The translations under genes were made by a program, and so were the position numbers. DNA of 64,000 nucleotides. It comes from Patescibacteria group bacterium (GTDB lineage Bacteria; Patescibacteriota; Microgenomatia; UM-FILTER-40-11). The notes below the pieces were generated by a model, which was given only the letters and a program-made list of their open reading frames with translations, made no database searches and had not been told where the DNA came from. The stretch spans positions 103,348 through 167,347 of the forward strand of contig DATKVM010000002.1 in assembly GCA_035530075.1 (NCBI GenBank), in the 5' to 3' direction. Position 1 is the stretch's first letter; every line of letters starts with the position of its first letter. Shown here in pieces: positions 1 through 64,000 of this stretch.

Positions 1-63
1 GCCGGTTGACTGGGCCACCCCGCCTAAGGTTTCAAAAACATCAGAAACTACTTGTTTCGGCAT
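1..63 (-). CDS. 5' end of an unidentified CDS running off the window (MPKQVVSDVFETLGGVAQST...)
   Basis: ATG at 63..61 on the minus strand opens a frame with no stop before the window edge. Only 21 codons are visible and no family could be recognised. Confidence 0.25.
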   Translation of the reverse strand, partial: MPKQVVSDVFETLGGVAQSTG

Positions 64-80
64 ATTTTATCTAGAAACTA

Positions 81-704
81 TTATACCCCGTAGTCTCTCC
101 TTCCTTCCAGCGCCCGCTGCAAAGTCACCTCATCCGCATACTCGACATCCCCGCCAATTGGCAGTCCATGGGCCAGCCGGGTAATCTTGAACTTTGAACC
201 ATGAACCATAAGCTCGCGAAGTTCCTTCGCAATAAACATTGCTGTCGCCTCCCCTTCCATATTAGAATTAGTGGCAAGAATGATTTCACGGATTTCAAGC
301 GGATTTCTGTGGATCCGGCTAATTAACTCTCTTATTTTAATCTCATCCGGACCAATGTTATTTAAAGGAGAGATAGCGCCATGAAGTACATGATAAACGC
401 CATTAAAGCGACCTCCCCGCTCAAAAGCCAAGACATCCAAGGGCTGCTCCACCACGCAAATAATTCCATGGTCGCGGTTTTGAGAAGCACAAAGCGGGCA
501 AGGGTCAGTTTCCGCCACATTAAAACAGAGAGAGCACATAACGGTATTTTTCTTTAGATTGGCCAAAGCAGCCGCAAAATCATCCAGCATTGCCTGGGGA
601 ACATGAAGCAAATAAAAAGTCAACCGTTGGGCGGTTTTCGGACCAATGCCGGGCAGTCTCTCAAACGCTTCGGTTAAATTCTTAATCGCTCTGGGTATCT
701 GCAT
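81..704 (-). CDS. recR: Recombination protein RecR
   Basis: 207 aa. N-terminal HhH (LPGIGPKTAQRL), C4 zinc finger (CSLC...CPLC) and a Toprim/Walker-like region (ILATNSNMEGEATAMFIA). Typical RecR length. Confidence 0.9.
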   Translation of the reverse strand: MQIPRAIKNLTEAFERLPGIGPKTAQRLTFYLLHVPQAMLDDFAAALANLKKNTVMCSLCFNVAETDPCPLCASQNRDHGIICVVEQPLDVLAFERGGRFNGVYHVLHGAISPLNNIGPDEIKIRELISRIHRNPLEIREIILATNSNMEGEATAMFIAKELRELMVHGSKFKITRLAHGLPIGGDVEYADEVTLQRALEGRRDYGV

Positions 705-807
705 AACAAGCTATTTTACTCTAATCAAGGCTGAATTTGAAGCCTTATTTTACCCTAAACGAAGCTGGAATTGAAGAGTTTCCTTAAAGAATTAAGGAAG
801 CCTTTAC

Positions 808-858
808 TCTCCTCCTAAAAGTCCTTGAAGTCCCCCGGACATTTCCTGCAGTTTTATT
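808..858. repeat. Degenerate direct-repeat copy of the ybaB 3' end; the pseudo-copy encodes ...LQEMSGGLQGLLGGE*
   Basis: About 48 bp, around 90% identical to 1673..1722 (ctcc.cctaaaag.ccttgaagtcccccggacatttc.tg.agtttt). Lies in the intergenic region between recR and the 945..1655 gene. Confidence 0.6.
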
Positions 859-944
859 TCTGCAAAGTCTCTCCTTATAAAATCACTCATTCGCAATTTT
901 GACTTATATGCTATAATGCTCACAAATATTGCTAAATATTTTCT

Positions 945-1655
945 ATGAGTTGGTTAGAAAGATTCCTAAGAGCCAAAAGAACAAAAGAAGAACAGGCAGT
1001 CGCGGCACAAGAATCTGCTCAATCACTTTCAAAGACTCAAGAAAAAGAAGAGACGGACTTTCTCATCAGATGGATCAGAGAACAGGTTAAACCTCTATTT
1101 GATACGTGGGAAAGACTGGGTTTAGATAATATTTTAAATGATATCCGAGATCATATTTGGCCCGAAGCGCCAATAGAAGCTTCCTATAGTCTCTTTGAGG
1201 GGGAAAATCAAGTTGTTAATCCTTCCTCATTAGCTGATCTACAAAGGGTTACCTCCATCGTTGTCTCTGGCCAAATATGCGGTGTTAGTACACACATTGA
1301 GCATTACTTAGATGGCGATGAAGATACTTCACAAACAACCTTCCCTGTTTTTTCTATCGAATTAATTAAAAATCGGGGAATAATTTCAGTGAGAAGCTCA
1401 CTAAGTCCAGAAATGGAAGTTAAAACCCAGGCAGGGGAAACTAAAAGAGAATTGCAGCGAGCACTTGACGAAGCCTTAACAGAAAAATACATTACCAACG
1501 GAAGACTCCCCAATATCAAAGATTATTCTCGTGTTTCACTAAGTGGTGCTGGATTTGCCCCATTTCCAACTATTGATCCTTCTGTACAAGAAAAAGTAGA
1601 CGAGGCATTGGGCATAATAAAGATTCGTGAATATAGAAGTAAAGCGAAACAGTAA
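945..1655 (+). CDS. Hypothetical protein with no recognisable domain, inserted between ybaB and recR on the opposite strand
   Basis: 236-aa ORF filling the gap, with a charged, helical-looking N-terminus. Bounded by the duplicated ybaB 3'-end repeats. Confidence 0.45.
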   Translation: MSWLERFLRAKRTKEEQAVAAQESAQSLSKTQEKEETDFLIRWIREQVKPLFDTWERLGLDNILNDIRDHIWPEAPIEASYSLFEGENQVVNPSSLADLQRVTSIVVSGQICGVSTHIEHYLDGDEDTSQTTFPVFSIELIKNRGIISVRSSLSPEMEVKTQAGETKRELQRALDEALTEKYITNGRLPNIKDYSRVSLSGAGFAPFPTIDPSVQEKVDEALGIIKIREYRSKAKQ

Positions 1656-1658
1656 AGC

Positions 1659-1940
1659 TTATTCTCCACCTAAAAGCCCTTGAAGTCCCCCGGACATTTC
1701 TTGAAGTTTTTTGGCCGCTGTTTCTTGCGACTGTTTTATCGCTTTATTGAGTTTATCTTTAATTAAATCGTTTTTAATGCCCTGGATTTCAAATTCCAAA
1801 ATTTTCTGGTCACCGGAAATGACAATATGGACCCCGTCTTCATCAAGCTCAATTTTTTCCTGACTAAGCTGTTTTTGAATCGCCATGGCCTGATCCCGCA
1901 TCTTTTTCAAATCTCCTAAAGATTTAAATGGATTATTCAT
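1659..1940 (-). CDS. ybaB: Nucleoid-associated protein YbaB/EbfC
   Basis: 93 aa with the family-typical sequence (GDLKKMRDQAMAIQKQL...VISGDQKILEFEI...KDKL). Sits in the canonical dnaX-ybaB-recR context. Confidence 0.85.
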   Translation of the reverse strand: MNNPFKSLGDLKKMRDQAMAIQKQLSQEKIELDEDGVHIVISGDQKILEFEIQGIKNDLIKDKLNKAIKQSQETAAKKLQEMSGGLQGLLGGE

Positions 1941-3556
1941 TGAACCGTTTCTCCTTCCTTGTTAAAAATTTCTTCGGCGAACTTAATTATATCATCGTCC
2001 TTCCCTTCTGCAACTTTCATCGTCTTTCCCGGTTTAGCCAAATTGACTTCCGATGGAAAATTATCCAAAACCGGCAATGGTTTTACCGGCCGTGAGGCCT
2101 CACTTAAACTGCATTTCAGCTTAATCGGCACCCCTAAAACCTCGCTGGCCACTTTTTCAAAAATCCGGCGGCATTTTTCCGACTCCAATTGATCTTTATG
2201 AAATTTATAAAAGACTTCCAGCATTAGAAAACCACCATCAATTGCCAGCGGCCGGCAAGCTTTTAAAAAGGCTTGAACCGAGTGATTAAGAGGTTTAACT
2301 TTTCCCAAGATTTCCGGCCATTTAACCAAAACACTCTCTAATGTTAATAAGGGCGAAGCCGCACTGGCGGGAATTCTTTCTCCATCAGGTTTTTCTTCCG
2401 CCTTTGCCAAAGCTCCCTTCGGGGAATTCCTGCTCTGGGAATCATTACTTTCATCCCCCGAGAGACTGCCCCGGCCGGACGGGTTGGCCAGGGAAGACCA
2501 TTCAACTACTGCCATTTCCAAAGGCAACGAAGGGATAACTGCCTGACGCAACTCTTGATAAGCGGTATTAAAAAGACTGATAAGCTGGCGAATTTCTTCT
2601 CGGCTAAAACTAAATTTCATTTCTCCTTCATCATCGACCCCAAAATCCGCCAAAAGCAAAGCTCTTAATTTCTCCAGCAATTCTTCCGTTAGGATTTTTA
2701 AATTGGCTCCTTGTTCGGTTGCTCGGCCCAGCCAAAGGAGGGCTTCTTTAATCCCCCCTTCTTCTAATAATTTCAAGAATTCTTCAACTTTAAATTCGGC
2801 TAAAATGCCGGCAGTATTTTTGACTTCCTCCTCAGTTATCTTACCGGCCAGCGCCGCTCTTTCCAAAATCTTAATAGCGTCACGAAAACTCCCGTCCGCG
2901 AGTTTGGCAATCGTCGCCAAAGCCTTTTCTTCATAGTCCAATTTCTCCTCCTCGCATATCTTTTTTAATCTCTCGACGATTTCCGGCCGGTTTGCCCGTT
3001 TAAAATTTATCTGCTGACAACGGGAAACAATCGTTTTGGGGAGTTTCTCCGGATCAGTAGTGCAAATAATAAAAAGAGCGTGAGCCGGCGGTTCTTCCAA
3101 AGTCTTTAAAAGAGCGTTAAAGGCTTCGGTCGTTAGCATATGGACTTCATCAATAATATAGACCTTATATTTTGCCCTCGCCGGCGCCAGCCTAATTTTT
3201 TCCCGCAGTTCTTTAATATCGTCAATTCCCCGGTTACTGGCGGCATCAATCTCTAAAACATCAATATTTGTTCCGTTGGTTATCGAAATACAAGAATCGC
3301 ACTGGTTACACGGCTCAAAGGTCTTCTCTCCCTGTGATACTTTTGATGCTTCTGATACCTTTGATACCTTCTCACAGTTCACTGCTTTCGCCACAATTCT
3401 GGCCGCTGAAGTTTTACCAATCCCCCGGGGGCCAGTGAATAAAAAGGCATGAGGAAACTGGCTGGAGCGGAAAATCTTAATCAGTTCCTCTCTAACAGCG
3501 CTACTGTCCAGTTCCTGGAAACTCTGAGGCCGGTATTTGAGATATAGAGTCGTCAC
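1937..3556 (-). CDS. dnaX: DNA polymerase III subunit gamma/tau
   Basis: N-terminal YRPQSF, Walker A GPRGIGKTS, DExx IIDEVHML, SRC motif and a zinc-module (CEK...CNQCDSC). The zinc module is interrupted by a KVSKVSEASKVSQ low-complexity insert encoded by a GATACNTTT repeat. Confidence 0.9.
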   Translation of the reverse strand: MTTLYLKYRPQSFQELDSSAVREELIKIFRSSQFPHAFLFTGPRGIGKTSAARIVAKAVNCEKVSKVSEASKVSQGEKTFEPCNQCDSCISITNGTNIDVLEIDAASNRGIDDIKELREKIRLAPARAKYKVYIIDEVHMLTTEAFNALLKTLEEPPAHALFIICTTDPEKLPKTIVSRCQQINFKRANRPEIVERLKKICEEEKLDYEEKALATIAKLADGSFRDAIKILERAALAGKITEEEVKNTAGILAEFKVEEFLKLLEEGGIKEALLWLGRATEQGANLKILTEELLEKLRALLLADFGVDDEGEMKFSFSREEIRQLISLFNTAYQELRQAVIPSLPLEMAVVEWSSLANPSGRGSLSGDESNDSQSRNSPKGALAKAEEKPDGERIPASAASPLLTLESVLVKWPEILGKVKPLNHSVQAFLKACRPLAIDGGFLMLEVFYKFHKDQLESEKCRRIFEKVASEVLGVPIKLKCSLSEASRPVKPLPVLDNFPSEVNLAKPGKTMKVAEGKDDDIIKFAEEIFNKEGETVQ

Positions 3557-3920
3557 TTTGATGTTTACCCAATAAATTACTTAAGCCATGAATAAGAAGC
3601 TTGTCAATCGCCTCATCCATGGACAAATTATCCTCTTGAGCAATTAACCGCGCTTCCGGATAAGAAATAACAATGTCTCCAATTCGCAATATTCCGCTAA
3701 TATCGCGCGGCTCTTCAAGAGCAAAGGTTAAAACCGTCGTCGGTTCGTCCAAGTTGCGCCATTTCCGGTTCAAACTCCGAATTTTTCGCGAACCAACGAT
3801 GGCAACTGAAATCTCCGCGTCTTCAATCGCTAAACTTTTAAGGTAATTCAGAACCGTCTTTTTAATCCGAGGGCGGCTCACCGGATAACGCGACTCTGAA
3901 GAGATTAAAACGAAATTCAT
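3501..3920 (-). CDS. ybeY: YbeY-like endoribonuclease with a non-canonical metal site
   Basis: AEISVAIVGSRKIRSLNRKWRNLDEPTTVLTFALEE and IGDIVISYP align to YbeY. The His triad region reads IHGLSNLLGKHQ instead of HGxLHLxGYDH. The 3' end overlaps the dnaX start by 56 nt. Confidence 0.55.
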   Translation of the reverse strand: MNFVLISSESRYPVSRPRIKKTVLNYLKSLAIEDAEISVAIVGSRKIRSLNRKWRNLDEPTTVLTFALEEPRDISGILRIGDIVISYPEARLIAQEDNLSMDEAIDKLLIHGLSNLLGKHQSDDSISQIPASEFPGTGQ

Positions 3921-4052
3921 GGTTGGGTGTCAACTATAAATTTTTACTAACAAAGTATATCAGTCATTTTTTAAGAGATTGTTTCTTGTTCAATTGTTCT
4001 TTCCCCACCTTTCCAAGATCAAGCAACAAAACCATGAAGCAATGAAGCAATG

Positions 4053-4493
4053 TTAACCAAGAACTTCTTTAACCACCCGACTAACCGTGTTTCCCTCTGC
4101 TTTGCCTTTTAATCTCGCCATTGCCATCCCCATTACTTTACCGAAGTTGTTTTGATCGGTTTCGGGCAAATTGCTCCTCACTTCTTCGACAATTTTTCGA
4201 ATCTCATCTTCTGAAAGCTGCTGGGGAAGAAAGTTGCTCAAAACTTGCAGTTCTACTCTCTCTTTTGCGGCTAATTCTTCTCGCCCTCCTTTTTCAAAAG
4301 CGGCAATTGATTCTCGTCTTTGCTTAATTAACCGCTGGGCAATCGCCATTACTTCTTCATCGCTTAACGGCTCTTGCTTGGCAATCTCTTCGTTCTGAAT
4401 CGCCGCCAAAAAAAGCCTTAAAGCCGACAAACGAAGAGCCTCGCCGCTTTTTAAGGCTTCTTTTATTCCCCGCTCAATTTCCTGTCTTAACAT
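4053..4493 (-). CDS. GatB/YqeY domain protein
   Basis: 146 aa with characteristic YqeY sequence (LRLFLAAIQN...EEVMAIAQRLIKQRRESI...QQLSEDEIRKIVEEV...GKVMGMAMARLKGKAEG). Confidence 0.8.
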   Translation of the reverse strand: MLRQEIERGIKEALKSGEALRLSALRLFLAAIQNEEIAKQEPLSDEEVMAIAQRLIKQRRESIAAFEKGGREELAAKERVELQVLSNFLPQQLSEDEIRKIVEEVRSNLPETDQNNFGKVMGMAMARLKGKAEGNTVSRVVKEVLG

Positions 4494-4498
4494 CAGAA

Positions 4499-4675
4499 TT
4501 ACTTTCGCCCCTTTTTTATTCTTTTCATTTTCTCGTACTTGGCGCGGGAGGGCTTAATGTAAAACTCTCGTTTTTTCAGCTCCCCCAAAATATCGTCGGC
4601 CAAAACTTTTTTGCGAAATTGAGCAATAAGCTGATCTTCGGTTTGACCCGGTTGCTTTTTGACAATGGTAGCCAT
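4499..4675 (-). CDS. rpsU: 30S ribosomal protein S21
   Basis: 58-aa ORF missed by the ORF track (MATIVKKQPGQTEDQLIAQFRKKVLADDILGELKKREFYIKPSRAKYEKMKRIKKGRK). Carries the REFYxKPS signature of bS21. Confidence 0.7.
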   Translation of the reverse strand: MATIVKKQPGQTEDQLIAQFRKKVLADDILGELKKREFYIKPSRAKYEKMKRIKKGRK

Positions 4676-4809
4676 AATGATTTAAAAACACACCCCCTCC
4701 CTCATGAAAGGAAACCTATGGTTTTCTTTCAAAAACTTTCCAAATTTGTTATTTTTGCGATCTTCGAACGGATCGCCGCAAAAATTAATTAGTAATCTTT
4801 TTAAAAAAC

Positions 4810-5829
4810 TCACGTTTCTTGCCGAATGTACTTCCTTGCTGTTTCTAAAACTCTTTTTTCGGCTTCCTCAAGCGGCATTTTTAGAGAAAATCCGGCCGCT
4901 TGCTTATGTCCGCCGCCACTTAATTCAACGGCAATCTTGGAAACATCAAAATTATCTCGAGAGCGCAAACTCCCGCGAGTTAGATTTTCTGACTCTTCGT
5001 TAAGAATTATACCAAATTCTGTCCCTAAAATAATAGGGGCAAAGAGACTGGCCGCGCCTTCAATTTCCGTTGAGTAAACACCTAGCTCTTCGCATTCCTC
5101 CCGGCTTATTTTTGACCAGGCAAATTTTCTGCTTTCATCTAATTGTAAATTCTCCAAAATCTTGCCCCAATACTTTAAAGTCTTCAAACTGTAGGAACGA
5201 AAATCTCGCAAAACACAATTATCTAAAGAAGCGCCTTTCTCAATTAGGTCAGCAGCCACCCGGAGAGTGGTAACCGAAGTGTTCGCATACTGAAAACAGC
5301 CAGTATCAGCAAAAATCCCCCGGAAAAGTAATTCCGAGAGCTTCCGGTCAACTTTAATTTGCCAAAGCTCAAAAAGATGATAAAGAATCTCGGTGGTTGA
5401 GCTAATTAGCGCCACCAAATTAATCCGGCCGAACCGGGTGTTGGAAAAATGATGGTCAATATTAATAATCTTAAATTGCCGCGGCAATTTGCTAGGAAAA
5501 GCACTGCGAGTAACCATTTTTTTGGCTGCCATATCCAAGGCAATAAAAAGGTCAAATTGCTTCAAATCAAGCCGAGCAAAATCCCCAGACTCCACTTTAC
5601 CAATTTCTGGCCAATCAAGCAGTCTAGGTGGAATTTGGCTATAAGAAATAATGGTTGTTTTCTTCCCTAACCGACGAAGAACCAAATCCATGGCCAAAAC
5701 CGAAGCGGCACTGTCAGGATCCGGAGAAACATGAAGGGCCAAGAGAATCTTCTTAGCCTTTTTAATTTCGGATAAAATTTCGGCTGCTTTAGGGCACAGT
5801 CCTGAGCTTGTCGAAGGATTAATAATCAC
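4810..5829 (-). CDS. DHH-family phosphoesterase (NrnA-like oligoribonuclease / pAp phosphatase)
   Basis: DHH motifs present (HVSPDPDSAAS, NIDHHFSN) and a DHHA1-like C-terminus with GGGHKQAAG. Confidence 0.75.
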   Translation of the reverse strand: MIINPSTSSGLCPKAAEILSEIKKAKKILLALHVSPDPDSAASVLAMDLVLRRLGKKTTIISYSQIPPRLLDWPEIGKVESGDFARLDLKQFDLFIALDMAAKKMVTRSAFPSKLPRQFKIINIDHHFSNTRFGRINLVALISSTTEILYHLFELWQIKVDRKLSELLFRGIFADTGCFQYANTSVTTLRVAADLIEKGASLDNCVLRDFRSYSLKTLKYWGKILENLQLDESRKFAWSKISREECEELGVYSTEIEGAASLFAPIILGTEFGIILNEESENLTRGSLRSRDNFDVSKIAVELSGGGHKQAAGFSLKMPLEEAEKRVLETARKYIRQET

Positions 5830-5857
5830 AATGCTATTTTACCACAAAAGCTATGGG

Positions 5858-7006
5858 TTAGCGGCGAACCAAGCGCAAGATGTCGTTGACGGTAATAAGA
5901 AGCATCAGGGCCAATAAAAAAGCCATGCCGGCGGTATTGACCCAAGACTCCACTTTAGGATTGGCCTTCTTTTTGGTCACCGCTTCATAACCCAAGAAAA
6001 TTAACCGTCCGCCGTCCAGCGCCGGTAAAGGAAGAATATTAATAATGGCCAAATTGACGGATAAAATCCCTAGAAATTGCAAAACCGCCAGGGCCCCATT
6101 TTTAGTCGCCTCGCTGGTAATTTGGAAAATCCCTACCGGCCCGGCAATGTCTTTCGGGACTTGACCTTTCGCGACCAAAGTCACTACCGTATTTTTTAGT
6201 CCCCCTAGAATCATCCCGCCCCAAGAAAGCGATTCTTTAAAGCCTTCCCGAGCCCCCAAAAAAGGCATCTGCCACCAAGGATATTTTTTCATTTCCGTAT
6301 CGGAGATCGCCACTCCCAGAGGGCCCTCTCCCTCCGGCGGATTTTCCCGAGGAATTAAGGACACCAGTAAATTCCCGTCTTTACAGGTGATCGTTGCTTC
6401 TGTTGAAGCCATCCCTCCCAAGACTTGCTGGCTCTCTTGACAAGGATTATCCTTCTCGCGCTGAATTTCCAGCCGAACTGTCTTCCCAGCTTTCTCTTTA
6501 GATAGTCGCACAAACTCCTCTGTCTGGCTAATTTTTTGGCCGTCAAGAGCAATTACCCAGTCATCAAGTTTTAATCGTGCCATTTCCGCCGGCGAGTTTC
6601 TGGCAATGCCGACAACTTTAATTTTCCCTGTTTCGGTAGGAATACCATAAACAAAATAAAGAATCGAAAAAGCGGCAATTGCCAAAAGCAGGTTCATACT
6701 TACCCCGGCCAAAAGCACCGAAAGTCTTTGAAGCAAAGACTTTTCAAAATAAGCTCTACCCCTCGAAGTCTGCTCCTCGGCAGACGAAGTGGGGCCATCC
6801 TCCCCATACAATTTCACGAAACCACCGATAGGAAGTGCATTAATTGAGTAAATTGTTTCCCCTACCTTTTTCCCCCAAATCCGCGGCGGCAAACCAAAGC
6901 CAAATTCTTCGACCAAAATCCCGGCTTTTTTAGCCGCCAAAAAATGGCCCAGCTCATGAACAAAAACCAAAATGGAAAGAATTAAGACGAAGACGATCAA
7001 AGTCAT
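5858..7006 (-). CDS. rseP: RseP-like site-2 zinc metalloprotease (M50) with PDZ domain
   Basis: HELGHF HExxH motif in the first TM segment, a central PDZ region and an LDGG motif (PLPALDGGRL) near the C-terminus. Confidence 0.8.
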   Translation of the reverse strand: MTLIVFVLILSILVFVHELGHFLAAKKAGILVEEFGFGLPPRIWGKKVGETIYSINALPIGGFVKLYGEDGPTSSAEEQTSRGRAYFEKSLLQRLSVLLAGVSMNLLLAIAAFSILYFVYGIPTETGKIKVVGIARNSPAEMARLKLDDWVIALDGQKISQTEEFVRLSKEKAGKTVRLEIQREKDNPCQESQQVLGGMASTEATITCKDGNLLVSLIPRENPPEGEGPLGVAISDTEMKKYPWWQMPFLGAREGFKESLSWGGMILGGLKNTVVTLVAKGQVPKDIAGPVGIFQITSEATKNGALAVLQFLGILSVNLAIINILPLPALDGGRLIFLGYEAVTKKKANPKVESWVNTAGMAFLLALMLLITVNDILRLVRR

Positions 7007-7086
7007 GAGAGTAAGTATAACCCCTTGAAAGTCTTATGTCCATCGCGACGATAAGGTTTCGCCGGTATAAAGAAAGAGTTAAAGAA

Positions 7087-7407
7087 TTACTGGGTAGCTT
7101 TGTTTTTTTCTTCGTAATATTTATTCAAAAAGCCTTCGGCAAAAGTTGTCATTATCTCATCCATTACCGTATCGGCATTTTTTCCGCTCCTTTTGGCGAA
7201 AATCTCCCGGATCATTAAGTTTGCCTCTTCTGGCACAGTACACTTATCAATCGCCGCCAAATCCTCTTCCGTTAAATTGGCCATCATTTCGGCGTTGAAC
7301 TTAACCGCCGCCGCTTTTGAAATTTCAGCAAGAATCTGCTCTATTTGTTCTTCGGTGTGTCTCTCGTTCTTAAGAACTGCTACCACCTCTTCAAGTTTTG
7401 TATTCAT
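7087..7407 (-). CDS. Small acidic helical protein; paralog of the 30311..30616 product
   Basis: 106 aa, about 40% identical to the 30311..30616 product. Shared segments include L..LKNE...EE.I...L.EI.K and LTEEDL..I.KC.V.EEA. Lies immediately downstream of a coiled-coil paralog in both loci. Confidence 0.55.
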   Translation of the reverse strand: MNTKLEEVVAVLKNERHTEEQIEQILAEISKAAAVKFNAEMMANLTEEDLAAIDKCTVPEEANLMIREIFAKRSGKNADTVMDEIMTTFAEGFLNKYYEEKNKATQ

Positions 7408-7415
7408 ATTCCTCC

Positions 7416-9428
7416 TTAAGGAGTTAGCTGGCTATAATATGAAACGTAGTCGGCAACGCTTCGGGTGTTGGCAATTTTGACAAGAGTCTCTTGTTGAACC
7501 GGGGTCAAAAGTTTGCCTAGATCAAATTCTGTCCCCGGTTGAACGATATCAATTTCGACACCATTCTGGCGGAGCATCTTGATCATTGAGCCAACCAATG
7601 ACTGTCTGGCAGTCACTCCATTTTCCGGATTAATCCAGCCTTCAATGCCATTTTGCTCCATCCACCTACCCACCGGCCCTTCTGCCTCTTTCCAGAACCA
7701 ACTTCCTCCGGGAATCCTAATTTTTTGAGCAAAGAGGTCGGCTCCTGCTTCTCTTGTCCCCTGGGTGGCGACAGAAGTAGCCGCTCTTATATCTGGCATC
7801 TCTATCTTAGGAACGCTGGTAACATGCTCGGGTCCAGTGGGAACTGGAGTAACTGGTATTCCAGTTGTGGCTCCGATCGGCGGTCTAACCGCATGAATTG
7901 CCGCTTCCACCGCCGGCGACAAGATTTGATAAGCCGCATGGACAATTGAGCCGACAGCCAAACCTGAAGCAAAGTCGCTAAGATAACCTGCTGCTCTGCC
8001 ATATTTCTTTCCCCGTTCAGTCATTTTGTCTATCAAAGCCTGGCGCCCAGTGTTATCTTGCGCCTGTTCAATTTGAGTAATTAATTTTTGCGATTCGCTG
8101 GTAAATGCGGCTTTAAGCCCCAAGTTAACCGAATTGATCAAAGCAACATTGGCAATGCCTTTAACTGCCGCCATTCCCGGGACGACGTCACTGACAAACA
8201 TCGACTCAACAAAACCGGCAGCAACACCCAACCCCCAAGCCGCCCAATCACCCTTATTTCTTCCTGGAGGAGGAAGGCTTTTCCACCAATCAGCGACTGC
8301 CTTGCCTAAAAGACGACGGAGCCTTCCTATTTTTTTTTGACTTTCCGCAGTCAGAGGAGCTCCCTCGGCCTGGCCAACTCCAGTTTCTGTGCTAATTCCG
8401 ACTCCTTGTAAAACAGCCGCCGTTCCCTCAACAACAGGACCGCTCGGCTGATCTTCCTGAAGTCCTCCTGCGACAACTGGTTGAGGTGATGCGCTGATTA
8501 CTGGCTCAATTGGCTCTGAGGCTGCCCCCCGATTTCCTACCACATCAACGGCTTCTTCTGCATTTAGAACATTGTTTCCGGTAACCTGGCCTCCACTGAC
8601 TGTTTTCTGGTTAGCAGAAAACCCGGCCACTCCTCCCTTAGCAATCTTTATTAATTGTCCAATTACTTCTGGATTGATTTCGGTAGGACTAGAGACATCT
8701 TGTACGGATTTCTCTTCAACAATGCTTTTATCTCTTCCGCCTAAAAGTTCCAATTTCCCATTAATTTCGTCTAGACGTCTTTGTTCTTTGGCCAATTCTT
8801 TTTGCAGGTGAGAACTTCCACCTTTTCCAATCTGCTCTTCAACCTCTTTAATTGTCTCTTCCGCTTCTCTCTGATTTGCCTCAAGAACTTCCCGAGATTC
8901 TCTTGGCAAATTGTCTTCTAAGGCATTTACCTCCGCATTGGTTCGAGATAGCCAAGCAACTTCATTTCTTAATTCTTCTCTTAACGGACCGGCGTTTTCG
9001 ATTCCTCCTTTTACCTCTATCTGTTCTTTTAATCCAGAAATCGCCTCTTCGATTTCGTTTCTCTGAGCAATTAGCTTTGGAGTTTCCTCAAAATATCTTT
9101 GAAAACGGTCAAGAGTTGCCAAGCTTCCTTCAGCGGATGAAATTCTAGCCTCAACCGCCTGGAGTCGCCTCTCTTCGTCTGCAAGCTCTTTGCCCAAATA
9201 AGAACTACCGCCTTTGGCTATTTGTTCTCTTATTCCTGAAATAGTTCCCAATGCTTCTTCCTTATCCTGGGTTAAACTTCTGGGACCGCCTTGAACGGCC
9301 TCTCCCGAAGAACCCACCAGTTCATTTATTCTCGACCGCTCCGCATCAAGAACTTCCCCCCAACCAACCACCCTTTGCTCCTGAACAACCGCAGGTTCAC
9401 GTTCTCCAATATCGCCTGTTTCTACCAT
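7416..9428 (-). CDS. Bitopic coiled-coil membrane protein, paralog family A. It has a repeated KGGSSHL coiled-coil unit and a C-terminal Trp-rich domain.
   Basis: 670 aa with two copies of the ..EQI.KGGSS(H/Y)L.KELA.E.RRL.. motif. A long block is shared with the 30642..32456 product (LDRFQRYFEETPKL, KGGIENAGPL). A WW(K/Q)SL motif precedes a hydrophobic segment, and the C-terminus carries a WFWK...W.NPENGV domain. Confidence 0.6.
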   Translation of the reverse strand: MVETGDIGEREPAVVQEQRVVGWGEVLDAERSRINELVGSSGEAVQGGPRSLTQDKEEALGTISGIREQIAKGGSSYLGKELADEERRLQAVEARISSAEGSLATLDRFQRYFEETPKLIAQRNEIEEAISGLKEQIEVKGGIENAGPLREELRNEVAWLSRTNAEVNALEDNLPRESREVLEANQREAEETIKEVEEQIGKGGSSHLQKELAKEQRRLDEINGKLELLGGRDKSIVEEKSVQDVSSPTEINPEVIGQLIKIAKGGVAGFSANQKTVSGGQVTGNNVLNAEEAVDVVGNRGAASEPIEPVISASPQPVVAGGLQEDQPSGPVVEGTAAVLQGVGISTETGVGQAEGAPLTAESQKKIGRLRRLLGKAVADWWKSLPPPGRNKGDWAAWGLGVAAGFVESMFVSDVVPGMAAVKGIANVALINSVNLGLKAAFTSESQKLITQIEQAQDNTGRQALIDKMTERGKKYGRAAGYLSDFASGLAVGSIVHAAYQILSPAVEAAIHAVRPPIGATTGIPVTPVPTGPEHVTSVPKIEMPDIRAATSVATQGTREAGADLFAQKIRIPGGSWFWKEAEGPVGRWMEQNGIEGWINPENGVTARQSLVGSMIKMLRQNGVEIDIVQPGTEFDLGKLLTPVQQETLVKIANTRSVADYVSYYSQLTP

Positions 9429-9706
9429 CTTACTCCTTGTAATTTATACAAACTCATCTTGCTCGAGTTTACAACTTGTTATGTAATCTGATTTTGAACC
9501 CAAAATGCTATCTTTGGATTGGAATTGTAAAGTATTTTGGGTATAGAATTGCTTACCTTTAGCATAAATAGTAATTCCTGACTTGTCAACAATAATCTAA
9601 GTTACTCTATGTGGCCGGCAGAACAATAACACAAGAAGCTTAATCTGTCAAGACTATAGGGCTGTTTTTACTGATTTCTGTAAGTCTTTTGTAATGATAA
9701 TACGAA

Positions 9707-12700
9707 TTAAAAGTTCTCTAAAGGGTCTCTGTTGAGCCGAACAAAAGCAAGCATCCAGATTAAAGCTACCCCTAACAAGACAAACCCCAAATATTCCAAA
9801 TACTGGGGTAAGAAGATTAAAAATACTCTTGACTGTTCACTAATTCCTGATTCCTGCAGACTATCCAATCTCCATCCGTTTTCCCAATTATTAACCAAAA
9901 CATGGTTTCTAATTTCCTGACCCAAAACTGGCGCCAGAAGAGCGCTTAGCGGCGAGCGCTTAGCGTCTAGTAAGTAGGCGTGCCAACCGGAATGATAGGC
10001 TTGAGAAAGAACGAGCGTGCCTTCTGTTACCGGCTGGGAGACTTCATACAAAGTCGGGTTGGGATGAGCGGCCGAAAGCGGTGTTAGGGCGGCGGTGGAA
10101 ACCGGCAGTTTTTGCCGCGTTAAACATAGGCCCGTCAAAAAACCATAAGGGATGGGGTTAACCTTCACCGCTTGCAAATCGTTAACTGTCTTTTGCCGGC
10201 CGATGGCAATATTATCAAAATGCAAAGAGTAACCCAGCCCATCTTGAGCCATTGGCGGTTGAATTAAGTAAGTAGTCGCCGTTTTTTTGTCTAGATAAAG
10301 CTCTAAATCTACTTTCTGGTTAGTTAAATTTTCCAGCCAAAAAAGCAAGCTTCGGCCGGATAAATAACGGCTTTGAATCGTTAGCAGGTAACCGAATTTA
10401 TGAGGCAATTCAGGCAAAAGAAACGACGCACTGCAATTATTGGCATCTTGGGCACTCAAGCGCAAGATTTCCTTTCCCCCTTGAGAAACAATTTCACTCG
10501 CCACTTGACCGCTTTTGGCCTGGCTGCAGTTCCTAATCGTCAAAGGGTTAAGAGCCCGGGCAACCTCAATCGCGGCGCTAAAATAGCCGTTAACTTTGGG
10601 AATAAAGACCACCAGTTCACTGCCGTAATCTCGCACTTGGGGAATGAGAATCCGGGTTTTACTTAAGTCGTTTGGGTCAACCCAAACCAGCTCCTGACCG
10701 CTAAAAGAAGGCAGGTGTAAAAAATAATTAGTCACCGCCGAAGGCAGCTTTTGGCGAAAGACAAAATTATTTTCTCCCTCCTCAATTCCGAAATCCTGCT
10801 CGTTAGTATCCCGGCCACTAAAAAGCGTTCGGAAAGGATAATAATAATCGACCCGCTCTAAAACAGATGAGCTTAAGTAATGGCCTTGTTCCCAAAATGC
10901 TTGATCAAAATTGCCCCACTCATAAGGAGGATTAACCGTGGGAAGACTTTTGGCCCAATAAACGAAGCCGGCGGGCGGATTTTTCTCCACCCGATAAACT
11001 TTAATTTTGCCGAAGTTGGCGGTGAGGTTAAATTTGGGAGAGTCCAAAAAGGCCGTTAGCTCTTCCCACCCAGCGGCCCGCCAACTGGAGCTATTGACAT
11101 TGTTTTCATCAATTAAAATCCAGCTTACTTGATATTTCTCTAAAACCTTTTCAAAAAGTGGTTGATTTTTAGAAAACAAAGCATAAGAAATTTCCCAATA
11201 ATAATTTTCGTTTGCTCCCCCCCAAGGGTCAAAAGCGCGGTCCAAAATTGGCTGTTCTATGCCATACCAAATAAAGCCGGAACCGCTATAATCGCCTCCC
11301 GGCCAATGATAGAAACTCCACCCCCAAAAATTTGTCTGGGGAAAATTAGCAATTCGGCCACTTTCTCCTTGTTTTCGAAAAAAGTCAAAAAGTTGGAAAT
11401 ACTCCGGAGGGAAGACCACCTTTTCCTTCGCATAGAAAAGCTGCCCCTGGAAAACCGGCCAAACAAAAATCAACGGCAAGATTAAGAAAAATAAACAAAG
11501 CATCTCTCGGTAAAGCCTCCCTCGCCATCCCTCAAGCTTAAAACTCCCGGCCATGGCCAGACTGATACCATAAAAAATCGCTAAACCAAAAGCCGATATC
11601 GGACTGAACTTAGTAAAAGCAAAGCGAAAGAGCTGGGAAAAAAGCGGCAGACGATAAAAAATGGCGGCCGGTAAGGAAAGAAAAGGGGTATCATTAAGGA
11701 GCATTAAAAACCCGAATAAAAAAACCGGTAAAAACAACGCTGCCCGATGCTTTTTCTTAAAGGCCGCTACTGTCCCCCCCAAAGCCATCAGAAAAAGAAA
11801 ATAACCCAGCGCCTTTACCGGCGGTTTTTGCAGATACTCTTCCCAAGCACCCATCATCGGTTGAAATTGGTTTTCTTGATTTGGTTCGATATTGTCAAAC
11901 CAAAAGCCCTTAAGCAAGGCGACATTCTCTAAATTGCCGTACTTTTTATTGCGTAAATAGTTCTCCTCGGTGGACATCAAATTAATTTTTGACTTGAAAG
12001 TCACTTTAACATTGGTCAGGACAAAGTAAAGGTTCGGCAGCAACCAAAAAGCGTTGAGCATAAAAGTTAACAGGTAAATCAAAAGGATTCTTCGCCAACT
12101 CCCTTTTTGGCGCCACCAAAATAAGATAAGGGTCAAAGATAGGCTCGTCAGGTAGACCAAAAGAAAGGTCGCGACATAGCCTTGAGCCACCGCCAAAAGA
12201 TTAACCGCCACCAGCCAAAAAAGATGTTTTTTGGTCGGTTTTTCCAAGAACTTTAGAACCACCAAGAATAACCAAGGAAGAAAAGCGAAATGAAGGGAAA
12301 AGGCCTCGTAGGGAACAAAAAAAAGCTGCAGGGTCGCCAGGTTAAAAAGATAAAAGAAGCTGGCTACTAGCGCGCCCCTCTTTCTTTGCCAAGAGTCATT
12401 CTCCTGAGCTAAAACAAAATTTTTCAATAGGAAATAAAGGCCTAATGGCCCCAAGAGAAGCATTAAAAAGTGGAAAAAATAGCGCATAAAGGCAATGGGC
12501 AAGAAAAAAGCGAGGCTTCTTAAAAAAAGTTGACGAAATAAGTCGGCGGCGTGTCCCATGCCGGGAAGCAATCCTAAACCTTGGTACTCTTGCCAAGCAG
12601 AAAAAAATAAACGGCGTAAATTAACGGCGAAGTTAAATTCCGGGTGCAAATTATCCCAACCAGATAAAAAAGTGCCCGGTTGATAATTTAAACCGGCCAC

Positions 12701-12775
12701 GAGGAGAACAATGACGGTGATAAGTATCGTCGGCCACTCTATTTTTTCCTTAAGCCAATGACCCAGTTTTATCAT
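9707..12775 (-). CDS. Large polytopic membrane protein, putative GT-C-type glycosyltransferase (YfhO-like)
   Basis: 1022 aa. The N-terminal ~550 aa contain at least 12 predicted TM helices rich in aromatic residues, followed by a large soluble C-terminal domain. It sits immediately upstream of a GT2 gene. The family call is an inference. Confidence 0.45.
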   Translation of the reverse strand: MIKLGHWLKEKIEWPTILITVIVLLVAGLNYQPGTFLSGWDNLHPEFNFAVNLRRLFFSAWQEYQGLGLLPGMGHAADLFRQLFLRSLAFFLPIAFMRYFFHFLMLLLGPLGLYFLLKNFVLAQENDSWQRKRGALVASFFYLFNLATLQLFFVPYEAFSLHFAFLPWLFLVVLKFLEKPTKKHLFWLVAVNLLAVAQGYVATFLLVYLTSLSLTLILFWWRQKGSWRRILLIYLLTFMLNAFWLLPNLYFVLTNVKVTFKSKINLMSTEENYLRNKKYGNLENVALLKGFWFDNIEPNQENQFQPMMGAWEEYLQKPPVKALGYFLFLMALGGTVAAFKKKHRAALFLPVFLFGFLMLLNDTPFLSLPAAIFYRLPLFSQLFRFAFTKFSPISAFGLAIFYGISLAMAGSFKLEGWRGRLYREMLCLFFLILPLIFVWPVFQGQLFYAKEKVVFPPEYFQLFDFFRKQGESGRIANFPQTNFWGWSFYHWPGGDYSGSGFIWYGIEQPILDRAFDPWGGANENYYWEISYALFSKNQPLFEKVLEKYQVSWILIDENNVNSSSWRAAGWEELTAFLDSPKFNLTANFGKIKVYRVEKNPPAGFVYWAKSLPTVNPPYEWGNFDQAFWEQGHYLSSSVLERVDYYYPFRTLFSGRDTNEQDFGIEEGENNFVFRQKLPSAVTNYFLHLPSFSGQELVWVDPNDLSKTRILIPQVRDYGSELVVFIPKVNGYFSAAIEVARALNPLTIRNCSQAKSGQVASEIVSQGGKEILRLSAQDANNCSASFLLPELPHKFGYLLTIQSRYLSGRSLLFWLENLTNQKVDLELYLDKKTATTYLIQPPMAQDGLGYSLHFDNIAIGRQKTVNDLQAVKVNPIPYGFLTGLCLTRQKLPVSTAALTPLSAAHPNPTLYEVSQPVTEGTLVLSQAYHSGWHAYLLDAKRSPLSALLAPVLGQEIRNHVLVNNWENGWRLDSLQESGISEQSRVFLIFLPQYLEYLGFVLLGVALIWMLAFVRLNRDPLENF

Positions 12776-13689
12776 TACTCTGGAATTTCCCGTAATAACG
12801 CCCCATTAAAAATATTCCGCCAGCCCGCCGCCACTCCCTTTTGGGACATTTTCACCCCTCTAAATCGCATTCGGCAAAAAAGCGGATAAATTAACCCTTT
12901 GGGCAAAAGCGCCACGGCTAAAGCCTGGCCAAAATGAGAAAGCCATCCCCTCCCACTGGGGTGGTAATGATAAGCTTTTAAGGCTTTATTGCGAATAGAA
13001 AAAGTTGCCCGGAAGGTCTCCTTGGGATTTCTTAACGATAAAGAGTTGGCGCTTTGACGATAATACAAAACCGGCTCATCAAGATTAGCTAATTGTCCAT
13101 ATTGAGCCAGCTCAAAAACCAGTTCCAAATCATGAGCCAAGACAGAGTGATTATGATAAAAAATTTTTCCTTGGGGCAAAAGACGGCGATTAATCATACA
13201 GGCCGGATGCTGAATCGGGTTCATTTGAAAAAGCGAACGATAAATCACCCGGTGGTCAGTCGGAAACCTTTTTTCGCCAATAATTTCTCCTTCTTCATTA
13301 ATCAAAAGGCACTGACCGCCTACTATTACCACCTCGGGATGGTGATCTAAAAAACTTACTTGCTTTTCAATCCGGTCAGGAAAGGCAATATCGTCGGCAT
13401 CCATTCGGGCCAAGAACTGCCCCCGACTTCTTTCCAAACCAAAATTGGAAGCCAGACTGGGACCACAATTGCGGGGCAAAGAAAAAAGCGTTAGTCGCCC
13501 ATCTCTCTTTGCCCGCCTCACCGCTTTGGCGGCCGTTTTATCAGTAGAGCCATCGTCAACGACAATAATTTCCAGCTGGCGATAAGTCTGTTTAAGAAGA
13601 CTCTTGATGGCCAAATCAATAAACCGCTCAGTATTATAAGCGGTCATTAACACCGTTACCAACGGCCGGGACGAATTGTTTATTTTCAT
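12775..13689 (-). CDS. Family 2 glycosyltransferase
   Basis: VTVLMTAYNTERFIDLAIKSLLKQTY...EIIVVDDGSTD... with a DAD motif. The ORF-track extension 13690..13929 translates to W-rich nonsense and overlaps the neighbouring gene, so the start is placed at MKINNSS. Confidence 0.75.
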   Translation of the reverse strand: MKINNSSRPLVTVLMTAYNTERFIDLAIKSLLKQTYRQLEIIVVDDGSTDKTAAKAVRRAKRDGRLTLFSLPRNCGPSLASNFGLERSRGQFLARMDADDIAFPDRIEKQVSFLDHHPEVVIVGGQCLLINEEGEIIGEKRFPTDHRVIYRSLFQMNPIQHPACMINRRLLPQGKIFYHNHSVLAHDLELVFELAQYGQLANLDEPVLYYRQSANSLSLRNPKETFRATFSIRNKALKAYHYHPSGRGWLSHFGQALAVALLPKGLIYPLFCRMRFRGVKMSQKGVAAGWRNIFNGALLREIPE

Positions 13690-13813
13690 TTTTCTCTCAA
13701 CTGCTACCCACCAGTTCCCTGCTGGGCAAAAGTTGAGGGGAGAGAGTCTTTGGCTAAACGAAAGCTTCAAGAGGCTCTCTCCCCAGTAAGTAACCGTAGA
13801 CATACCGCAACCG

Positions 13814-14794
13814 CTAGATTTCCACCTCCTGGCCCTCCGAGTATTTACGATGGAACTCGGCTTGATGGGCCGACCAGCGCTCATCCAAAGCGGTTTGGCT
13901 AGGGAAGGGAAAGGATGTTCCTCGACCATCCCAGGAGTAGGTTTGGCCGCTGTTCAGCTTGACCAGCAAGGCTTTGCCGTCTTTGGTTGTCGTTTCCACA
14001 ATCGCCGGACCTTCGACTTCTGCCGAACTTTGACCAACGGGTTGGCTGACAGTGACGAGTGACGAAAGAGCCAAGTCAGAATCGCTCGAGCCGGGATTGC
14101 TAGAGGTGTTGCCGGCCGAGGACGTCTGAACCCGAACCACGAGACGGAAAGCGGAGACTTGATCGGGCAGCACCACAATCCCTGTCTGCATTTCGCCGTC
14201 GCGAATTCGAAGCTGCTCGGCTTGCAACTGGATGTTCTCTCGCACGGCTGCTTCATCTCCAGCGAAGAGCCAAGCGGTTCCGCCGCGATGACCGCGAATC
14301 CAAACGACCGTTCCTGGCCGAATGGCGAAGGTCCATCGTTCTGGAACTACCGTCTCCTCAAAGGCCATCTCCGTCCAAACTTGACCGACAATCCAACAGA
14401 TTTCGGAGAGACCACCAATCGGCGACTCGCCGTAAGTCTCGCCAAACTCCTGGTTATCAGCGTGCCAGATAATCCCGCAGCAGGGACAGGGAGCGGGTGC
14501 CGCCGGAGCCGGAGTGGGACCACCGCCAACAGGTTGAGGCGGAGGTACCGGTGTTACCCCCCCACCCGCAGCCACAGCCGGGACTACCTTAACCGAGACG
14601 ACCGGGGCGACGACGCTGGCCACGACTGGCTGAGCAAGGCTCACTGGGGCCGCCAGTTCACTGGCCTGCGCCAATTCCTCTACCCGTGCTTGAACATCGG
14701 AGCGAAGACTAGCAACCCAGACCAACAGAATCGCCAGCACCAGTAAGAAGACGGCCCTTTTCATCTTTTTCTCCTTTCGGTATGCCATTGTCAA
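13814..14794 (-). CDS. Pro-rich membrane-anchored protein with a Trp-rich C-terminal domain (paralog P1)
   Basis: Signal/anchor helix, an A/V/P-rich linker (PVPPPQPVGGGPTPAPAAPAPCPCC), then a WHADNQEFGETYGES...CWIVGQVWTE...TAWLFAGDEAAV domain shared with 17512..18255 and partly with 16516..17130. Local GC is about 60%. Confidence 0.5.
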   Translation of the reverse strand: MTMAYRKEKKMKRAVFLLVLAILLVWVASLRSDVQARVEELAQASELAAPVSLAQPVVASVVAPVVSVKVVPAVAAGGGVTPVPPPQPVGGGPTPAPAAPAPCPCCGIIWHADNQEFGETYGESPIGGLSEICWIVGQVWTEMAFEETVVPERWTFAIRPGTVVWIRGHRGGTAWLFAGDEAAVRENIQLQAEQLRIRDGEMQTGIVVLPDQVSAFRLVVRVQTSSAGNTSSNPGSSDSDLALSSLVTVSQPVGQSSAEVEGPAIVETTTKDGKALLVKLNSGQTYSWDGRGTSFPFPSQTALDERWSAHQAEFHRKYSEGQEVEI

Positions 14795-14923
14795 AGAGCT
14801 TTTGATGGGTCAGGAGATTCCTGCCTAAAAAGAATCTTGACCAACACCAAACTCTATGGAAATGAGTTTAAAGGGCGGAAACCAAAAGGGGGTAATAAAA
14901 AAGTAAGAGAAAGGTAAGAAGGC

Positions 14924-15541
14924 TTAGCGTCGATTAAAAACCGCCAAGACAACCCCCATCATCGCCGTTACTGCCGATAAAACTAATGAAAGTGTTAAAC
15001 CGGAAAAACCGGTGGGGGGAAGAACCGTCACTGCCGCCACTTTCTTGGCCGCACAAACTTTGGCGGTATCCTTATCGTGTCGATCCCCCGCTTGCGCTTC
15101 GGCAATATTAACATCACAAACTACATTTTGATTTTGAGGTAAATTTCCTTCTTCCACTACCCGAGCTTTGATTTCTCTTTCTTCAGTTTCCCCCGAGGTC
15201 AAGTCGGTAATTTCAAAAGAAAGACTGCCTGAACTAAGGCGCAAGAAGAATGGCAAAGTATCAGAAACGGTTACTTTATCTAAAGTAGCGTCGCCCACAT
15301 TTTTAATTCGCAATTGAAAAACGACTTCTTCTCCCGGAGCGAATTTATGATCAGTAATATCCAAATTATCGACAAATCGCTGGTTTACCGGATCAAGGAC
15401 AACTTTGTTTATTTGCAGTTCACCGGTTTTAATACAAACCTCCCCTCCGTATTGTTGCTCGCAGCGAACCGCCGCTTGCGCGTCGGCCATTAGCCAAAAG
15501 CAAGCTAAAAAGGAAGCGGCCAGAAAAACAATTTTTTTCAT
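14924..15541 (-). CDS. LPXTG-anchored surface protein with a DUF11 (CARDB-like) domain
   Basis: Signal peptide, DUF11-like segment (GEEVVFQLRIKNVGDATLDKVTVSDTLP), C-terminal LPPTG motif, hydrophobic helix and NRR tail. Confidence 0.7.
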   Translation of the reverse strand: MKKIVFLAASFLACFWLMADAQAAVRCEQQYGGEVCIKTGELQINKVVLDPVNQRFVDNLDITDHKFAPGEEVVFQLRIKNVGDATLDKVTVSDTLPFFLRLSSGSLSFEITDLTSGETEEREIKARVVEEGNLPQNQNVVCDVNIAEAQAGDRHDKDTAKVCAAKKVAAVTVLPPTGFSGLTLSLVLSAVTAMMGVVLAVFNRR

Positions 15542-15691
15542 TCTTTAATCTTTACTGAGTCTTGAGCTTGATAAACCCGTTCCAAAATTTTCCCCCCGCA
15601 TTATGAAGAGAGATAGCAAAAGTTGTCAAGCAAAACAGACTTTCATCTGCTTGCATTTATTTACTTAAACGCCTTACCTTGAAAATCGCAA

Positions 15692-16426
15692 ATGGAAATA
15701 ATCCTTTACGACGCTCAGCCATTAACGGAAAAAACTACCCCCACTTTGAGGCAACCGCTCATGGTCCTTTGGCGGCAAGCTCGGTCAACCAGCAAGCGAG
15801 CCTTTCGCTTAAGCGGTTACATTTTAATATTGCTATCTTTCTTAATCTCAGTGGTAGTGGCCGGGCCAATAGTAATTCAGGAAGTCGGTTATCGGCTTAC
15901 TCAAAAGCCTTTTGCCTCTCAAAAGGAAGGGCCTTCGAATCCCGCCTTAAAAGAACAGCGCCAGCAAGCAGCGGAAGAAGCGCGTAACTACGGCGTGAGT
16001 CCCGACTTTTCCATTGTTATCCCCAAGATTGACGCTAAAGCAAAAATTATCCCTAATGTTAATCCCGCGGATGAGAGGGAATACAAGAACGCTCTCAAAG
16101 AAGGCGTTGCTCACGCCTCAGGAACCAAATTTCCCGGCCATAAAGGCACCATTTACCTTTTTGCCCACTCGACGAATTCGCCCATCAACATTGCCCGTTA
16201 CAATGCCGTCTTCTACCTTTTAAAAGAACTTCGCAAAGAGGATGAAATTATTATTTTTTTCGCCGGCCAAAAATATGTTTATCGGGTCACTGAGCGTTTT
16301 GTCACCGCCGCTGACGACACCAAATGGCTAACTAATCAAGAAAAAGAAGAACAGCTGGTTCTCCAAACTTGCTGGCCACCGGGAACCAGCCAAAAAAGAC
16401 TGCTGGTAATTGCCAAACCGGCCTAA
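15692..16426 (+). CDS. Sortase (class A/E-like transpeptidase)
   Basis: N-terminal TM anchor, catalytic His (IYLFAHST), TLxTC Cys motif (LVLQTCWPPGT) and a downstream Arg (KRLLV). Divergently adjacent to the LPPTG substrate gene. The true start may be the internal Met at about 15761. Confidence 0.7.
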   Translation: MEIILYDAQPLTEKTTPTLRQPLMVLWRQARSTSKRAFRLSGYILILLSFLISVVVAGPIVIQEVGYRLTQKPFASQKEGPSNPALKEQRQQAAEEARNYGVSPDFSIVIPKIDAKAKIIPNVNPADEREYKNALKEGVAHASGTKFPGHKGTIYLFAHSTNSPINIARYNAVFYLLKELRKEDEIIIFFAGQKYVYRVTERFVTAADDTKWLTNQEKEEQLVLQTCWPPGTSQKRLLVIAKPA

Positions 16427-16515
16427 AAATAAATTTCTGGGAGAGGCAAGAAGTTAAGCTGGCGCCCCCTGGCTATCCAAACTCTCCTTCCTGCCCCTCC
16501 CGAACATCGGTCATC

Positions 16516-17130
16516 CTATTCCTCCGGCTTGCCTTCATTGCAGTCCTGATTGCTATCGAAGTATTCCGTCCGGTGAGAGGGATAGCGGCTGTCCACTGCG
16601 GCTTCGGAAGCGAACTGCCACCAAGTCCCCATCCCGTCATAACGGAAGGTTTCTCCCTCAGGGAGACGAAAAATGCCGCATTCGTGGTTACCGTCCCACC
16701 ATTGGACAATTGCCGGCCCTTTCGTCTCGCCAGGGAATTGACCGGAAGAGACCGGGTGTGCCTCCTCGGCCGCCAGATTGACAACCGTCGGTGTTCCCTG
16801 GGCACTGATCGTTGAAGTCACTACCGGCGATGCGGTTCCTCCGGGCAGAAGGGATCCTGGACTGGGAAGAACCTTCACCGCCAAAGTCGCTGTTTGCATC
16901 AACAAGCGCCGTTCCTGCTCGATTGCCACCACCTGGCGACGACCGGAGATAGTCATAAAGAAAAGCGCGAGGGTAGCCAAGAGGAGAAAACCCACTATCG
17001 CCAGCCACCCACCGTTTTTCTTCAGCCGTTCCTTGTAGTCTGTCGACTCTCCCTCTCCTGGTTCATCCCTCACCGGGAATGGCGGCCTTCTCATGGACAC
17101 TTCTACTCTTCCTTTCCTAGCAGTAGCCAT
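16516..17130 (-). CDS. Pro-rich membrane-anchored protein, shorter paralog P2
   Basis: Arg-rich N-terminus, TM helix, P/S/T linker and a C-terminal W-rich segment (TWWQFASEAAVDSRY) matching TAWLFAGDEAAVREN of P1. Lies in the GC-rich island. Confidence 0.45.
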   Translation of the reverse strand: MATARKGRVEVSMRRPPFPVRDEPGEGESTDYKERLKKNGGWLAIVGFLLLATLALFFMTISGRRQVVAIEQERRLLMQTATLAVKVLPSPGSLLPGGTASPVVTSTISAQGTPTVVNLAAEEAHPVSSGQFPGETKGPAIVQWWDGNHECGIFRLPEGETFRYDGMGTWWQFASEAAVDSRYPSHRTEYFDSNQDCNEGKPEE

Positions 17131-17511
17131 TTTCTCTCGCCTTCCTTCAGGGCCAATGCCCCTTCAGTTTTACCGACGATAAGGACAACCGAATGTAAAA
17201 GAACTCGCTCCTGCCTCACTCCCGCTTAAAGAAGCGGCAAAAAAGCTTTCTCTAAAATTAAGGTAATGTTCTTTAAAAAAACTCGCAAAAACATAAAGGG
17301 AATAAAAAAATAAATGGTGAGAATAATTGAATCTCTATGAAAAGTAGTCTAGCGAGTAATCAAGCAATCTTTGATAAAAAGGAAGTAAGAGTTTAGTAAG
17401 AAGAATTTTGGGAGAGGTACCGCTACTTTGTCTGTTTTAGTTGAGATCTGAGCGATTTTTAGCAGAACTCGGTAGTTTCCCTCTCCCTAGACTTCACGGC
17501 ATATCCTCCTA

Positions 17512-18255
17512 TTAAGAAGTGGCGGCCACTACCAGCCAGCAACGATTGGCTTCGTCAGGCAAGAACACCTTGGTTATTTCCGCCTGGGGATCCCTCGTTC
17601 TTAACTCTCTTTCCTGCTTTCCCAAATCAGCCTCCACCACCGACCTTTCACCCGCGAAAAACCAAGCAATGCCCCCCCGATAGTCAGTGAAGGTAACCGT
17701 CGTTCCCGGAGCAATGGCAAAAATCCAAACCTCAGCGGTCCCTGCCCGATCGGTCCAGATTTGCCCTACCAGCCAGCAGTCTTCATCGGCATCACCTAAG
17801 GTAGTCTCTCCAAAAAGCTCGCCGCCGGGCTGGTTAGGGTTATGCCAAGCTACACCCCCCTTCTGGCACGTCTCTACTTCAACGGTTGGCTGACGAGGAA
17901 GAGGGGTCGTCGGGGGATTTGGCAACGGGGTGGGGGTAGCAAAAATAGAGGTCGGCGTGTTCGTGGCAGCGGGGCCACTGGTCACCCTGGTTGGTGGAAC
18001 TACCTGTGGCAAGAGTGTCGGAAAGGGAGTTGCCGTGATTACCCGTTCAACTACCCGGACGGGCCTTGGTCGCAAAGCAAAGTAAATCGCGAGTATCAAC
18101 AAGATTGCCGCAACCACGCTCAAGAGGATGGCGAGAAGGCGCAAGAAGCCCGCTCCCCATCGATCGTTATTTTTCGGCCGATTGCCTTTCGGCTCTCTCG
18201 GCGGATCGACTTCCGACCGCCCGGAGGTATTTCCTGCCGATCTCCCCTCTCCCAT
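17512..18255 (-). CDS. Pro-rich membrane-anchored protein with a Trp-rich C-terminal domain (paralog P3)
   Basis: TM helix, a PT-rich linker (TPTPLPNPPTTPLPRQPT), then WHNPNQPGGELFGETTLG...CWLVGQIWTD...IAWFFAGERSVV aligning with P1. GC-rich. Confidence 0.5.
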   Translation of the reverse strand: MGEGRSAGNTSGRSEVDPPREPKGNRPKNNDRWGAGFLRLLAILLSVVAAILLILAIYFALRPRPVRVVERVITATPFPTLLPQVVPPTRVTSGPAATNTPTSIFATPTPLPNPPTTPLPRQPTVEVETCQKGGVAWHNPNQPGGELFGETTLGDADEDCWLVGQIWTDRAGTAEVWIFAIAPGTTVTFTDYRGGIAWFFAGERSVVEADLGKQERELRTRDPQAEITKVFLPDEANRCWLVVAATS

Positions 18256-18458
18256 AGCTCACCTCACCTCTTCTGATGTGATATGCCTTTTTCAAAGAAC
18301 TCTTTGATAATTCCACCTCTAGGCGCTTTTACCCGGATGAAAGTACCAAAGTCTCTTAAGTCTTAGGCTAAGCAATCGGAGTCAACCGTAAATACGAATG
18401 GCGTAAGGAGAGCGTAAGCATCAGGTAAAAATGTGTTACAATTAAGAGGCAGCAGTCT

Positions 18459-20612
18459 ATGATTAAAGAAGACTTACCTTTTTCCCTCATTGAAATCCGA
18501 TTACCAAAAAACAGTGAGAAAACGCCCGAAGCCGCTCTTCAGCTGTTCGCTTCTTTCTCTTCTCTTCCCCGAAAACCGCTCTTCTCCCTTAAACCGCCAG
18601 TCAGTATCGGTTTTGAGATTGTTTCCATCGATCAGCTAATTCATTTCTTAATTGCTTGCCCGAAAGAGTGGCAAAATTATGTGGAAAGCCAAGTTTCCGC
18701 TCAATACCCGGAAAGCGTAATGACTCTCTTGCCCAAAGACTACTTGGCCGGTTATCTTCCTAATTTTACCCCCTCGGTCGGGCAACTAGTCCTTTCTTCC
18801 CCTTTTTATCTTCCCTTACGAACTTTTCGCGACTTAAAAGAAACTGATTTGCTTTCTTCCGTTTTAGGAGCAATGTCTAAATCTTCCCCCAACGATTTTA
18901 TAGTTTACCAAATATTAATCGCTCAAGCGGGTAATTGGCAGGGCTTTGCCCAAGGACTTATTAATAAAGGCATTCCCTCCGGCGAAGAAGGCAAAGTTCT
19001 TCCCCACCCCCAAGCTAAAAATATCACTTTAAAAATTGGCAGTAGCGGTTTCTGGACGGCAATTCGTCTAATTACTAACTCTGCTACTTCCCTTCGGACT
19101 TTGGCTAATACCTTTTCCAGTTATCAGGGTGAGGTTAATTCCTTAAGATTTAAAGAGCCCTACTCTTTTCAGCGGAAAAAATTAATCGATGCCTGCCTTA
19201 AGCGTTCTTTCGAGCTGGCACCAGCTAATCAAGTCCTTAATTTAGAAGAATTAGCTTCTTTATGGCATCCACCCGGGAAAATACTTTCCGGAATAAAGAA
19301 TATTGCTTGGACTCAAGAAGCAATGTCCGAACCCCCCCTTAATTTACCGGTAGCGGCCGATATCGATGAAGCGGATAAAAAAGAAATTAATTTTTTCGCC
19401 CGGGCCGAATTTAAAAACCGAATTGCCACTTTCGGGATAAAGAAAAAAGACCGGCGACGGCACATCTATATTATCGGCAAAAGCGGCACCGGCAAATCAA
19501 CTTTAATCGCTAATATGGCCATTAATGATTTGCGCAATAAAGAGGGCTTGGCGGTGATTGACCCTCATGGAGATTTAACGGAAATCCTTTTGGACTACAT
19601 CCCCTCTTTCCGCATTAACGAAACTTGCTTTCTTGATCCCAGTGATACGGAATATCCTTTCCACTTAAATCCGTTGGAAATTAAGAATCCCGCTCACAAA
19701 GAATTAGTCGCTTCGAATATAGTCGCGATCTTTTACAAGCTCTATTACTATTCTTGGGGGCCACGGCTGGAATACATTCTGCGCAACACGATTCTTACTT
19801 TACTGGAAACTCCCCAACCAACTTTAGTTCAAGTAATCGACCTTTTGGCCAATAAAAACTTCCGACGGCAGACAGTAGAAAAATTGGAAAATCCGGTTTT
19901 GAAAAATTTTTGGCTGAATGAATTTGAAAAGATGGACGAGAGGACCAAAGCGGAAGCTATTTCGCCCATTCTCAATAAAGTCGGCCAATTTACTTCTTCC
20001 CCGACGATTCGCCAGATTATTGGCTCCTATCATTCAACCGTTGATTTGGAAAAGATTATGAACGAAGGCAAGGTGCTTCTGGTCAACCTCTCTCAAGGAA
20101 AAATCGGTGAAGATAACGCCGCCTTACTGGGAGCAATGATTATTACTCAGCTTCAATTGGCGGCAATGAATCGTATCCGCATGCCTGAAGAAGAAAGGCG
20201 CGACTTTTATCTTTATGTCGATGAATTTCAGAATTTTGCCACCAGCGCATTTACTAAAATCCTTTCTGAGGCGCGCAAATATCGGCTCGATCTTTGCCTA
20301 GCCAACCAGTACATCGGCCAGCTAGGCGAAGAGTTACAAAAAGCAATTTTCGGCAACGCAGGAACGCTCGTTTCTTTTGTTATTGGCGCTCAGGACGCTA
20401 AACTCTTGACCGGAGAAATGGGCCAGGTTTATAAAGAAGAAGACCTGGTTTCCTTAGGGATGTACCAAGTCGCCTTGAAGCTTTGCATTGACAATTTAAC
20501 TTCGACTCCATTTTTAGCCAGCACTTTACCACTTCCCCGTTGCCGTAATCAAAACCGAGAGAAAGCGCTCCGAGTTTCTAAAGAGAAGCACACCGTTAAA
20601 AAGAAGGGTTAA
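18459..20612 (+). CDS. VirD4/TraD/TrwB-like (type IV coupling protein family) P-loop ATPase with an uncharacterised ~330-aa N-terminal domain
   Basis: Walker A IIGKSGTGKST is followed by AVIDPHGDL, as in TrwB (GTTGSGKS...VIVDPNGD). Walker B is YLYVDEFQNF. A conserved LANQYIGQL Gln block and GNAGTLVSF match TrwB/TraD. No N-terminal TM helices are evident. Confidence 0.6.
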   Translation: MIKEDLPFSLIEIRLPKNSEKTPEAALQLFASFSSLPRKPLFSLKPPVSIGFEIVSIDQLIHFLIACPKEWQNYVESQVSAQYPESVMTLLPKDYLAGYLPNFTPSVGQLVLSSPFYLPLRTFRDLKETDLLSSVLGAMSKSSPNDFIVYQILIAQAGNWQGFAQGLINKGIPSGEEGKVLPHPQAKNITLKIGSSGFWTAIRLITNSATSLRTLANTFSSYQGEVNSLRFKEPYSFQRKKLIDACLKRSFELAPANQVLNLEELASLWHPPGKILSGIKNIAWTQEAMSEPPLNLPVAADIDEADKKEINFFARAEFKNRIATFGIKKKDRRRHIYIIGKSGTGKSTLIANMAINDLRNKEGLAVIDPHGDLTEILLDYIPSFRINETCFLDPSDTEYPFHLNPLEIKNPAHKELVASNIVAIFYKLYYYSWGPRLEYILRNTILTLLETPQPTLVQVIDLLANKNFRRQTVEKLENPVLKNFWLNEFEKMDERTKAEAISPILNKVGQFTSSPTIRQIIGSYHSTVDLEKIMNEGKVLLVNLSQGKIGEDNAALLGAMIITQLQLAAMNRIRMPEEERRDFYLYVDEFQNFATSAFTKILSEARKYRLDLCLANQYIGQLGEELQKAIFGNAGTLVSFVIGAQDAKLLTGEMGQVYKEEDLVSLGMYQVALKLCIDNLTSTPFLASTLPLPRCRNQNREKALRVSKEKHTVKKKG

Positions 20613-20624
20613 GTTAATCCTCAC

Positions 20625-21182
20625 TTAAACCGCCGTTATTTCCTGCTCTTTTTTCTCCCCTAGTTCCTCGACTCTAGCGGTAAATTCATCAGTAAGTTTT
20701 TGTAAGTCTTCTCCCGCCTTAAAACGCTCATCTTCGGAAATTTCTTTCTCTTCAAAAGCCTCTTTGATATCTCTCATTTTATCTTGGCGGACATTACGAA
20801 TGGCAATTCTTGCCTCCTCCATTTTCTGGTGCAAGAGTTTGACATATTCTTGCCGTCTTTCCATCGTTAGTGCCGGCACAGAGACGCGGATGAGATTATT
20901 ATCAATCGTCGGCGTCAGACCAATATTGGCCGCCAATATCCCCTGACGAATCTCACCAATGACTGACTGGTCCCAAGACTGAATCACTAAAGTTTGCGAA
21001 TCTTGAGTTGTAATCGTTCCCAGTTCCTTAATTGTCATCCGCGCGCTCCCGCCGTAGGCGTTAACCGGGATATTTTCAACTAAAGCCGGGACGGCTCGCC
21101 CGGTTCGAATAGCGGCAATTTCTCCTTTGAAGTGGTCAACGGACCGCTGCATATTGGTCCGCGTTTCGGTGAAGTCCATCAT
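20625..21182 (-). CDS. frr: Ribosome recycling factor
   Basis: 185 aa of full-length RRF-typical sequence (MQRSVDHFKGEIAAIRTGRA...LTMERRQEYVKL...). Confidence 0.9.
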   Translation of the reverse strand: MMDFTETRTNMQRSVDHFKGEIAAIRTGRAVPALVENIPVNAYGGSARMTIKELGTITTQDSQTLVIQSWDQSVIGEIRQGILAANIGLTPTIDNNLIRVSVPALTMERRQEYVKLLHQKMEEARIAIRNVRQDKMRDIKEAFEEKEISEDERFKAGEDLQKLTDEFTARVEELGEKKEQEITAV

Positions 21183-21194
21183 AACTTAATTATA

Positions 21195-21677
21195 TCACTC
21201 GCCCAGTTCAAAGCGAGCAATCCGGCCGATATGAATATTTTCTCGAATCTTAGCCACCAAACCGTTAATTAAATCAGCCGCCACGATATTCGGCTCGCGG
21301 ATGTAGGCCTGCTTCAGAAGCTCTTCCACCGATTGAGGTTTCATCGCCGCCACTTGCATCGCCAATTCGTGAGCCACCGCCCGGAATTCTTCGTTACGGG
21401 CAACAAAATCGGTCTCACACAAAAGCTCGACAACGCTCACTACCCGGCCATTGCTATGAGAATAACATTCAATTACTCCCTGCGTGGTGGCCCTTTCCTT
21501 TTTCTCTTCAGCTACCTTCAGACCTTTTTCCTTAATAATCTCCAGGGCTTTTGCCTCAGCTTCTTTCTGGCTCGCCGGAGCTTCAGCATAAGCAGCTTCC
21601 AGGGCTTGACGGCATTCCATTACCCCCGCTCCACATTTTTCCCTTAACTTTTTAACCTGTTCGGTGGTAATCTTCAT
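21195..21677 (-). CDS. tsf: Elongation factor Ts (short form)
   Basis: N-terminal UBA-like VKKLREKCGAGVMECRQAL. At 160 aa it is of the short EF-Ts type. Confidence 0.85.
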   Translation of the reverse strand: MKITTEQVKKLREKCGAGVMECRQALEAAYAEAPASQKEAEAKALEIIKEKGLKVAEEKKERATTQGVIECYSHSNGRVVSVVELLCETDFVARNEEFRAVAHELAMQVAAMKPQSVEELLKQAYIREPNIVAADLINGLVAKIRENIHIGRIARFELGE

Positions 21678-22474
21678 TTGGCTTTGCCCTCCGTTGCTTT
21701 TTTACCCGTCGTAGCTTTAGTAGAGGCGGGAGCGGAGGAGGACCTTTCTTCCTTCCCTTCCTCAACTTTTAACTTTAAACTTTTAACTTTTAACTGCTTC
21801 TGTCCTTCCTCTATCGCTGATCTTATCGCCCCAACAATTAATTGTAAACACTTAGAGGCATCATCATTGGCGGGAATAATAAAGTCAACATCTTCCGGAT
21901 TGGCATTCGTATCGACAATGGCGACTGTCTTTACCCCTCGGATTCGGGCTTCTTTCAAAGCGCCGGCGTCCTTTCGGGCATCCGTCACAAAAATGGCCGC
22001 CGGGATTTCCCTCATTTCGGCCACGCCGCCAAAAATTCGCTCCATCTTGTTAATCTCCCGCTTAATTAAAAGATTCTCTTTTTTAGTCCGATCCTTAAAG
22101 CGCCCCTCGGCGACACCCACCTTTAGGTCAGCCAAATACTCCAGCCTCTTTTTAATCATCCCCCAATTGGTCAAAAGCCCCCCAACCCAACGCTCGATAA
22201 TATGAGGCGCTCCCACTTTCTTCGCCTCCTCTTCCACAATCTCCTGCGCCTGGCGCTTGGTCCCGACAAAAAGAATTTGGCCGCCCTGGCTGGCGGTAGC
22301 TTTAACGAAGGCAACGGCAGCCTCCAGACCTTCCTTAGTCTTGACCAAATCAAAAATATGAATCCGCCCCCGAGCCGTAAAAATATACGGCTTCATCTTC
22401 GGGTTCCAACGAGTCGTTTGGTGACCAAAATGGCACCCAGCCTCCAGTAATTCCTTTAAGGATATATCTTTCAT
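21674..22474 (-). CDS. rpsB: 30S ribosomal protein S2
   Basis: LLEAGCHFGHQTTRWNPKMKPYIF...HIFDL and the rest of the bS2 fold, with a Lys/Glu-rich C-terminal tail. Confidence 0.9.
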   Translation of the reverse strand: MKDISLKELLEAGCHFGHQTTRWNPKMKPYIFTARGRIHIFDLVKTKEGLEAAVAFVKATASQGGQILFVGTKRQAQEIVEEEAKKVGAPHIIERWVGGLLTNWGMIKKRLEYLADLKVGVAEGRFKDRTKKENLLIKREINKMERIFGGVAEMREIPAAIFVTDARKDAGALKEARIRGVKTVAIVDTNANPEDVDFIIPANDDASKCLQLIVGAIRSAIEEGQKQLKVKSLKLKVEEGKEERSSSAPASTKATTGKKATEGKAK

Positions 22475-22568
22475 AAAGATAAGACTCCTTTTTCCGCCAC
22501 TTGGCTGAAGTTCTCAGGAGTCAGGCCAAGTGTGTGTAATTTTTTAACTGTCTTAGTGTATCAGAATC

Positions 22569-23150
22569 CTAAGTTTTCTTCAAATCCTGACTAGCCTCAC
22601 CACTCCAAAACAGAATATCTTCATCAGTGTGATATTGACCCTCAAATCTCCGAAAAGGCCCAGTTCCTCTTGGGAAACGACCGACACACTGATCAGTGGT
22701 TAACAAAATAAACCCATCAGGCTTAATAATTTCAAACATTTCGTCCAGCTCTATTAAACTATTTACTACATAATATGGAAGTCCCACCGAAACGATGGCA
22801 TCAAACTTTTCTTTTCCTTCTTTAGCCATTGATCTTATTACCTCCACAGCTTCCCCTCTGATAACCTCCCCATAAAGATTCAAAAAATTTTCCCCCCCAT
22901 AGTCAGTCCTCACGTCAACTCCAGTAAGGATTATTGAGGGATTAACTCTCTTCAAAACCGCACCAACCGCACCCCTTCCACAACCAAGATCCAAAATTTC
23001 TCCTTTTATTCTCTCCCTATCAATTAAAAATCCTTCTGGTTTCAGAATATCTAATCCGAAGACAATTCGTCTTAAAGCTTCTTCCCTCTCTCCAGCAGGG
23101 ACATTATCATAAGCCGGAAATTTATATTCAGCAACGTCAAAATTGGCCAT
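22569..23150 (-). CDS. Class I SAM-dependent methyltransferase
   Basis: Motif I ILDLGCGRGAVG, motif II D at VDV, post-I acidic residue. 193 aa. Confidence 0.6.
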   Translation of the reverse strand: MANFDVAEYKFPAYDNVPAGEREEALRRIVFGLDILKPEGFLIDRERIKGEILDLGCGRGAVGAVLKRVNPSIILTGVDVRTDYGGENFLNLYGEVIRGEAVEVIRSMAKEGKEKFDAIVSVGLPYYVVNSLIELDEMFEIIKPDGFILLTTDQCVGRFPRGTGPFRRFEGQYHTDEDILFWSGEASQDLKKT

Positions 23151-23266
23151 CTTAGTATTCCCAGCTTAATATAATCTTCAAAAAACTTCAAATCACTTTG
23201 GAGCCATCCCCTTTTATTCTCTCTCTTGTTATCCTAATGTATTTTTGATTACAATATTCTTAGTAT

Positions 23267-23704
23267 ATGAGCCCAGAAAAATTAAAAGCCTTGGTGGTAG
23301 CTGATAATGAAAGCCATCGGGATTTGATAACTGCCATCTTAAAAGAGGAGTGTGGCATCCAAACCGTTCCTCTTCCTTCAATTCCAGGAGCAGGCAGACC
23401 GGATTTAGCCGTTTTAGGGCCATTTCGTATAACCAACCCTGAGGGAGTGAGGGAACTGGAAACCACAGTTAATAAAATCCGCCAAGCGTGGGAGGGGATA
23501 ACCATCCCCATCCTCCTCCTCTACCAAGATAGCCAGAACTTGGAAGCAGCTGCTCAAGCCGTGGGGGCGACCGAGTCCTTGCAGTGGAATGGCAACCCCG
23601 ACTCCTTGCAGGAGAAAGTTTTTACGCTTCTTGAATCAACTCAAACAAATTCTCAAATAGACAAGCCACCGTTACCGGTCCTACCCCACCCGGAACCGGA
23701 GTAA
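23267..23704 (+). CDS. Hypothetical protein with a degenerate CheY-like receiver fold (pseudo-receiver)
   Basis: KALVVADNE...PDLAVLGP...TIPILLL follows a receiver beta1/beta3/beta4 pattern, but the phospho-accepting Asp position is Gly. The gene overlaps the folD 3' end by about 80 nt, so its coding status is uncertain. Confidence 0.3.
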   Translation: MSPEKLKALVVADNESHRDLITAILKEECGIQTVPLPSIPGAGRPDLAVLGPFRITNPEGVRELETTVNKIRQAWEGITIPILLLYQDSQNLEAAAQAVGATESLQWNGNPDSLQEKVFTLLESTQTNSQIDKPPLPVLPHPEPE

Positions 23705-24488
23705 AGAAAGAAGCTTTCTCTAAAGCCTCTTTCCCCACATCACCCAAAACTCGGAATTTACCGCCTCGCAAAAGCTTAGAGATACCCACATCAATGACCA
23801 CCGCTCCCGGCCTGACCATCTCTTTCGTTACCAGCTCACTTACTCCGGTGGCGGAAATCAAAATGTTGGCCCGGCGCGTTATTTCTCCCAAATTGCCGGT
23901 GTGCGAGCGGCAAATAGTGACCGTGGCTCCCAAATCGGAAAGCACCACCGCCAAAGGTTTCCCGACAATAACCGACGCTCCGACAATAACAATATTCTCC
24001 CCCGCTAGCCATTTTTCCCCCTCAATTTCCCGGCTTCCCTCAAATTGCCCCAATCCCTCCCGGATAACCTCCAAAACTGCTTTCACCGTGGCCGGTAAAA
24101 GTCGGGGGTGACCGCTTAAAACGAGACCCAAATTAGTCGGGGTAAGGCAATCAACGTCCTTTTCCGGACTAATCGCCGCTAAAAGCGCTTCCTCGTTGAC
24201 TACCGGCAGTTGAACCATCACGCCGTGAACCGAAGGATCATTATTGGCCTCTCGAATATCGTTGATTATTTCCAGGGTCTGAGCCCCGTCGAAATGATGA
24301 ATCTCGTAGGTTACCCCAATCTTTTGGGCAAACTTAGCTTTGAGGGAAACATAAAGTTCAGTTTCTTTACTGTTGTCCGCCAAAATGGAGACTAACTTAG
24401 GAGTAATTCCTCGCTTCCTTAATTGCTCAACCCGCTCTTTTAAGTCCGCTTCCTTTCGACTGGCAAAGGCTTTTCCATCAAAAATCAT
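23622..24488 (-). CDS. folD: Bifunctional methylene-THF dehydrogenase / methenyl-THF cyclohydrolase
   Basis: Full-length FolD: catalytic Lys region (YVSLKAKFAQK), NAD(P) fold GENIVIVGASVIVGKPLA and PGGVGPVT at the C-terminus. Confidence 0.85.
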   Translation of the reverse strand: MIFDGKAFASRKEADLKERVEQLRKRGITPKLVSILADNSKETELYVSLKAKFAQKIGVTYEIHHFDGAQTLEIINDIREANNDPSVHGVMVQLPVVNEEALLAAISPEKDVDCLTPTNLGLVLSGHPRLLPATVKAVLEVIREGLGQFEGSREIEGEKWLAGENIVIVGASVIVGKPLAVVLSDLGATVTICRSHTGNLGEITRRANILISATGVSELVTKEMVRPGAVVIDVGISKLLRGGKFRVLGDVGKEALEKASFFTPVPGGVGPVTVACLFENLFELIQEA

Positions 24489-24768
24489 TATCCTTATAAT
24501 ACTACAAAATTCACTTTCGGGGAGAAAAGAAGTAAAATCAAGTAATTATGGCAAGAATAGAAATAAACTTTTCTGGCTTAAAGCCTAACGAAAAGATCCT
24601 TAATTGTCTCGAGTGTGAACAGCCCATCGAAGTTGTTCGGGTGGTCGGAGACCCCAATGACCCTAAAGACCACGTATTAGCCCTAGTAAGATCTCTGCGT
24701 GTAGAGGCAGGCCAATCTCCCGCTTGTCCTGCGAGAACGAATGGGCAACGTCATAGGACTGCTCGCCT

Positions 24769-26082
24769 TTAAGGAATCGGAAACTGCTGACAAAACGATT
24801 TGACTTCCCGCCCTATTTCTTGCAGCTTTTCTTCTTGAAGAACCACCTTTTTAAATCTCGCTCGGGCTTTCTGGTCTTCTTCTTTATTGGTCTCACCAAT
24901 CCCTGTCAAATCCATTTTTCGCAAATACTCAATTACCTGGTTAAACCACTTGCCAACTTTAATCATTTCTGCCTCTTTCATTCCTCTAGTAGTAACCGCT
25001 GGCGTCCCCAAGCGTAAGCCCGAAGGGTAATAAGGTGGCCGAAGATCTCCTGGAATAGTTTGTCGATTACATATAATTCCGGCTGCCTCGCTGCCCCAAG
25101 CCGCTGTCCAACCGTCAAGCCCCTTATTTCTCAAATCTATCCAAATCATATGGTTTTCACTCCCACCCCCTACCAGGTTAAAGCCATATTTGATTAGTTC
25201 CTGGGCTAAGACTCGTGAATTTTTAACTACTTGCTCCGCATATTGTCGAAAGGGCTTGCCCTGGGAGAAACGAAGAGCCACTGCTAATGCCCCAATTTGA
25301 TTCATATGCGGTCCACCTTGTGAGCCAGGAAAAACTGCTTTATCAATTTTTTCTGCCAATTGAGGATCTTTAGACAGACCTTTCTGGGTAACCATAATCA
25401 TCGCCCCCCTTGGCCCGCGCAAAGTTTTGTGAGTCGTCGTCATAATCAGATGGGCATCATCTTTAGGTGAAGGATGAGCTCCTCCAGCTACTAAACCGCC
25501 AATATGGGAGATATCGGCCACGAAAAAGGCTCCTACTTTTTCAGCAATTTCGGCGAAACGGTGGAAGTCAAAGATTTTAGTGTAAGCGGTGCCACCGCAA
25601 AAAATAACTTTCGGCCGCAGCTTCCAAGCCTGCTCTTCCAGTTCATCCCAATCTATCTCTCCTTCTTTAGTCAAACCATAATAATGAGCCTGGTAATATT
25701 TTGAGGTAACGGAAGCCTCCTGCCCCATCGATAAATGTCCACCCATAGAAAGGCGCTGGGATAAAATTATGTCTCCTACCTGACAAGTGGCTGCCAGGAT
25801 GGCCAAATTGGCCGGTGAGCCGGAATAGGGCTGAACATTGACATGCGGAACATTGAACAATTTCCTTGCTCTATCAATAGCCAAGTTTTCAATTTGATCA
25901 ACAATTGTATTCCCCTGGTAATAGCGCTTACCTGGATAGCCTTCGGCATATTTATGCATTAAAACCGACCCCACTGCCTGCCTAACTTCCGGATAGGTAT
26001 AGTTTTCCGACGGGATAAGCGTTAGAGTTTGCTCTTGGCGCTTTTCCTCTTGGGCAATGAGGTTAAAAATTGGGTCAGTCAT
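24769..26082 (-). CDS. glyA: Serine hydroxymethyltransferase
   Basis: LIPSENYTYPEVRQAVGS, a PLP-lysine region (TTTHKTLRGPRG) and about 60 aa of extra C-terminal tail. Confidence 0.9.
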   Translation of the reverse strand: MTDPIFNLIAQEEKRQEQTLTLIPSENYTYPEVRQAVGSVLMHKYAEGYPGKRYYQGNTIVDQIENLAIDRARKLFNVPHVNVQPYSGSPANLAILAATCQVGDIILSQRLSMGGHLSMGQEASVTSKYYQAHYYGLTKEGEIDWDELEEQAWKLRPKVIFCGGTAYTKIFDFHRFAEIAEKVGAFFVADISHIGGLVAGGAHPSPKDDAHLIMTTTHKTLRGPRGAMIMVTQKGLSKDPQLAEKIDKAVFPGSQGGPHMNQIGALAVALRFSQGKPFRQYAEQVVKNSRVLAQELIKYGFNLVGGGSENHMIWIDLRNKGLDGWTAAWGSEAAGIICNRQTIPGDLRPPYYPSGLRLGTPAVTTRGMKEAEMIKVGKWFNQVIEYLRKMDLTGIGETNKEEDQKARARFKKVVLQEEKLQEIGREVKSFCQQFPIP

Positions 26083-26091
26083 GCTTTCATT

Positions 26092-26808
26092 CTACCATTT
26101 CTGGTTAGAAACAGGTTTCTCTATAGAGGCAATAGCTTTTTTCTCAATAATTTTCGCAATTTTTTCTAGCGGTAATGAGCCGTCAATTTTTTCGAAACCT
26201 CTACCGATCATTTTTGAAATAAAAAGATATCCTTTCCTAACTCTGTGAAAATATTCTAAATCTTGATAATCGTGGACACAATCGCGTTTCTTCCGTTTAG
26301 ACTTTCTTTCTCGCCCGACTTCAGGGGCAACATCAAGATAAAAAACCACGTCGGGGCAAACTCCCGCCACGGCAATTTGGTTTATTCTCCAAATGTCTTT
26401 CCACCCGAGACCACGAGCAAATCCTTGATAGGCTAAACTAGAAAAGAATGAACGTTCAGAAACAACAATTGCTCCTCTTTCTAAAGCCGGACGGAGTACG
26501 ACGGCAATGGCCTGACAACGGGAAGCGGCCAAAAGAAAAGCTTCAGAGTAAGGAACCAACCCCTCTCCTGACCGTGAGTGACTAATAATCACATCTCTCA
26601 CCTGTTCGCTTTTTTCGGTTCCGCCTGGTTCGTGCGTGTAAACTATTTCTCTGTCCGGATACCTCTCTTTAAGGAATTCATGAAGTAACTTTGCCTGTAT
26701 GCTTTTACCACATCCACCGATTCCTTCAAATACGAAGTATTTACCAGGTAATCTGTGCCCTAATAATTTATACATTTTTTTAGGCATTTCATCTCTTGAA
26801 AAAATCAA
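26092..26808 (-). CDS. tmk: Thymidylate kinase
   Basis: P-loop FVFEGIGGCGKSIQAKLL, DRY-like region and lid. 238 aa. Confidence 0.8.
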   Translation of the reverse strand: MIFSRDEMPKKMYKLLGHRLPGKYFVFEGIGGCGKSIQAKLLHEFLKERYPDREIVYTHEPGGTEKSEQVRDVIISHSRSGEGLVPYSEAFLLAASRCQAIAVVLRPALERGAIVVSERSFFSSLAYQGFARGLGWKDIWRINQIAVAGVCPDVVFYLDVAPEVGRERKSKRKKRDCVHDYQDLEYFHRVRKGYLFISKMIGRGFEKIDGSLPLEKIAKIIEKKAIASIEKPVSNQKW

Positions 26809-28300
26809 CTTTACCCGGGCTGGTGACCGCTATGTATTTGCCCCAGTCAGGATACCTTTTATTAAAAAGCTGCCACATCAGGTAAGTAATCTCGCGGTAA
26901 GAAAAATGGCCTTGAGGTTTAGTCCGAAGCTCGGCAATATATTGGAGTTCCCAAGGAGACATTTTCATTAAAAATCTTCTTCTCGTCGCTTGAGGGAGGA
27001 TATACTCGCCCACGCCCGGATATTTTTTTTCAATCTTTCGGTAGGTTTTCCAAACTTCTTCCATCGCTTTCTCATACACCCTTGCCATCCCCACCTCTTT
27101 TACTTCCTTTGGCATATCGTACCCATACTCCCCTGTCACCGGCTTTAAAATGTGAATACAGTTGCGGTGGCGATGCAAATCGCGAAAGCCGCCGACATCC
27201 ATGCAAATATCAAAAATGAGGGTGGCCGTGTCTGCTTCTCGTAAAACCTGATCATGCTCACCCCGAAGCTCAAACGCCAAACCAATCGCTTTCTTAATTA
27301 ATTTTTTATTGGCTTTTTTAATTGCCCGCAGTAACTGGCCGTAAGAATACGGCGTGGCTTTGTAAAACATCGTGGTCACCAAATCAATCTGTGGGTCAAC
27401 TCCCTCAAACATTTCTACGCCACGCTTGCCATCCGGCTCCCTGAGTCCCCTTAATTTTCCCACCAACGCCGCCATTTCCCCATACACATTCCTGGGATAA
27501 TCTTTCTTCTCCGCATATTTAACCAAAGTCGGCAAGGCAATATTTTTCCCGGCAATCGCCACTTTCAGCTCCGCTTTTTCCTCGGCCGAAAGCCAGTTCA
27601 TCCGCTCAATCTTCGCCAGAGACACATTAAACGCCTCTTTTTGGCAGATGGCTTTTTGCAATTCTTTCCCGATTTCCCGGCATTCCAGCAAAGGCGAGGA
27701 TAAAAACTTGGTGATTGTCCGCTCCCAAGTCCGGCCGGAAGCAAGGACACCCATTGATTTTGGTCCGGCGCAAGGAAGAAGATAGCGGCTGACATCATTG
27801 GCTCTGGCTCTTACCGTCCGAAGGTAAGCTTCATCATCCATCTCTTTAGGTTTTTCCGAAGCATACTTTTGGGAATAAAGTTCGGCCACCGCTTGAGTCA
27901 GTTGTGAATAAAGCCCAACCATTTCCCTCACGGTTTTCTGAAAAAGCGCTCGGGTTCTTTTATCTTTTTTTATTTCCGGCGGAAGAATAAAAACCGCCTT
28001 AGAATAATCAACATAACGGGTCGAGCGCGATTGGGCGTCAATCAACTGGTCATCAAGAAGAATATGTCGGGCGACCATGGAAATATTCTCAAAAATGACC
28101 ATTACATGAGCCAAATCGGCAATACTTGAGTGACCGTAATTGAAGTACATGGAGTTATAAAACTTCCCCGCCCCCTCTTCGGTCAACTCTAAAACCCAAT
28201 CTTGGTAGGACTTGTAAGTGGGCGTCCGGGAAAACTTGGCGGCGGCATAGCCCCCCGGTTCCGGCATGACCCCAAGAACCGAAAAAATCTTTCTTCTCAT
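26789..28300 (-). CDS. thyX: Flavin-dependent thymidylate synthase ThyX, long fused/pseudo-dimeric form
   Basis: The first half aligns to the ThyX core (GHSSIADLAHVMVIFENISMVARH...SRSTRY vs [29 protein letters not shown]...SGRYS) but has a degenerate RHR. The second half carries RDLHRHRNCIHI. At 503 aa it is about twice canonical ThyX length. The genomic context (dcd, tmk, glyA, folD) supports the call. Confidence 0.55.
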   Translation of the reverse strand: MRRKIFSVLGVMPEPGGYAAAKFSRTPTYKSYQDWVLELTEEGAGKFYNSMYFNYGHSSIADLAHVMVIFENISMVARHILLDDQLIDAQSRSTRYVDYSKAVFILPPEIKKDKRTRALFQKTVREMVGLYSQLTQAVAELYSQKYASEKPKEMDDEAYLRTVRARANDVSRYLLPCAGPKSMGVLASGRTWERTITKFLSSPLLECREIGKELQKAICQKEAFNVSLAKIERMNWLSAEEKAELKVAIAGKNIALPTLVKYAEKKDYPRNVYGEMAALVGKLRGLREPDGKRGVEMFEGVDPQIDLVTTMFYKATPYSYGQLLRAIKKANKKLIKKAIGLAFELRGEHDQVLREADTATLIFDICMDVGGFRDLHRHRNCIHILKPVTGEYGYDMPKEVKEVGMARVYEKAMEEVWKTYRKIEKKYPGVGEYILPQATRRRFLMKMSPWELQYIAELRTKPQGHFSYREITYLMWQLFNKRYPDWGKYIAVTSPGKVDFFKR

Positions 28301-28303
28301 CGC

Positions 28304-28945
28304 CTACGATAAATTAATTTTGAACCGGCGCTTTAATTCTTTTACCTTTCCTTCGCGAATCAATTTCGTCTCCTGCTGACTTTTTTCCCTAAATATCCCC
28401 ACCCGAGAACCATTTTCCGCGAAACGGCTTTTGTGGGGTTTGACATAATTATTCAGCTGATGGAAGACCAGTTGGCAAAAGCGCTCTCCTGGATAGATCC
28501 TGATGACTTGTGAAGGCGTATTATTTCTGATGGGGATAATCAGATTGCCTTTGTAACCAGCATCGACGATCCCGCTCAAATCAACCGAGAGTCCCCGCCG
28601 GTTAACCGAAGAGCGCGGATAGAGAATGCCCATTAGGTCAGCTGGCAGTGAAATTTTTTCCAAAGTATTAACCACGACAAACTCTCTAGGTAAAAGCTCA
28701 AAATGCTGGCCCACCTCTAGAGTCATTGTTTCAAAATGTTGCCTATCAACTCCAGAAAGATAATCGATATTCAAGACCGTCCGCCCTTTTTCCGTCATTT
28801 CCCAAGATTTGGGGATCATAAAGTCAAAGCCCAGGCGCAAATCAACTGAATGAGTTTGAATTTGAAATTCATCAAGAGAAGGATAAAAAGAAAGCTCATC
28901 CCGGCTAATCCTTTGTAAAATATCTTTCTTCGTCAAAACTGACAT
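28304..28945 (-). CDS. dcd: dCTP deaminase
   Basis: IQTHSVDLRLG and GIVDAGYKGNLIIPIRN (the dUTPase-superfamily GxxDxGYxG motif), plus CQLVF. Confidence 0.8.
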   Translation of the reverse strand: MSVLTKKDILQRISRDELSFYPSLDEFQIQTHSVDLRLGFDFMIPKSWEMTEKGRTVLNIDYLSGVDRQHFETMTLEVGQHFELLPREFVVVNTLEKISLPADLMGILYPRSSVNRRGLSVDLSGIVDAGYKGNLIIPIRNNTPSQVIRIYPGERFCQLVFHQLNNYVKPHKSRFAENGSRVGIFREKSQQETKLIREGKVKELKRRFKINLS

Positions 28946-29009
28946 ATTATTTTACCGAAGCAACCACCCCCCTGAAGGGCATGCTTTTCCCTGGCCATAG
29001 TTAGTTACT

Positions 29010-30254
29010 TTAGAGGATAAGAATTATCTTGTAAAGTGGCACTTTGAGGTTGTTTTTAACGATTTCCCTGTGGCTCCAGTACTCCTGGAAGCTGTGAGTT
29101 TGAGCCACTTTCACCACTTCCTCATCCAGGACAACTACAAATTTTTGGCCGGGACGCAAGTGCCGGAAATCAATCCCCTCTGCCTTCAGTCTTTCAACTA
29201 AAATTTTAGTAATGACATCGCTTAGTCTAACGCCATTTTCCTCATTAACCCAATTAGTGTAACCGCAAACAGTAAGCCAATTGGCCACTAGTTGCTCAGC
29301 CGATTTCCAAAACCAGCCCTTTTTGGGAATGACTACCTCAATTAATGTTTTCGGCTGGGTTTTTTCCTGGCTTAGTTTAGGGGTAACTACAACCACCGGC
29401 GGCGGGGTTTCAAACTCTCCCCCTTCTACCTCCGGTTTTATAACCTGTTCCGGAGCCGGAGTAGGATAAAGAGTTTGACTAATCGGGTTTTGGGTTAATT
29501 TCCTTTCTTCCTCCCTGGGAGAAGACGAAAGCAAAGCTTTCGTACCGGCAATAAGCGAACCCAAAACTAAAACGGCGCTGACACCATGGGCCAGTCGTTT
29601 ACGAAAGCTTTTCGCTTGGTTCCGCTTTTTCTCTTCCCCTGCTTCCCTCTGGACAACTGCCTGGGCTATTCCTTGGGCGATTACTAGCCCTTCAGGTGTT
29701 TGTCGCAACTGGTCCAGGCGGTGGATTTGCTTTGCTCGGGAACAAAGAGGTCCACCGTTAGCCGGCTGTCGATCAAAAACCCGACCGAAAATTCTCTTTA
29801 TCCAACCAGGTTTAGATGGGAGCCGGCTTTCTTCTTCGGCTTCTTCTTTTAGGGAAGTCGGCTTCTCAGAAGCTGCTGGAGACAAGGGTAATTGGGCGCT
29901 CTTAAGCTTGGCTATCTCTTCCTCCAGTTGAATAATCCTTTGGTCACGATCTTGGATTGCCTTACTCTCAGCTGAAATTTGGCCTTGTAGGGTTCTCGCC
30001 TCTTCCTCTCTCAGTGCCAATTCATTTTGTAGGGCTTGGTTTCGTGTCAAAAGAAATTCATTGGCCACTTTCAGCTCAATATCTATTACCGCTTCAATTG
30101 AATCCGAACCTACCTGCGCAAGCTTCTCCGCTAGCAACGAAAGATATTCCGGAGAAAGAGGAATGTCTCTTTCTCCGAGGAATAGGGGTTTCTCGGCTGA
30201 CATAAGAATAGAACCTTGCGTGACTGGGTTTAACATAACCCAAAAAAGAAGCAA
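29010..30254 (-). CDS. Bitopic coiled-coil membrane protein, paralog family B (shorter)
   Basis: N-terminal coiled coil, one TM segment (VSAVLVLGSLIAGTKALL), a Pro-rich linker and the family-defining GWFWKSAEQLVANWL...TNWVNEENGV...HLRPGQKFVV C-terminal domain. Confidence 0.5.
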   Translation of the reverse strand: MLLFWVMLNPVTQGSILMSAEKPLFLGERDIPLSPEYLSLLAEKLAQVGSDSIEAVIDIELKVANEFLLTRNQALQNELALREEEARTLQGQISAESKAIQDRDQRIIQLEEEIAKLKSAQLPLSPAASEKPTSLKEEAEEESRLPSKPGWIKRIFGRVFDRQPANGGPLCSRAKQIHRLDQLRQTPEGLVIAQGIAQAVVQREAGEEKKRNQAKSFRKRLAHGVSAVLVLGSLIAGTKALLSSSPREEERKLTQNPISQTLYPTPAPEQVIKPEVEGGEFETPPPVVVVTPKLSQEKTQPKTLIEVVIPKKGWFWKSAEQLVANWLTVCGYTNWVNEENGVRLSDVITKILVERLKAEGIDFRHLRPGQKFVVVLDEEVVKVAQTHSFQEYWSHREIVKNNLKVPLYKIILIL

Positions 30255-30310
30255 AAGTCAAGGAGAATTGTGATTTTACTTACCATGTGCTTGAGGTTTC
30301 CCGAAAGGGA

Positions 30311-30616
30311 CTAGCGAGGTGAAACTCTTTTAGCTAGAAATTCCTCAGTGGCCGTTGTTATCGTCTCCTCCAGCAAAGACTGAGGGCTCTTGCCGGTCCT
30401 TTGAGAATAGCGTTCCTTAATTTCAAAATCGGCTTCTTCCTGAACAGAGCATTTATTAATCACTTCCAGGTCCTCTTCAGTCAGAGCGGCGGCCATTTCC
30501 GTATAGAGCTTAGTGGTCGCGTTTTTCGTAATCTCTTCCAAAACCCTGTCAATCTCCTCCTCGCTTTGTCCTTCATTCTTTAGGGTTTGAATTAATGAAT
30601 CTAGTTTTAAATTCAT
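30311..30616 (-). CDS. Small acidic helical protein; paralog of the 7087..7407 product
   Basis: 101 aa (MNLKLDSLIQTLKNEGQSEEEIDRVLEEITK...LTEEDLEVINKCSVQEEA...). Same position downstream of a coiled-coil paralog. Confidence 0.55.
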   Translation of the reverse strand: MNLKLDSLIQTLKNEGQSEEEIDRVLEEITKNATTKLYTEMAAALTEEDLEVINKCSVQEEADFEIKERYSQRTGKSPQSLLEETITTATEEFLAKRVSPR

Positions 30617-30641
30617 TCTTGCTCTTTATTCAGCCGGCTAA

Positions 30642-32456
30642 CTATTTGTAAAATTCCTCGTAGATTGGCCGATAATCTTCCACCGAACCGCTCATATAAA
30701 TTCTCCAAAGCAAATCACGGTTTTCGTCATTAGTAACATAATCACGCATTCGAGTTATCCCCGGCGGAATCATTCCTAAATCACGATTTTCTTTTCTCGA
30801 TAACTTCCAGGCGGCATTAATAATCGCGTCCGCTTTAGAGGCACCCGTTTCTTCGTTGACCCAGACAATCTGCCCACTGTCCTCCATAACTTTCGTAAAT
30901 GGTTCTCTCGCCGAAGCCCAAAAATCGCTCCCTTCTTTAACCTTAATTTCCATGCCTAAAAGATCATCGAGGGTTTTAATTTTTACCTTTACCTCCGGTG
31001 AGGCAGCCACAGCCGCAGTTGTTTCCGCGGCCACCGGCTGAACGACACGGACTTCTCGGCTCATCCCTGAACCGCCTAAAACGGCGGCCAAGGCCAGGGC
31101 AGCTAAAAAGACCTGTGCTCGCGGCCGAAGCCTCAAGCGCTCTCCTAAACCTTGATTTCTTTCTTGTTCTTCGGCGTTATTCCCCCGACTCAGTCTCTCT
31201 CCCGGACTTAGTCTTTGCCACCAATTACTGACGGCCTGAGAGACTCTCTCCCTCCAAGTAGCTTTTACTGGAACTGCCTCCGCGTCTAAAAGCCGATCAA
31301 TTTCTCTTCTTCTGGCTTCTTTTTCCTCAGGAGTTTCTTCTTTCTCAATTCCTCGGCCGAAAACCTCTTTAATCGCCTGCTGTTTTAACTCCGCGGCCTT
31401 CGCTGCCTGAGCCGCCTTAATTTCCTGCTGTTTTTCATCTAAGGCTTTCAAGGCGGCCGTTCCTTCGGCCGTCAGAGGACCAACCCTGGCCACCGGTTCA
31501 ACTAGTGGTTGCGGTTGCTCTTCCCTGAGAGGTTGCTCTTCTGCCAGTCGGGCGCTTGGAGTCACTACTTCTCCTTTGGCAATTTTAATTAACTGCTCAA
31601 TCACTCGAGGATTTACTTCTGATTCTGCCTGAGCTTTTTCCCCCTCGGCCACTTTCGTTAACTTCTTCTCAATCTCTGCTAACCTTTTTTGTTCGGCGGC
31701 CAGCTCTTCCTCGAGATGAAGGCTTCCTCCTTTCCTAATCTGCTCCTCAAGTCCAGCGATGGTTGTTGCTGCTTCCGCTTTATTCGCTTCCAAAACCCCC
31801 CTCGTCTCTCGCGGCATTTCGGTCTCCGGCGGCCTTGCCTCGGTTCTCGGTCTCATTGCCGCTTTTAATTCTGGTGGCATCAAATCAGGAATCTGCTGGT
31901 TAACCTTCGCGAGCCAAGATATCTCCCTCCCTAGTTCTTTCCCTAGTGGGCCAGCATTAGCCATTCCCCCTTTTTCATCAATTTGCTCCCTTAACTCTTC
32001 TATTGCTCCCTCAATTTCTTTTTTAGTCGCTTCTAATTTGGGAGTCTCCTCAAAATATCTCTGCCATTGCCCAAGAGTTTGTAAACTCTCCTTTGTTGAA
32101 GAAACTCTTGCTTCTACCTCTCTCAGGCGGTTTTGTTCGGCATTCAGCTCTTCTGCTAAATGAGAACTGCCTCCTTTTCCCATCTGCTCCTTAATCCCTG
32201 CAATCGTTACTTCCGCTTCTACTTTATCTTCTCTCAAAGTTCTCCCCACTGGAGCAACTCCCTCAAAGCCCATTACTCCTTGCAAGCTTGCCCTTTCTGC
32301 TTCAATAATGGGCCGCCAAGGCTTTGTTCCCTTCTCGGCACTCTCAACCGAAAATTCCGCTGGATTCGTATCTCTTGATCCGCCTTCGTTTTCTCCCGGC
32401 ATTTTTCCCCTAGACAAACTCTCGCTTTGTAAATAGACCCCACAGAAGATTAACAT
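30642..32456 (-). CDS. Bitopic coiled-coil membrane protein, paralog family C, with a repeated KGGS(S/L)HL unit
   Basis: 604 aa with two EQ(M/I).KGGS.HL.EEL.AEQ.RL units and a block shared with 7416..9428 (LGQWQRYFEETPKLEATKKEIEGAIEELREQIDEKGGMANAGPL). WWQRLSP precedes the TM helix AQVFLAALALAAVLGG. The C-terminus has a FW...W.NEETG domain. The true start may be Met19 (MPGENEGG). Confidence 0.6.
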   Translation of the reverse strand: MLIFCGVYLQSESLSRGKMPGENEGGSRDTNPAEFSVESAEKGTKPWRPIIEAERASLQGVMGFEGVAPVGRTLREDKVEAEVTIAGIKEQMGKGGSSHLAEELNAEQNRLREVEARVSSTKESLQTLGQWQRYFEETPKLEATKKEIEGAIEELREQIDEKGGMANAGPLGKELGREISWLAKVNQQIPDLMPPELKAAMRPRTEARPPETEMPRETRGVLEANKAEAATTIAGLEEQIRKGGSLHLEEELAAEQKRLAEIEKKLTKVAEGEKAQAESEVNPRVIEQLIKIAKGEVVTPSARLAEEQPLREEQPQPLVEPVARVGPLTAEGTAALKALDEKQQEIKAAQAAKAAELKQQAIKEVFGRGIEKEETPEEKEARRREIDRLLDAEAVPVKATWRERVSQAVSNWWQRLSPGERLSRGNNAEEQERNQGLGERLRLRPRAQVFLAALALAAVLGGSGMSREVRVVQPVAAETTAAVAASPEVKVKIKTLDDLLGMEIKVKEGSDFWASAREPFTKVMEDSGQIVWVNEETGASKADAIINAAWKLSRKENRDLGMIPPGITRMRDYVTNDENRDLLWRIYMSGSVEDYRPIYEEFYK

Positions 32457-32509
32457 TGTGCTTCAGGACAAGTCAAGAGTCCTATTTTCCACGAGGTCAC
32501 TCAACCAAT

Positions 32510-33439
32510 TTACAGCCCGTAATTAGCCAAAGAAGTGGCCCCAATGCGAATGCGGGAAAAGCGATACGGCAAACCTAAACATTGAGGAGCTTGATTAGTG
32601 GTCACCGCTGCCCCTTGAAAACTGCCTTCTTTTAGCGCTTGCTCAACACTGGCGTTGATGCCACCATATGGATAGGCAAAGAAATGGACGGACCGGCCCA
32701 GGTGCTCCCGCAAGATATTATTGGCCGAAAAGATTTGATCTTTAATTTGAAAATCGGTCAGCTTCGTCAAATAAGGATGATTAAGAGTGTGATTGCCAGG
32801 CAAAACTAGGCCGCTGTCAACCATTTCCTTAATTTGGGCCCAGACCAAATAGCGCTCCCCGCCCACAAATTGAGAAATGACAAACAAAGTAGCCTTAATC
32901 CCCTTTTCCCGCAAGAGCGGATAAACATAGTCGTAAAAATCCCGATAGCCATCATCAAAGGTTAAGACCACCGGTTTAGTCGGCAAAGAATCGTTCCTTA
33001 TTCCCTCCACCATTTCGTCCAAACCAATAACGTGGTAACCCTTTTGCCAAAGATAGTCCATTTGGGCCCGGAAAACTGCCGGCGGCACATTAAGATAACT
33101 GGCGCCGATAGTAGCAGCGTCTTCGGCTTCCATAACGTGGTGGTACATCAGAACCGGAACGTATCGGCAAGGACCATATCTTTGGTTTACTGCCTCAAAT
33201 TGTCTTTTTCTTATGGCCGCGAGTTCCTCGAGGGTTAAGGTGGGAGTTGGGGTTGGTGGCAATAAGGTTGGTGTAGCCACTAGCGGGGAAGGAAAATGGC
33301 CCGTTTGGGGTGGTTGAGTGTCTATCAGTAGATAACTTTCTTTAGTCTTATCAAGCCAAAATTGAAAAAAAAGGCCAAAAATAACCGCGGCGGTTAAAAC
33401 CGCTAAAACAAAAATGAGAAGGCTCTTTTTCTTCACCAA
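32510..33439 (-). CDS. Polysaccharide deacetylase (CE4/NodB-homology), membrane-anchored
   Basis: N-terminal TM helix, PT-rich linker and the NodB motifs VLMYHHV and VVLTFDDGYRD. Confidence 0.75.
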   Translation of the reverse strand: MVKKKSLLIFVLAVLTAAVIFGLFFQFWLDKTKESYLLIDTQPPQTGHFPSPLVATPTLLPPTPTPTLTLEELAAIRKRQFEAVNQRYGPCRYVPVLMYHHVMEAEDAATIGASYLNVPPAVFRAQMDYLWQKGYHVIGLDEMVEGIRNDSLPTKPVVLTFDDGYRDFYDYVYPLLREKGIKATLFVISQFVGGERYLVWAQIKEMVDSGLVLPGNHTLNHPYLTKLTDFQIKDQIFSANNILREHLGRSVHFFAYPYGGINASVEQALKEGSFQGAAVTTNQAPQCLGLPYRFSRIRIGATSLANYGL

Positions 33440-33448
33440 TTTATCTTA

Positions 33449-35488
33449 CTACTTTGAGGCAGGCTTTCGCCAAGAAGCAAAATCGCACTTCGGCCAGTTA
33501 GCGCAACCATAAAAACCCTTGCCCTTCTTGGTTTTTTTATAGACAATTTCACCGCCACATTTAGGACACTGCATTCCCTCAATCTTTTTGACATAAGGCG
33601 CTCGCCAGTCACATTCCGGAAAACGGCTGCAGGATAAAAATTTACCAAAGCGACCAATTCGGATAACCACCGACCCCGTTTTGCATTTCGGACAAGCTTC
33701 CCCCGTCGCTTCCACCTGGACGGCCACTCGCTGGGCGACCCGTTTAACCCCTTCCAGCTTCTCCGCAAAAGGCTTCCAAAACTCTCGTAAAACTGGAACT
33801 CTTTCTTTTTGGCCATTGGCAATTTCGTCCAAATTGTCTTCCATTTTAGCCGTAAATTGATAATCCAAGATGTCCGGAAAATATTCCAGCAAAAATTCGG
33901 TGACGGCTACCCCCAAGGCCGTGGGGACAAACTGACGGTCTTGTTTTTCAACATAATTCCTATCCTGAATAGTGGAAATCGTCGGCGCATAAGTAGAAGG
34001 TCGACCAATACCCAACTCTTCCAAAGTTTTAATAAGGGAGGCTTCATTAAAACGCGGCGGGGGTTGAGTGAACTTCTGTTCCGGTTTAACCTCTAAAAGT
34101 TTAAGCTCATCCCCGGCAAAAACTGCCGGCAAACTTTCGATTTTATTCCCCTCTTCGTCCGTTTCTTCCGTCTTGCCGTAAACTTTACGCCAACCGTCAA
34201 ACTTTTCCTGGGCTCCTTTAGTTTCCAGTTGATAAATATTTTTCCCGCCGTCCGCCTGGATAGTCAGAGTCGTAATTTCCGCTATTGATTGGGCCATTTG
34301 GCAAGCAACAAACCGCTTCCAAATTAAGTCATATAACTTCTCTCCATCGGCACCCATTTTGAACTTTGAACTTTGAACTTTGAACTGGACGTCCGTAGGA
34401 CGGACGGCTTCGTGGGCCTCTTGAGCTGATTTGCTTTTGGTGGCAAAAAAACGGGGCTTTTCGGGCAAATAATTTTCCCCATAAGTCTTTTTAATAAAAT
34501 TGCGGACGCTATTAACTGCCTCCATCGCTAAGTTAGTCGAGTCGGTCCGGTGATAAGTGATTAAACCGTTCTCATAAAGACCCTGAGCAACATTCATCGT
34601 TTTTCTAGATGACCAACCCAAACGGTTCGCAGCCGCTTGCTGTAAAGTCGAAGTCGTAAAGGGAGCGGTGGGATTCCTTTTAAATTCCTTTTGGTCAACC
34701 GAGGCAACTTCATATCCCGCTTTCTTAAGTTCGCCAACGATTTCCTCGGCGGCTACTCCGTCTTTAATTTCAATTTTCTCGCCATTTTTTCTAACCAGTT
34801 TGGCCAAAAATCGAGGAGCATCGGCCAAGTCACTGCCAACCAACTTTTGAAGCAGCGTTTCAATTTCCCAAAACTCCACTGGAGCAAATTTCTCAATCTC
34901 TTTTTCGCGTTCAACAATTAAACGCACCACGACTGATTGAACTCGACCGGCCGAAAGACCACGGCGAATTTTTTGCCATAAAAGTGGGGAGAGTTTATAA
35001 CCGACCAGCCGGTCCAAAACCCGCCGGGCGACTTGAGCTTCGACTAAGGCCATATTAACCGTCCCCGCTTTTTCTAAAGCGGTTTCGATGGCTGTCTGTG
35101 TAATCTCATGGAAGGTGATACGGGAGATTGGGATATTAGGAGATTGGGATATTAAGCCATTTTTTTGTTTCTTTGCCCTTAAGATCTTCGTATCTTTTTC
35201 TCTCAATATCTCCCCGACATGCCAGGCAATCGCCTCACCCTCCCGATCCGGGTCGGTCGCCAAATAAACCTTCTCCGCTTTTTGGGCGGCTTTTTTAAGC
35301 TTAGCAATGTCTTCCTGTTTCCCCTCCACGACGGTGTAATCCGGAGCAAAGGTTTCGACATCTACCCCCAGTTTTTTCTTCGGCAAATCTCGAATGTGGC
35401 CCATGGTTGCTTCAATTTGGAACTTTTTGTCTAAAAATCGACTAAGAGTTTTAGCCTTAGTGGGTGATTCAACGATAATTAAATCCAT
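33449..35488 (-). CDS. topA: DNA topoisomerase I
   Basis: Toprim domain (MDLIIVESPTKAKT...IRDLP), catalytic Tyr region (GLITYHRTDS) and two C-terminal C4 zinc ribbons (CPKCKTG..., CPKCGGE...). In-frame repeat inserts (ISQSPNIPIS; SSKFKVQSSKFK) are present. Confidence 0.9.
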   Translation of the reverse strand: MDLIIVESPTKAKTLSRFLDKKFQIEATMGHIRDLPKKKLGVDVETFAPDYTVVEGKQEDIAKLKKAAQKAEKVYLATDPDREGEAIAWHVGEILREKDTKILRAKKQKNGLISQSPNIPISRITFHEITQTAIETALEKAGTVNMALVEAQVARRVLDRLVGYKLSPLLWQKIRRGLSAGRVQSVVVRLIVEREKEIEKFAPVEFWEIETLLQKLVGSDLADAPRFLAKLVRKNGEKIEIKDGVAAEEIVGELKKAGYEVASVDQKEFKRNPTAPFTTSTLQQAAANRLGWSSRKTMNVAQGLYENGLITYHRTDSTNLAMEAVNSVRNFIKKTYGENYLPEKPRFFATKSKSAQEAHEAVRPTDVQFKVQSSKFKMGADGEKLYDLIWKRFVACQMAQSIAEITTLTIQADGGKNIYQLETKGAQEKFDGWRKVYGKTEETDEEGNKIESLPAVFAGDELKLLEVKPEQKFTQPPPRFNEASLIKTLEELGIGRPSTYAPTISTIQDRNYVEKQDRQFVPTALGVAVTEFLLEYFPDILDYQFTAKMEDNLDEIANGQKERVPVLREFWKPFAEKLEGVKRVAQRVAVQVEATGEACPKCKTGSVVIRIGRFGKFLSCSRFPECDWRAPYVKKIEGMQCPKCGGEIVYKKTKKGKGFYGCANWPKCDFASWRKPASK

Positions 35489-35568
35489 ACAATTTAAGAT
35501 TGTTTCATCAATTAGCCGAAAAATGCAACCGGTAATTTATTTGCTTACTACTCACTACTTACTACTTG

Positions 35569-36678
35569 CTACTTAATCCCGTACATTCCTTCCCCAAAGT
35601 TCTTTATTATACCGCGGAGTTCCAAAATTGAAAGTATGCTTCCTAACCGACCACTTTCTATTTTCAGTTTTCTGGCAATTTCATCAATATGCTGATTTTC
35701 ATTCTCCAAAATTTCCACAATCTTTAATTCATCTCCGGCTAACTCCTCCTTTGATACCTTTGATACTTTTGATACTTTTGATACTTTTGATACCTCCATA
35801 TTCAGCTCTTCCAAAATATCCTCCACACCATTTACCAGCTTGGCCCCTTTTTTAATTAACTCGGCGGTTCCCGCCGAAAGAGGTGAAGTAATCGGGCCGG
35901 GAACGGCAAAAACCTCTCGACCTTGCTCAGCGGCACAAGAGGCGGTTATAAGTGAGCCGCTGTCCTCGGCCGCTTCTGTCACCACCACCCCCAAAGACAA
36001 ACCGCTAATAATCCGATTTCTGGCTGGAAAATTTCCCGGCACTGCCTGCATCCCTAAAGGAAATTCGCTAATAATCGCCCCACCGGCCGCCACAATTCTT
36101 TCAGCCAAGTCTTTGTGTTCCGGTGGATAAATTAAATCCAAACCGCAACCCAAGACCGCGATTGTCAGACTGCCGTTGAGAAGAGCCGTTTCGTGGGCAA
36201 TCCGATCAACTCCCCGGGCCAACCCCGAAACTATCATTAAACCGGCTCCCGCCAGCCCCTCAGTTATTATTTCCGTCACTTGTCGTCCGTAAGCGGTTAC
36301 TTTCCTCGTTCCGACAACAGCGACCGCCTTTTTACTCAAAAAACCCAGTTCTCTTTGTCTGCTCTTGACGTATAAAACGGGAGGGCTACCTGCTATTTCT
36401 TTTAGCAGTTTCGGGTAATTTTCTTCTTCGGCAAAAGTTACCTTTATTCCTTTTTGCTCCAGCCGAAGGAAATACGAATTGCCGTCGAAGCTTTGCCGGA
36501 AAGAAAGAAAATTTCCTACTAGTTTCTCCCCTAACCCAATTTCCCTCAAACTTTTTTCCGGGGCGACAAAGGCCCTTTTAGCGGAACCAAAATAATCCAA
36601 AAGCAATTTGAACCTTACCGGCCCAATCCCCTGGAAAACACTAAACGCCAACCAAGCTTTCTTCTCTTCTAAGTCCAT
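35569..36678 (-). CDS. dprA: DNA processing protein DprA/Smf
   Basis: SAM-like N-terminus (GIGPVRFKLLLDYFGS), Rossmann core (VVGTRKVTAYGRQ...GLARGVDRIAHE...) and a C-terminal winged helix. A (KVS)5 in-frame repeat precedes the WH domain. Confidence 0.85.
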   Translation of the reverse strand: MDLEEKKAWLAFSVFQGIGPVRFKLLLDYFGSAKRAFVAPEKSLREIGLGEKLVGNFLSFRQSFDGNSYFLRLEQKGIKVTFAEEENYPKLLKEIAGSPPVLYVKSRQRELGFLSKKAVAVVGTRKVTAYGRQVTEIITEGLAGAGLMIVSGLARGVDRIAHETALLNGSLTIAVLGCGLDLIYPPEHKDLAERIVAAGGAIISEFPLGMQAVPGNFPARNRIISGLSLGVVVTEAAEDSGSLITASCAAEQGREVFAVPGPITSPLSAGTAELIKKGAKLVNGVEDILEELNMEVSKVSKVSKVSKVSKEELAGDELKIVEILENENQHIDEIARKLKIESGRLGSILSILELRGIIKNFGEGMYGIK

Positions 36679-36697
36679 AAACTCATTATGAGAAAAT

Positions 36698-38332
36698 TTA
36701 ATCCTTAAAATACTTTTCTAATATTTCTTTCGCAATTGGGGCCGCCACTGATGAGCCTTCCCCTCCTTTTTCCACCAGCACCGTCAGCACGATTTCCGGG
36801 TTGTCGGCCGGAGCAAAAGCGGTAAACCAAGCGTGAGAAGTTTTGTCGTCACCGGTCTCCGCTGTTCCGGTTTTACAGGCAACTTGAGGGGTAAAGCCAA
36901 AAAAGGGGTAGCCCGTTCCTCCTTCGGCGCAAGCTTCAACCATCCCCTTCTTTATGGCTTGCCAAAACTCTTTTTTTACCCCTAAATCTCGGCATTCCGC
37001 CTCGTAGGGCGTATTTTCTGCTCCCAGCTTTAACATCCTCGGCCGGCAAATTTTGCCTTCGCTCGCCACCGTGCTCGTAATTTGATTTACTTGAAGCGGG
37101 GTTAAAGCCAAATCCCCCTGACCAATCGCAATATGATAAGTATTGCCTAAGAACCAGCGCTCACCCTTAGTTTTCTCTTTCCATTCGGGATTAGCCATGA
37201 AGCCAGCCAGTTCCCCCGGCAAATCTAGCCCAGTTTTATTTTTTACCCCAAATTTTTCCGCCCAGAAGTTGAGCTTTTCAATCCCCACCATTTCCCCGAC
37301 TTTATAAAAGTAAGTGTCAACCGAACGGGCTAAGGCTTTAGCCAAATTAACCTCGCCCTCGGTTCGACCAAAGCTAGTGAAATACCAGTTTCGATATTCA
37401 AAATCGCCAATTTTAATTATTCCCGGGTCAGTAATTTGGGTCTGGGGAGTAATTTTCCCTTCTTCCAAAGCCGCTAGGGCCGTAACAATCTTAAAAGTAG
37501 AACCCGGAGCGAAAAGGCCGGCAATTGCCCGATTTAGAAGTGGGCGATTCGCCTCGTCACTGATAAGCTTTAAAATTTCATCGCTATTGCCTCCCGAAGA
37601 AAACAAGTTAGGATCGTAAGAAGGAGAGGAATACAAAATTAAGACTTCCCCATTCTGAGGATTAGTGGCTACGACCGCTCCCTTACCTTGATTTACCGTT
37701 GCTTTAGCGAAAGCGAGTGCCGCTGTTTCCTGGAGATTTTTATCTATCGCCAAAGTTAGACTTTTGCCTGCATTGGCCAAGATACGTCCCATTCGACGAA
37801 TGACTTTACCTTGAGTATCCACTTCTACCAACTCACTCCCCTCTCGACCCCGTAAAAGCGATTCATATCGAGCTTCCAAACCATCTCGACCGACTAAACT
37901 GCCTTGGCGATAACCTTTCAAATCTAATTTCCCCTCCTTAAGTTCTTTTTCAGTTACTTCCCCTAAGTAACCAAGCAAATGGCCAAAGGTCGTCGCGCTT
38001 AAATATCGGCGGCGCAAAGATAAGCGCAGTTGATTATCCCGACCTTCGGCTTGCCACTCCAACGCCTCATCGCGGGAGATAATTTTCGCCTTTTCCTCGG
38101 TGGTGGACGGCTTTTCCTCAAGGTAAACCGGTTCGTTATCCGCCAAAATTTCACCGTGCCGGTCTAAAAGCAAGCCCCGAGGCGCTTCCAGACTAAGACG
38201 GGCAATGCGGTTACTATCGGCCAAATAACGGTTCTTTTTCCCCTCAACTACTTGCAGTTGACAAAGACGCAAGAAAAAGACAATAAAAACAGCTAAGACC
38301 AAAAGAACAAATGGTCGGGTATTTTTTTTCAT
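36698..38332 (-). CDS. mrdA: Penicillin-binding protein 2 (class B transpeptidase)
   Basis: N-terminal anchor, SxxK (STFKIV), SxD/N (SVD) and KTG (KTGTAE) motifs. Located downstream of mreBCD. Confidence 0.8.
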   Translation of the reverse strand: MKKNTRPFVLLVLAVFIVFFLRLCQLQVVEGKKNRYLADSNRIARLSLEAPRGLLLDRHGEILADNEPVYLEEKPSTTEEKAKIISRDEALEWQAEGRDNQLRLSLRRRYLSATTFGHLLGYLGEVTEKELKEGKLDLKGYRQGSLVGRDGLEARYESLLRGREGSELVEVDTQGKVIRRMGRILANAGKSLTLAIDKNLQETAALAFAKATVNQGKGAVVATNPQNGEVLILYSSPSYDPNLFSSGGNSDEILKLISDEANRPLLNRAIAGLFAPGSTFKIVTALAALEEGKITPQTQITDPGIIKIGDFEYRNWYFTSFGRTEGEVNLAKALARSVDTYFYKVGEMVGIEKLNFWAEKFGVKNKTGLDLPGELAGFMANPEWKEKTKGERWFLGNTYHIAIGQGDLALTPLQVNQITSTVASEGKICRPRMLKLGAENTPYEAECRDLGVKKEFWQAIKKGMVEACAEGGTGYPFFGFTPQVACKTGTAETGDDKTSHAWFTAFAPADNPEIVLTVLVEKGGEGSSVAAPIAKEILEKYFKD

Positions 38333-38333
38333 C

Positions 38334-38549
38334 TCAAAATTTCAGTTTCCCGGGCCGGTCGAAAAATTGACCGAAAACCAGCCAGAAAATGCCTCCCCAA
38401 AAAAGTATTTTTAGGCCGGTTAGTCCCAAGAGTTCTTGTTGCCCAAAATCCCAACTCAATCCCAGTGGTAATGCTAGCCAGAGCAAAACCGGCTTCTTTA
38501 CCGCCAACCAAAAAAGAATAAAACTACTAATGATAAGTTCCATCGCCAA
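38334..38549 (-). CDS. mreD: Small integral membrane protein in the mreD position (putative short MreD)
   Basis: 71 aa with two hydrophobic helices, between mreC and pbp2. Shorter than canonical MreD, and the alternative frame 38329..38511 overlaps it, so the call is tentative. Confidence 0.35.
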   Translation of the reverse strand: MAMELIISSFILFWLAVKKPVLLWLALPLGLSWDFGQQELLGLTGLKILFWGGIFWLVFGQFFDRPGKLKF

Positions 38550-38553
38550 TAAA

Positions 38554-39321
38554 TTAGATTTTCCCCTTAATCAAAAAAACCGTTTCTAACTCTTCCGGAT
38601 TAAAAAGCCTTTTCACTTGGGCAGACTTAAAAACCTCTCCCTTTACCACCATTACTTCTTCGACTTCTCCTACCAATAAATCACCTCCCTCAAGATTAGT
38701 TATCACTAAATCCCCTTGACTGACTTCTTCGCTGGTTAGAATCTGCTCCACCCGCATCTTTCCCTGCCCCCGCCCGACTAAAAGCCCCCTTGCCCGGGGA
38801 AAGCCGGTCGAGTCTTTCCCCGCCACTATTCTCACCATCAGTCTTTCCTCAAAAAAACTTGGTAATCGAACCTGAGCCATTTCTTCGCTTAAGCTTACTA
38901 CCTTACCGAGAAAAGTCTGGCCGGAAATGACCACCATTCCTTCTTTAACGCCTTCTTTCCTTCCCTGATCAATAGTCAGAGTTTCGTCACCCAAACCAAT
39001 CACTTTGGCCGTTAAAAATTGCCAGTTTCTGGGCAAAGGCGAAGAAAGAAGTCTTTTTTGCTCTCGATTTTCCTCGGTTAAACTGGCAATCTGAACCTTC
39101 AACTCGGCAATTGTTCTCTCGCCAGCCAAGGCGCAACCCCCCAAATCCTTTTTTAAAAATCGTTGCCAGCGAAAAATTTTCGCCTGAACCGGAATGATAA
39201 GGGCATTTTCGAATTTTCCCCGCAGGGGACGGAAAATCCCGAGAAAATTTAAAGGCAAGAGGAAAAGAAAAATCAAGAGGAGGGCAATAAATGGTTGGGG
39301 CAATGGTCGACGATTAAACAT
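38554..39321 (-). CDS. mreC: Rod shape-determining protein MreC
   Basis: N-terminal TM helix, a coiled coil and a beta-rich C-terminal domain (GQTFLGKVVSL...GDLVITNLEGGDL). Confidence 0.8.
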   Translation of the reverse strand: MFNRRPLPQPFIALLLIFLFLLPLNFLGIFRPLRGKFENALIIPVQAKIFRWQRFLKKDLGGCALAGERTIAELKVQIASLTEENREQKRLLSSPLPRNWQFLTAKVIGLGDETLTIDQGRKEGVKEGMVVISGQTFLGKVVSLSEEMAQVRLPSFFEERLMVRIVAGKDSTGFPRARGLLVGRGQGKMRVEQILTSEEVSQGDLVITNLEGGDLLVGEVEEVMVVKGEVFKSAQVKRLFNPEELETVFLIKGKI

Positions 39322-39326
39322 AGGCC

Positions 39327-40379
39327 TTATTTTACCCCTCCCCTAACCCTCACTTTCTGGAGTAAGTTTTCGTCCGCCAACACTTTGGCGCAACCTTTCA
39401 CCGTCACCGTCAAGGGGTCCTCGACCACCATGCAGGGCATTTTCGTGGTTTCCGTCACCAGCAAATCCAACCCGGGCAATGAAGTTATCCCACCAGCCAG
39501 ATATATCCCTTTTTGAGCAATATCACCCAAAAGTTCGGGAGGAGTTTCTTCAATAATATCGGAAATTGCTCCTACCAGCTGATTAAGAATGGGAGCCAAG
39601 GCCTCCCGCACTTCGGCGACATTGACTCGCAGCGATCGGGGTAAACCAGTGGCCAGATCTCGACCCCGAACGACCATTAATCGCTCATCCCGACCTTTAA
39701 TTTCCCAAGCCGAACCTAAACCAATTTTTAAATTTTCAGCCGTCGGCAAGCCAATGAGAATTGAATATTTCAAGCGCAAAAAGTTAATAATCGCTTCATC
39801 CATCTCATCCCCGGCTACCCGGAGAGATTTGTTAATGACAATTCCCCCCAAGGAAATGACCGCCAATTCAGTCGTGCCACCCCCAATATTGACGATTAGC
39901 GCCCCGGCGGCCTCAAAAATCGGCAAATCGGCCCCGATAGCCGTCGCCATTGGCTCCTCAACCAAATAAGCCACCCGAGCCCCAGCGGCAAAGGCGGCAT
40001 CCTGAACCGCTTTCTTCTCCACATCAGTCACCCCTGCTGGGATACTGATCGCCACCTTTGGTTTAGGAATTTTGATATTCAAGCCATGGCTTTGATGAAG
40101 TTTTTTAAAGTAATAAGAAAGCATTCCTAGGGTCGCATCAAAATCGGAAATAACCCCGTCTTGTAAAGGAGGAATCGCCTCTAGCTGCCCTGGCGTTCGG
40201 CCAATCATTTTTTTAGCCTCGCTACCAACGGCAACTATCTCTTTGCTCTTTTTATGGCGAGCAACCACGGTTGGCTCTCGCACCGCTACCCCTTTGCCTA
40301 AAACCATAATCCGGGTATTGGTCGTTCCCATATCCACCCCTAAATCATAAGAAACCAGTCTGAAAAATCTATCCAGCAC
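39327..40379 (-). CDS. mreB: Rod shape-determining protein MreB
   Basis: FRLVSYDLGVDMGTTNTRIMVLGKG... carries the full actin-fold motifs (phosphate 1/2, adenosine). Confidence 0.85.
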   Translation of the reverse strand: MLDRFFRLVSYDLGVDMGTTNTRIMVLGKGVAVREPTVVARHKKSKEIVAVGSEAKKMIGRTPGQLEAIPPLQDGVISDFDATLGMLSYYFKKLHQSHGLNIKIPKPKVAISIPAGVTDVEKKAVQDAAFAAGARVAYLVEEPMATAIGADLPIFEAAGALIVNIGGGTTELAVISLGGIVINKSLRVAGDEMDEAIINFLRLKYSILIGLPTAENLKIGLGSAWEIKGRDERLMVVRGRDLATGLPRSLRVNVAEVREALAPILNQLVGAISDIIEETPPELLGDIAQKGIYLAGGITSLPGLDLLVTETTKMPCMVVEDPLTVTVKGCAKVLADENLLQKVRVRGGVK

Positions 40380-40417
40380 AAGATTATTTTAGCATTTTTG
40401 ATGTTATACTAAAACTC

Positions 40418-42511
40418 ATGAAGCTCGATGCCTTTTTCCAAAAAACAATCGCCTGGCTTTTTCCAATTCTTTTCTTTCTAGTACCCCTTTTCTTCACTCC
40501 TTATAATTCCGAACTTTTCGAATTCAATAAAATGCTTTTGGTTTACGCCTTCACCATTCTCATAGTCGGTGCCTGGTGCGCCCGGATGATTGGTCAAAAA
40601 AGGCTCATTTTCCAAAAAACCCCTCTGGACTGGCCCCTTTTAATTTTCTTAATTTCTCAATTTTTAAGTTTTTTACTTTCCATTGACCGGCATACCAGTC
40701 TCTGGGGATATTATTCCCGGTTTAACGGTGGCCTTCTATCCGTAATTGCTTATCTGCTTCTCTATTGGGCGTTTATCAGCAATTGCCAAACCAAGGATGT
40801 CCATAAAATTATTAAAGCTTCTCTAGCGGCTGGCTTAATTATTTCTTTTTATGGCATTCTGGAGCATTTCGGACACTCTTTCAGTTGTCTTTTATTCGAG
40901 GGAAAGTTTAATGTCGATTGTTGGGTTCAGGATGTTCAGGCTCGCGTTTTTGCCACCCTAGGCCAACCCAATTGGCTGGCCGCTTACCTAGCCGTCCTTA
41001 TTCCTATCGCCATCGTTTATCTTCTTTGGGCCAAAAACAAAAGGAACTTTGCTTACTATTTAATACTTAATGCTAGCTACTTTGCTTGTCTTCTCTTCAC
41101 CGGCTCCCGCTCCGGTTTTTTGGGTCTGGTTACTGCCCTCGGTGTTTTGGGAATATTTATTTTTCTCTTCTATCGCCGAAACTTCCGTCCTTTTCTTCGT
41201 CCCTGCTTAATACTTACTACTAACTACTTGCTACTAATCGTTATTTTCGGCTCACCTTTTTCTCAAATTAATCGCTATTTGCCCCGTTGGTCATTTTTGC
41301 CAGAAAAAGCGGTCCCCGCGGTCACGGTCGGAACTCAATTGGAAACTGGGGGGACAGAATCAGGAAAAATCCGCCAAATAGTTTGGCAAGGGGCCTGGGA
41401 AATCTTTCGCCACTACCCGATTTTTGGATCTGGAGTGGAAACTTTTGCCCATTCTTACTACAATTTTCGGCCAGTGGCTCATAATACTGTATCAGAATGG
41501 GATTTTCTGTATAATAAGGCTCATAACGAATACCTTAATTATCTCTCCACGACCGGGATTGTCGGCTTAGGAGCTTACCTTTTCTTCATTGGCTGGTTTA
41601 TTACCCAGACCGTATCCAGGTTTAAAAAGGAACTGACTTCTTCCGATAACCTTAATCCTTACTCCTTAATACTGGCTACTTTCTGCGGTTGGCTTTCCAT
41701 CCTTGTTTCTAATTTTTTTGGCTTTTCCGTCGTCATTATCTCCCTGTATTTTTATCTCATCCCCGCTTTCATTTTCGTCCTTTCTCGCCCGCCAACTGCC
41801 AGCGACCAACCATCTCTACCCTTCACTCTTAGCCGTAAAATTTTGTTTCTCGTCCTCCTGCTTACTACTTTCTACTTACTACTGACTACTATTAATCTCT
41901 GGCGGGCAGATTTCTTTTATTCACTGAGTCAGAAATATAGCAAACAAAATCAATATGTTTCATCTTATCAAAACATAACAAAAGCTATCGAAATTGCTCC
42001 GAGAGAACCGATTTTTCTTAACGAACTTTCCTCGGTCGCCGCCAATTTAGCGATTCTGGCGGCAGAAGAAAAGAAGGCCAGCATGGCTGCCGAATTAACG
42101 ACGGTGGCTATCCATTCAAGCAAAGCCGCTTTAGAAATAAGTCCTACCAATCTTAACTTTGGGAAAACTCAAGTGCGAGTTTTTTATTTGCTTTCCGCCC
42201 TCGATCCTAATTATCTTGAAGAAGCGATTAATAGTCTTCGGGCGGCGATTAGTTTTGCCCCCACCGACCCGAAATTGGTTTACAATTTAGGACTTTTGAC
42301 GGCTAAAGCCGGCCAGACTAAAGAAGCCCTCGCGATAATCGAGAAGGCCGTTGAACTCAAGCCTAACTATGAAGAAGCGCACCGGACTCTGGCACTTTTT
42401 TATGAAGAATTAGGCAATAATCAAGATGCAATTAAACAGCTAGAAGCTATTCTAAAACAAAAAGGGTCCGATCCGGAAATTGAAGCCGAAATCGAAAAAC
42501 TGAAGAAGTAG
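40418..42511 (+). CDS. O-antigen ligase (Wzy_C)-like polytopic membrane protein with a C-terminal TPR domain
   Basis: Multiple TM helices, FTGSRSGFLG and H.HNEYLNYLSTTGIVG signatures of the O-antigen ligase family, and C-terminal TPR repeats (KAVELKPNYEEAHRTLALFYEELGNNQDAI). Confidence 0.65.
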   Translation: MKLDAFFQKTIAWLFPILFFLVPLFFTPYNSELFEFNKMLLVYAFTILIVGAWCARMIGQKRLIFQKTPLDWPLLIFLISQFLSFLLSIDRHTSLWGYYSRFNGGLLSVIAYLLLYWAFISNCQTKDVHKIIKASLAAGLIISFYGILEHFGHSFSCLLFEGKFNVDCWVQDVQARVFATLGQPNWLAAYLAVLIPIAIVYLLWAKNKRNFAYYLILNASYFACLLFTGSRSGFLGLVTALGVLGIFIFLFYRRNFRPFLRPCLILTTNYLLLIVIFGSPFSQINRYLPRWSFLPEKAVPAVTVGTQLETGGTESGKIRQIVWQGAWEIFRHYPIFGSGVETFAHSYYNFRPVAHNTVSEWDFLYNKAHNEYLNYLSTTGIVGLGAYLFFIGWFITQTVSRFKKELTSSDNLNPYSLILATFCGWLSILVSNFFGFSVVIISLYFYLIPAFIFVLSRPPTASDQPSLPFTLSRKILFLVLLLTTFYLLLTTINLWRADFFYSLSQKYSKQNQYVSSYQNITKAIEIAPREPIFLNELSSVAANLAILAAEEKKASMAAELTTVAIHSSKAALEISPTNLNFGKTQVRVFYLLSALDPNYLEEAINSLRAAISFAPTDPKLVYNLGLLTAKAGQTKEALAIIEKAVELKPNYEEAHRTLALFYEELGNNQDAIKQLEAILKQKGSDPEIEAEIEKLKK

Positions 42512-42571
42512 CTGGTTAATTACTACTAATTTGCTTGAGTCGTCCTCTCTCGCCGATTACAATGAAAGCAA

Positions 42572-43657
42572 ATGGCCGAATCACTTTTGTATAAAGAATT
42601 GGGGGGCAAAAAGATTCGCTGTCAGGCCTGCCAAAGAGAGTGCCTTATCAGCGACCAGCAAGTCGGTTTTTGTTTAGCCCGGCAAAATTTAGGCGGGGCT
42701 TTGGCTTCTCTGCTTTACGGCCAAATCACCGGCATTCAAGTTGACCCAATTGAAAAAAAACCTTTTTATCATTTTAAGCCGGGTTCTTTGGTGGCAACTA
42801 TCGGCTCCTGGGGCTGCAATTTCCGCTGCAAACAATGTCTCAATTTTGCCCATTCTTGGGGAGCAACCGAAGAGTTAAAAAGATTAAAAGAAGAAAGAGG
42901 GAAAGGCAAAATCACCAAAACCAAAGCGGCGGAGGAAATTGCTCAAACTATCGTTAATGGAGGTTATGCCGGCATCGCTTTTTCCTACAACGAGCCGACA
43001 ATTTGGGCAGAGTTTGCCAACCAAATTGCCCACGAATTTAAATCGTCTACTAACCGACTAACCAACCAACCCCCTAACAAACCATTTTGTGTCTTTGTCA
43101 CTAACGGCTCCTGGACTAAAGAAACCATTGACCTTTTAGCTCCCAATATTGACGCTGCCAATATCGACCTTAAAGGCTTTTGTGAAGAAACTTATCGGAA
43201 AATGGGGGCCTACTTAGGAATTATCCCGGAAATGGCGGTTTATGCTCAAAAGAAAGGGATTTTTTTAGAACTTACGACTTTGCTTATCCCCGGCATTAAT
43301 GATGACCCGGATGAGTTAAAAGACCTGGCGAATTGGATCGTCAAAGATCTGGGCCCGGATACCCCTTGGCATCTTTCTCAATTCGACCCCCAACTGGCTC
43401 CCGACCCCGAGTTTCAAAAAATTCCCTTTACTACCGCTCAAGAATTAAAACACGCCGCTTCCATCGGCGAAAAAGCCGGCCTGCACCACATTTATATTTG
43501 GGGCCCGGAAGCGGGATGCAATCGTTCCGACACTCTTTGTCCCAATTGCCGCAATATTGTTATTCGCCGCAACGGCGGCTGGCAGCCGAAAGAAATAAAA
43601 ATTAAAAAAAACCACCATTGTCAATTTTGTAACTTTAAGCTTAACGTTGTTCTCTAA
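42572..43657 (+). CDS. Radical SAM enzyme of the AmmeMemoRadiSam (AmrS) / PflA-like activase type
   Basis: N-terminal CxxC...C...C, then VDPIEKKPFYHFKPGS and the CNFRCKQC (Cx3Cx2C) cluster. An additional C-terminal Cys cluster is present (CPNCRN...HHCQFCN). Confidence 0.65.
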   Translation: MAESLLYKELGGKKIRCQACQRECLISDQQVGFCLARQNLGGALASLLYGQITGIQVDPIEKKPFYHFKPGSLVATIGSWGCNFRCKQCLNFAHSWGATEELKRLKEERGKGKITKTKAAEEIAQTIVNGGYAGIAFSYNEPTIWAEFANQIAHEFKSSTNRLTNQPPNKPFCVFVTNGSWTKETIDLLAPNIDAANIDLKGFCEETYRKMGAYLGIIPEMAVYAQKKGIFLELTTLLIPGINDDPDELKDLANWIVKDLGPDTPWHLSQFDPQLAPDPEFQKIPFTTAQELKHAASIGEKAGLHHIYIWGPEAGCNRSDTLCPNCRNIVIRRNGGWQPKEIKIKKNHHCQFCNFKLNVVL

Positions 43658-43765
43658 CTTAGCTTCTAATTGCTACTTGTCTCAGGTGTAACAAATGCAT
43701 ATTATTTCCTTTAAGTGCCTAGCTCTTTGGCACAATTCGACAGCGGGGAAAACGGGAGGCAAAAA

Positions 43766-44221
43766 ATGAGAAGGCTAATGGTTCTTACGGTTCTCGTTGT
43801 TGTCTTGGTTCCTCTCAGTTCCGTCCTGGCCGATGGTGGTTCACCAACGAGTAAGCCGTTGGGTCTGACCGACATTAGTGCCGGGTGGCACGCAGGGATG
43901 ATGGTTATCATTGGGTCTTCTCCGGTGTACGCTGGCCCTTACGGTCAAGAAAAGCTCGGAACTATTCCGGGGGTGGTCAAGGGGCAAATCCCAAGCTTAC
44001 CACCAAGGGTGGTCCGTAACTGGTCCGCTCACCAACTGGTAACCTATGCGGTACCCCTGGAGGTAAACAATAGGGTAGCAGTCTTACCCCTGGGAGAAGC
44101 CTTCGACCATTGGCGGGGAATAGGCTGGGTTCCTAAAGCAAAAGTCACTCCCCTTGCCATCTATCAGGGGCAGTTCGATGAAAGGGAATCTCAACCCTCA
44201 CTCCACCTTTGTTCGCAGTAG
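43766..44221 (+). CDS. Secreted hypothetical protein
   Basis: A strong SD (GGGAGG-N6-ATG) precedes a signal-peptide-like N-terminus (MRRLMVLTVLVVVLVPLSSVLA). GC is elevated, and the gene is flanked by 11-bp inverted repeats (CGACAGCGGGG). The start at 43766 was chosen over the upstream ORF-track Met. Confidence 0.45.
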   Translation: MRRLMVLTVLVVVLVPLSSVLADGGSPTSKPLGLTDISAGWHAGMMVIIGSSPVYAGPYGQEKLGTIPGVVKGQIPSLPPRVVRNWSAHQLVTYAVPLEVNNRVAVLPLGEAFDHWRGIGWVPKAKVTPLAIYQGQFDERESQPSLHLCSQ

Positions 44222-44257
44222 CAGACTTGTCCGGCAGAGGGGAAGATAAAAAATCCA

Positions 44258-44542
44258 TCAACCAAAAACCCCGCTGTCGGACATTCTAAACAAAATTCCA
44301 GTCAAGACAAATAAAGAAAAAGAAAGAAAATCAAAAGGAAAGATAGCCAGCAGGAAACGGTCGGAGGGTGCGACGAGCGGTCGCCAGTCACACCCTCCTT
44401 GGTCCCGGGGAAGCCCTAGATAATGAGAATCTCCCGGGAGATCAGGATATACAATAGGTATAGGAGAAACAGCTTCTGGAAAAGAGGGTATAGTACATAG
44501 AAGAACAAAGTCAAGACGAGCAAAACACTTAAGAGAACACAT
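44258..44542 (-). CDS. Small hydrophobic ORF; frame uncertain (alternative 45-aa frame from ATG at about 44548)
   Basis: GC-rich ORF encoding hydrophobic stretches. Two overlapping frames are possible and there is no homology support. Confidence 0.2.
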   Translation of the reverse strand: MCSLKCFARLDFVLLCTIPSFPEAVSPIPIVYPDLPGDSHYLGLPRDQGGCDWRPLVAPSDRFLLAIFPFDFLSFSLFVLTGILFRMSDSGVFG

Positions 44543-44573
44543 ACGCGGCGCATGGCTTCCTTCCTCCTGAGAA

Positions 44574-44759
44574 TTAGGGGAAAACCTCCCCGGTGGTCTG
44601 CTGGCTCTGGGTGAATACCCCGGTATTTTCTATCCTACTTTGGAAAATGCCCGAGATATTCAACAGAAAGGCAACAATCGCGAACGCTAGAAGCACGACG
44701 ATGAGGTCTCTAGCCTCCTTGCTCATGTCCCTCTCCTTATAGAGTCGTGTAAAACCCAT
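44574..44759 (-). CDS. Small single-pass membrane peptide (hypothetical)
   Basis: Product is MSKEARDLIVVLLAFAIVAFLLNISGIF.... The internal Met12 start is more likely. No homology. Confidence 0.3.
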   Translation of the reverse strand: MGFTRLYKERDMSKEARDLIVVLLAFAIVAFLLNISGIFQSRIENTGVFTQSQQTTGEVFP

Positions 44760-45029
44760 CTTTAACGCCCGTCTCCAGGTCCAAATATCTTAGATCCGGG
44801 AACGAGCGTTAAAGACGCTTCCTGCTGGCTGTCAAAGAACGAAAAACCTAATTTCAAAGTTTTGAGGCTTCCCTCTTGCCTTGTTATTAAGTACTCCTAT
44901 ATTATACTATAGGATTTCAAATTACCGCAATTTCAAGGCTAAATTCACTTTTCCATATCACAGTTGTCGTGATAAACCTTACAGGCTGTTTCTTTAATTA
45001 TCAGCAAAATTAAGGAAAGGCATCCGGAT

Positions 45030-45401
45030 TTGGCCATAATCCGCCCGCCCTATCCCCATTTCTCGGAGGAAGATTTAATTATAAAAGAACTCTTGACCAA
45101 CCGCCAATTTACCGTCAGTGAGATTGCTGAAGCAATGGAACGAGACGAAAGCGCAGTCAGAGAATCAGTCGCATTAATGCTTAAAAAAGGTCTAATTCCT
45201 GTTCCATCTAGAACCGACAGAAAATCATGGATTAAAGATCAGGAGGTCAGGAATTTAAAACTTCGAGGAATGAAAACTAAAGAAATTGCTGCTACCCTAC
45301 AAACTAATACTAGAGATGTCGAAACGAGAATTCAGCGCTTGTATCGACGTGGCGATTTAGAAAAAAGACCTCGTCCATCTTTACCTCGCCAGGCTAAATA
45401 G
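45030..45401 (+). CDS. Small HTH DNA-binding protein (sigma-70 region-4 / LuxR-like helix pair)
   Basis: Two HTH-like segments (FTVSEIAEAMERDESAVRESV; MKTKEIAATLQTNTRDVETRIQRLYRR), immediately upstream of def. Confidence 0.4.
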   Translation: MAIIRPPYPHFSEEDLIIKELLTNRQFTVSEIAEAMERDESAVRESVALMLKKGLIPVPSRTDRKSWIKDQEVRNLKLRGMKTKEIAATLQTNTRDVETRIQRLYRRGDLEKRPRPSLPRQAK

Positions 45402-45414
45402 GTATAATTCACCT

Positions 45415-45948
45415 ATGGCAAAAATCATCACTATTCCCAATCCGATTTTGCGGGAGAAATCCAAACCAGTCGTTCTAGATAAAAAGACCCTGGATTTAAT
45501 CAAAACGCTTAAAAAAGCCCTGACTGACGAAAAAGGTGGAGTCAAAGCCGTCGGTCTGGCCGCGGTGCAAATTGGGGCCCCCAAAAGAGTTTTTGTCGCC
45601 TATGCCGAGAAAAACAAGAAGTTTCTGACTTTTATTAATCCGGAAATTGTCTGGTTTTCCAAAAGATTGACCAGTAAAAAAGACCAAAAATACGAGGGCT
45701 GTCTTTCCTTGCCTAATAAATGGACCCAGATTAAGCGAGCCAAAGAAATAAAAGTCAAGTATCAGACGGAAACTGGCCAGATTCAAACCCGGAAGTTTTC
45801 CGGGCCAATAGCGATAATTGCCCAGCACGAATATGACCATTTGGAAGGAATTTTGTTCACTGATCGCGTAATGGAGCAAAAAGCCAAGCTTTATGAGCTT
45901 AAGAAAGATGAAGAAGGAAAAGAGTATCTAGAAGAAATAAAACCTTGA
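45415..45948 (+). CDS. def: Peptide deformylase
   Basis: Motif 1 GVGLAAVQIG, motif 2 EGCLS and motif 3 QHEYDHLEG. Confidence 0.85.
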   Translation: MAKIITIPNPILREKSKPVVLDKKTLDLIKTLKKALTDEKGGVKAVGLAAVQIGAPKRVFVAYAEKNKKFLTFINPEIVWFSKRLTSKKDQKYEGCLSLPNKWTQIKRAKEIKVKYQTETGQIQTRKFSGPIAIIAQHEYDHLEGILFTDRVMEQKAKLYELKKDEEGKEYLEEIKP

Positions 45949-46835
45949 ACGGAACAATAATAACCATGAAACAATTGAAAATCGTCTTTTTCGGCACCTC
46001 CCCCTATTCCGCTCAATTTTTAGACTTAGTCACTAAAAACGGCTTGAAAATTGACCTGGTGGTTGCCGCTCCACCAAAACCAATAGGCCGAAAACAAGTC
46101 TTGACGGAAAACTCCGTAGTTTTATTAGCCAAAGAGTTGAATATTCCTTTCATCACTGATTCAAAAGAATTAACAATGAGGCAATTGAACAATGAAGCAA
46201 TCGGCCTCATCCTCGACTATAACCGTCTTATTCCCCCATCCATCATTAACTTATTTCCTCAAGGGATTATCAACATTCATTTTTCTAAACTACCGCAATA
46301 TCGTGGCCCGGCCCCGGTTCAAGCAACCATACTTCACGGCGATAAGAAAGCCTGGATTTCTTATTTTTTAATCTCTGAAAAGCTGGACGAAGGCCCAATT
46401 TTAGCTCAAACTTCTCTTGGGCTTGAGAGAACAGAAACAACCGGCACTCTCTATCAAAAATTAGTCGCTAAGGCCGCCAAGGAAATATCCCAAATCGTGA
46501 CCGACTACCTGAATAACAAAATTATCCCAAAACCCCAATTCGGGCCTTCTTCGGATACTAAAAAACTAACGACTAAGGAGGCCAAAATCGACTGGAATCG
46601 GCCGGCGGAGGAAATTGAAAGGTTAATTCGAGCCGCTAGTCCCGAACCGGGAGCCTGGACGGAAATTCGACTGAAAACTCAAAACTTAAAACTGAAAATC
46701 CTTAAAGCTCACTTGGAAAATAACCGCTTAATTCCGGACACGGTTCAACTGGAAGGCAAAAATCCGGTCTCTTGGAAACAGTTTCAAGAGGGTTACCCGG
46801 GAGGAAAATTAAGCAACTCCAATTACCGTCTTTGA
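45945..46835 (+). CDS. fmt: Methionyl-tRNA formyltransferase
   Basis: N-terminal Rossmann (KIVFFGT), HFSKLPQYRGPAPVQ (the SLLPxxRG motif) and a C-terminal OB-like domain. Carries an in-frame LTMRQLNNEAIG insert. Confidence 0.85.
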   Translation: MNGTIITMKQLKIVFFGTSPYSAQFLDLVTKNGLKIDLVVAAPPKPIGRKQVLTENSVVLLAKELNIPFITDSKELTMRQLNNEAIGLILDYNRLIPPSIINLFPQGIINIHFSKLPQYRGPAPVQATILHGDKKAWISYFLISEKLDEGPILAQTSLGLERTETTGTLYQKLVAKAAKEISQIVTDYLNNKIIPKPQFGPSSDTKKLTTKEAKIDWNRPAEEIERLIRAASPEPGAWTEIRLKTQNLKLKILKAHLENNRLIPDTVQLEGKNPVSWKQFQEGYPGGKLSNSNYRL

Positions 46836-47060
46836 AGTTTCCTCTTTTGCTAGTTTCTGCTCCTGGCGGAGTTTCTTAATGCACTTAGCGCAAAGAGTCA
46901 TCTTGACTCCGTTTAAAGTCACTGGGTGGAGATTCGGCTTAAAAACCCGAACGGTTTTTTGGGCTCTTTTCATCCATTGTCGACCGGCCACCCCCCGATG
47001 ATGCCGGGACTGGCGGCCAACCCGCTTAATTTTAGCACAAATTTCACACCGTTGAGGCAT
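46809..47060 (-). CDS. rpmB: 50S ribosomal protein L28
   Basis: C.IC.K at the N-terminus, a central PNLH motif and a C-terminal LCAKCIK, the bL28 pattern. 83 aa. Confidence 0.7.
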   Translation of the reverse strand: MPQRCEICAKIKRVGRQSRHHRGVAGRQWMKRAQKTVRVFKPNLHPVTLNGVKMTLCAKCIKKLRQEQKLAKEETSKTVIGVA

Positions 47061-47156
47061 TTCTATACTTTCTTTCCCTTCAATTTAACGATATAATGAT
47101 ATCACAATCATATTTAAGGAGCAATATCGGCGCTTCTTTGAGCGGACAATTTTCCG

Positions 47157-47798
47157 ATGACAGTTATTTTTGCCGTTGCCAGCTTTATTATTTTCATTTA
47201 CTCCATTATTCTCCACGAAATCGCTCATGGATGGATGGCGGAGCGCTTGGGTGATCCGACGGCCAGAATTTCCGGCCGGCTAACACTAAATCCCCTTTCG
47301 CATATTGACCCGCTAATGAGCGTCCTTCTTCCCTTGTTCCTCCTTATCAGTCAATCTCCAATTATTATCGGCGCCGCCAAACCAGTTCCCATTGACCCCT
47401 ACAATCTGCGTAATTCCCAAAAAGAAATGGGGCTTATCGGTCTAGCCGGACCGCTAACTAACCTTCTCCTGGCCATATTGTTTGCCAGCTTGGCCCGACT
47501 TTTAACCGGTAACACCGCTTTAGTTTTCTGGCCGCTTTTGGCTAATGCCACCCTGCTTAATATTGTTCTGGCAGTTTTTAATCTCATTCCTATTCCGCCT
47601 TTAGACGGGGGCCGTGTTTTGATCTCCCTCCTTCCTCGGCGTTACGCCGAGCAGTTAATGAGCCTGGAAAATTTTGGTATTTTTATTGTCCTTTTTTTGT
47701 TTTTATTCCCTAACCCACTCTTTTCTCTTCAAGGAATAATGTTCCGCCTGACTCGCCTAATTTTTAGCCTTATCTTTCCCGGTTTTCCTCTACCCTAA
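47157..47798 (+). CDS. Site-2 protease family (M50) zinc metalloprotease, small form
   Basis: HEIAHG HExxH in TM1 and NLIPIPPLDGG in a later TM. Confidence 0.7.
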   Translation: MTVIFAVASFIIFIYSIILHEIAHGWMAERLGDPTARISGRLTLNPLSHIDPLMSVLLPLFLLISQSPIIIGAAKPVPIDPYNLRNSQKEMGLIGLAGPLTNLLLAILFASLARLLTGNTALVFWPLLANATLLNIVLAVFNLIPIPPLDGGRVLISLLPRRYAEQLMSLENFGIFIVLFLFLFPNPLFSLQGIMFRLTRLIFSLIFPGFPLP

Positions 47799-47910
47799 GC
47801 CCTAATTTAATACTTGACTGCCGGAAGCCAATTGGTCTAAAATATCTTCTTAGTCCTGCCTAAACGGGCCAGTTTTGAAAAACGCTTTTCTCTACAAGTT
47901 CAATACGTAA

Positions 47911-47980
47911 GGGGGGACGAAGTCCCTGTACCAAGTTGGCACAGAGCAGTCCACCCACCTGGGTTTCCCAGGGAATAGCG
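47911..47980 (+). ncRNA. Structured RNA-like element, copy 1 (unclassified)
   Basis: Three predicted hairpins: GGGAC-GAA-GUCCC, CUGUACC-AAGUU-GGCACAG and CCUGGG-UUU-CCCAGG. About 85% identical to copy 2 at 48159..48228, with partly compensatory substitutions in hairpin 2. Non-coding. Confidence 0.35.
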
Positions 47981-48070
47981 GTCAAAACCAAATCGTTAGG
48001 CGGGGCTTTAACTTAAACAAAAATCGCTTTCAAAACCTAGATTTTCTTCAAACATAGAAAAAGTTACTTC

Positions 48071-48099
48071 TTGACTTCGAGGCTAAATGAGGCTATTAT
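48071..48099 (+). promoter_or_regulatory. Sigma70-like promoter (TTGACT-N17-TATTAT) driving copy 2 of the structured element and possibly the tRNA cluster
   Basis: TTGACT at 48071-76, a 17-nt spacer and TATTAT at 48094-99. Confidence 0.5.
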
Positions 48100-48158
48100 T
48101 TCACCCAATCCTGCCCAAAAGACTCAAGTCTGATATCGCACCCCCAATTTAAATTGTT

Positions 48159-48228
48159 TGGGAGGACGAAGTCCCTGTACCATAATGGTCCAGGGCAGTC
48201 CACCCACCTGGGTTTTCAGGGGAAAGCA
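48159..48228 (+). ncRNA. Structured RNA-like element, copy 2 (unclassified)
   Basis: Same three-hairpin architecture as copy 1 (GGAC-GAA-GUCC; CUGUACC-AUAAU-GGUCCAG; CCUGG-GUUUU-CAGGG). Lies about 60 nt downstream of a consensus promoter. Confidence 0.35.
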
Positions 48229-48340
48229 ATTAAGGCCAATCTTCACGGCAGGATTAACTTTACCTATTTTCTGCGAGACTCTTCCTGCCATTTACCTCAA
48301 GCCTAATTTAGGATAAAATATAGTTGCATTCCCGTAGAGT

Positions 48341-48413
48341 GCCGACTTAGCTCAGCGGTAGAGCTACTGTTTTGTAAACAGTGGGTCCTCGGTTCGAATC
48401 CGAGAGTCGGCTC
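48341..48413 (+). tRNA. tRNA-Thr (anticodon TGT)
   Basis: Cloverleaf: acceptor GCCGACT/AGTCGGC, D arm AGCTCAGCGGTAGAGC, anticodon stem ACTGT/ACAGT with loop TTTGTAA, and T arm with GGTTCGAATCC. No encoded CCA. Confidence 0.85.
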
Positions 48414-48529
48414 ACAAATAGCGTGTAGTAATTAGCGTTTAGCATCTGGAAACTAGGCTCAAAATCAGGTAAAATATGCTAAATTTACCACGGGCAAGAA
48501 GTAAGAAAGTTTTAGAATGATTTAAAATT

Positions 48530-48566
48530 AATCTTCGAGGCGAATCGAATGATGATCTCGAAGATT
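48530..48566. repeat. Perfect 10-bp inverted repeat (AATCTTCGAG...CTCGAAGATT) with a 17-nt loop
   Basis: Seen directly in the sequence between the two tRNA genes. Function unknown. Confidence 0.3.
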
Positions 48567-48617
48567 ACCTTTTAGGGAAAAGGCTTGAGGAAAAACCGTA
48601 GGTTTTCCCCAAGAAAA

Positions 48618-48660
48618 GCCAGGGTGGCGGAGTGATCCCCACATTATGGCTTTGCCAAAT
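48618..48660 (+). pseudogene. 5' fragment of a type-II tRNA (tRNA-Tyr-like acceptor/D arm), truncated
   Basis: GCCAGGGTGGCGGAGTGATC matches tRNA-Tyr 5' (GCTGAGGTGGCGGAGTGGTC) and then diverges. No anticodon or T arm. Confidence 0.4.
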
Positions 48661-48687
48661 GCGGGGCAAGTAAACGCAAGAAATTTT

Positions 48688-48772
48688 GCTGAGGTGGCGG
48701 AGTGGTCAAACGCACCAGTCTGTAAAACTGGCGGTCGAAAGGCCTACGTAGGTTCGAAACCTACCCTCAGCA
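48688..48772 (+). tRNA. tRNA-Tyr (anticodon GTA), long variable arm
   Basis: Acceptor GCTGAGG/CCTCAGC, D arm GTGGCGGAGTGGTCAAACGCAC, anticodon stem CCAGT/ACTGG with loop CTGTAAA, variable arm CGGTCGAAAGGCCTACG and T arm GGTTCGAAACC. Confidence 0.85.
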
Positions 48773-48844
48773 CAGCAAGATTTCGCCTTAAATCAACTTA
48801 ATTGCAATCTGCCTGTCCCGCAAAAATGCTTGTATTTGGGGGAT

Positions 48845-48868
48845 AAAACTGGCGGTCGAAAGGCCTAC
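48845..48868 (+). pseudogene. Duplicated internal fragment of tRNA-Tyr (anticodon-loop 3' side plus variable arm)
   Basis: AAAACTGGCGGTCGAAAGGCCTAC is 24/26 identical to 48723..48748 of tRNA-Tyr and is followed by unrelated sequence. Confidence 0.45.
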
Positions 48869-48901
48869 TCAAGTTTGAGTCTTGACCCTGGCACCTCCGT
48901 T

Positions 48902-49531
48902 TTATAACTCACTGACGAAAAAACGAAGTTGTTCCCCTTCCAAGCTAAAATCAAGCTTAATCGGAAAGCTTTTATTGTTTTTAATATACAGGTTTTGAGC
49001 GGCCGAATTGTTGCCGCCACCAGACATAAAGTAAATGGAGACCCCATACTCCCGCTCAATCCCCGGAATGGCGGCAAAGTCGTGGTTAACCTCAGATACA
49101 ACCTCTAAACCGACCTGACGGGCAGTTTTATTCATTAAAGAGGCTAAGTGGCAAACCCCATTTCCCGGCAGGCCGGCAATGACCTTATAGCCATCTTTGA
49201 CGCCAAAGCCGCTTTCCTGAGTAACAATTTTCTTTCCCTCAAACTGAGGCAAAATGTTTTTATGAAAAGCAAAAACTTCCCCCGGCTGAAGAGCTAGCAC
49301 TCCCCCATTAACCTTCTTAAGATGGTCCACGGCAATAAGGATATTTTCTTTAAAACCCTCGTTAACGCTTTCCACCGGAGCCCGATGACTCAAGTCCAAG
49401 CTTTTCGAGGCCAGGAGGTGTTTCTCCCCCACTAACTGACCAGCCACGCCAGCAACTGGCGTATTCGAAACCCCCAGTTGAACCAGCAAAAGAGAAGCAG
49501 ACAATAAAGATGAAAGAATTAAATTTGACAT
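48902..49531 (-). CDS. VanW-like domain protein, secreted or anchored
   Basis: N-terminal signal/anchor. LALQPGEVFAFHK...GNGVCHLASLMNKTARQVGLEV resembles the VanW core (GGGVCQVSTTLYNAAL.AGL). Confidence 0.5.
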   Translation of the reverse strand: MSNLILSSLLSASLLLVQLGVSNTPVAGVAGQLVGEKHLLASKSLDLSHRAPVESVNEGFKENILIAVDHLKKVNGGVLALQPGEVFAFHKNILPQFEGKKIVTQESGFGVKDGYKVIAGLPGNGVCHLASLMNKTARQVGLEVVSEVNHDFAAIPGIEREYGVSIYFMSGGGNNSAAQNLYIKNNKSFPIKLDFSLEGEQLRFFVSEL

Positions 49532-49657
49532 TGCCTGGCCGATTTGGCCACAAAAAAAGCGTCAAGCTGTTATGCTTGGCGCTTTTTATGAAGACAGCGG
49601 GATTGTAACACAGACTACAGGATAAATCAAGTCCGAAGCGCCGAATTCAGCCTCAAA

Positions 49658-50203
49658 CTATAGGCTTCTCGGCTCATTGTTATGGGCATCAACCGCCAGT
49701 TGCTGAGCTAGAGCTAAAGCCAGTCTCTCAAACTCTTGCAATTCACCGGAAGCCAAGCTCAGCGTTCTTGCTCTTTGAGCCGAAGATTCCTTTAATCCGG
49801 CTAAAAGCGAGAAGTGTTCTACTTTAGGTTCTTCCGGCTCCGGCAACTCTCTTTTTGTTTTGAGAAGCAAAGTTTTTGCCCTTCCCCTTGAGGGAATGAC
49901 GCTCATAAAGATTTCCCGATTAGCAATCGCCTCTAGTCGCTCTTCTCGGGTCATTTGTTCTAAAGTTTGGCGGAAATAGCCGGGGAAATAATCAGTGGCA
50001 ACCTGGAGATTAATTAAAGATGACGGTTGGCGTGAAGATAGCTGTCGACGAATAATGAGTCGTGAGCTGACTCCCTCGCGGTCAGGGGCCGAACTAACAG
50101 AGATCGACTCCGCTTCTCCATAAGTGGCCAAAAGTTGGGCCAATAGCTTATCCAATTGAGGGATTTCAATTTTTTCTGGTTGAGCCAGTTCTCTTTCATT
50201 CAT
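49658..50203 (-). CDS. Hypothetical protein
   Basis: ORF with AAGGGG-N7-ATG at Met37 of the ORF-track frame. No recognisable domain. Confidence 0.4.
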   Translation of the reverse strand: MNERELAQPEKIEIPQLDKLLAQLLATYGEAESISVSSAPDREGVSSRLIIRRQLSSRQPSSLINLQVATDYFPGYFRQTLEQMTREERLEAIANREIFMSVIPSRGRAKTLLLKTKRELPEPEEPKVEHFSLLAGLKESSAQRARTLSLASGELQEFERLALALAQQLAVDAHNNEPRSL

Positions 50204-50352
50204 TAGTTTCCCCTTCGAGCTTGAATAATCTAAAAGTAATTTACTAAAAGTAAATGAGAAGCCGGTAAGAAAAACAAAAGTCAGCGCTTCCCTGTTCCCA
50301 AACAAGCTCAATTTTGTTAAAATGGAAAATGGTAGTTCACGAAATTTACCTA

Positions 50353-50386
50353 AGTAGCTCAGTTGGCAGACCTGCCCGCCGTACTT
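50353..50386 (+). pseudogene. tRNA D-arm-like fragment immediately upstream of tRNA-Thr(GGT)
   Basis: AGTAGCTCAGTTGGCAGACC resembles the D arm (TGTAGCTCAGCTGGTAGAGC) but lacks the rest of the cloverleaf. Confidence 0.3.
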
Positions 50387-50459
50387 GCCCTTGTAGCTCA
50401 GCTGGTAGAGCGCGTCTTTGGTAAAGACGAGGTCATGGGTCCGATTCCCATCGAGGGCT
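50387..50459 (+). tRNA. tRNA-Thr (anticodon GGT)
   Basis: Acceptor GCCCTTG/CGAGGGC, D arm TAGCTCAGCTGGTAGAGC, anticodon stem CGTCT/AGACG with loop TTGGTAA, and T arm GGGTCCGATTCCC. Confidence 0.85.
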
Positions 50460-50525
50460 CAATAAGGCAAAATTGTTAAAAAATCCGTGGAAATTTGTCT
50501 AAAATCATTGTATAATCAGCTCCTA

Positions 50526-50696
50526 TGGCAAAAGGACAAAGAATGATACTTGCTTTCGCCTGCTCAGTTTGCAAGCGACAAAATTATCTGACCAGCAAAA
50601 GCAAGACCAATACTCCGGACAAGTTGGTTCTAAAGAAGTACTGCAAGTGGTGTAAAAAAGTCACGGACCATAAGGAATCACTGAAATTTAAGTAAA
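50526..50696 (+). CDS. rpmG: 50S ribosomal protein L33
   Basis: 56-aa ORF missed by the ORF track (MAKGQRMILAFACSVCKRQNYLTSKSKTNTPDKLVLKKYCKWCKKVTDHKESLKFK). Shows the bL33 zinc-ribbon pattern and KLELKKYC-like core. Confidence 0.75.
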
Positions 50697-50826
50697 GAAC
50701 ATTGGTTTTCCCCCATTGCCCTACTCTTTATTATTCAAGAGGTCCGACGATTAAACTTTAGAAGCAACTGATTTGTCTGCAAGGTAACCCTTTGCAGGAT
50801 TATAAAAGGTGATATTGAAGCTTAAG

Positions 50827-51825
50827 CTAGCGCGAGAGTCTCTCGACAATTTGGCTAAAAGTCGCCCGATTCTTGTCTTTAAAAAAGGGATGAGGAATCC
50901 GGCTTAAGCGGTCGGGGAAAACTGCTGCCTCAATCCGATAAAATTCTAAATTGATAAGCCCGCCCGTGGCCTCTGCCAATCTTTCTAAATAACCTCCGTT
51001 AAGCCACTTTCTAATACTCATATCCTCCAAAGGATGGATATCAACCCCTTTTACTCTTGGCCCAATTCTTTCAATATTCTTCTCCCAGTCGCCATAATAA
51101 GGTTGGACCGGTTGCCCGGAACGACTAATGGTTTGACCTAAATCCTCTGAGTGCAAAGGGTCAATCACCACGCCGGTAATATCCGTCCGCGCGTCAATCT
51201 TCGCTAAAAGCCCGTCAAGATCTTCTACCTGACCTGGATAAAATTTAAAAAGCCAATCCCTCCCCCGAAAATCAAATTCAAACTCGTGATGAATCAGCTT
51301 TGCTTGAGGAAAGGCTTCAAAATAGGCTGTGAGAATCGTCTTACATTCCTCGACCGAAGGAAAAAATCCGTCTTGTTCAATGGGGGCCCGGCCTACTTTC
51401 GGAAAAAGCTCCCGGCCGACCGCCTTATTTAACTGGGGGCGAGCGATATCCCCGTAAGCTTTTCTAACCACAAAGTGATTAAAAGCCCCAAGAACGATGG
51501 CAACGGGCAAAGGATAATGGCGGACAAAAGGATTCCAGCCAACACCCAAATTGGCAACAACAATAGGAGAGCCTTCCATCCCGGCTGCCTCTTCATGGCT
51601 GGCAGCAACCAATGGTAAGCCATTTTTAGTCCTTGTCTCCTTGAGGCTGTCAATCGCCCCTTGTTGAAGTGCCCAACGGTGAGGAAGAAGACAGAGACTG
51701 TCGACCCCCAAAGAAGGCAGTTCTTCCCAAACCGCCAAAAAATCTTCTAGATTGGTGGTTTGGGTTAAAAATTCGGCGGAGTTAGCCTCAATATGGATTG
51801 GTCCACGACCTGGTCTTTCAATCAT
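50827..51825 (-). CDS. Hypothetical protein
   Basis: 332-aa ORF upstream of galU on the same strand. No confident domain call. Confidence 0.4.
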   Translation of the reverse strand: MIERPGRGPIHIEANSAEFLTQTTNLEDFLAVWEELPSLGVDSLCLLPHRWALQQGAIDSLKETRTKNGLPLVAASHEEAAGMEGSPIVVANLGVGWNPFVRHYPLPVAIVLGAFNHFVVRKAYGDIARPQLNKAVGRELFPKVGRAPIEQDGFFPSVEECKTILTAYFEAFPQAKLIHHEFEFDFRGRDWLFKFYPGQVEDLDGLLAKIDARTDITGVVIDPLHSEDLGQTISRSGQPVQPYYGDWEKNIERIGPRVKGVDIHPLEDMSIRKWLNGGYLERLAEATGGLINLEFYRIEAAVFPDRLSRIPHPFFKDKNRATFSQIVERLSR

Positions 51826-51832
51826 GAAATGA

Positions 51833-52732
51833 TTATACCAAGCCCTTCAAGTACTCCCTAAATTCTTCTCCGAACTCTTCCGACTCTAAGCCTAATTCAA
51901 CTAAAGTTTTGAGGTAGCCCAATTTATCGCCGGTATCAAAATAGCGGCAGCCTTGAAACTCCACCCCGTAAATCGGATAACCATCGGCCAGCATTTTCCC
52001 CATTCCATGGACATTGACATAAAGTTCTTTTCCCGGCAGTAAGCCTCTCCGGGCCTCTTCCAAATAATCAAAAACTTCCGGCAGTAAAACCTGTCCCGAC
52101 ATGGTGGCCAACTCTGATGGCGCCTTCCCTTCTCCGGGCTTTTCTACCAACTGGGTAACTCTAACCACATTTTTATCAACTTTATCACCCACTACAAAAC
52201 CCCAACGGTCCCCATCTCTCGGATCAGTTGTTCTCAGGCAACCAATCACCATTCCGCCAAACCTTTCGTAAACATCAATTGACTGCTTGGCCCTTGGTGG
52301 GTTGCCCAGATAAAACTCATCCGCCCAACTTAAAAAGAAAGGCTCATCCGCCACCGCTTCCTTGGCCGGGAGTAAGGCGGCCCCCGTACCAACTATCCCC
52401 CCTGGTTTTTGTTCCACAAAGTGAAAGTCCGCCAGGTTCTCAATCTTTTTTAGCTTTTCTATCTGCTCTTCTTTGCCTGCCTTCATCAAAAGCTCGTTTA
52501 AGACGACCGAGGGTTCAAAGTATTTTTTAGTTTCCGGAAAATAGGGTGAGACGACAAAGGTAATATCGGAAATGCCGCTTTCCACCAAATCTTCCACCAC
52601 ATATTGGATAATCGGCTTATCGATAACCGGGAACATTACCTTGGGAATCGCTTTTGAAGCCGGCAAGAATCTGGTCCCAAACCCCGCCGCCACAATCACC
52701 GCCTTCTTTACTTTCGACCGAGACCCTACCAT
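51833..52732 (-). CDS. galU: UTP-glucose-1-phosphate uridylyltransferase
   Basis: KAVIVAAGFGTRFLPASKAIPKVMFPVIDKPIIQYVVEDL is the GalU N-terminal signature. The remainder is a nucleotidyltransferase fold. Confidence 0.8.
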   Translation of the reverse strand: MVGSRSKVKKAVIVAAGFGTRFLPASKAIPKVMFPVIDKPIIQYVVEDLVESGISDITFVVSPYFPETKKYFEPSVVLNELLMKAGKEEQIEKLKKIENLADFHFVEQKPGGIVGTGAALLPAKEAVADEPFFLSWADEFYLGNPPRAKQSIDVYERFGGMVIGCLRTTDPRDGDRWGFVVGDKVDKNVVRVTQLVEKPGEGKAPSELATMSGQVLLPEVFDYLEEARRGLLPGKELYVNVHGMGKMLADGYPIYGVEFQGCRYFDTGDKLGYLKTLVELGLESEEFGEEFREYLKGLV

Positions 52733-52796
52733 AAGTAACCAAATTTAACGCCAAAAGAGGCTTTCTGTCAAGCTTCTGACTTGATAAAATAGAGAG

Positions 52797-53645
52797 ATGA
52801 TTGATACTCACGCCCACCTGAATTTTCCCTCGCTCTTGGAGCAGATTGAAAAAGTGGTAGCGGAAAGCCAAAAAGCCGGTATTACCGGGATTATCATTGC
52901 CGGTAGCCGTATAAAAGACTCTGCTTGTGCCGTTGAGCTGGCCCAAAAATACCCCGGCTACCTTTTTGCCTCAGTCGGTATCCATCCCCACAAGACTGAT
53001 CCAGAAAATCAGATGCCAATTGAAGAACAACTTCAGTCTCTTGAACGTCTAATACTTGACGCTAAACGCTCTCCCCTAGACGCTATCGTTGCTATCGGCG
53101 AGACCGGCCTTGATTTTTCCCTGGCTCCACCAGGCAACGAAGACCGACCAAAAGAAGAACAAATTAGGTTATTCCAGGAGCATATCAAGCTGGCTCAAAA
53201 ATATAATCTCCCACTCATAATTCACGCCCGGGAAGCAGTCGACGAAGTAATCGAAATCCTAACAATGAAACAATGGAACAATGAAGCAATGAAGGGCGTT
53301 TTCCACTGCTACGCCGGCGGCCGCAAAAGAATTCAGAAAATTTTAGATTTAGATTCCCCTGATACTTTTGACACTTCTGATACATCTGATACCTTTCCTC
53401 ATTGGTATTTTGGCTTTGACGGCAATTTAACTTACGATGAAGGCCTTCAAGCAGTCGTAAAATTAATCCCGCCGGAGCGGATTTTGATTGAAACCGATAG
53501 TCCTTTCCTGGCCCCGGTCCCCCATCGCGGCGAGATTAACACCCCGGCTTATTTGCCCTTAATTCAAGAGAAAATAAATGAAATTCTCGGCCAGGATTTG
53601 ACCAAACAAATCGAAAAGAATACCCGAAAGCTTTTCAATTTTTAA
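52797..53645 (+). CDS. tatD: TatD-family metal-dependent hydrolase
   Basis: MIDTHAHLN, the GIHPH region, VFHCYAGG and ETDSPFLAP. Contains in-frame inserts TMKQWNNEAMKG and DTFDTSDTSDTF. Confidence 0.8.
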   Translation: MIDTHAHLNFPSLLEQIEKVVAESQKAGITGIIIAGSRIKDSACAVELAQKYPGYLFASVGIHPHKTDPENQMPIEEQLQSLERLILDAKRSPLDAIVAIGETGLDFSLAPPGNEDRPKEEQIRLFQEHIKLAQKYNLPLIIHAREAVDEVIEILTMKQWNNEAMKGVFHCYAGGRKRIQKILDLDSPDTFDTSDTSDTFPHWYFGFDGNLTYDEGLQAVVKLIPPERILIETDSPFLAPVPHRGEINTPAYLPLIQEKINEILGQDLTKQIEKNTRKLFNF

Positions 53646-53722
53646 GAAGAACTAGAGACGAAATTCAAAGATTTCCCCGACTACCAATTGCTAATCACTA
53701 TTAATTTTGATAAAATACCCTT

Positions 53723-53908
53723 ATGCCGCAAGCTAATCCGGCTAAGTTCTTTGGTGAAGTAAAAGCCGAACTTTTAAAAGTCACCTGGCCAGGGAGAGAG
53801 GAAGTGACTCGCTTAACCGCCGTGGTAATTATTATCTCTCTTGTTGTCGGGGCTTTTATCGGCGGCTTAGACTTTATTTTTACGAAAATTATTGAACTAA
53901 TACTCTAA
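53723..53908 (+). CDS. secE: Preprotein translocase subunit SecE
   Basis: 61 aa with an FFGEVKAELLKVTWP start and a single TM helix. Immediately upstream of nusG. Confidence 0.7.
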   Translation: MPQANPAKFFGEVKAELLKVTWPGREEVTRLTAVVIIISLVVGAFIGGLDFIFTKIIELIL

Positions 53909-53910
53909 CT

Positions 53911-54543
53911 ATGGCAAACAAGAAGAAAGCGGTAAAACCTGTAGCAGCAGACTCTCAAGAAACTCAAGCTGTCAAAAAAGGTTTTGAAAATCATCTTATT
54001 ATTACTAAGTCCGATGACCCCCGGGCACGCTGGTATGTGGTCCATACCTACTCTGGCCACGAAGCTCGAGTGATGGCTTCTTTGCGCCAAAGAGTAGAGA
54101 CAATGCATCTTTCAGACCGGATATTGGAAATTTTAATCCCCACTCAAGAACAAATTCAGATTCGGGCCGGCAAAAAACACCAAGTAACCGAAAAAATTTT
54201 CCCTGGTTATATCTTGGTCAGAATGATTCTTGACGATAATTCCTGGCTGACAGTTAGAACCACCCAGGGGGTAACCGGTTTTGTTGGTGTCGGCAATAAA
54301 CCCACCCCTATCTCCGATGAAGAAGTAACCACTATTCAGAAGTTTATGAGCCTGGAAGCACCGAAATATCGCGCCAAGTTTTCTGTTAGCGAAGCCGTCA
54401 AGATTATCGACGGCCCTTTTTCCGAATTTTTGGGCTCAATTGAGAGCATTGATGAAGAGAGAGGCAAAGTGCGAGTTTTGGTCTCTATTTTCGGCCGAGA
54501 AACGCCAGTTGAACTGGACTTTTTACAAGTTAAGAAGCTATAA
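53911..54543 (+). CDS. nusG: Transcription termination/antitermination protein NusG
   Basis: NGN domain (RWYVVHTYSGHEARV), C-terminal KOW (VKIIDGPFSEFLGSIESIDEERGKVRVLVSIFGRETPVEL) and an N-terminal basic extension. Confidence 0.85.
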   Translation: MANKKKAVKPVAADSQETQAVKKGFENHLIITKSDDPRARWYVVHTYSGHEARVMASLRQRVETMHLSDRILEILIPTQEQIQIRAGKKHQVTEKIFPGYILVRMILDDNSWLTVRTTQGVTGFVGVGNKPTPISDEEVTTIQKFMSLEAPKYRAKFSVSEAVKIIDGPFSEFLGSIESIDEERGKVRVLVSIFGRETPVELDFLQVKKL

Positions 54544-54565
54544 TCCAATTCCCAATTTTTAAAAG

Positions 54566-54991
54566 ATGGCGACTAAAAAGGTTAAAACCATAATAAAACT
54601 CAACTTACCGGCGGGTGAAGCCACTCCTGCTCCTCCGGTTGGCCCGGCTTTGGGCCAACATGGTCTGCCGATTATGGATTTCATTAAGGCTTACAACGAG
54701 AGAACCGCTTCCCTTAAGGGCAATGTAATTCCAGCGGTGATTACCGTTTATGGGGATAGAACTTTTTCATTTATTACTAAACTTCCCCCGGTAGCGGCCA
54801 TGATTAAAAAAAGGTTGAATCTTCAAACTGCCTCAGGTAAGGCCGGTCGGGAAACAGTGGCTACCCTCAGTAAAGCTCAAGTGGAAGAAATTGCCAAAGA
54901 AAAAATGCCGGATTTAAATACGACCGACCTGGAAGCGGCCAAAAGGATTGTTGAAGGCACGGCCAGGAGCATGGGCATAAAGACAGAGTAA
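54566..54991 (+). CDS. rplK: 50S ribosomal protein L11
   Basis: [36 protein letters not shown]... Full uL11. Confidence 0.9.
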
Positions 54992-55029
54992 GCATTTCCG
55001 ATTTCTAATTTCTAAAAATAAATATCACT

Positions 55030-55788
55030 ATGGCAAAAGCTAAAAAAACAGACGAGAAACAGGAAAAAGCCGTCAAAAAAGTGGCTAAGGCCGGCAAGGG
55101 CGAGCGGTTTGCCGATATGTCGGAAGGCGCGGTTGTTATTGACGAAACAGCCATAGAAAAGGGCCTAGAAGCCCCCCAAAAAGCCAAGAAAGCCCAGGAA
55201 CCAAAAGTAAGGGGCAAACAATATCAAGCAGCCAAAAAATTAATTGATAAGACAAAAACCTATTCTCCCAAAGAAGCTTTGGACTTGGTCAAAAAAATTT
55301 CTTTTGGCAAGTTTAATGGCACTGTGGAAGTTCACTTAAATGTCCTTGAAAAGGGCTTAAGCGGCAAAGTGACTCTCCCCCATTTTAGCGGTAAAAGTCG
55401 GCGAATAGCGGTCTTTAATGATGAACTTGCAGAAGAAATTAAAGCTGGCAAAATCAATTTCGAAGTTTTACTCACCTCCCCGGTGGATATGCCGAAAATT
55501 CTGCCCTTAGCTAAAGTTTTGGGGCCAAAAGGGCTAATGCCCAATCCGAAAAACGGCACTTTAGTTCCTGACCCAGAAAAAGCCCTGGCTAATTTTTCCG
55601 GCAACAGCTTGCATTTTCAGACAGAAAAAGACTTCCCGATTATTCATACCATCATTGGCAAAGTGGAACAACCAACCGAAGAGCTTTTGGAAAACTATCA
55701 AGCTTTAATCAAAGCTGTTAATCCCAAAAACATTAAAAAAACCACCATTAAATCCACCATGAGTCCAGGAATTAAGGTTGCTTTGTAA
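55030..55788 (+). CDS. rplA: 50S ribosomal protein L1 with a ~60-aa Lys-rich N-terminal extension
   Basis: uL1 core (GKVTLPHFSG..., GPKGLMPNPKNGT) preceded by a low-complexity Lys/Ala/Glu-rich extension. Confidence 0.85.
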   Translation: MAKAKKTDEKQEKAVKKVAKAGKGERFADMSEGAVVIDETAIEKGLEAPQKAKKAQEPKVRGKQYQAAKKLIDKTKTYSPKEALDLVKKISFGKFNGTVEVHLNVLEKGLSGKVTLPHFSGKSRRIAVFNDELAEEIKAGKINFEVLLTSPVDMPKILPLAKVLGPKGLMPNPKNGTLVPDPEKALANFSGNSLHFQTEKDFPIIHTIIGKVEQPTEELLENYQALIKAVNPKNIKKTTIKSTMSPGIKVAL

Positions 55789-55795
55789 TCCCCTC

Positions 55796-55824
55796 TTGCT
55801 TTCCCTTTTCCCTTATGCTAAAAT
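55796..55824 (+). promoter_or_regulatory. Putative extended -10 promoter for rplJL (TTGCTT-N17-TGcTAAAAT)
   Basis: TTGCTT at 55796-801 and TAAAAT at 55819-24 with TG at -15/-14. Followed by an ~200-nt leader before rplJ. Confidence 0.4.
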
Positions 55825-56003
55825 CCTTTTATTGTCCTAAAGACAGTCAGCACTCAAAAGGAGTTTAATCCTGAGCGAACCAAGCTAAGCTTGGTGAGTC
55901 GAAGGACTGGCCGAGGGAAGACTAGCAACATAGCGCGATAGCAATGTAGCAACTTAGAAATTTCCCTAAATAGCTACGTCGCTAAATGGCTAAATACTAA
56001 TTT

Positions 56004-56025
56004 GCACCCTCGAGGTGCTTTTTTT
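56004..56025 (+). promoter_or_regulatory. Hairpin plus U-tract in the rplJ leader (attenuator-like) abutting the rplJ start codon
   Basis: GCACC-CTCGA-GGTGC followed by TTTTTTT, ending 1 nt before the ATG at 56026. Confidence 0.35.
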
Positions 56026-56547
56026 ATGAAGAAACAAGACAAAATTTTTGAGGTTCAAAATTTAGCCGCCAAGATTAAAGATGCCAAATCGGTAGCCTTA
56101 GTTGATTATCGGGGCGTTTCCGCCAATCAGGCGACCGAACTACGGCATAAAATCCGAGAAAGCGGCGGCAATGTCCAGGTGGTCAAAAACCGCCTTTTCC
56201 TGCGGGCTTTGCGGGAAAATTCCTATCGTCAAGTTCCAAAAAAAGAACTGGAAGGACCAACGCTGGCTATTTTTGCCAATCAAGACGAAGTCGCCCCCTT
56301 AAAGACGGTGGTTGACTTTACTAAAGGCGTCGAGATTTTGCGCCTAAAAATTGGCTTTATGGCCGGCCGAATTTTATCCGGCCAAGAATTAAAACGTTTT
56401 GCTACCCTGCCCGGCAAAGAGCAGTTACGGGCTCAACTAGTTGGCCAGTTAGCGAGTCAACCAAGCCGTTTAGTTTACGCCTTAAACTATAACTTACAAA
56501 AATTAGCTTTAGCTCTGGATCAGATTAAAAACAAAAAACAGCAATAA
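56026..56547 (+). CDS. rplJ: 50S ribosomal protein L10
   Basis: [40 protein letters not shown]... uL10. The ATG at 56026 is preferred over the TTG-extended ORF-track start. Confidence 0.85.
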
Positions 56548-56551
56548 GGAG

Positions 56552-56968
56552 GTGACAAAAATGGCTGACGAAACAAAAACCAACAAAAAAGTCAAAGAAT
56601 TAATAACCGAAATTGAGAAACTCTCGGTTTTGGAATTAGCCGATTTAGTCAAGGCTTTAGAGGATAAATTCGGCGTCAGTGCAGCTCCAGTGGCAGTAGC
56701 CACTCCAGCCGCCACAACGACCCCAGCGGCTGGGGCAGCGCCGGCGGAAGAGCAAACCACTTTCAATGTGGTTTTGGCTAATGCTGGAGCCAATAAAATC
56801 TCGGTAATTAAAGCCGTTCGCGAAATTAACCAAACTTTAGGCCTTAAAGAGGCTAAAGATTTAGTCGAAGCGGCCCCGAAAGAGATTTTAACCGGCGTTA
56901 ATAAATCTACCGCCGAAGAAGCGAAGAAAAAGCTGGAAGCAGCGGGCGCAAGCGTCGAATTAAAGTAA
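56552..56968 (+). CDS. rplL: 50S ribosomal protein L7/L12
   Basis: N-terminal dimerisation domain, Ala/Pro hinge ([22 protein letters not shown]) and C-terminal domain ([22 protein letters not shown]...[10 protein letters not shown]). Confidence 0.85.
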
Positions 56969-56991
56969 ATTTAGCTCTGAAGAGACAAAAA

Positions 56992-57014
56992 CCCCGACGA
57001 ATGTCGGGGTTTTT
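56992..57014 (+). terminator. Rho-independent terminator after rplL
   Basis: CCCCGAC-GAAT-GTCGGGG followed by TTTTT. Confidence 0.7.
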
Positions 57015-57059
57015 GGTATATGAACAAAGTATACCCATCAGTAACTTTCTATTACACCT

Positions 57060-57186
57060 ACTTAATACGCTATAAGCGAAGCTTGAAAGCATAACTCGAA
57101 AGCTTCGTTTTAAAGCGATTTTCTTTGTAGCAGAAAAATGCTTATAAGCAGAGCTTGAAAGCATTTCTGTAGCAGAAAAATGCTTA
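57060..57186. repeat. Cluster of direct and dyad repeats upstream of the Xis-like gene (operator-like)
   Basis: TGTAGCAGAAAAATGCTTAT occurs twice (57126-45 and 57168-87, the second overlapping the -35). AGCTTGAAAGCAT occurs three times, with a partial palindrome CGAAGCTT...AAGCTTCG. Confidence 0.4.
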
Positions 57187-57214
57187 TTGACAACATTTAA
57201 AATACTGTGATACT
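57187..57214 (+). promoter_or_regulatory. Sigma70-like promoter with extended -10 (TTGACA-N16-TGtGATACT)
   Basis: TTGACA at 57187-92 and TGTGATACT at 57206-14. About 60 nt upstream of the 57274 ATG. Confidence 0.45.
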
Positions 57215-57273
57215 CTTTCAATCAGAGTTACTTAGTCGTTAAAAGGTCAGCGGTTTTAAGTAAAGGAGGCGTT

Positions 57274-57486
57274 ATGTCTGAAAGAAAGCTCAATCTAGAG
57301 GAGCTCCCTGATTTACTTACCGTCCGTGAAGTAGCGGAAATCTTGAGAGTTTCTCCTCTAACCATTAAACGCTGGGGGAAGCGAGGCAAATTACCAGCGA
57401 TTAGAATTAACTCCCGCGGTGATCGAAGGTACAAAAAAGAAGCCGTTTTGTGGCTTTTAGGCATTCAGCCGAAGGGGCAGATTTAG
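57274..57486 (+). CDS. Excisionase/MerR-superfamily HTH DNA-binding protein (Xis-like)
   Basis: LLTVREVAEILRVSPLTIKRWGKRGKLPAIRINSRGDRRYKKEAVLWLL is the HTH_17/excisionase-family pattern. 70 aa. Confidence 0.6.
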   Translation: MSERKLNLEELPDLLTVREVAEILRVSPLTIKRWGKRGKLPAIRINSRGDRRYKKEAVLWLLGIQPKGQI

Positions 57487-57541
57487 CCATCAGTAACCAG
57501 TAGATAGTGGCTAGCAAAACATACTATCTCCTCCCTAACTA

Positions 57542-58279
57542 CTATCTACTAACTACTTTTTCTTTAAGCACCAGGAAGGGAAAAACCACTACCGCATTCC
57601 AAACCCTTTTCCAGTGTCCGGGGCGCTGTAATCCCCGCCAAAGCCATTCTAAACCTAATTGACGCATCTTGGCCGGAGCGCGCTCCGTAAAACCAGTGAG
57701 AAAGTCTAAGCCCCCACCGATCCCCAGAAAAACCGCTGCCTTTATTTTGCCTCTATTTTTCATAATCCAGCGCTCCTGTTTACCCATTCCCTGACAAGCC
57801 AAAACCATTTCAAATCTCAAATCTCTAATTTCTAATTTCGGCTTATCGAGATTAACGGCCGTTAACCCCGGATACCTTATTTCTAGCCTTTTAATTAATT
57901 CTTCTGCCTCGCTCTCCTCTCCCCGGCGGGCACCGGCTATTCCCACGGCCCATTTTTCTTTATTGCCAATCGAAAGCAGCTTCGCGACTAAGTCGGCGCC
58001 AGAAATTCTTTCGGGCAATGGCTGGCCGAGAAATTTGGATAACCATATCAGACCGAATCCATCGGCAACGTTAAGATCGGACTGATTAAGAAGCTGACGA
58101 AAGGTCTCGTCACCGTTAGCAGCGACTAAGAACTCCGAATTGGGGGTAAAAACCACTCTCCTTTCTGGCCTCGGTTTAGCCACAAAACTTAGAATTTCGC
58201 TTAGCACTTCGACAAGCTCAGTGCTATTTATTCTTACTTTTAAAATCACGGCGATATTTCGGCTCATTCTTACTGTCAT
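57542..58279 (-). CDS. WecG/TagA/CpsF-family glycosyltransferase
   Basis: VVFTPNSEFLV, DGFGLIW, GIAGARRGE, QERW and GLEWLWRGLQRP are family signatures. A KLEIRDLRFE insert is encoded by a TCTAATTTCTAATTTC-type repeat. Confidence 0.7.
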   Translation of the reverse strand: MTVRMSRNIAVILKVRINSTELVEVLSEILSFVAKPRPERRVVFTPNSEFLVAANGDETFRQLLNQSDLNVADGFGLIWLSKFLGQPLPERISGADLVAKLLSIGNKEKWAVGIAGARRGEESEAEELIKRLEIRYPGLTAVNLDKPKLEIRDLRFEMVLACQGMGKQERWIMKNRGKIKAAVFLGIGGGLDFLTGFTERAPAKMRQLGLEWLWRGLQRPGHWKRVWNAVVVFPFLVLKEKVVSR

Positions 58280-58762
58280 TTTTTAAGTTTGAATTCGGTT
58301 TTTGATCAAAAATTAGCAATTTTAAAATTTGCTGGTCATTTTAAATCAAATTTTCGATTATTTCTTGGTTATTTTTGGCTACTTTCTCAAAATTTTTTAA
58401 ATTTTTTTGCCCAAATTTCACTCTCTCCCCTATCCAATTACTACAAGATAGATATAATAAAAAGAGAGGTTTGCTTTTTCATTCTTTCGGGCAATTCTTT
58501 TACTCGGCGTATTCTCGCATAGATTTTCTTTTTGGCTCCCAAAACCCTTTATTTTTCCTCTTAACATCTATCGGATTTTCGACATCTCAACTACAGGTCT
58601 ATATTCCCCCGGCAGAATTTTCACAAGTAAGCTGTGCTCTTGTGAAACAATAAACATTAGGATTTCTCAAAAAACTTTTAGTCAAAGGGCTCTTCTTCTC
58701 CTCTATTTCCGAGTAATCGACCTTTTCATCAATCACTTCCTCGTGATTGATCGCTTCATCAA

Positions 58763-59767
58763 TTACTTTCTTGTAATTGATCTTTTATAAAGCTCAATGT
58801 TCTCCAGGGCAATTCCTGTCCCTTTAACGACACAAAAAAGCGGGTCTTCCGCCACATGACAGGAAACCCCTAATTCTTGAGTCAGGAATTTGTCAAAATT
58901 GCGCAGCTGGCTAGTACCGCCGCTCATCACAATTCCCTTATCGATAATATCAGAGCTTAATTCGGGCGCTGTCTCCTCCAAGACTTCTTTGATCATGGCG
59001 GTAATGGCATTTAAAGCCGGTTTCATGGCCTCGGTAACTTCATGAGAAGAAAAGGTGATAATTTTGGGTAAACCCAACAAAGAATCCCGGCCTTTCACTT
59101 CCAAGCTTTCTTCTTTATTGAGAGGCAGGGCCGAACCGATTTTAATTTTGATTTCCTCAGCCGTTTGTTCACCAACGACAATGTTGTGCTTGCGACGCAA
59201 AAAGGAAGCAATCGCCTCGTCAATTCTGTTTCCCGCTACCCGAACGCTTTTATGGACAACCACTCCGCCCAAAGAAATAACCGCGGCTTCCGAAGCTCCG
59301 CCTCCCATATCCAAAACCAGATTGCCGGAAGCTTGAGCAATAGGAATTTTGGCGCCAATAGCGGCCGCCAAAGGTTCGTCAATAAGATAAGCGACTCGCG
59401 CGCCCGCCGAAAGAGTCGCATCCAAAACTGCCCGTCTTTCCACCTGGGTCACTCCGACTGGAGTGCAAATCATCACTTCCGGCTTCAAAAGCCAAATTCT
59501 GCCACAAACTTTTTGAATAAAATAGCGCAAAAGGGCTTCGGTAACTTCATAGTCAGCAATGACTCCTTCCCGCAGTGGTCGCAAAGCGCTGATATTACCA
59601 GGAGTCCGACCAAGCATCTGCTTGGCTTCATTTCCCACGGCCAAAACCCGTTTATCTTCAGCGGAAATAGCGACGACCGTCGGTTCATCAAGAACAATTC
59701 CCTTCCCTACCAACCAAATAACAGTGTTGGCGGTCCCCAAGTCAATGGCAAGTTGCTTGCTCAACAT
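58763..59767 (-). CDS. MreB-like actin homolog (second paralog)
   Basis: MLSKQLAIDLGTANTVIWLVGKGIVLDEPTVVAIS... and full actin-fold motifs. The start was moved to the internal Met preceding the conserved DLGTANT. Confidence 0.75.
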   Translation of the reverse strand: MLSKQLAIDLGTANTVIWLVGKGIVLDEPTVVAISAEDKRVLAVGNEAKQMLGRTPGNISALRPLREGVIADYEVTEALLRYFIQKVCGRIWLLKPEVMICTPVGVTQVERRAVLDATLSAGARVAYLIDEPLAAAIGAKIPIAQASGNLVLDMGGGASEAAVISLGGVVVHKSVRVAGNRIDEAIASFLRRKHNIVVGEQTAEEIKIKIGSALPLNKEESLEVKGRDSLLGLPKIITFSSHEVTEAMKPALNAITAMIKEVLEETAPELSSDIIDKGIVMSGGTSQLRNFDKFLTQELGVSCHVAEDPLFCVVKGTGIALENIELYKRSITRK

Positions 59768-60000
59768 GATATCTTTTGATAAATAAAGTCCATAGTATGT
59801 TCTATTCTCAAAATCTTTCTTAAAATCATTATAAGTGCTAAATACTCTAATTTGCAATTTCTTATTGTCCTAAATGTGTTTCAGGTAAGAAATCGCCAAA
59901 ATTGTAGATTCTGAAAAGATAAGTATACATTTTAACTTAGTTCGACAAGAGAAATTTTTCTTCTTGCATTAGTTTGGTTGACATCGTTACAATTCTATAG

Positions 60001-62295
60001 ATGGTCGAGAAAATGAGAAAAAACTCTTGCCAAGGCGCAATTCCTTTCATACCCCTAATAGTCATCGCAGTTGTTCTGGTTGTCATCCCAGCCACCGTCA
60101 AACTAGTCCAAGAAAGACAAAAAACTAGCCCCGAAGCTACAGGAGAAATTTGTCCTCAGGCTGGAGCTTCTTGCAGCGATACCTACCCAGAAAGCTGTAA
60201 CAATGGCACCGGAACAAGGATCTGTCATAAGAGTGGTACTTGTTCCGGAGTCGGAGGAGGAGTAAGGTGCTCTTGGGGACCAGGCTCTTATTGCGAAAAC
60301 TGTAGCAGTGGTGGACCAACTGTCCCTCCTTATGCTACGCCCACCCCTCGACCACAACCAACCGCTACCCCCATACCCACCTCTTCTCCAACTTGTAGAG
60401 GAAGCGGTTCTTATTGTGGAGCCGGAGGAAACTGTTGTCCGGGACTTGAATGTCATGGATATGCACAAGTTTGTGTTCCCATTCCCACCAGTACTCCCAA
60501 ATCACAACCAACCGCTACCCCCATACCCACCTCTTCTCCAACGTTAGATTGTCCGTATACTGGACTGTCTGTTTGCAAAATCGCTTGTGGCACGACTACA
60601 TGTGATATCCTCAATGGTTGCTATGTTTGCCCAAATCTGATTCCACCAACCACTCCCATTCCTCCAACCGCCACTCCTAAGCCAATAAACACTCCCGTTC
60701 CTCATGAATGTAGTCGGGCAGAAGATTGTGCTGGCAGTGGCAGATGCAACCTGTCTTGTTCAGGTTGGCCAAGAAAGTGCTCCTGGACGGCTTGTCCAAT
60801 CATACCTACTCTCCCTCCTCAAACTTGTTCCAACCCTGCCGCCAACCCTGGGTCTAAAACTTGCAAAGACAACGATGTCTATATTTGTAAATCCCAATAC
60901 GGAAGTGTTTTTTGGGATATTTATCAAGACTGTGGCCCAAGAGGCTGCAGTAATGGTGTTTGCAACCCGACTCTTGTCAGTACTCCCAAGCCACAACCGA
61001 CCGCCACCCTAATCCCCCAAACTTGTCGGGATTCGAGGGAATATTGTGGAGATGGAACTCCTTGTTGTCCAGGATTTTCTTGCCAAGGCCTCTACTGTCT
61101 AACCGCTTCTACTAACCCTACTCCAACCACTACCTCCTGCACTTATTCTACCCAAAACCTCTGTAGACAAGCCTGCTGGACATCCTGTTCGTATACCGAC
61201 GGCTGTTGGAATTGTCCTGAGAATATTCCTATCCAGAACCCCACTCCCACCTCCGGCACTTTCCACGGCTGCAAGAATCCTGACGCAAAGCCTGGAGAAA
61301 AAACCTGCAAAGACAACGATGTCTATACTTGTAAAAGTTTCGTTGGATTATATTTTTGGGAAATCTACGAAAACTGCCTGGGACAGGGGTGCAATAAAAA
61401 CAGTTGTAACTCACCCGCATCTTCCCCGGAAAACACCTGTTTTTCCCCCTCTAAGTGTGTCCCTAAAACAGTTGGATGTGGAATGTTAGGTAAAGAAACT
61501 GAAGACAAGAACTGCGGCAATCCTAACTATACTTGTTGCGGTAAATTGACCGAACCTCCACAACCTTCGCCCACCCCAACATTGGCCCTTGCGCCCACAG
61601 TAACTCTGGTTCCGACAAGAGTCTCCCAACCTACGATTCCTTATTTGTTTACTTCCACTCAAGAGACTGCAGACTTACTAGAGGTAACCAAACAATTCAA
61701 TGCTGCCAAAAATAGCAATATCACTATCATTCTTGTTGGTCCAAACTCAACTGCCGAGAATGATAAAAAAATTTATGAATTCTTAAACGCTCATGACTGG
61801 GTCGCTATGACTCACGAAGATCTTCCTATAACAAGGAATTACAGTTGCGCTCCTCAATGCCAATTCTGGAATGTAGAGAAGTTAACCACGGCAGGATATT
61901 ACGATAAAGGAACAATTGCTGCTGTTTTTAACCATGAGGCTGTTCATAATCGTCAAGCCACAAATGATCCGTATTTAGCGGAACATGTCAGAGAAGGACC
62001 AGACAAATTTGTCTATCAAGCACTTATCGAAGGAGAAGCAGAGGAATCTGGCTGGGAAGTAGGTGGCCAACACTATACCCTATACCGCCAGTTCCATGAG
62101 GAAGTCAGTGTTTGGGCAAAAAACAAGGGGTTGGAAGACTTGTTCCAAAATGCCGCCAATGGGCACTGGGGAGACTTTCAAAAACTAAAATCTAAATATT
62201 TCGAGACAGAGGGCCATAGTTTGACAGAGCTTGTGAAATACCGATGCGATAGTCTTGCCCAAAACCAAAGAGGCGAACACAAAAATTGTATCTAA
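60001..62295 (+). CDS. Cys-rich modular secreted/anchored protein with a C-terminal putative zincin-like (HExxH) domain
   Basis: N-terminal TM/signal helix, then multiple Cys-rich modules separated by PT-rich linkers (TPTPRPQPTATPIPTSSPT twice; KTCKDNDVY.CKS...FW.IY..C...GC module twice). The C-terminal ~230 aa carry FNHEAVHNRQ followed by EGEAEE. Confidence 0.5.
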   Translation: MVEKMRKNSCQGAIPFIPLIVIAVVLVVIPATVKLVQERQKTSPEATGEICPQAGASCSDTYPESCNNGTGTRICHKSGTCSGVGGGVRCSWGPGSYCENCSSGGPTVPPYATPTPRPQPTATPIPTSSPTCRGSGSYCGAGGNCCPGLECHGYAQVCVPIPTSTPKSQPTATPIPTSSPTLDCPYTGLSVCKIACGTTTCDILNGCYVCPNLIPPTTPIPPTATPKPINTPVPHECSRAEDCAGSGRCNLSCSGWPRKCSWTACPIIPTLPPQTCSNPAANPGSKTCKDNDVYICKSQYGSVFWDIYQDCGPRGCSNGVCNPTLVSTPKPQPTATLIPQTCRDSREYCGDGTPCCPGFSCQGLYCLTASTNPTPTTTSCTYSTQNLCRQACWTSCSYTDGCWNCPENIPIQNPTPTSGTFHGCKNPDAKPGEKTCKDNDVYTCKSFVGLYFWEIYENCLGQGCNKNSCNSPASSPENTCFSPSKCVPKTVGCGMLGKETEDKNCGNPNYTCCGKLTEPPQPSPTPTLALAPTVTLVPTRVSQPTIPYLFTSTQETADLLEVTKQFNAAKNSNITIILVGPNSTAENDKKIYEFLNAHDWVAMTHEDLPITRNYSCAPQCQFWNVEKLTTAGYYDKGTIAAVFNHEAVHNRQATNDPYLAEHVREGPDKFVYQALIEGEAEESGWEVGGQHYTLYRQFHEEVSVWAKNKGLEDLFQNAANGHWGDFQKLKSKYFETEGHSLTELVKYRCDSLAQNQRGEHKNCI

Positions 62296-62801
62296 AAACC
62301 TATAAAGAAAGGGGGTGGCAATTGAGCGGATCAACTTATCAATCTGACCAAATGGTGGTTGTATCTACAGGCGAAGCAGAAAAGATAAGAAAGAATTATC
62401 ATTTCCAAAAAAAACTTAAAATATTTTTTCTATTTCTGATTTGCTCTCTTGTGTTGTCTCTGGCATCTTTTTACATACTTAAAAAAAGTAACAAACTTAG
62501 TCTAAAAATCCCTTCGATTCAGTTTTCTAATACTGATGGCTTAAAAATAATTAACTTTAATGAAGTGGGTTATTTAGAAATGCAAGGACTGATTGGGGGC
62601 TGGAGTTTTTCTTACGGCCAAAACATCGCAAACCCCGACAGATCCGTGGATCTCACCTTCTCTGCTAAATCAGTTTGCATTGTTAACCAGGAAGAAAAAT
62701 TGTGCAATCAAGCTAAACTAGAACATGGACTTAAGATTAAGCTTCAAGGCACGATCAAAAAAGATATCGTGGAAGTTACAACAATCAAAACAATTGAATA
62801 A
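62286..62801 (+). CDS. Hypothetical membrane-anchored protein
   Basis: ORF with an internal TM helix (IFFLFLICSLVLSLASFYIL). Start uncertain. No homology. Confidence 0.3.
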   Translation: MYLKTYKERGWQLSGSTYQSDQMVVVSTGEAEKIRKNYHFQKKLKIFFLFLICSLVLSLASFYILKKSNKLSLKIPSIQFSNTDGLKIINFNEVGYLEMQGLIGGWSFSYGQNIANPDRSVDLTFSAKSVCIVNQEEKLCNQAKLEHGLKIKLQGTIKKDIVEVTTIKTIE

Positions 62802-62841
62802 TCTTGCGTTCCAGCGGCCGGGAAAGATATAATTAAGGCCG

Positions 62842-64000
62842 ATGCCTAATTTTGCCAAATACCGATTGCAGTTTTTCTTTGCTATTCTTATTTTTGTCGT
62901 CTCGGGAACTTTCCTGGCCATCAAATTAGCCCAAGGCTATCGCCTTGACTTATCAAGTAAAACTTTTAGACCAACCGGGTTGCTAGTGACCACCTCCGTC
63001 CCTACTGGTGCTCAGGTTTTTATTGATGGAGAACTAAAAACCGCCACTAATAATACCTTCTCCCTCCCGCCTGGCAAATACTTAGTGGAAATCAAAAAGA
63101 ATGGCTTTCTGCCTTGGCAAAAGGAGTTAACCATTGAAAAGGAACTAGTTGCTCAAGCCGACGCTCTTTTATTTCCCCAAGTCCCCGATTTAAAGCCTTT
63201 AACTTTCCACGAGGCTGAAAATCCTCAATTCTCTCCCGACAGCAACAAAATAGTTTACAGCGTTCCTTTGCCTCAACCGGAAGCAGGACTTTGGGTAATG
63301 GACTTAACCGACTTTTTCTTTAATATTGGCCGTGAACCGCGACAAATCAGCCAGAGCTTCCCTCAAACTAAGGATTTTGGCAAAGCAGAATGTTTTTGGT
63401 CACCAGACTCAAAGCAAATTCTAGCCAGTTTTAATCAAACTAACGAAAAATATTTGTTGGATTCTGGGCAACTTAATTCAACAATTAGCTTAACTAATGT
63501 TGCCCTCTCCTGGTCGGCCACGGCTCAAAGTTGGCAAAAAGAAACTCAAGTCCGCCAGGAAGCTAAATTAAAAAAACTCCCGGAAAAAATGCAAGAAATT
63601 CTTAATACCGAGGCCGAAAAGATTACTTTTAGCCCTGATGGAACCAAAGTTCTCTATCTCGCCTCTGGTTCAGCCGAAATTCCTGAAAAGCTTATTCCTC
63701 CAGTTTTGGCCGCCTCTACCCAACCAGAATCACGCCAGTTGCAGACGAGAAAGGTTTATGTTTACGACTTAAAAGAAGATAAGAATTTCTTGATTCCCTT
63801 TACTCCCGCCATTCCTTCTCCCACCCCGAAACCCTTAAGGTCAGCGAAAACGCCTTCACCCACACCCACTCCCTTTTTACCGGATAATGATAGTCAATTC
63901 ACTTTCCCTCGCTGGTTTCCCACTAGCCGCCATCTTTACTGGATTGAAGGCGATAAGGTCGTGGCCTGTGAATATGATGGGGTTAATCTGACCCCAATTT
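62842..64000 (+). CDS. PEGA-domain protein with TolB-like beta-propeller repeats (3' end beyond the window)
   Basis: N-terminal TM helix, PEGA-like segment (GAQVFIDGELKTATNNTFSLPPGKYLVEIKKNGFLPWQKEL), then repeated SPDSNKIVYS / SPDSKQILAS / SPDGTKVLYLA blades. The ORF is open at the window end. Confidence 0.5.
   Translation, partial: MPNFAKYRLQFFFAILIFVVSGTFLAIKLAQGYRLDLSSKTFRPTGLLVTTSVPTGAQVFIDGELKTATNNTFSLPPGKYLVEIKKNGFLPWQKELTIEKELVAQADALLFPQVPDLKPLTFHEAENPQFSPDSNKIVYSVPLPQPEAGLWVMDLTDFFFNIGREPRQISQSFPQTKDFGKAECFWSPDSKQILASFNQTNEKYLLDSGQLNSTISLTNVALSWSATAQSWQKETQVRQEAKLKKLPEKMQEILNTEAEKITFSPDGTKVLYLASGSAEIPEKLIPPVLAASTQPESRQLQTRKVYVYDLKEDKNFLIPFTPAIPSPTPKPLRSAKTPSPTPTPFLPDNDSQFTFPRWFPTSRHLYWIEGDKVVACEYDGVNLTPI

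What the first reader, a model, noticed from the sequence alone, without database searches (positions are those of the whole stretch)
47911..48228. Twin ~70-nt structured RNA-like elements with a consensus promoter, upstream of the tRNA-Thr/Tyr cluster
Two non-coding ~70-nt units (47911..47980 and 48159..48228) are about 85% identical. Each folds into three hairpins: GGGAC-GAA-GUCCC, CUGUACC-loop-GG(C/U)(A/C)CAG and CCUGGG-UUU-CC(C)AGG. In hairpin 2 the substitutions are partly compensatory (A:C mismatch to A:U), which hints at selection on structure. Copy 2 lies ~60 nt downstream of a textbook TTGACT-N17-TATTAT promoter. I could not match the elements to SRP, RNase P, 6S, tmRNA or common riboswitch consensus sequences. 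Candidates are small ncRNAs, processed leaders of the tRNA operon, or duplicated recombination sites.
Basis: seen in the sequence. Interest (0 to 1): 0.6.

Follow-up and report, generated by a model that had tools for sequence, protein, structure and literature searches.

The report
Two tandem 6S RNA genes
The twin 70-base elements are the central parts of two neighbouring genes for 6S RNA, a well-known small RNA that mimics an open promoter and holds back RNA polymerase, here in a divergent form from an uncultured ultrasmall (Patescibacteria) bacterium that standard annotation thresholds miss.

Summary
The two units are real: 58 of 71 aligned positions are identical, and there are only two copies in 64 kb. 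They are fragments of larger RNAs. Each lies inside a ~150-160 nt RNA (about 47850-48010 and 48106-48258, + strand). The 5' and 3' ends of each RNA pair in a 9-bp closing stem, and each has its own TTGACT-N17/18-TAnnAT promoter ending 7-8 nt before the RNA.

The Rfam 6S/SsrS model aligns end to end with copy 1 (33.2 bits, E 3.6e-5). It also aligns end to end with homologues in related metagenomic contigs (36.5 and 41.1 bits). All scores are below the 46.4-bit gathering score. Copy 2 matches only through its core (20 bits).

Nineteen distinct homologues give strong covariation for a 6S architecture: closing arm, about 20 nt of open 5' bubble strand, apical stem, and a small hairpin on the 3' bubble strand. 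Cells paired are 94%, and 19 of 39 pairs show double changes.

The units look like twins because the apical domain of copy 1 resembles copy 2 (85%) while the arms do not (49%). That pattern suggests gene conversion.

Verdict: a new, divergent member of a known family, of modest interest.

The parts
47814..47843 (+). Promoter of 6S copy 1 (TTGACT-N18-TAAAAT); the -10 hexamer ends 7-8 nt before the RNA's first paired base
   Evidence: 10/12 match to consensus. The same arrangement is found upstream of all 14 copy-1-type homologues.
47850..48010 (+). 6S RNA gene, copy 1 (about 160 nt). The closing stem pairs A47852-C47860 with G47999-U48007. The 3' end is approximate and is followed by UUU.
   Evidence: Rfam RF00013 end-to-end match, 33.2 bits, E 3.6e-5. 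Own models R1/R2 score 171.6/164.1 bits. Covariation.
47891..47910 (+). 5' strand of the central bubble of copy 1 (UCUACAAGUUCAAUACGUAA), unpaired. It is the presumed template region for product RNA. The position aligned to E. coli U44 is about 47895-47896.
   Evidence: Unpaired in the consensus structure. UUUCUCUACAA is identical in 12 of the 14 copy-1-type sequences (10 of them read UUUC-UCUACAA across an alignment gap where the four long-stem sequences have an extra C); the two exceptions differ by one base. The U44 start site is from my own knowledge of the E. coli literature.
47911..47956 (+). Apical (internal) stem-loop of copy 1. GGGGGGAC (47911-47918) pairs with GUCCACCC (47949-47956) and encloses the hairpin CUGUACC...GGCACAG.
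   Evidence: Helices 5 and 6: 100% and 94.7% of cells paired, and 8 of 11 pairs have changes on both sides. MFE fold.
47958..47972 (+). Small hairpin on the 3' strand of the central bubble of copy 1 (CCUGGG-UUU-CCCAGG), preceded by the family-wide CACCCAC motif
   Evidence: Helix 7: 94.7% paired, 3 of 5 pairs with double changes. Matches the CCCACCUgg consensus of RF00013.
48071..48099 (+). Promoter of 6S copy 2 (TTGACT-N17-TATTAT), preceded by a conserved A-rich stretch (CATAGAAAAA)
   Evidence: 10/12. Conserved upstream of all five copy-2 homologues.
48106..48258 (+). 6S RNA gene, copy 2 (about 150 nt), a divergent paralogue. The closing stem pairs A48107-C48115 with G48247-U48255.
   Evidence: R1/R2 score 134.2/122.4 bits. 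RF00013 gives a partial match, 20.0 bits, model 40-147, E 0.02. The five copy-2 sequences fold on their own into a rod with 14 compensatory pairs.
48160..48220 (+). Apical stem (GGGAGGAC 48160-48167 with GUCCACCC 48198-48205) and 3'-bubble hairpin (48207-48220) of copy 2.
48291..48319 (+). Separate promoter-like site (TTTACC-N17-TAAAAT) for the downstream tRNA-Thr(UGU)/tRNA-Tyr(GUA) genes. It is context, not part of the 6S genes.
   Evidence: The same sequence is present in L011 and L014. tRNAs at 48341-48413 and 48688-48773.

Best explanation
The region holds two tandem, independently promoted genes for 6S RNA (SsrS-type), in a Patescibacteria (Microgenomates-like) genome. They lie between a site-2 (M50) protease gene and a tRNA-Thr/tRNA-Tyr cluster.

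Architecture. Each RNA (~160 and ~150 nt) folds into a rod with four parts: a closing arm formed by the 5' and 3' ends; a central bubble whose 5' strand (~20 nt, A/U-rich) stays open; an apical stem-loop; and a small pre-formed hairpin on the 3' bubble strand next to a conserved CACCCACCUGG motif.

Inferred mechanism. By homology with studied 6S RNAs, this shape mimics an open promoter. The RNA occupies the active-site cleft of the housekeeping sigma-RNA polymerase holoenzyme and withholds it from DNA promoters. When nucleotides become plentiful, the polymerase uses the 5' bubble strand as template for a short product RNA. That product refolds the 6S RNA and releases the enzyme.

The two paralogues differ most in the closing arm and in the 5' bubble strand, so they would template different product RNAs, as do Bacillus 6S-1 and 6S-2.

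The 70-nt 'twins' are the apical domain plus the 3'-bubble hairpin. In this lineage copy 1 carries a copy-2-like version of that module, most likely through gene conversion between the adjacent genes.

Shown here: sequence and structure homology to 6S, covariation, promoters, conservation, strand, and the mosaic identity pattern. Inferred: transcription, RNA ends, polymerase binding, product-RNA synthesis, and specialisation of the paralogues.
For: 1. Match to the 6S model.
- RF00013 aligns over its whole length (model 1-187) with copy 1 at 33.2 bits, E 3.6e-5.
- It also aligns end to end with the orthologue in L014 (36.5 bits, E 5.2e-6) and with a longer-stemmed relative in L103 (41.1 bits, E 2.1e-7).
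- The model's strongly conserved GGG...CCCACCU columns are matched.
- Copy 2 matches through the bubble and apical core (20 bits, E 0.02).

2. Covariation.
- In 19 distinct homologues, 94.1% of 730 cells pair. 19 of 39 pairs have changes on both sides (88 cells).
- 0/500 shuffles reach these values. Sliding the partners by 1-3 columns gives 40-57% paired.

3. Strand.
- There are 77 G-U cells. Pairing is 94.1% on the + strand against 86.2% if the - strand were the RNA.

4. Promoters and ends.
- All 19 homologues have CTTGAC-N17/18-TAnnAT ending 7-8 nt before the closing stem. All but two (window and L011 copy 2) have a run of at least three U within 8 nt after its last pair.

5. Conservation and specificity.
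- The gene sits directly 3' of the M50 protease gene in relatives whose protease is 61-84% identical.
- It was also found in 9 of 10 metagenome pattern hits, nearly always followed by tRNA-Thr(UGU).
- There were no hits in 846 kb of unrelated loci.

6. Architecture against the literature.
- The architecture matches the published description of 6S RNAs: rod, central bubble, closing and apical arms.
- It also matches the 5-7 bp pre-formed 3'-bubble hairpin described for B. subtilis 6S-1 (PMC8876501).

7. Mosaic pattern.
- Window copy 1 against copy 2 is 85% identical in the core and 49% in the arms.
- The copy 1 core is nearer to copy-2 cores (0.74-0.85) than to copy-1 cores of other genomes (0.58-0.61).
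- Its arms are clearly copy-1 type.

8. Not coding.
- No reading frame is conserved across orthologues.
Against: - No member of the clade reaches Rfam's gathering score for 6S (46.4 bits). This holds for the window and for 130 kb of related loci.
- At normal filter settings the match is not reported at all. It appeared only when short stretches were searched. Corrected for the whole 64-kb window, the E-value for copy 1 would be roughly 5e-3.
- Copy 2 matches only in part, and the copy-2 orthologue in L014 gave no 6S match at E <= 10.
- The reciprocal test failed. The clade model R2 does not recover E. coli ssrS in 50 kb. Restricted to the gene, it aligns it end to end at only -0.9 bits.
- There are no expression data, no RNA polymerase binding data and no product-RNA data.
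- The RNAs (149-163 nt in this genome) are at the short end for 6S.
- Only 64 kb of the genome was available, so a canonical 6S gene elsewhere cannot be excluded.
Confidence: 0.8

Rival explanations
1. A clade-specific structured small RNA of unknown function that only resembles 6S RNA. It would be a rod with an internal loop and would not act on RNA polymerase.
For: All RF00013 scores are below the gathering threshold. The clade model does not find E. coli 6S. Rod-like RNAs can collect moderate scores from a rod-like model.
Against: Three independent members give end-to-end alignments with E-values of 2e-7 to 4e-5. No other Rfam family competes. The match includes the model's most conserved sequence columns (GGG / CCCACCUgg), not just the helices. 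The position and size of the open 5' strand and of the 3'-bubble hairpin are as in described 6S RNAs (PMC8876501).
Confidence: 0.13
2. Cis-acting leader or processing elements of the tRNA-Thr/tRNA-Tyr operon. The structures would be part of the precursor and be discarded or used to regulate tRNA maturation.
For: Linkage to tRNA-Thr(UGU) on the same strand is conserved in nearly all relatives. No strong intrinsic terminator lies between the elements and the tRNAs, so read-through is possible.
Against: Each element has its own conserved promoter, placed so that transcription starts at the closing stem. tRNA-Thr has a separate conserved promoter-like site. Copy 1 is followed by copy 2, not by a tRNA. 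In L012 about 1.6 kb, and in L099 an inversion, separate the RNA from the tRNAs, yet the RNA is intact. There is homology to 6S.
Confidence: 0.04
3. Neutral duplicated DNA, a mobile repeat (MITE) or recombination (att) sites.
For: Two direct copies lie 250 bp apart next to tRNA genes, which are common integration targets. Remnants of a tRNA-Tyr gene nearby show that the locus has been rearranged.
Against: There are only two copies in 64 kb and none in 846 kb of other loci. The position is orthologous in about 13 lineages. Compensatory substitutions maintain 39 base pairs. Both paralogues persist in five lineages.
Confidence: 0.02
4. Small protein-coding genes. Public gene calls place 53-55 aa ORFs on the minus strand over these elements.
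For: Gene callers predicted a 55-aa ORF over copy 2 (L001 10968-11135) and a 53-aa ORF over copy 1 in L011.
Against: The ORFs have no Pfam hit. The longest open frame changes strand and frame from one orthologue to the next. The substitution pattern preserves base pairs, not codons.
Confidence: 0.01

Closest known systems
6S RNA / SsrS (Rfam RF00013)
   Same: The Rfam model aligns end to end. Both have a closing arm, a central bubble with an open A/U-rich 5' strand, and an apical stem. Both have conserved G-C pairs at the bubble edge and the CCCACCUgg motif on the 3' side. Both are independent genes with a sigma-70-type promoter.
   Different: Scores of 20-41 bits are below the 46.4-bit gathering score, so standard Rfam annotation misses the whole clade. 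The RNAs are shorter (149-163 nt here, up to 178 nt in relatives) than the ~200 nt usually quoted (PMC8876501). The host is an uncultured Patescibacteria lineage. In the paper library searched, no paper on 6S RNA mentions these lineages apart from one unrelated co-mention.
Bacillus subtilis 6S-1 (BsrA) and 6S-2 (BsrB) paralogues
   Same: There are two 6S paralogues in one genome with different bubble and arm sequences. A short hairpin is already formed on the 3' bubble strand, as described for 6S-1 (PMC8876501). Two copies are reported for some Firmicutes (PMC8414754).
   Different: Here the paralogues are adjacent, 95 bp apart, on the same strand and upstream of a tRNA cluster. From my own knowledge, not tested here, the Bacillus genes are at separate loci. 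Here the apical module appears to have been exchanged between the paralogues. Functional differences are untested.
E. coli 6S RNA (ssrS, NC_000913.3 3055983-3056165)
   Same: The order of elements is the same when aligned by the clade model: AUUUCAUACCACAAG in the 5' bubble, CACAUUCACCUUG...CAAGG on the 3' side.
   Different: There is no significant similarity (-0.9 bits; not found in 50 kb). In E. coli the 3' bubble strand is unstructured in the free RNA and forms a 9-bp hairpin only after product-RNA synthesis (PMC8876501). Here a 5-6 bp hairpin is predicted in the free RNA.
Ms1 RNA of Actinobacteria
   Same: It is a 6S-like rod-shaped RNA that binds RNA polymerase (PMC9130861 abstract).
   Different: Ms1 binds the core enzyme and is not matched by the 6S model. 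The RNAs here match the 6S model itself. Ms1 membership was not tested.

Membership tests
6S RNA (Rfam RF00013, SsrS) | Score at or above the curated gathering threshold (46.4 bits) | tested here: not met
   Copy 1 scores 33.2 bits and copy 2 scores 20.0 bits. Relatives score 36.5 and 41.1 bits. Nothing reaches gathering level in the window or in 130 kb of related loci.
6S RNA (Rfam RF00013, SsrS) | Statistically significant, full-length alignment to the family covariance model | tested here: met
   Model positions 1-187 are aligned with E 3.6e-5 (copy 1), 5.2e-6 (L014) and 2.1e-7 (L103). These E-values are for short stretches chosen after the fact. Copy 2 aligns only partially (model 40-147, E 0.02).
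6S RNA (Rfam RF00013, SsrS) | Rod-shaped fold with a closing stem from the 5' and 3' ends, a largely open central bubble and an apical stem-loop, supported by covariation | tested here: met
   39 pairs in 7 helices, 94.1% of cells paired, 19 pairs with double changes, 0/500 shuffles, slide controls 40-57%. About 20 nt are unpaired on the 5' bubble strand. The architecture is as described in PMC8876501.
6S RNA (Rfam RF00013, SsrS) | Conserved G-C pairs bordering the bubble and the conserved 3'-side motif (consensus CCCACCUgg) | tested here: met
   GGG/CCC is invariant in 19/19 sequences (pairs 64-66 with 136-138). CACCCACCUGG is present in both window copies and aligned to the model's upper-case consensus.
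6S RNA (Rfam RF00013, SsrS) | Length of roughly 150-200 nt, expressed as a discrete small RNA | tested here: inconclusive
   Predicted lengths are about 160 and 150 nt, up to 178 nt in relatives, with promoter-like sites in 19/19. No transcript data are available.
6S RNA (Rfam RF00013, SsrS) | Binds the housekeeping sigma-RNA polymerase holoenzyme and templates short product RNAs | not testable with these tools
   This needs RIP or pull-down and in vitro transcription. The organism is uncultured.
6S RNA (Rfam RF00013, SsrS) | Reciprocal recognition: a model built from this clade recovers a bona fide 6S gene | tested here: not met
   R2 does not find E. coli ssrS in a 50-kb locus. It aligns the gene end to end at only -0.9 bits when restricted to it. 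The model is narrow (effective sequence number 2.7).
B. subtilis 6S-1-type subgroup | Short hairpin pre-formed on the 3' strand of the central bubble in the free RNA | tested here: met
   Helix 7 (CCUGG/CCAGG) is 94.7% paired, with 3 of 5 pairs showing double changes. It is present in the MFE folds. The feature is described in PMC8876501.
tRNA-operon leader / cis-regulatory element | No promoter of its own; contiguous with and dependent on the downstream gene | tested here: not met
   Own promoters are found in 19/19. There is a separate promoter-like site before tRNA-Thr. The RNA is retained where the tRNAs are displaced or inverted (L012, L099).
MITE / dispersed repeat / att site | Many copies in unrelated contexts, with terminal inverted repeats or target duplications | tested here: not met
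   There are two copies in 64 kb and none in 846 kb of unrelated loci. The position is always orthologous.

The most novel reading that the evidence does not exclude
Patescibacteria of this clade keep two tandem 6S RNAs as a functional pair despite genomes of about 1 Mb.
- The two RNAs would share, and occasionally exchange by gene conversion, the polymerase-docking apical / 3'-bubble module.
- They would keep different closing arms and 5' bubble templates. They would therefore release RNA polymerase through different product RNAs and under different conditions.
- The conserved position directly upstream of the tRNA-Thr/Tyr cluster would couple 6S output to the promoters that set translational capacity.

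If true, this would be a compact, modular two-6S system in episymbionts. It would also show that 6S RNA is present in CPR lineages but systematically missed by current thresholds.
Probability: 0.25. Interest if true: 0.45.

Novelty: new member of a known kind. Interest (0 to 1): 0.3.

Why it matters
6S RNA is described as present in nearly all bacteria (PMC8414754). Yet this whole Patescibacteria clade falls below the Rfam threshold, and public gene calls place hypothetical ORFs over it. The clade alignment and model made here (A6, R2) could be used to annotate these genes.

It also gives a clear natural example of tandem 6S paralogues with a mosaic, gene-conversion-like history. That history separates the polymerase-docking module from the template and closing-arm module.

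Otherwise this is an ordinary housekeeping regulatory RNA and not a new kind of element.

Tried and rejected
1. Rfam at gathering level on the whole window and at E <= 10 on 1.25 kb showed nothing at the elements. The 6S match appeared only when 431 nt or less was searched. Whole-locus searches of relatives at E <= 10 also missed it. This is a filter effect, so the early 'no Rfam match' result was misleading.

2. My first guess was a cyanobacterial sRNA of the Yfr type. I dropped it when the flanking proteins identified a Patescibacteria MAG.

3. I considered RNase P RNA (GAGGAcGAAGUCC resembles the CR-I motif), SRP RNA, Y RNA and guanidine-II by eye. There is no Rfam support for any of them and the partner motifs are absent.

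4. I spent the single genome-contig scan on an M50 protease alignment. These 80 loci served only as an 846-kb negative control. As a result I could not name GTDB species or scan complete genomes.

5. The reciprocal search of the E. coli ssrS locus with the clade model was not significant.

7. Coding potential of the overlapping ORFs was rejected.

8. One of the ten metagenome pattern hits (L105) was not confirmed by the model and was treated as a chance match.
Full report
**The observation**

The two units exist as described. Window 47911-47980 and 48159-48228 align with 58 identities in 71 columns, or 82%. They share an exact 18-mer (GGACGAAGTCCCTGTACC) and an exact 21-mer (GCAGTCCACCCACCTGGGTTT). 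Even with three mismatches allowed, each of these occurs only at those two places in the 64-kb window, where 0.02 and 0.00 matches are expected by chance. The promoter TTGACT-N17-TATTAT is at 48071-48099. tRNA-Thr(UGU), tRNA-Tyr(GUA) and tRNA-Thr(GGU) follow on the same strand.

**Where the window comes from**

The gene directly upstream (47157-47798) encodes an M50 site-2 protease. An identical protein is named in NCBI as coming from a 'Patescibacteria group bacterium' MAG. Proteins 60-84% identical come from Microgenomates-group and Shapirobacteria-type MAGs. The neighbourhood (mreB-mreC-PBP2, def, fmt, M50, tRNAs, secE-nusG-rplKAJL) is conserved in these relatives.

**The units are the middle of longer RNAs**

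I read the intergenic region after the M50 gene in three related species (L011, L012, L014). Conservation extends well beyond the 70-nt units.
- Just after each promoter comes AGUCCUGCC (copy 1) or AAUCCUGCC (copy 2).
- About 150 nt further on comes its complement, GGCGGGGCU or GGCAGGAUU.
- An alignment of seven sequences gives a consensus fold of 39 pairs, 14 of them with compensatory changes.

The fold contains:
- a 9-bp closing stem formed by the two ends;
- three further short helices in the closing arm;
- an unpaired A/U-rich 5' strand of about 20 nt (47891-47910 in copy 1);
- the small hairpin CCUGGG-UUU-CCCAGG (47958-47972) on the 3' side.

**Identification as 6S RNA**

Rfam found nothing at gathering level or at E <= 10 over 1.25 kb. 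When only 431 nt were searched, which relaxes the filters, the 6S/SsrS model RF00013 aligned over its full length (positions 1-187) with 47850-48010 at 33.2 bits, E 3.6e-5.

The alignment puts the model's closing stem on AGUCCUGCC/GGCGGGGCU. It puts the model's open 5' strand on UCUACAAGUUCAAUACGUAA, and its best-conserved columns (GGG ... CCCACCUgg) on GGG ... CCCACCUGG.

Other members gave these results:
- The L014 orthologue gives 36.5 bits, full length, E 5.2e-6.
- L103, a relative with a longer apical stem, gives 41.1 bits, full length, E 2.1e-7.
- Copy 2 in the window matches only through the bubble and apical core (model 40-147, 20.0 bits, E 0.02).
- The copy-2 orthologue in L014 gave no match.
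- No member reaches the 46.4-bit gathering score in the 130 kb of related loci searched.

These E-values refer to short stretches chosen after the fact. Scaled to the whole window, copy 1 would be near 5e-3.

**The family and its covariation**

Covariance models built from the clade (R1, R2) find the RNA directly after the M50 gene in L011, L012, L014 and L096-L099.

A DNA pattern taken from the invariant parts found ten metagenomic stretches, and the model confirms nine of them. In almost all of these, tRNA-Thr(UGU) follows on the same strand.

As a control, 846 kb of unrelated loci gave no hit at E <= 1.

The 20-sequence alignment (19 distinct) gives these figures for the 39 pairs:

| Measure | Value |
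|---|---|
| Cells paired | 94.1% |
| Pairs with changes on both sides | 19 of 39 |
| Cells with changes on both sides | 88 |
| Shuffles reaching those values | 0 of 500 |
| Cells paired when partners are slid 1-3 columns | 40-57% |

All figures are; the 12-sequence version is.

Individual helices behave as follows:
- Helix 5, the long-range stem closing the apical domain, is 100% paired. It switches between GGAC/GUCC, GAGC/GCUC, AGGC/GCCU and others.
- Helix 7, the 3'-bubble hairpin, is 94.7% paired, with three pairs showing double changes.

The alignment was fitted to the model's structure, which favours that structure somewhat. However, the first consensus came from MAFFT plus RNAalifold. 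The five copy-2 sequences, folded on their own, give the same rod.

**Strand, promoters and ends**

There are 77 G-U cells. Pairing would fall from 94.1% to 86.2% if the opposite strand were the RNA.

All 19 homologues have CTTGAC-N17/18-TAnnAT ending 7-8 nt before the closing stem, so transcription should start at the first nucleotides of the RNA. Copy-2 promoters also share an A-rich upstream stretch. In all but two homologues (window and L011 copy 2) a run of at least three U lies within 8 nt after the last pair of the closing stem. No classical terminator was detected. The 3' end therefore remains open: termination at the closing stem, or processing of read-through transcripts.

tRNA-Thr has its own conserved TTTACC-N17-TAAAAT site at 48291-48319.

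Public gene calls place 53-55 aa ORFs over the RNAs. No frame is conserved between orthologues.

**Why the units look like twins**

Five lineages carry both paralogues (window, L011, L014, L098, L109). Others show one copy in the stretch available.

I split the alignment into a core (apical stem plus 3'-bubble hairpin) and arms (closing arm plus 5' bubble strand). The identities are:

| Comparison | Core | Arms |
|---|---|---|
| Window copy 1 vs window copy 2 | 85% | 49% |
| Window copy 1 vs copy 1 of other genomes | 58-61% | 65-86% |
| Window copy 1 vs L011 copy 2 | 74% | not computed |
| L012 copy 1 vs window copy 1 | 73% | 94% |
| L012 copy 1 vs window copy 2 | 85% | 48% |

The single L012 copy shows the same mosaic: its arms are copy-1 type and its core is nearest to window copy 2.

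So the core module of copy 1 was probably replaced by that of copy 2 in the common ancestor of these two lineages. This is gene conversion between adjacent paralogues. That replacement is what produced a sharply bounded 70-nt block of similarity. This is an inference from identity patterns and was not formally tested.

**Mechanism**

The architecture fits published descriptions of 6S RNA. These describe a rod with a central bubble flanked by a closing and an apical arm. They place '-35-like' and '-10-like' recognition elements in the apical arm and the 3' bubble strand. RNA polymerase uses the 5' bubble strand as template for product RNAs, which trigger refolding and release. B. subtilis 6S-1 has a 5-7 bp hairpin already formed on the 3' bubble strand (PMC8876501).

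I therefore propose that both RNAs sequester the housekeeping holoenzyme and are released by product-RNA synthesis.

By alignment to the RF00013 consensus, the position equivalent to the E. coli start site lies at about 47895-47896. That start site is U44, from my own knowledge. A product RNA would then be complementary to ...CGCUUUUCUCUAC. This stretch includes UUUCUCUACAA, which is identical in 12 of the 14 copy-1-type sequences and differs by one base in the other two. This placement is tentative.

The two paralogues differ most in this template strand and in the closing arm. By analogy with 6S-1 and 6S-2, they would differ in product RNA and in release behaviour. Two 6S copies are known in some Firmicutes (PMC8414754).

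**Weak points**
- Every 6S score is below threshold.
- Copy 2 matches only in part.
- The clade model does not recognise E. coli ssrS. It is not found in 50 kb. It scores -0.9 bits when restricted to the gene, although the alignment is end to end and colinear.
- Nothing is known about expression or polymerase binding.
- Only 64 kb of the genome could be examined.
- The one genome-contig scan was wasted on a protein motif too widespread to be selective. Distribution across named Patescibacteria species is therefore unknown.
- Four CPR loci (three Saccharibacteria, one Nomurabacteria) that came back from that scan show no hit next to their M50 gene.

**Novelty**

Full-text searches for 6S RNA together with Patescibacteria, candidate phyla radiation, Microgenomates, Saccharibacteria, Parcubacteria or CPR bacteria found no paper that treats the subject. 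That library is incomplete.

The element is a divergent member of a known and very widespread family. The tandem arrangement, the conserved linkage to the tRNA-Thr/Tyr cluster and the mosaic paralogue history are details of some interest to 6S specialists. The failure of standard thresholds matters for annotation of CPR genomes.

Noticed in passing
window 48618-48659 and 48844-48894 (flanking tRNA-Tyr 48688-48773): Remnants of a second tRNA-Tyr gene flank the intact one. Upstream is a decayed 5' half with acceptor strand GCCAGGG, like the orthologue in L014. Downstream is a 3' half that shares 25 identical bases (TAAAACTGGCGGTCGAAAGGCCTAC) with the intact gene. It has a diverged T arm and ends in CCCTGGC, which is complementary to the upstream remnant. 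The intact gene has a different acceptor stem (GCUGAGG/CCUCAGC). It looks as if an older tRNA-Tyr was split or replaced by an inserted copy. The weak Rfam 'sX4' match at 48674-48847 (25.7 bits) is an artefact of this tRNA-like sequence.
   Followed up: partly
window 48124-48291 (-) and 47860-47991 (-); L001 10968-11135; L011 10736-10897: Public gene calls put hypothetical 53-55 aa ORFs with no Pfam hit on the minus strand over the 6S genes. Which copy is covered, and which frame is open, differs between species. These are probably spurious calls.
   Followed up: partly
window 48291-48319: The promoter-like site TTTACC-N17-TAAAAT just upstream of tRNA-Thr(UGU) is conserved almost base for base in L011 and L014. 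The locus therefore carries three promoters in tandem within 500 bp.
   Followed up: partly
L012 10981-16721: In this relative the second 6S copy is absent. A block of about 6 kb lies downstream of the remaining 6S gene; the Band_7 gene at its start separates the 6S gene from the tRNA-Thr/Tyr pair, which sits inside the block at 12463-12667. The block also holds several unannotated ORFs and one with a weak Cas_csx3 hit, and ends before the VanW-like gene.
   Followed up: no
L101, L103, L104, L106 (e.g. L103 6104-6281): A subgroup of the family has an apical stem about 15-25 nt longer (RNAs of 177-178 nt) and promoters with CACAAT or AAAAAT -10 boxes. These members score highest against Rfam 6S (41.1 bits) and may bridge the clade to canonical 6S RNAs.
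   Followed up: partly
window 38530-38630 (-): Model R1 gives a weak match here (12.1 bits, E 0.42). It is not significant and is probably chance.
   Followed up: no

What the first reader, a model, noticed from the sequence alone, without database searches (positions are those of the whole stretch)
53260..53293. Shared ~30-bp CAATGAAG-type repeat giving homologous peptide inserts in Fmt and TatD, plus an intergenic copy
fmt (46171..46202, TAACAATGAGGCAATTGAACAATGAAGCAATC) and tatD (53260..53293, TAACAATGAAACAATGGAACAATGAAGCAATGAAG) carry near-identical DNA segments. These encode LTMRQLNNEAIG and LTMKQWNNEAMKG, inserted into otherwise unrelated enzymes. A third copy (CATGAAGCAATGAAGCAATG, 4033..4052) is intergenic. 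The nucleotide identity between unrelated genes argues for a mobile or recombinogenic short element, not convergent protein evolution.
Basis: seen in the sequence. Interest (0 to 1): 0.55.

Follow-up and report, generated by a model that had tools for sequence, protein, structure and literature searches.

The report
Octamer tandem repeats inside housekeeping genes
The 30-bp segment shared by fmt and tatD is a short tandem array of an 8-base repeat, one of many 7-9-base arrays in this candidate-phyla-radiation genome that are translated as harmless loop peptides; it belongs to a known but still unexplained class of bacterial repeat.

Summary

All three are arrays of about 2.4-4 units of one octanucleotide, (RRCAATGR)n. 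They are not discrete inserts. Because 8 and 3 share no factor, every reading frame of such an array encodes the same cyclic octapeptide, MKQ-stop-NNEA/T. The "homologous peptides" are therefore an automatic by-product. The residue at the would-be TGA codon is the only freely variable one (W, L, S, C, F, Y; all TNN codons).

The window holds 16 arrays of 7-9-nt units against 0.4 in shuffles. Thirteen of the 17 arrays examined lie inside ORFs. At least three unit families recur at unlinked loci.

In relatives, the same tatD loop carries an 8-mer, a 9-mer or a 7-mer array. The same octamer family also sits in frame in a thioredoxin-reductase-like gene of a 65% GC Uhrbacteria-like genome.

AlphaFold models place the peptides in surface loops. 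Net length change is small, and in Fmt there is none.

Dispersed four-unit hepta- and octanucleotide arrays are already described in Geobacter, cyanobacteria, Beggiatoaceae and Xanthomonas. This is a new member of that kind. How arrays spread between loci is unresolved.

The parts
53260..53293 (+). Octamer array (AACAATGA)x4.1 inside tatD. It encodes LTMKQWNNEAMK, residues 155-166: the end of a helix plus the loop before a beta strand.
46171..46202 (+). Partly decayed octamer array (x3.5) inside fmt. It encodes LTMRQLNNEAI: a short helix plus the loop before strand beta-4 of the N-terminal domain.
4021..4052 (+). Intergenic copy of the octamer family (exact x2.4 at 4034-4052). It begins immediately after the stop of minus-strand yqeY and lies 113 nt upstream of ybeY.
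52797..53645 (+). Host gene tatD (TatD-family hydrolase, PF01026).
45966..46835 (+). Host gene fmt (methionyl-tRNA formyltransferase). The gene caller of the source record starts it at the MKQLK methionine.
53359..53392 (+). Second array in tatD: 9-mer (CTGATACTT)x3.8. It encodes PDTFDTSDTSDT, a true ~16-aa insertion relative to PDB 1j6o and a disordered loop (pLDDT below 50).
3335..3372 (+). Same 9-mer family, read on the minus strand inside dnaX as EKVSKVSEASKVS.
35748..35795 (+). Same 9-mer family (x5.3), read on the minus strand in the DprA inter-domain linker as EVSKVSKVSKVSKVSKE.
46670..46698 (+). Second array in fmt: 7-mer (ACTGAAA)x4.1 at a beta-hairpin turn of the C-terminal domain. 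L124 carries (AAAGTGA)x4.7 at the same site.
35544..35575 (+). Heptamer family (CTTACTA)x4.6, overlapping and following the stop of minus-strand dprA. Other copies lie at 57535-57557 (3' end of the wecG-like gene) and, more weakly, at 41206-41235 and 41861-41890 in the Wzy-like gene.
34358..34386 (+). Perfect heptamer array (TTTGAAC)x4.1 inside topoisomerase I, read on the minus strand as QFKVQSSKFK. It is an example of a young in-frame array.
21764..21795 (+). Heptamer array (AACTTTT)x4.6 just after the S2 domain of ribosomal protein S2 (minus strand).

Best explanation
The shared segment is a short, partly decayed tandem array (about 3.5-4 units) of the octanucleotide RRCAATGR. It is one of several dispersed 7-9-nt short-tandem-repeat families in a Patescibacteria (CPR) genome that is unusually rich in such arrays.

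Shown:
- The arrays are a DNA-level feature.
- The same unit families recur at unlinked loci and in both coding orientations.
- They persist in tolerant places: the 3' ends of genes, intergenic spacers, and surface loops or turns of conserved enzymes, where they are simply translated.
- Because 8 and 3 share no factor, every frame of (CAATGAAR)n encodes the same cyclic octapeptide, MKQ*NNE(A/T). Two unrelated enzymes therefore acquire 'homologous' peptides automatically.
- The one in-frame TGA per 24 nt has been replaced by a sense TNN codon.

Inferred:
- Arrays grow by slipped-strand or template-switch replication errors that add whole units. Inside ORFs only frame-preserving outcomes survive, for example one seed plus three units, which fits the prevailing 4.x copies.
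- New arrays of an existing family are seeded either on short pre-existing motifs or by short-patch templated copying from another array.
- The loops turn over, so orthologs carry different families at the same site.
- The peptides have no specific function. They are tolerated linker sequence.
For: Repeat structure and excess:
- TRF periods are 8/8/8. Motif counts are 9 against 0.84 expected and 8 against 0.92 expected.
- The window has 16 arrays with period 7-9 and at least 3 copies, against a mean of 0.4 in 30 dinucleotide shuffles.
- Array density per 10 kb is 2.5 in the window, 5.9 in clade loci, 3.0 in more distant CPR Fmt loci and 3.4 in Uhrbacteria-like loci, against 0.2 in one 50-kb E. 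coli control.

Families:
- 8-mer at 3 loci, 9-mer TGATACYTY at 3 loci, 7-mer CTTACTA at 3 or more loci.
- The 9-mer is read as KVS in dnaX and dprA on the minus strand and as DTF/DTS in tatD on the plus strand.

Translation logic:
- All three frames give the same cyclic peptide with one stop.
- Among the 15 true motif occurrences (two further regex hits are unrelated sequences), the residue at the stop position is only W, S, C, L, F or Y.
- A perfect (AACAATGG)x4.5 array gives TMEQWNNGTME in L218.

Orthologs:
- The same tatD loop carries (AACAATGA)x4.1 in the window, (TAAGTAACT)x3.4 in L124 and (ACGATTC)x4.4 in L125.
- The 9-mer CTTAAGTRA family occupies the fmt loop in L132, L140, L141 and L143 and the tatD loop in L124.
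- The DprA linker has a different repeat in L124.
- Array-bearing TatDs are 68-72% identical to each other, yet each has array-less neighbours at 80-87%.

Other hosts of the octamer family:
- The Fmt C-terminal hairpin in P0199.
- A TrxB-like hairpin in 63-65% GC Uhrbacteria-like genomes, including a 28-mer identical to the window's.

Structure:
- AF2 models (pLDDT 90 and 92) place the arrays in alpha-to-beta loops or hairpin turns.
- Length change relative to PDB homologs is small.

Precedent:
- Multicopy families of four tandem hepta- or octanucleotides, between and within genes, occur in Geobacter metallireducens (PMC2700814).
- TAACTGA arrays are described in PMC4679880.
- GGGNATC arrays with a preference for four units are described in PMC4692102.
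Against: - Pure local slippage does not explain why the same unit recurs at unlinked loci, in different genes and in two CPR classes. It also does not explain how an AT-rich array (32% GC) arose in a 65% GC gene.
- The arrays fill whole loops without the expected length gain. This needs either accompanying deletions or replacement events that I did not observe directly.
- The fmt array region is the longest exact nucleotide match (38 nt) between the window and L124 in a gene that is 77% identical overall. This hints at some DNA- or RNA-level constraint or at recent homogenisation.
- All copies of each family in the window are co-oriented on the + strand. A neutral tolerated-junk model does not predict this.
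- The clustering at 4.x copies is also seen in intergenic arrays of other bacteria (PMC4692102), so frame preservation may not be its cause.
- No strain-level copy-number variation was seen: P0001, at 99% identity, has identical arrays.
Confidence: 0.7

Rival explanations
1. A discrete micro-mobile element. On this view the ~30-nt arrays, or larger elements of which they are remnants, are copied or transposed between loci, and horizontally between CPR lineages, by a dedicated or hijacked enzymatic mechanism. They would insert preferentially into a few target loops.
For: - An identical 28-mer, CAATGAAACAATGGAACAATGAAGCAAT, sits in frame in an unrelated gene of a 65% GC genome from another CPR class.
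- The same two families occupy the same two loops in different genomes.
- The octamer array shows at least three apparent independent gains in the tatD loop.
- Arrays in relatives flank nested GC-rich palindromic mini-inserts on both sides: L124 fmt, L131, L136, L133 and L124 dprA.
- All family copies in the window are co-oriented.
Against: - The window arrays have no terminal inverted repeats, conserved ends or recognisable target duplications.
- Copy number and unit variants differ between copies, as expected of tandem repeats.
- Many different unit families exist, which would need many target or template specificities.
- No transposase or reverse transcriptase was noticed near the arrays.
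- Viral contigs carry only simple intergenic arrays.
Confidence: 0.2
2. Independent, motif-driven expansion in place. On this view each array grew separately by slippage from a short local seed containing a slippage-prone or nick-prone core such as CAATG(A/G). Nothing is transferred between loci, and family resemblance reflects the sequence preference of the process.
For: - In a genome scan that stopped at its 120-locus limit, (CAATGANN)n arrays occur in Acidobacteriota, Bacteroidota and others. Each array has its own NN but the same core.
- A 6-nt seed would occur by chance even in a GC-rich gene.
- Perfect arrays of about 4-5 units exist inside ORFs.
- Mrazek et al. 2007, as summarised in PMC4679880, proposed polymerase-dependent slippage favouring units of about 7 nt.
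Against: - It requires a separate propensity for every recurrent family (CTTACTA, TGATACYTY, CTTAAGTRA and others).
- It does not explain loops being entirely overwritten without length gain.
- The scan pattern itself fixed CAATGA, so its enrichment over other cores was not measured.
Confidence: 0.3
3. Functional elements. On this view the arrays are binding sites for a global regulator or RNA-binding protein, or the encoded peptide is a selected functional module shared by the enzymes.
For: - Similar four-unit arrays were annotated as putative global regulator sites in Geobacter (PMC2700814). A role as translational regulator sites was suggested in Beggiatoaceae (PMC4679880).
- The window and L124 share a 38-nt exact run over the fmt array.
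- The array has persisted in fmt across lineages whose Fmt proteins are 74-78% identical.
Against: - Close orthologs replace the array with unrelated families or with none.
- The same DNA is read in different frames and on different strands.
- The peptides lie in low-confidence or disordered surface loops away from the catalytic face.
- No Rfam family matches.
- No partner protein was identified.
Confidence: 0.1
4. Chance low-complexity resemblance or an assembly artefact.
For: Tandem repeats inflate pairwise similarity. The contig is a MEGAHIT metagenome assembly.
Against: - Shuffle tests exclude chance.
- The identical Fmt and the 99%-identical TatD are found on independent contigs from several sources.
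- Orthologs from other samples carry the arrays at the same sites.
- The arrays, at about 30 nt, are shorter than the assembly k-mer.
Confidence: 0.02

Closest known systems
Multicopy 'four tandem heptanucleotide / octanucleotide repeat' elements of Geobacter metallireducens (Aklujkar et al. 2009, PMC2700814)
   Same: - Families of about four tandem 7- or 8-nt units are dispersed at tens of loci.
[quoted passage not shown] Here fmt and tatD each carry two arrays.
- Their function is unknown.
   Different: - The units are different and GC-rich (GGGACCG, GTTGCTYN).
- They were interpreted as regulator sites or RNA elements.
- No analysis was made of reading-frame consequences or of turnover at orthologous protein loops.
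- The phylum is different.
Long simple sequence repeats with 5-11-nt units (Mrazek et al. 2007, as summarised in PMC4679880), cyanobacterial STRR heptamers (from my own knowledge), TAACTGA repeats (PMC4679880) and GGGNATC repeats (PMC4692102)
   Same: - They are dispersed head-to-tail arrays of 7-8-nt units, often 2-6 copies with a mode near four.
- They are sporadic across phyla.
- Some units give stop codons in all frames in one orientation, so those arrays sit at gene ends.
- When they lie in ORFs they sit at the periphery of the protein.
   Different: - Those families are mainly intergenic. Here 13 of 17 arrays are inside conserved housekeeping ORFs of a compact CPR genome.
- One genome here holds several low-copy families rather than one dominant unit.
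- The same loop carries different families in close relatives.
Rickettsia palindromic elements and other in-frame MITEs (review PMC10969869)
   Same: Selfish repeat DNA is tolerated in frame inside unrelated housekeeping genes, adding family-specific peptides at structurally permissive sites.
   Different: - RPEs are ~150-bp palindromic elements that encode a conserved peptide.
- The arrays here are ~30 nt, non-palindromic and tandem-repetitive, and have no defined ends.
- True MITE-like palindromic inserts do occur at the same Fmt loop in some relatives (L146, P0181, P0201), but they are a different class.
Borg tandem repeats creating disordered regions (PMC9879509)
   Same: Recently formed tandem repeats lie within ORFs, are translated, and add disordered or loop sequence.
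   Different: - Borg repeats within ORFs all have unit lengths divisible by three and form perfect amino-acid repeats. Their sequences are virtually unique per locus.
- Here the 7- and 8-nt units are not divisible by three, and unit families are shared between loci.

Membership tests
Dispersed short-tandem-repeat families (LSSR 5-11 nt / STRR-like / Geobacter 4x hepta- and octamer elements) | Head-to-tail tandem copies of a 5-11-nt unit, at least about 3 copies | tested here: met
   TRF gives period 8 with x4.1 (tatD) and x3.5 (fmt). The intergenic copy has only x2.4.
Dispersed short-tandem-repeat families (LSSR 5-11 nt / STRR-like / Geobacter 4x hepta- and octamer elements) | The same unit recurs at several unlinked loci of one genome | tested here: met
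   There are three loci for the octamer, three for the 9-mer TGATACYTY and at least three for CTTACTA within 64 kb.
Dispersed short-tandem-repeat families (LSSR 5-11 nt / STRR-like / Geobacter 4x hepta- and octamer elements) | Arrays more frequent or longer than composition predicts | tested here: met
   The window has 16 arrays against 0.4 in shuffles. Density is 10-30 times that of one E. coli control region.
Dispersed short-tandem-repeat families (LSSR 5-11 nt / STRR-like / Geobacter 4x hepta- and octamer elements) | Predominantly intergenic location (typical of described families, not strictly defining) | tested here: not met
   13 of 17 arrays are inside ORFs. The Geobacter families are also reported within genes.
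Dispersed short-tandem-repeat families (LSSR 5-11 nt / STRR-like / Geobacter 4x hepta- and octamer elements) | Copy-number variation between strains | tested here: inconclusive
   The 99%-identical TatD P0001 has identical arrays. Orthologs differ in array length and perfection. No read-level data were available.
MITE / RPE-type in-frame palindromic elements | Terminal inverted repeats or overall palindromic structure | tested here: not met
   The array sequences read directly are purely direct repeats, and only direct-repeat families were recovered in the window.
MITE / RPE-type in-frame palindromic elements | Defined element of about 50-400 bp with conserved ends and target-site duplication | tested here: not met
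   The arrays are about 20-34 nt, have variable ends and fill the loop between conserved Leu and Gly codons.
MITE / RPE-type in-frame palindromic elements | In-frame presence in unrelated housekeeping genes, absent from orthologs | tested here: met
   Hosts are Fmt (two sites), TatD and a TrxB-like protein, with patchy distribution among orthologs.
Phase-variable contingency SSRs | Perfect repeats whose copy-number change switches a gene on or off, typically in surface or virulence genes, with strain-to-strain variation | tested here: not met
   The arrays are imperfect and lie in essential housekeeping genes, where a one-unit change would frameshift. No variation was seen at 99% identity.
Borg-type amino-acid tandem repeats | Unit length divisible by three, giving perfect amino-acid repeats | tested here: not met
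   The units are 8 nt, and 7 nt elsewhere. Only the 9-mer family meets this feature, as (KVS)n and (DTS/F)n.

The most novel reading that the evidence does not exclude
CPR bacteria may harbour an active, family-specific process that writes arrays of about 30 nt, made of 7-9-nt units, into the tolerant loops of essential genes and repeatedly overwrites them. Unit families such as (CAATGRAA)n would be shared across CPR classes. That would be a previously unrecognised micro-mobile element or templated-insertion mechanism, for example strand-biased short-patch copying at the replication fork or a footprint of a hairpin element. The same process could underlie the long-unexplained hepta- and octanucleotide arrays of other phyla.
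Probability: 0.2. Interest if true: 0.75.

Novelty: new member of a known kind. Interest (0 to 1): 0.45.

Why it matters
Dispersed four-unit hepta- and octanucleotide arrays have been noted since cyanobacterial STRRs (from my own knowledge) and in later genome surveys, without an accepted origin or function.

In CPR genomes most arrays sit inside conserved genes. Each gain, loss or replacement can therefore be placed precisely against orthologs and protein structure, which makes the mechanism approachable by comparative genomics.

There are also practical consequences:
- These arrays create lineage-specific peptides that can be mistaken for homologous inserts or motifs.
- They inflate apparent protein divergence in CPR.
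- They can mislead alignment, annotation and binning.

Tried and rejected
- **Rfam.** A scan of the window and seven array-bearing loci found only tRNAs.
- **Viral contigs.** Only simple intergenic (CAATGARA)n arrays turned up, with no sign of a phage vector.
- **Orientation versus replication.** All family copies in the window are on the + strand and GC skew is uniformly negative. In other clade loci most extra copies are orthologous positions, the 9-mer CTTAAGTRA is near-palindromic, and two heptamer copies are inverted. The result is inconclusive.
- **32-mer pair count.** A direct count of 32-mer pairs with at least 28 matches gave 13 clusters in the real window. It was too slow to repeat on shuffles, so I rely.
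- **Stop avoidance in tatD.** I first thought the TGG (W) in tatD was a stop-avoiding mutation. The CAATGAAA/CAATGGAA alternation also exists in intergenic arrays (L036, L047, L037), so for W this is not proven. The TNN-only pattern across orthologs still holds.
- **Contingency locus, CRISPR-like or DGR-like readings.** Rejected. The arrays are imperfect, lie in essential genes and have no associated machinery.
- **Literature.** Searches for CPR or Patescibacteria together with tandem or simple sequence repeats found no prior description.
Full report
**1. The observation**

The fmt segment 46171-46201 and the tatD segment 53260-53290 align without gaps at 90% over 31 nt (family D4). That is 28 of 32 identical bases.

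The 14-mer AACAATGAAGCAAT with up to 2 mismatches occurs 9 times in the window against 0.84 expected. None of 100 dinucleotide-preserving shuffles reached 9. A 16-mer gave 8 matches against 0.92 expected. All good matches are on the + strand.

Pfam confirms the hosts as methionyl-tRNA formyltransferase and a TatD-family hydrolase.

The third copy (4033-4052, extendable to 4021) is intergenic. It begins one base after the stop of the minus-strand YqeY gene and lies 113 nt upstream of YbeY.

The window comes from a 223-kb metagenomic contig (ENA ERZ27256810, k141_1140009). Public sources label the close TatD and Fmt homologs Patescibacteria or Microgenomates-group.

**2. What the segment is**

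Tandem Repeats Finder calls all three sites period-8 arrays:
- tatD: (AACAATGA)x4.1
- fmt: x3.5 (also period 16, x2.2)
- intergenic copy: x2.4

So the "30-mer" is a short tandem array of the octanucleotide RRCAATGR, not a unique sequence.

This explains the peptide similarity without any protein-level argument. Because 8 and 3 share no factor, all three reading frames of a perfect array encode the same cyclic octapeptide:
- (CAATGAAA)n gives MKQ*NNET.
- (CAATGAAG)n gives MKQ*SNEA.
- (CAATGGAA)n gives MEQWNNGT, with no stop.
- The reverse strand gives a hydrophobic LHCFIASL-type peptide.

The observed peptides are these translations:
- TMKQWNNEAMK and TMRQLNNEAI in the window
- AMKQSNNETIN and TMKQCNQATMK in other TatDs
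- TMKQSNNETIG, TMKQYNNATIG and TIKQFNNLTIG in other Fmts

Across the 15 true occurrences in my protein sets (two further regex hits are unrelated sequences), the residue at the would-be TGA codon is only W, S, C, L, F or Y. Those are exactly the six amino acids with TNN codons. The T of the CAAT core is kept and the stop is avoided.

**3. The window is full of such arrays**

The window holds 16 non-overlapping arrays with period 7-9 and at least 3 copies. Thirty dinucleotide-preserving shuffles gave a mean of 0.4.

Thirteen of the 17 arrays examined lie inside ORFs:
- DnaX
- ribosomal protein S2, C-terminal tail
- topoisomerase I, a perfect (TTTGAAC)x4.1
- DprA linker
- a Wzy-like membrane protein
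- a radical-SAM protein
- Fmt (two arrays)
- TatD (two arrays)
- a WecG-type glycosyltransferase

At least three unit families recur at unlinked loci:
- the octamer
- the 9-mer TGATACYTY at 3335, 35748 and 53359
- the heptamer CTTACTA at 35544 and 57535, with weaker copies in the Wzy-like gene

The 9-mer is translated as (KVS)n in the minus-strand dnaX and dprA genes. It is translated as DTFDTSDTSDT in plus-strand tatD. That is direct evidence that the repeats are a DNA phenomenon.

Every copy of each family in the window is co-oriented on the + strand, whatever the gene orientation. GC skew is uniformly negative. I could not test this properly elsewhere.

**4. Orthologs: hot loops with turnover**

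*TatD.* In an alignment of 36 TatDs, the stretch between ...EVIEIL and GVFHCY is length-hypervariable. At the DNA level the same loop carries three different arrays:
- window: (AACAATGA)x4.1
- syntenic relative L124 (82% core identity): (TAAGTAACT)x3.4, encoding LSTLSNLSDLRG
- L125: (ACGATTC/ACGGTTC)x4.4, encoding LRRFTVHDSRFTPHG

Two more distant TatDs, in L002 and L003, carry the octamer type at that site. The three octamer-bearing lineages are 68-72% identical to one another in the protein core. Each has nearest neighbours at 80-87% that lack the array. That means either at least three gains or heavy replacement.

*Fmt.* The window and L124 share the array. L124 has a nested 30-nt GC-rich insert within it. 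Other states of the loop:
- L125 has a short plain loop.
- L131 and L136 have the octamer array interrupted by small GC-rich insertions; the one in L131 (CCCGCCGAATCGGCGGG) is a hairpin.
- L132, L140, L141 and L143 carry (CTTAAGTRA)x3-4, the same family as the L124 tatD loop.
- L126, L130 and L133 carry other units.
- L146 carries a 66-nt palindromic MITE-like element.
- Fmt orthologs at 46% identity or less have an ordinary non-repetitive linker of similar length.

The DprA linker shows the same behaviour.

**5. Beyond the clade**

A pattern scan of one genome per species hit its 120-locus limit.

Most hits are intergenic (CAATGANN)n arrays in Acidobacteriota, Bacteroidota and others. Each array has its own NN. 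Many come as inverted pairs of arrays around a short spacer. The same loci are rich in other 7- and 8-nt arrays. Because my pattern fixed CAATGA, I cannot say this core is specifically enriched.

One hit matters more. L019 carries the identical 28-mer CAATGAAACAATGGAACAATGAAGCAAT in frame (AMKQWNNEAME) inside a thioredoxin-reductase-like gene at 65% GC. The record is labelled a Gammaproteobacteria MAG, but the best protein matches are Candidatus Uhrbacteria. An ortholog from an Uhrbacteria assembly (L218) has a perfect (AACAATGG)x4.5 at the same beta-hairpin, giving TMEQWNNGTME. Most orthologs have a short turn there.

The L019 genome also has perfect heptamer arrays of x4.4-5.0 inside its glutamate dehydrogenase and class-I tRNA-synthetase genes.

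Array density per 10 kb:

| Sequence set | Arrays per 10 kb |
|---|---|
| Window | 2.5 |
| Clade loci | 5.9 |
| More distant CPR Fmt loci | 3.0 |
| Uhrbacteria-like loci | 3.4 |
| One 50-kb E. coli control | 0.2 |

**6. Structural placement**

*TatD.* An AlphaFold2 model (pLDDT 90) puts residues 155-166 at the end of helix 148-159 and the loop before strand 167-169. In a TIM barrel these alpha-to-beta loops lie on the face opposite the catalytic one; that last point is established knowledge of the fold, not a tool result. The 9-mer peptide (188-199) is a disordered loop with pLDDT below 50. Against PDB 1j6o, the octamer site is only 2 aa longer and the 9-mer site is a 16-aa insertion.

*Fmt.* The model (pLDDT 92) puts the array in a short helix plus the loop before strand 78-83. 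The second array forms a hairpin turn in the C-terminal domain. Against PDB 4iqf, this Fmt segment is 5 aa shorter than canonical. "Insert" is therefore the wrong word for Fmt.

**7. Mechanism**

Shown:
- The origin is at the DNA level.
- The arrays are tandem repeats.
- Unit families are shared between loci.
- The arrays are confined to permissive positions.
- In-frame stops are avoided.
- There is turnover at orthologous sites.

Inferred: arrays grow by slippage or template switching. Within ORFs only frame-preserving products survive. One seed plus three units of 7 or 8 nt equals 21 or 24 nt, which matches the prevailing 4.x copies. However, intergenic arrays elsewhere also peak near four units (PMC4692102), so this inference is weak.

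How a family reaches a new locus is unresolved. There are three possibilities:
- Short-patch templated copying from another array.
- Motif-dependent expansion in place from CAATGR-type seeds.
- A dedicated micro-mobile mechanism.

The following point toward copying or a directed process:
- the identical AT-rich 28-mer in a GC-rich gene of another CPR class
- repeated occupation of the same loops by the same few families
- co-orientation of family copies
- the 38-nt exact match over the fmt array between genes that are 77% identical overall

The following argue against a classical element:
- the lack of any element-like ends
- the diversity of units

**8. Comparison with what is known**

TAACTGA arrays in Beggiatoaceae, cyanobacteria and Bacteroidetes include copies at ORF peripheries. 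Stop codons in all frames force one orientation to gene ends (PMC4679880). GGGNATC arrays in Xanthomonas and Nostoc prefer four units (PMC4692102).

Rickettsia palindromic elements are the classic case of in-frame selfish DNA (PMC10969869), but they are ~150-bp palindromes. Borg tandem repeats in ORFs have units divisible by three and are locus-unique (PMC9879509).

The present case is a member of the dispersed short-tandem-repeat kind. The features I did not find described are:
- its prevalence inside housekeeping ORFs of CPR genomes
- replacement of one family by another at the same protein loop
- sharing of one octamer family across CPR classes

Searches for CPR or Patescibacteria together with repeats returned nothing relevant.

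**9. Verdict**

The origin is DNA-level, but the segment is a tandem-repeat family rather than a demonstrated mobile insert. In Fmt there is no net insertion.
- It is ordinary in kind, with some features that deserve a genome-wide follow-up.

Noticed in passing
L004-L123 (e.g. L018 2218-2276, L079 5479-5506, L036 700-790): (CAATGANN)n octamer arrays are common in intergenic DNA of Acidobacteriota, Bacteroidota and other phyla. They often occur as an inverted pair, (NNTCATTG)n - short spacer - (CAATGANN)n, that could form a long imperfect hairpin. The same loci hold many other 7- and 8-nt arrays (234 period-8 and 155 period-7 arrays in 0.86 Mb). No Rfam family matches.
   Followed up: partly
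L124 10200-10260 (fmt) and the dprA linker; L131, L133, L136 and L146 fmt loops: Arrays in relatives are themselves interrupted by small GC-rich, partly palindromic inserts. Examples are CCCGCCGAATCGGCGGG and CCCAACTTCGCTAAGGCTTCGCTGGGCAAG, giving peptides such as PAESAG, SLKLRRAG and FAKASLGK. L146 carries a 66-nt MITE-like palindrome (GTCATTGCGAGG...CCTCGCGATGAC). The inserts are flanked on both sides by units of the host array.
   Followed up: partly
window 1-64000: GC skew is negative in every 4-kb block. All copies of each of the three recurrent repeat families lie in one orientation on the + strand, although their host genes are on both strands.
   Followed up: partly
window 46186-46223 vs L124: The longest exact nucleotide match between the window's fmt and its L124 ortholog (77% nt identity overall) is 38 nt. 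It covers the 3' part of the octamer array and the start of the next strand.
   Followed up: partly
L019 / L216 (CAZPCZ010000047.1): A contig deposited in a 'Gammaproteobacteria' MAG encodes a TrxB-like protein whose closest named relatives are Candidatus Uhrbacteria. The contig is probably mis-binned CPR DNA at 64-65% GC.
   Followed up: partly
window 47911-47975 and 48160-48224: Two 65-nt copies (85% identical) of a GC-rich sequence, GGGGGGACGAAGTCCCTGTACC...CCACCTGGGTTTCCCAGGGAA, lie 249 nt apart, just upstream of a tRNA cluster (tRNAs at 48341, 48688 and 50387). A further 35-nt repeat lies at 48723 and 48844.
   Followed up: no
window 60353-60392, 60503-60542, 60832-60891, 61276-61335: The 764-aa ORF 60001-62295 contains exact 40-nt and 83%-identical 60-nt internal repeats. 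It has no Pfam hit in the source record and is probably a protein with internal domain repeats.
   Followed up: no
window 43049-43082 vs L124 8034-8066: The radical-SAM gene carries (ACTAACCA)x4.2 in the window. At the orthologous position L124 carries (AACC)x8.2. This is a related but differently periodic array at one site.
   Followed up: no
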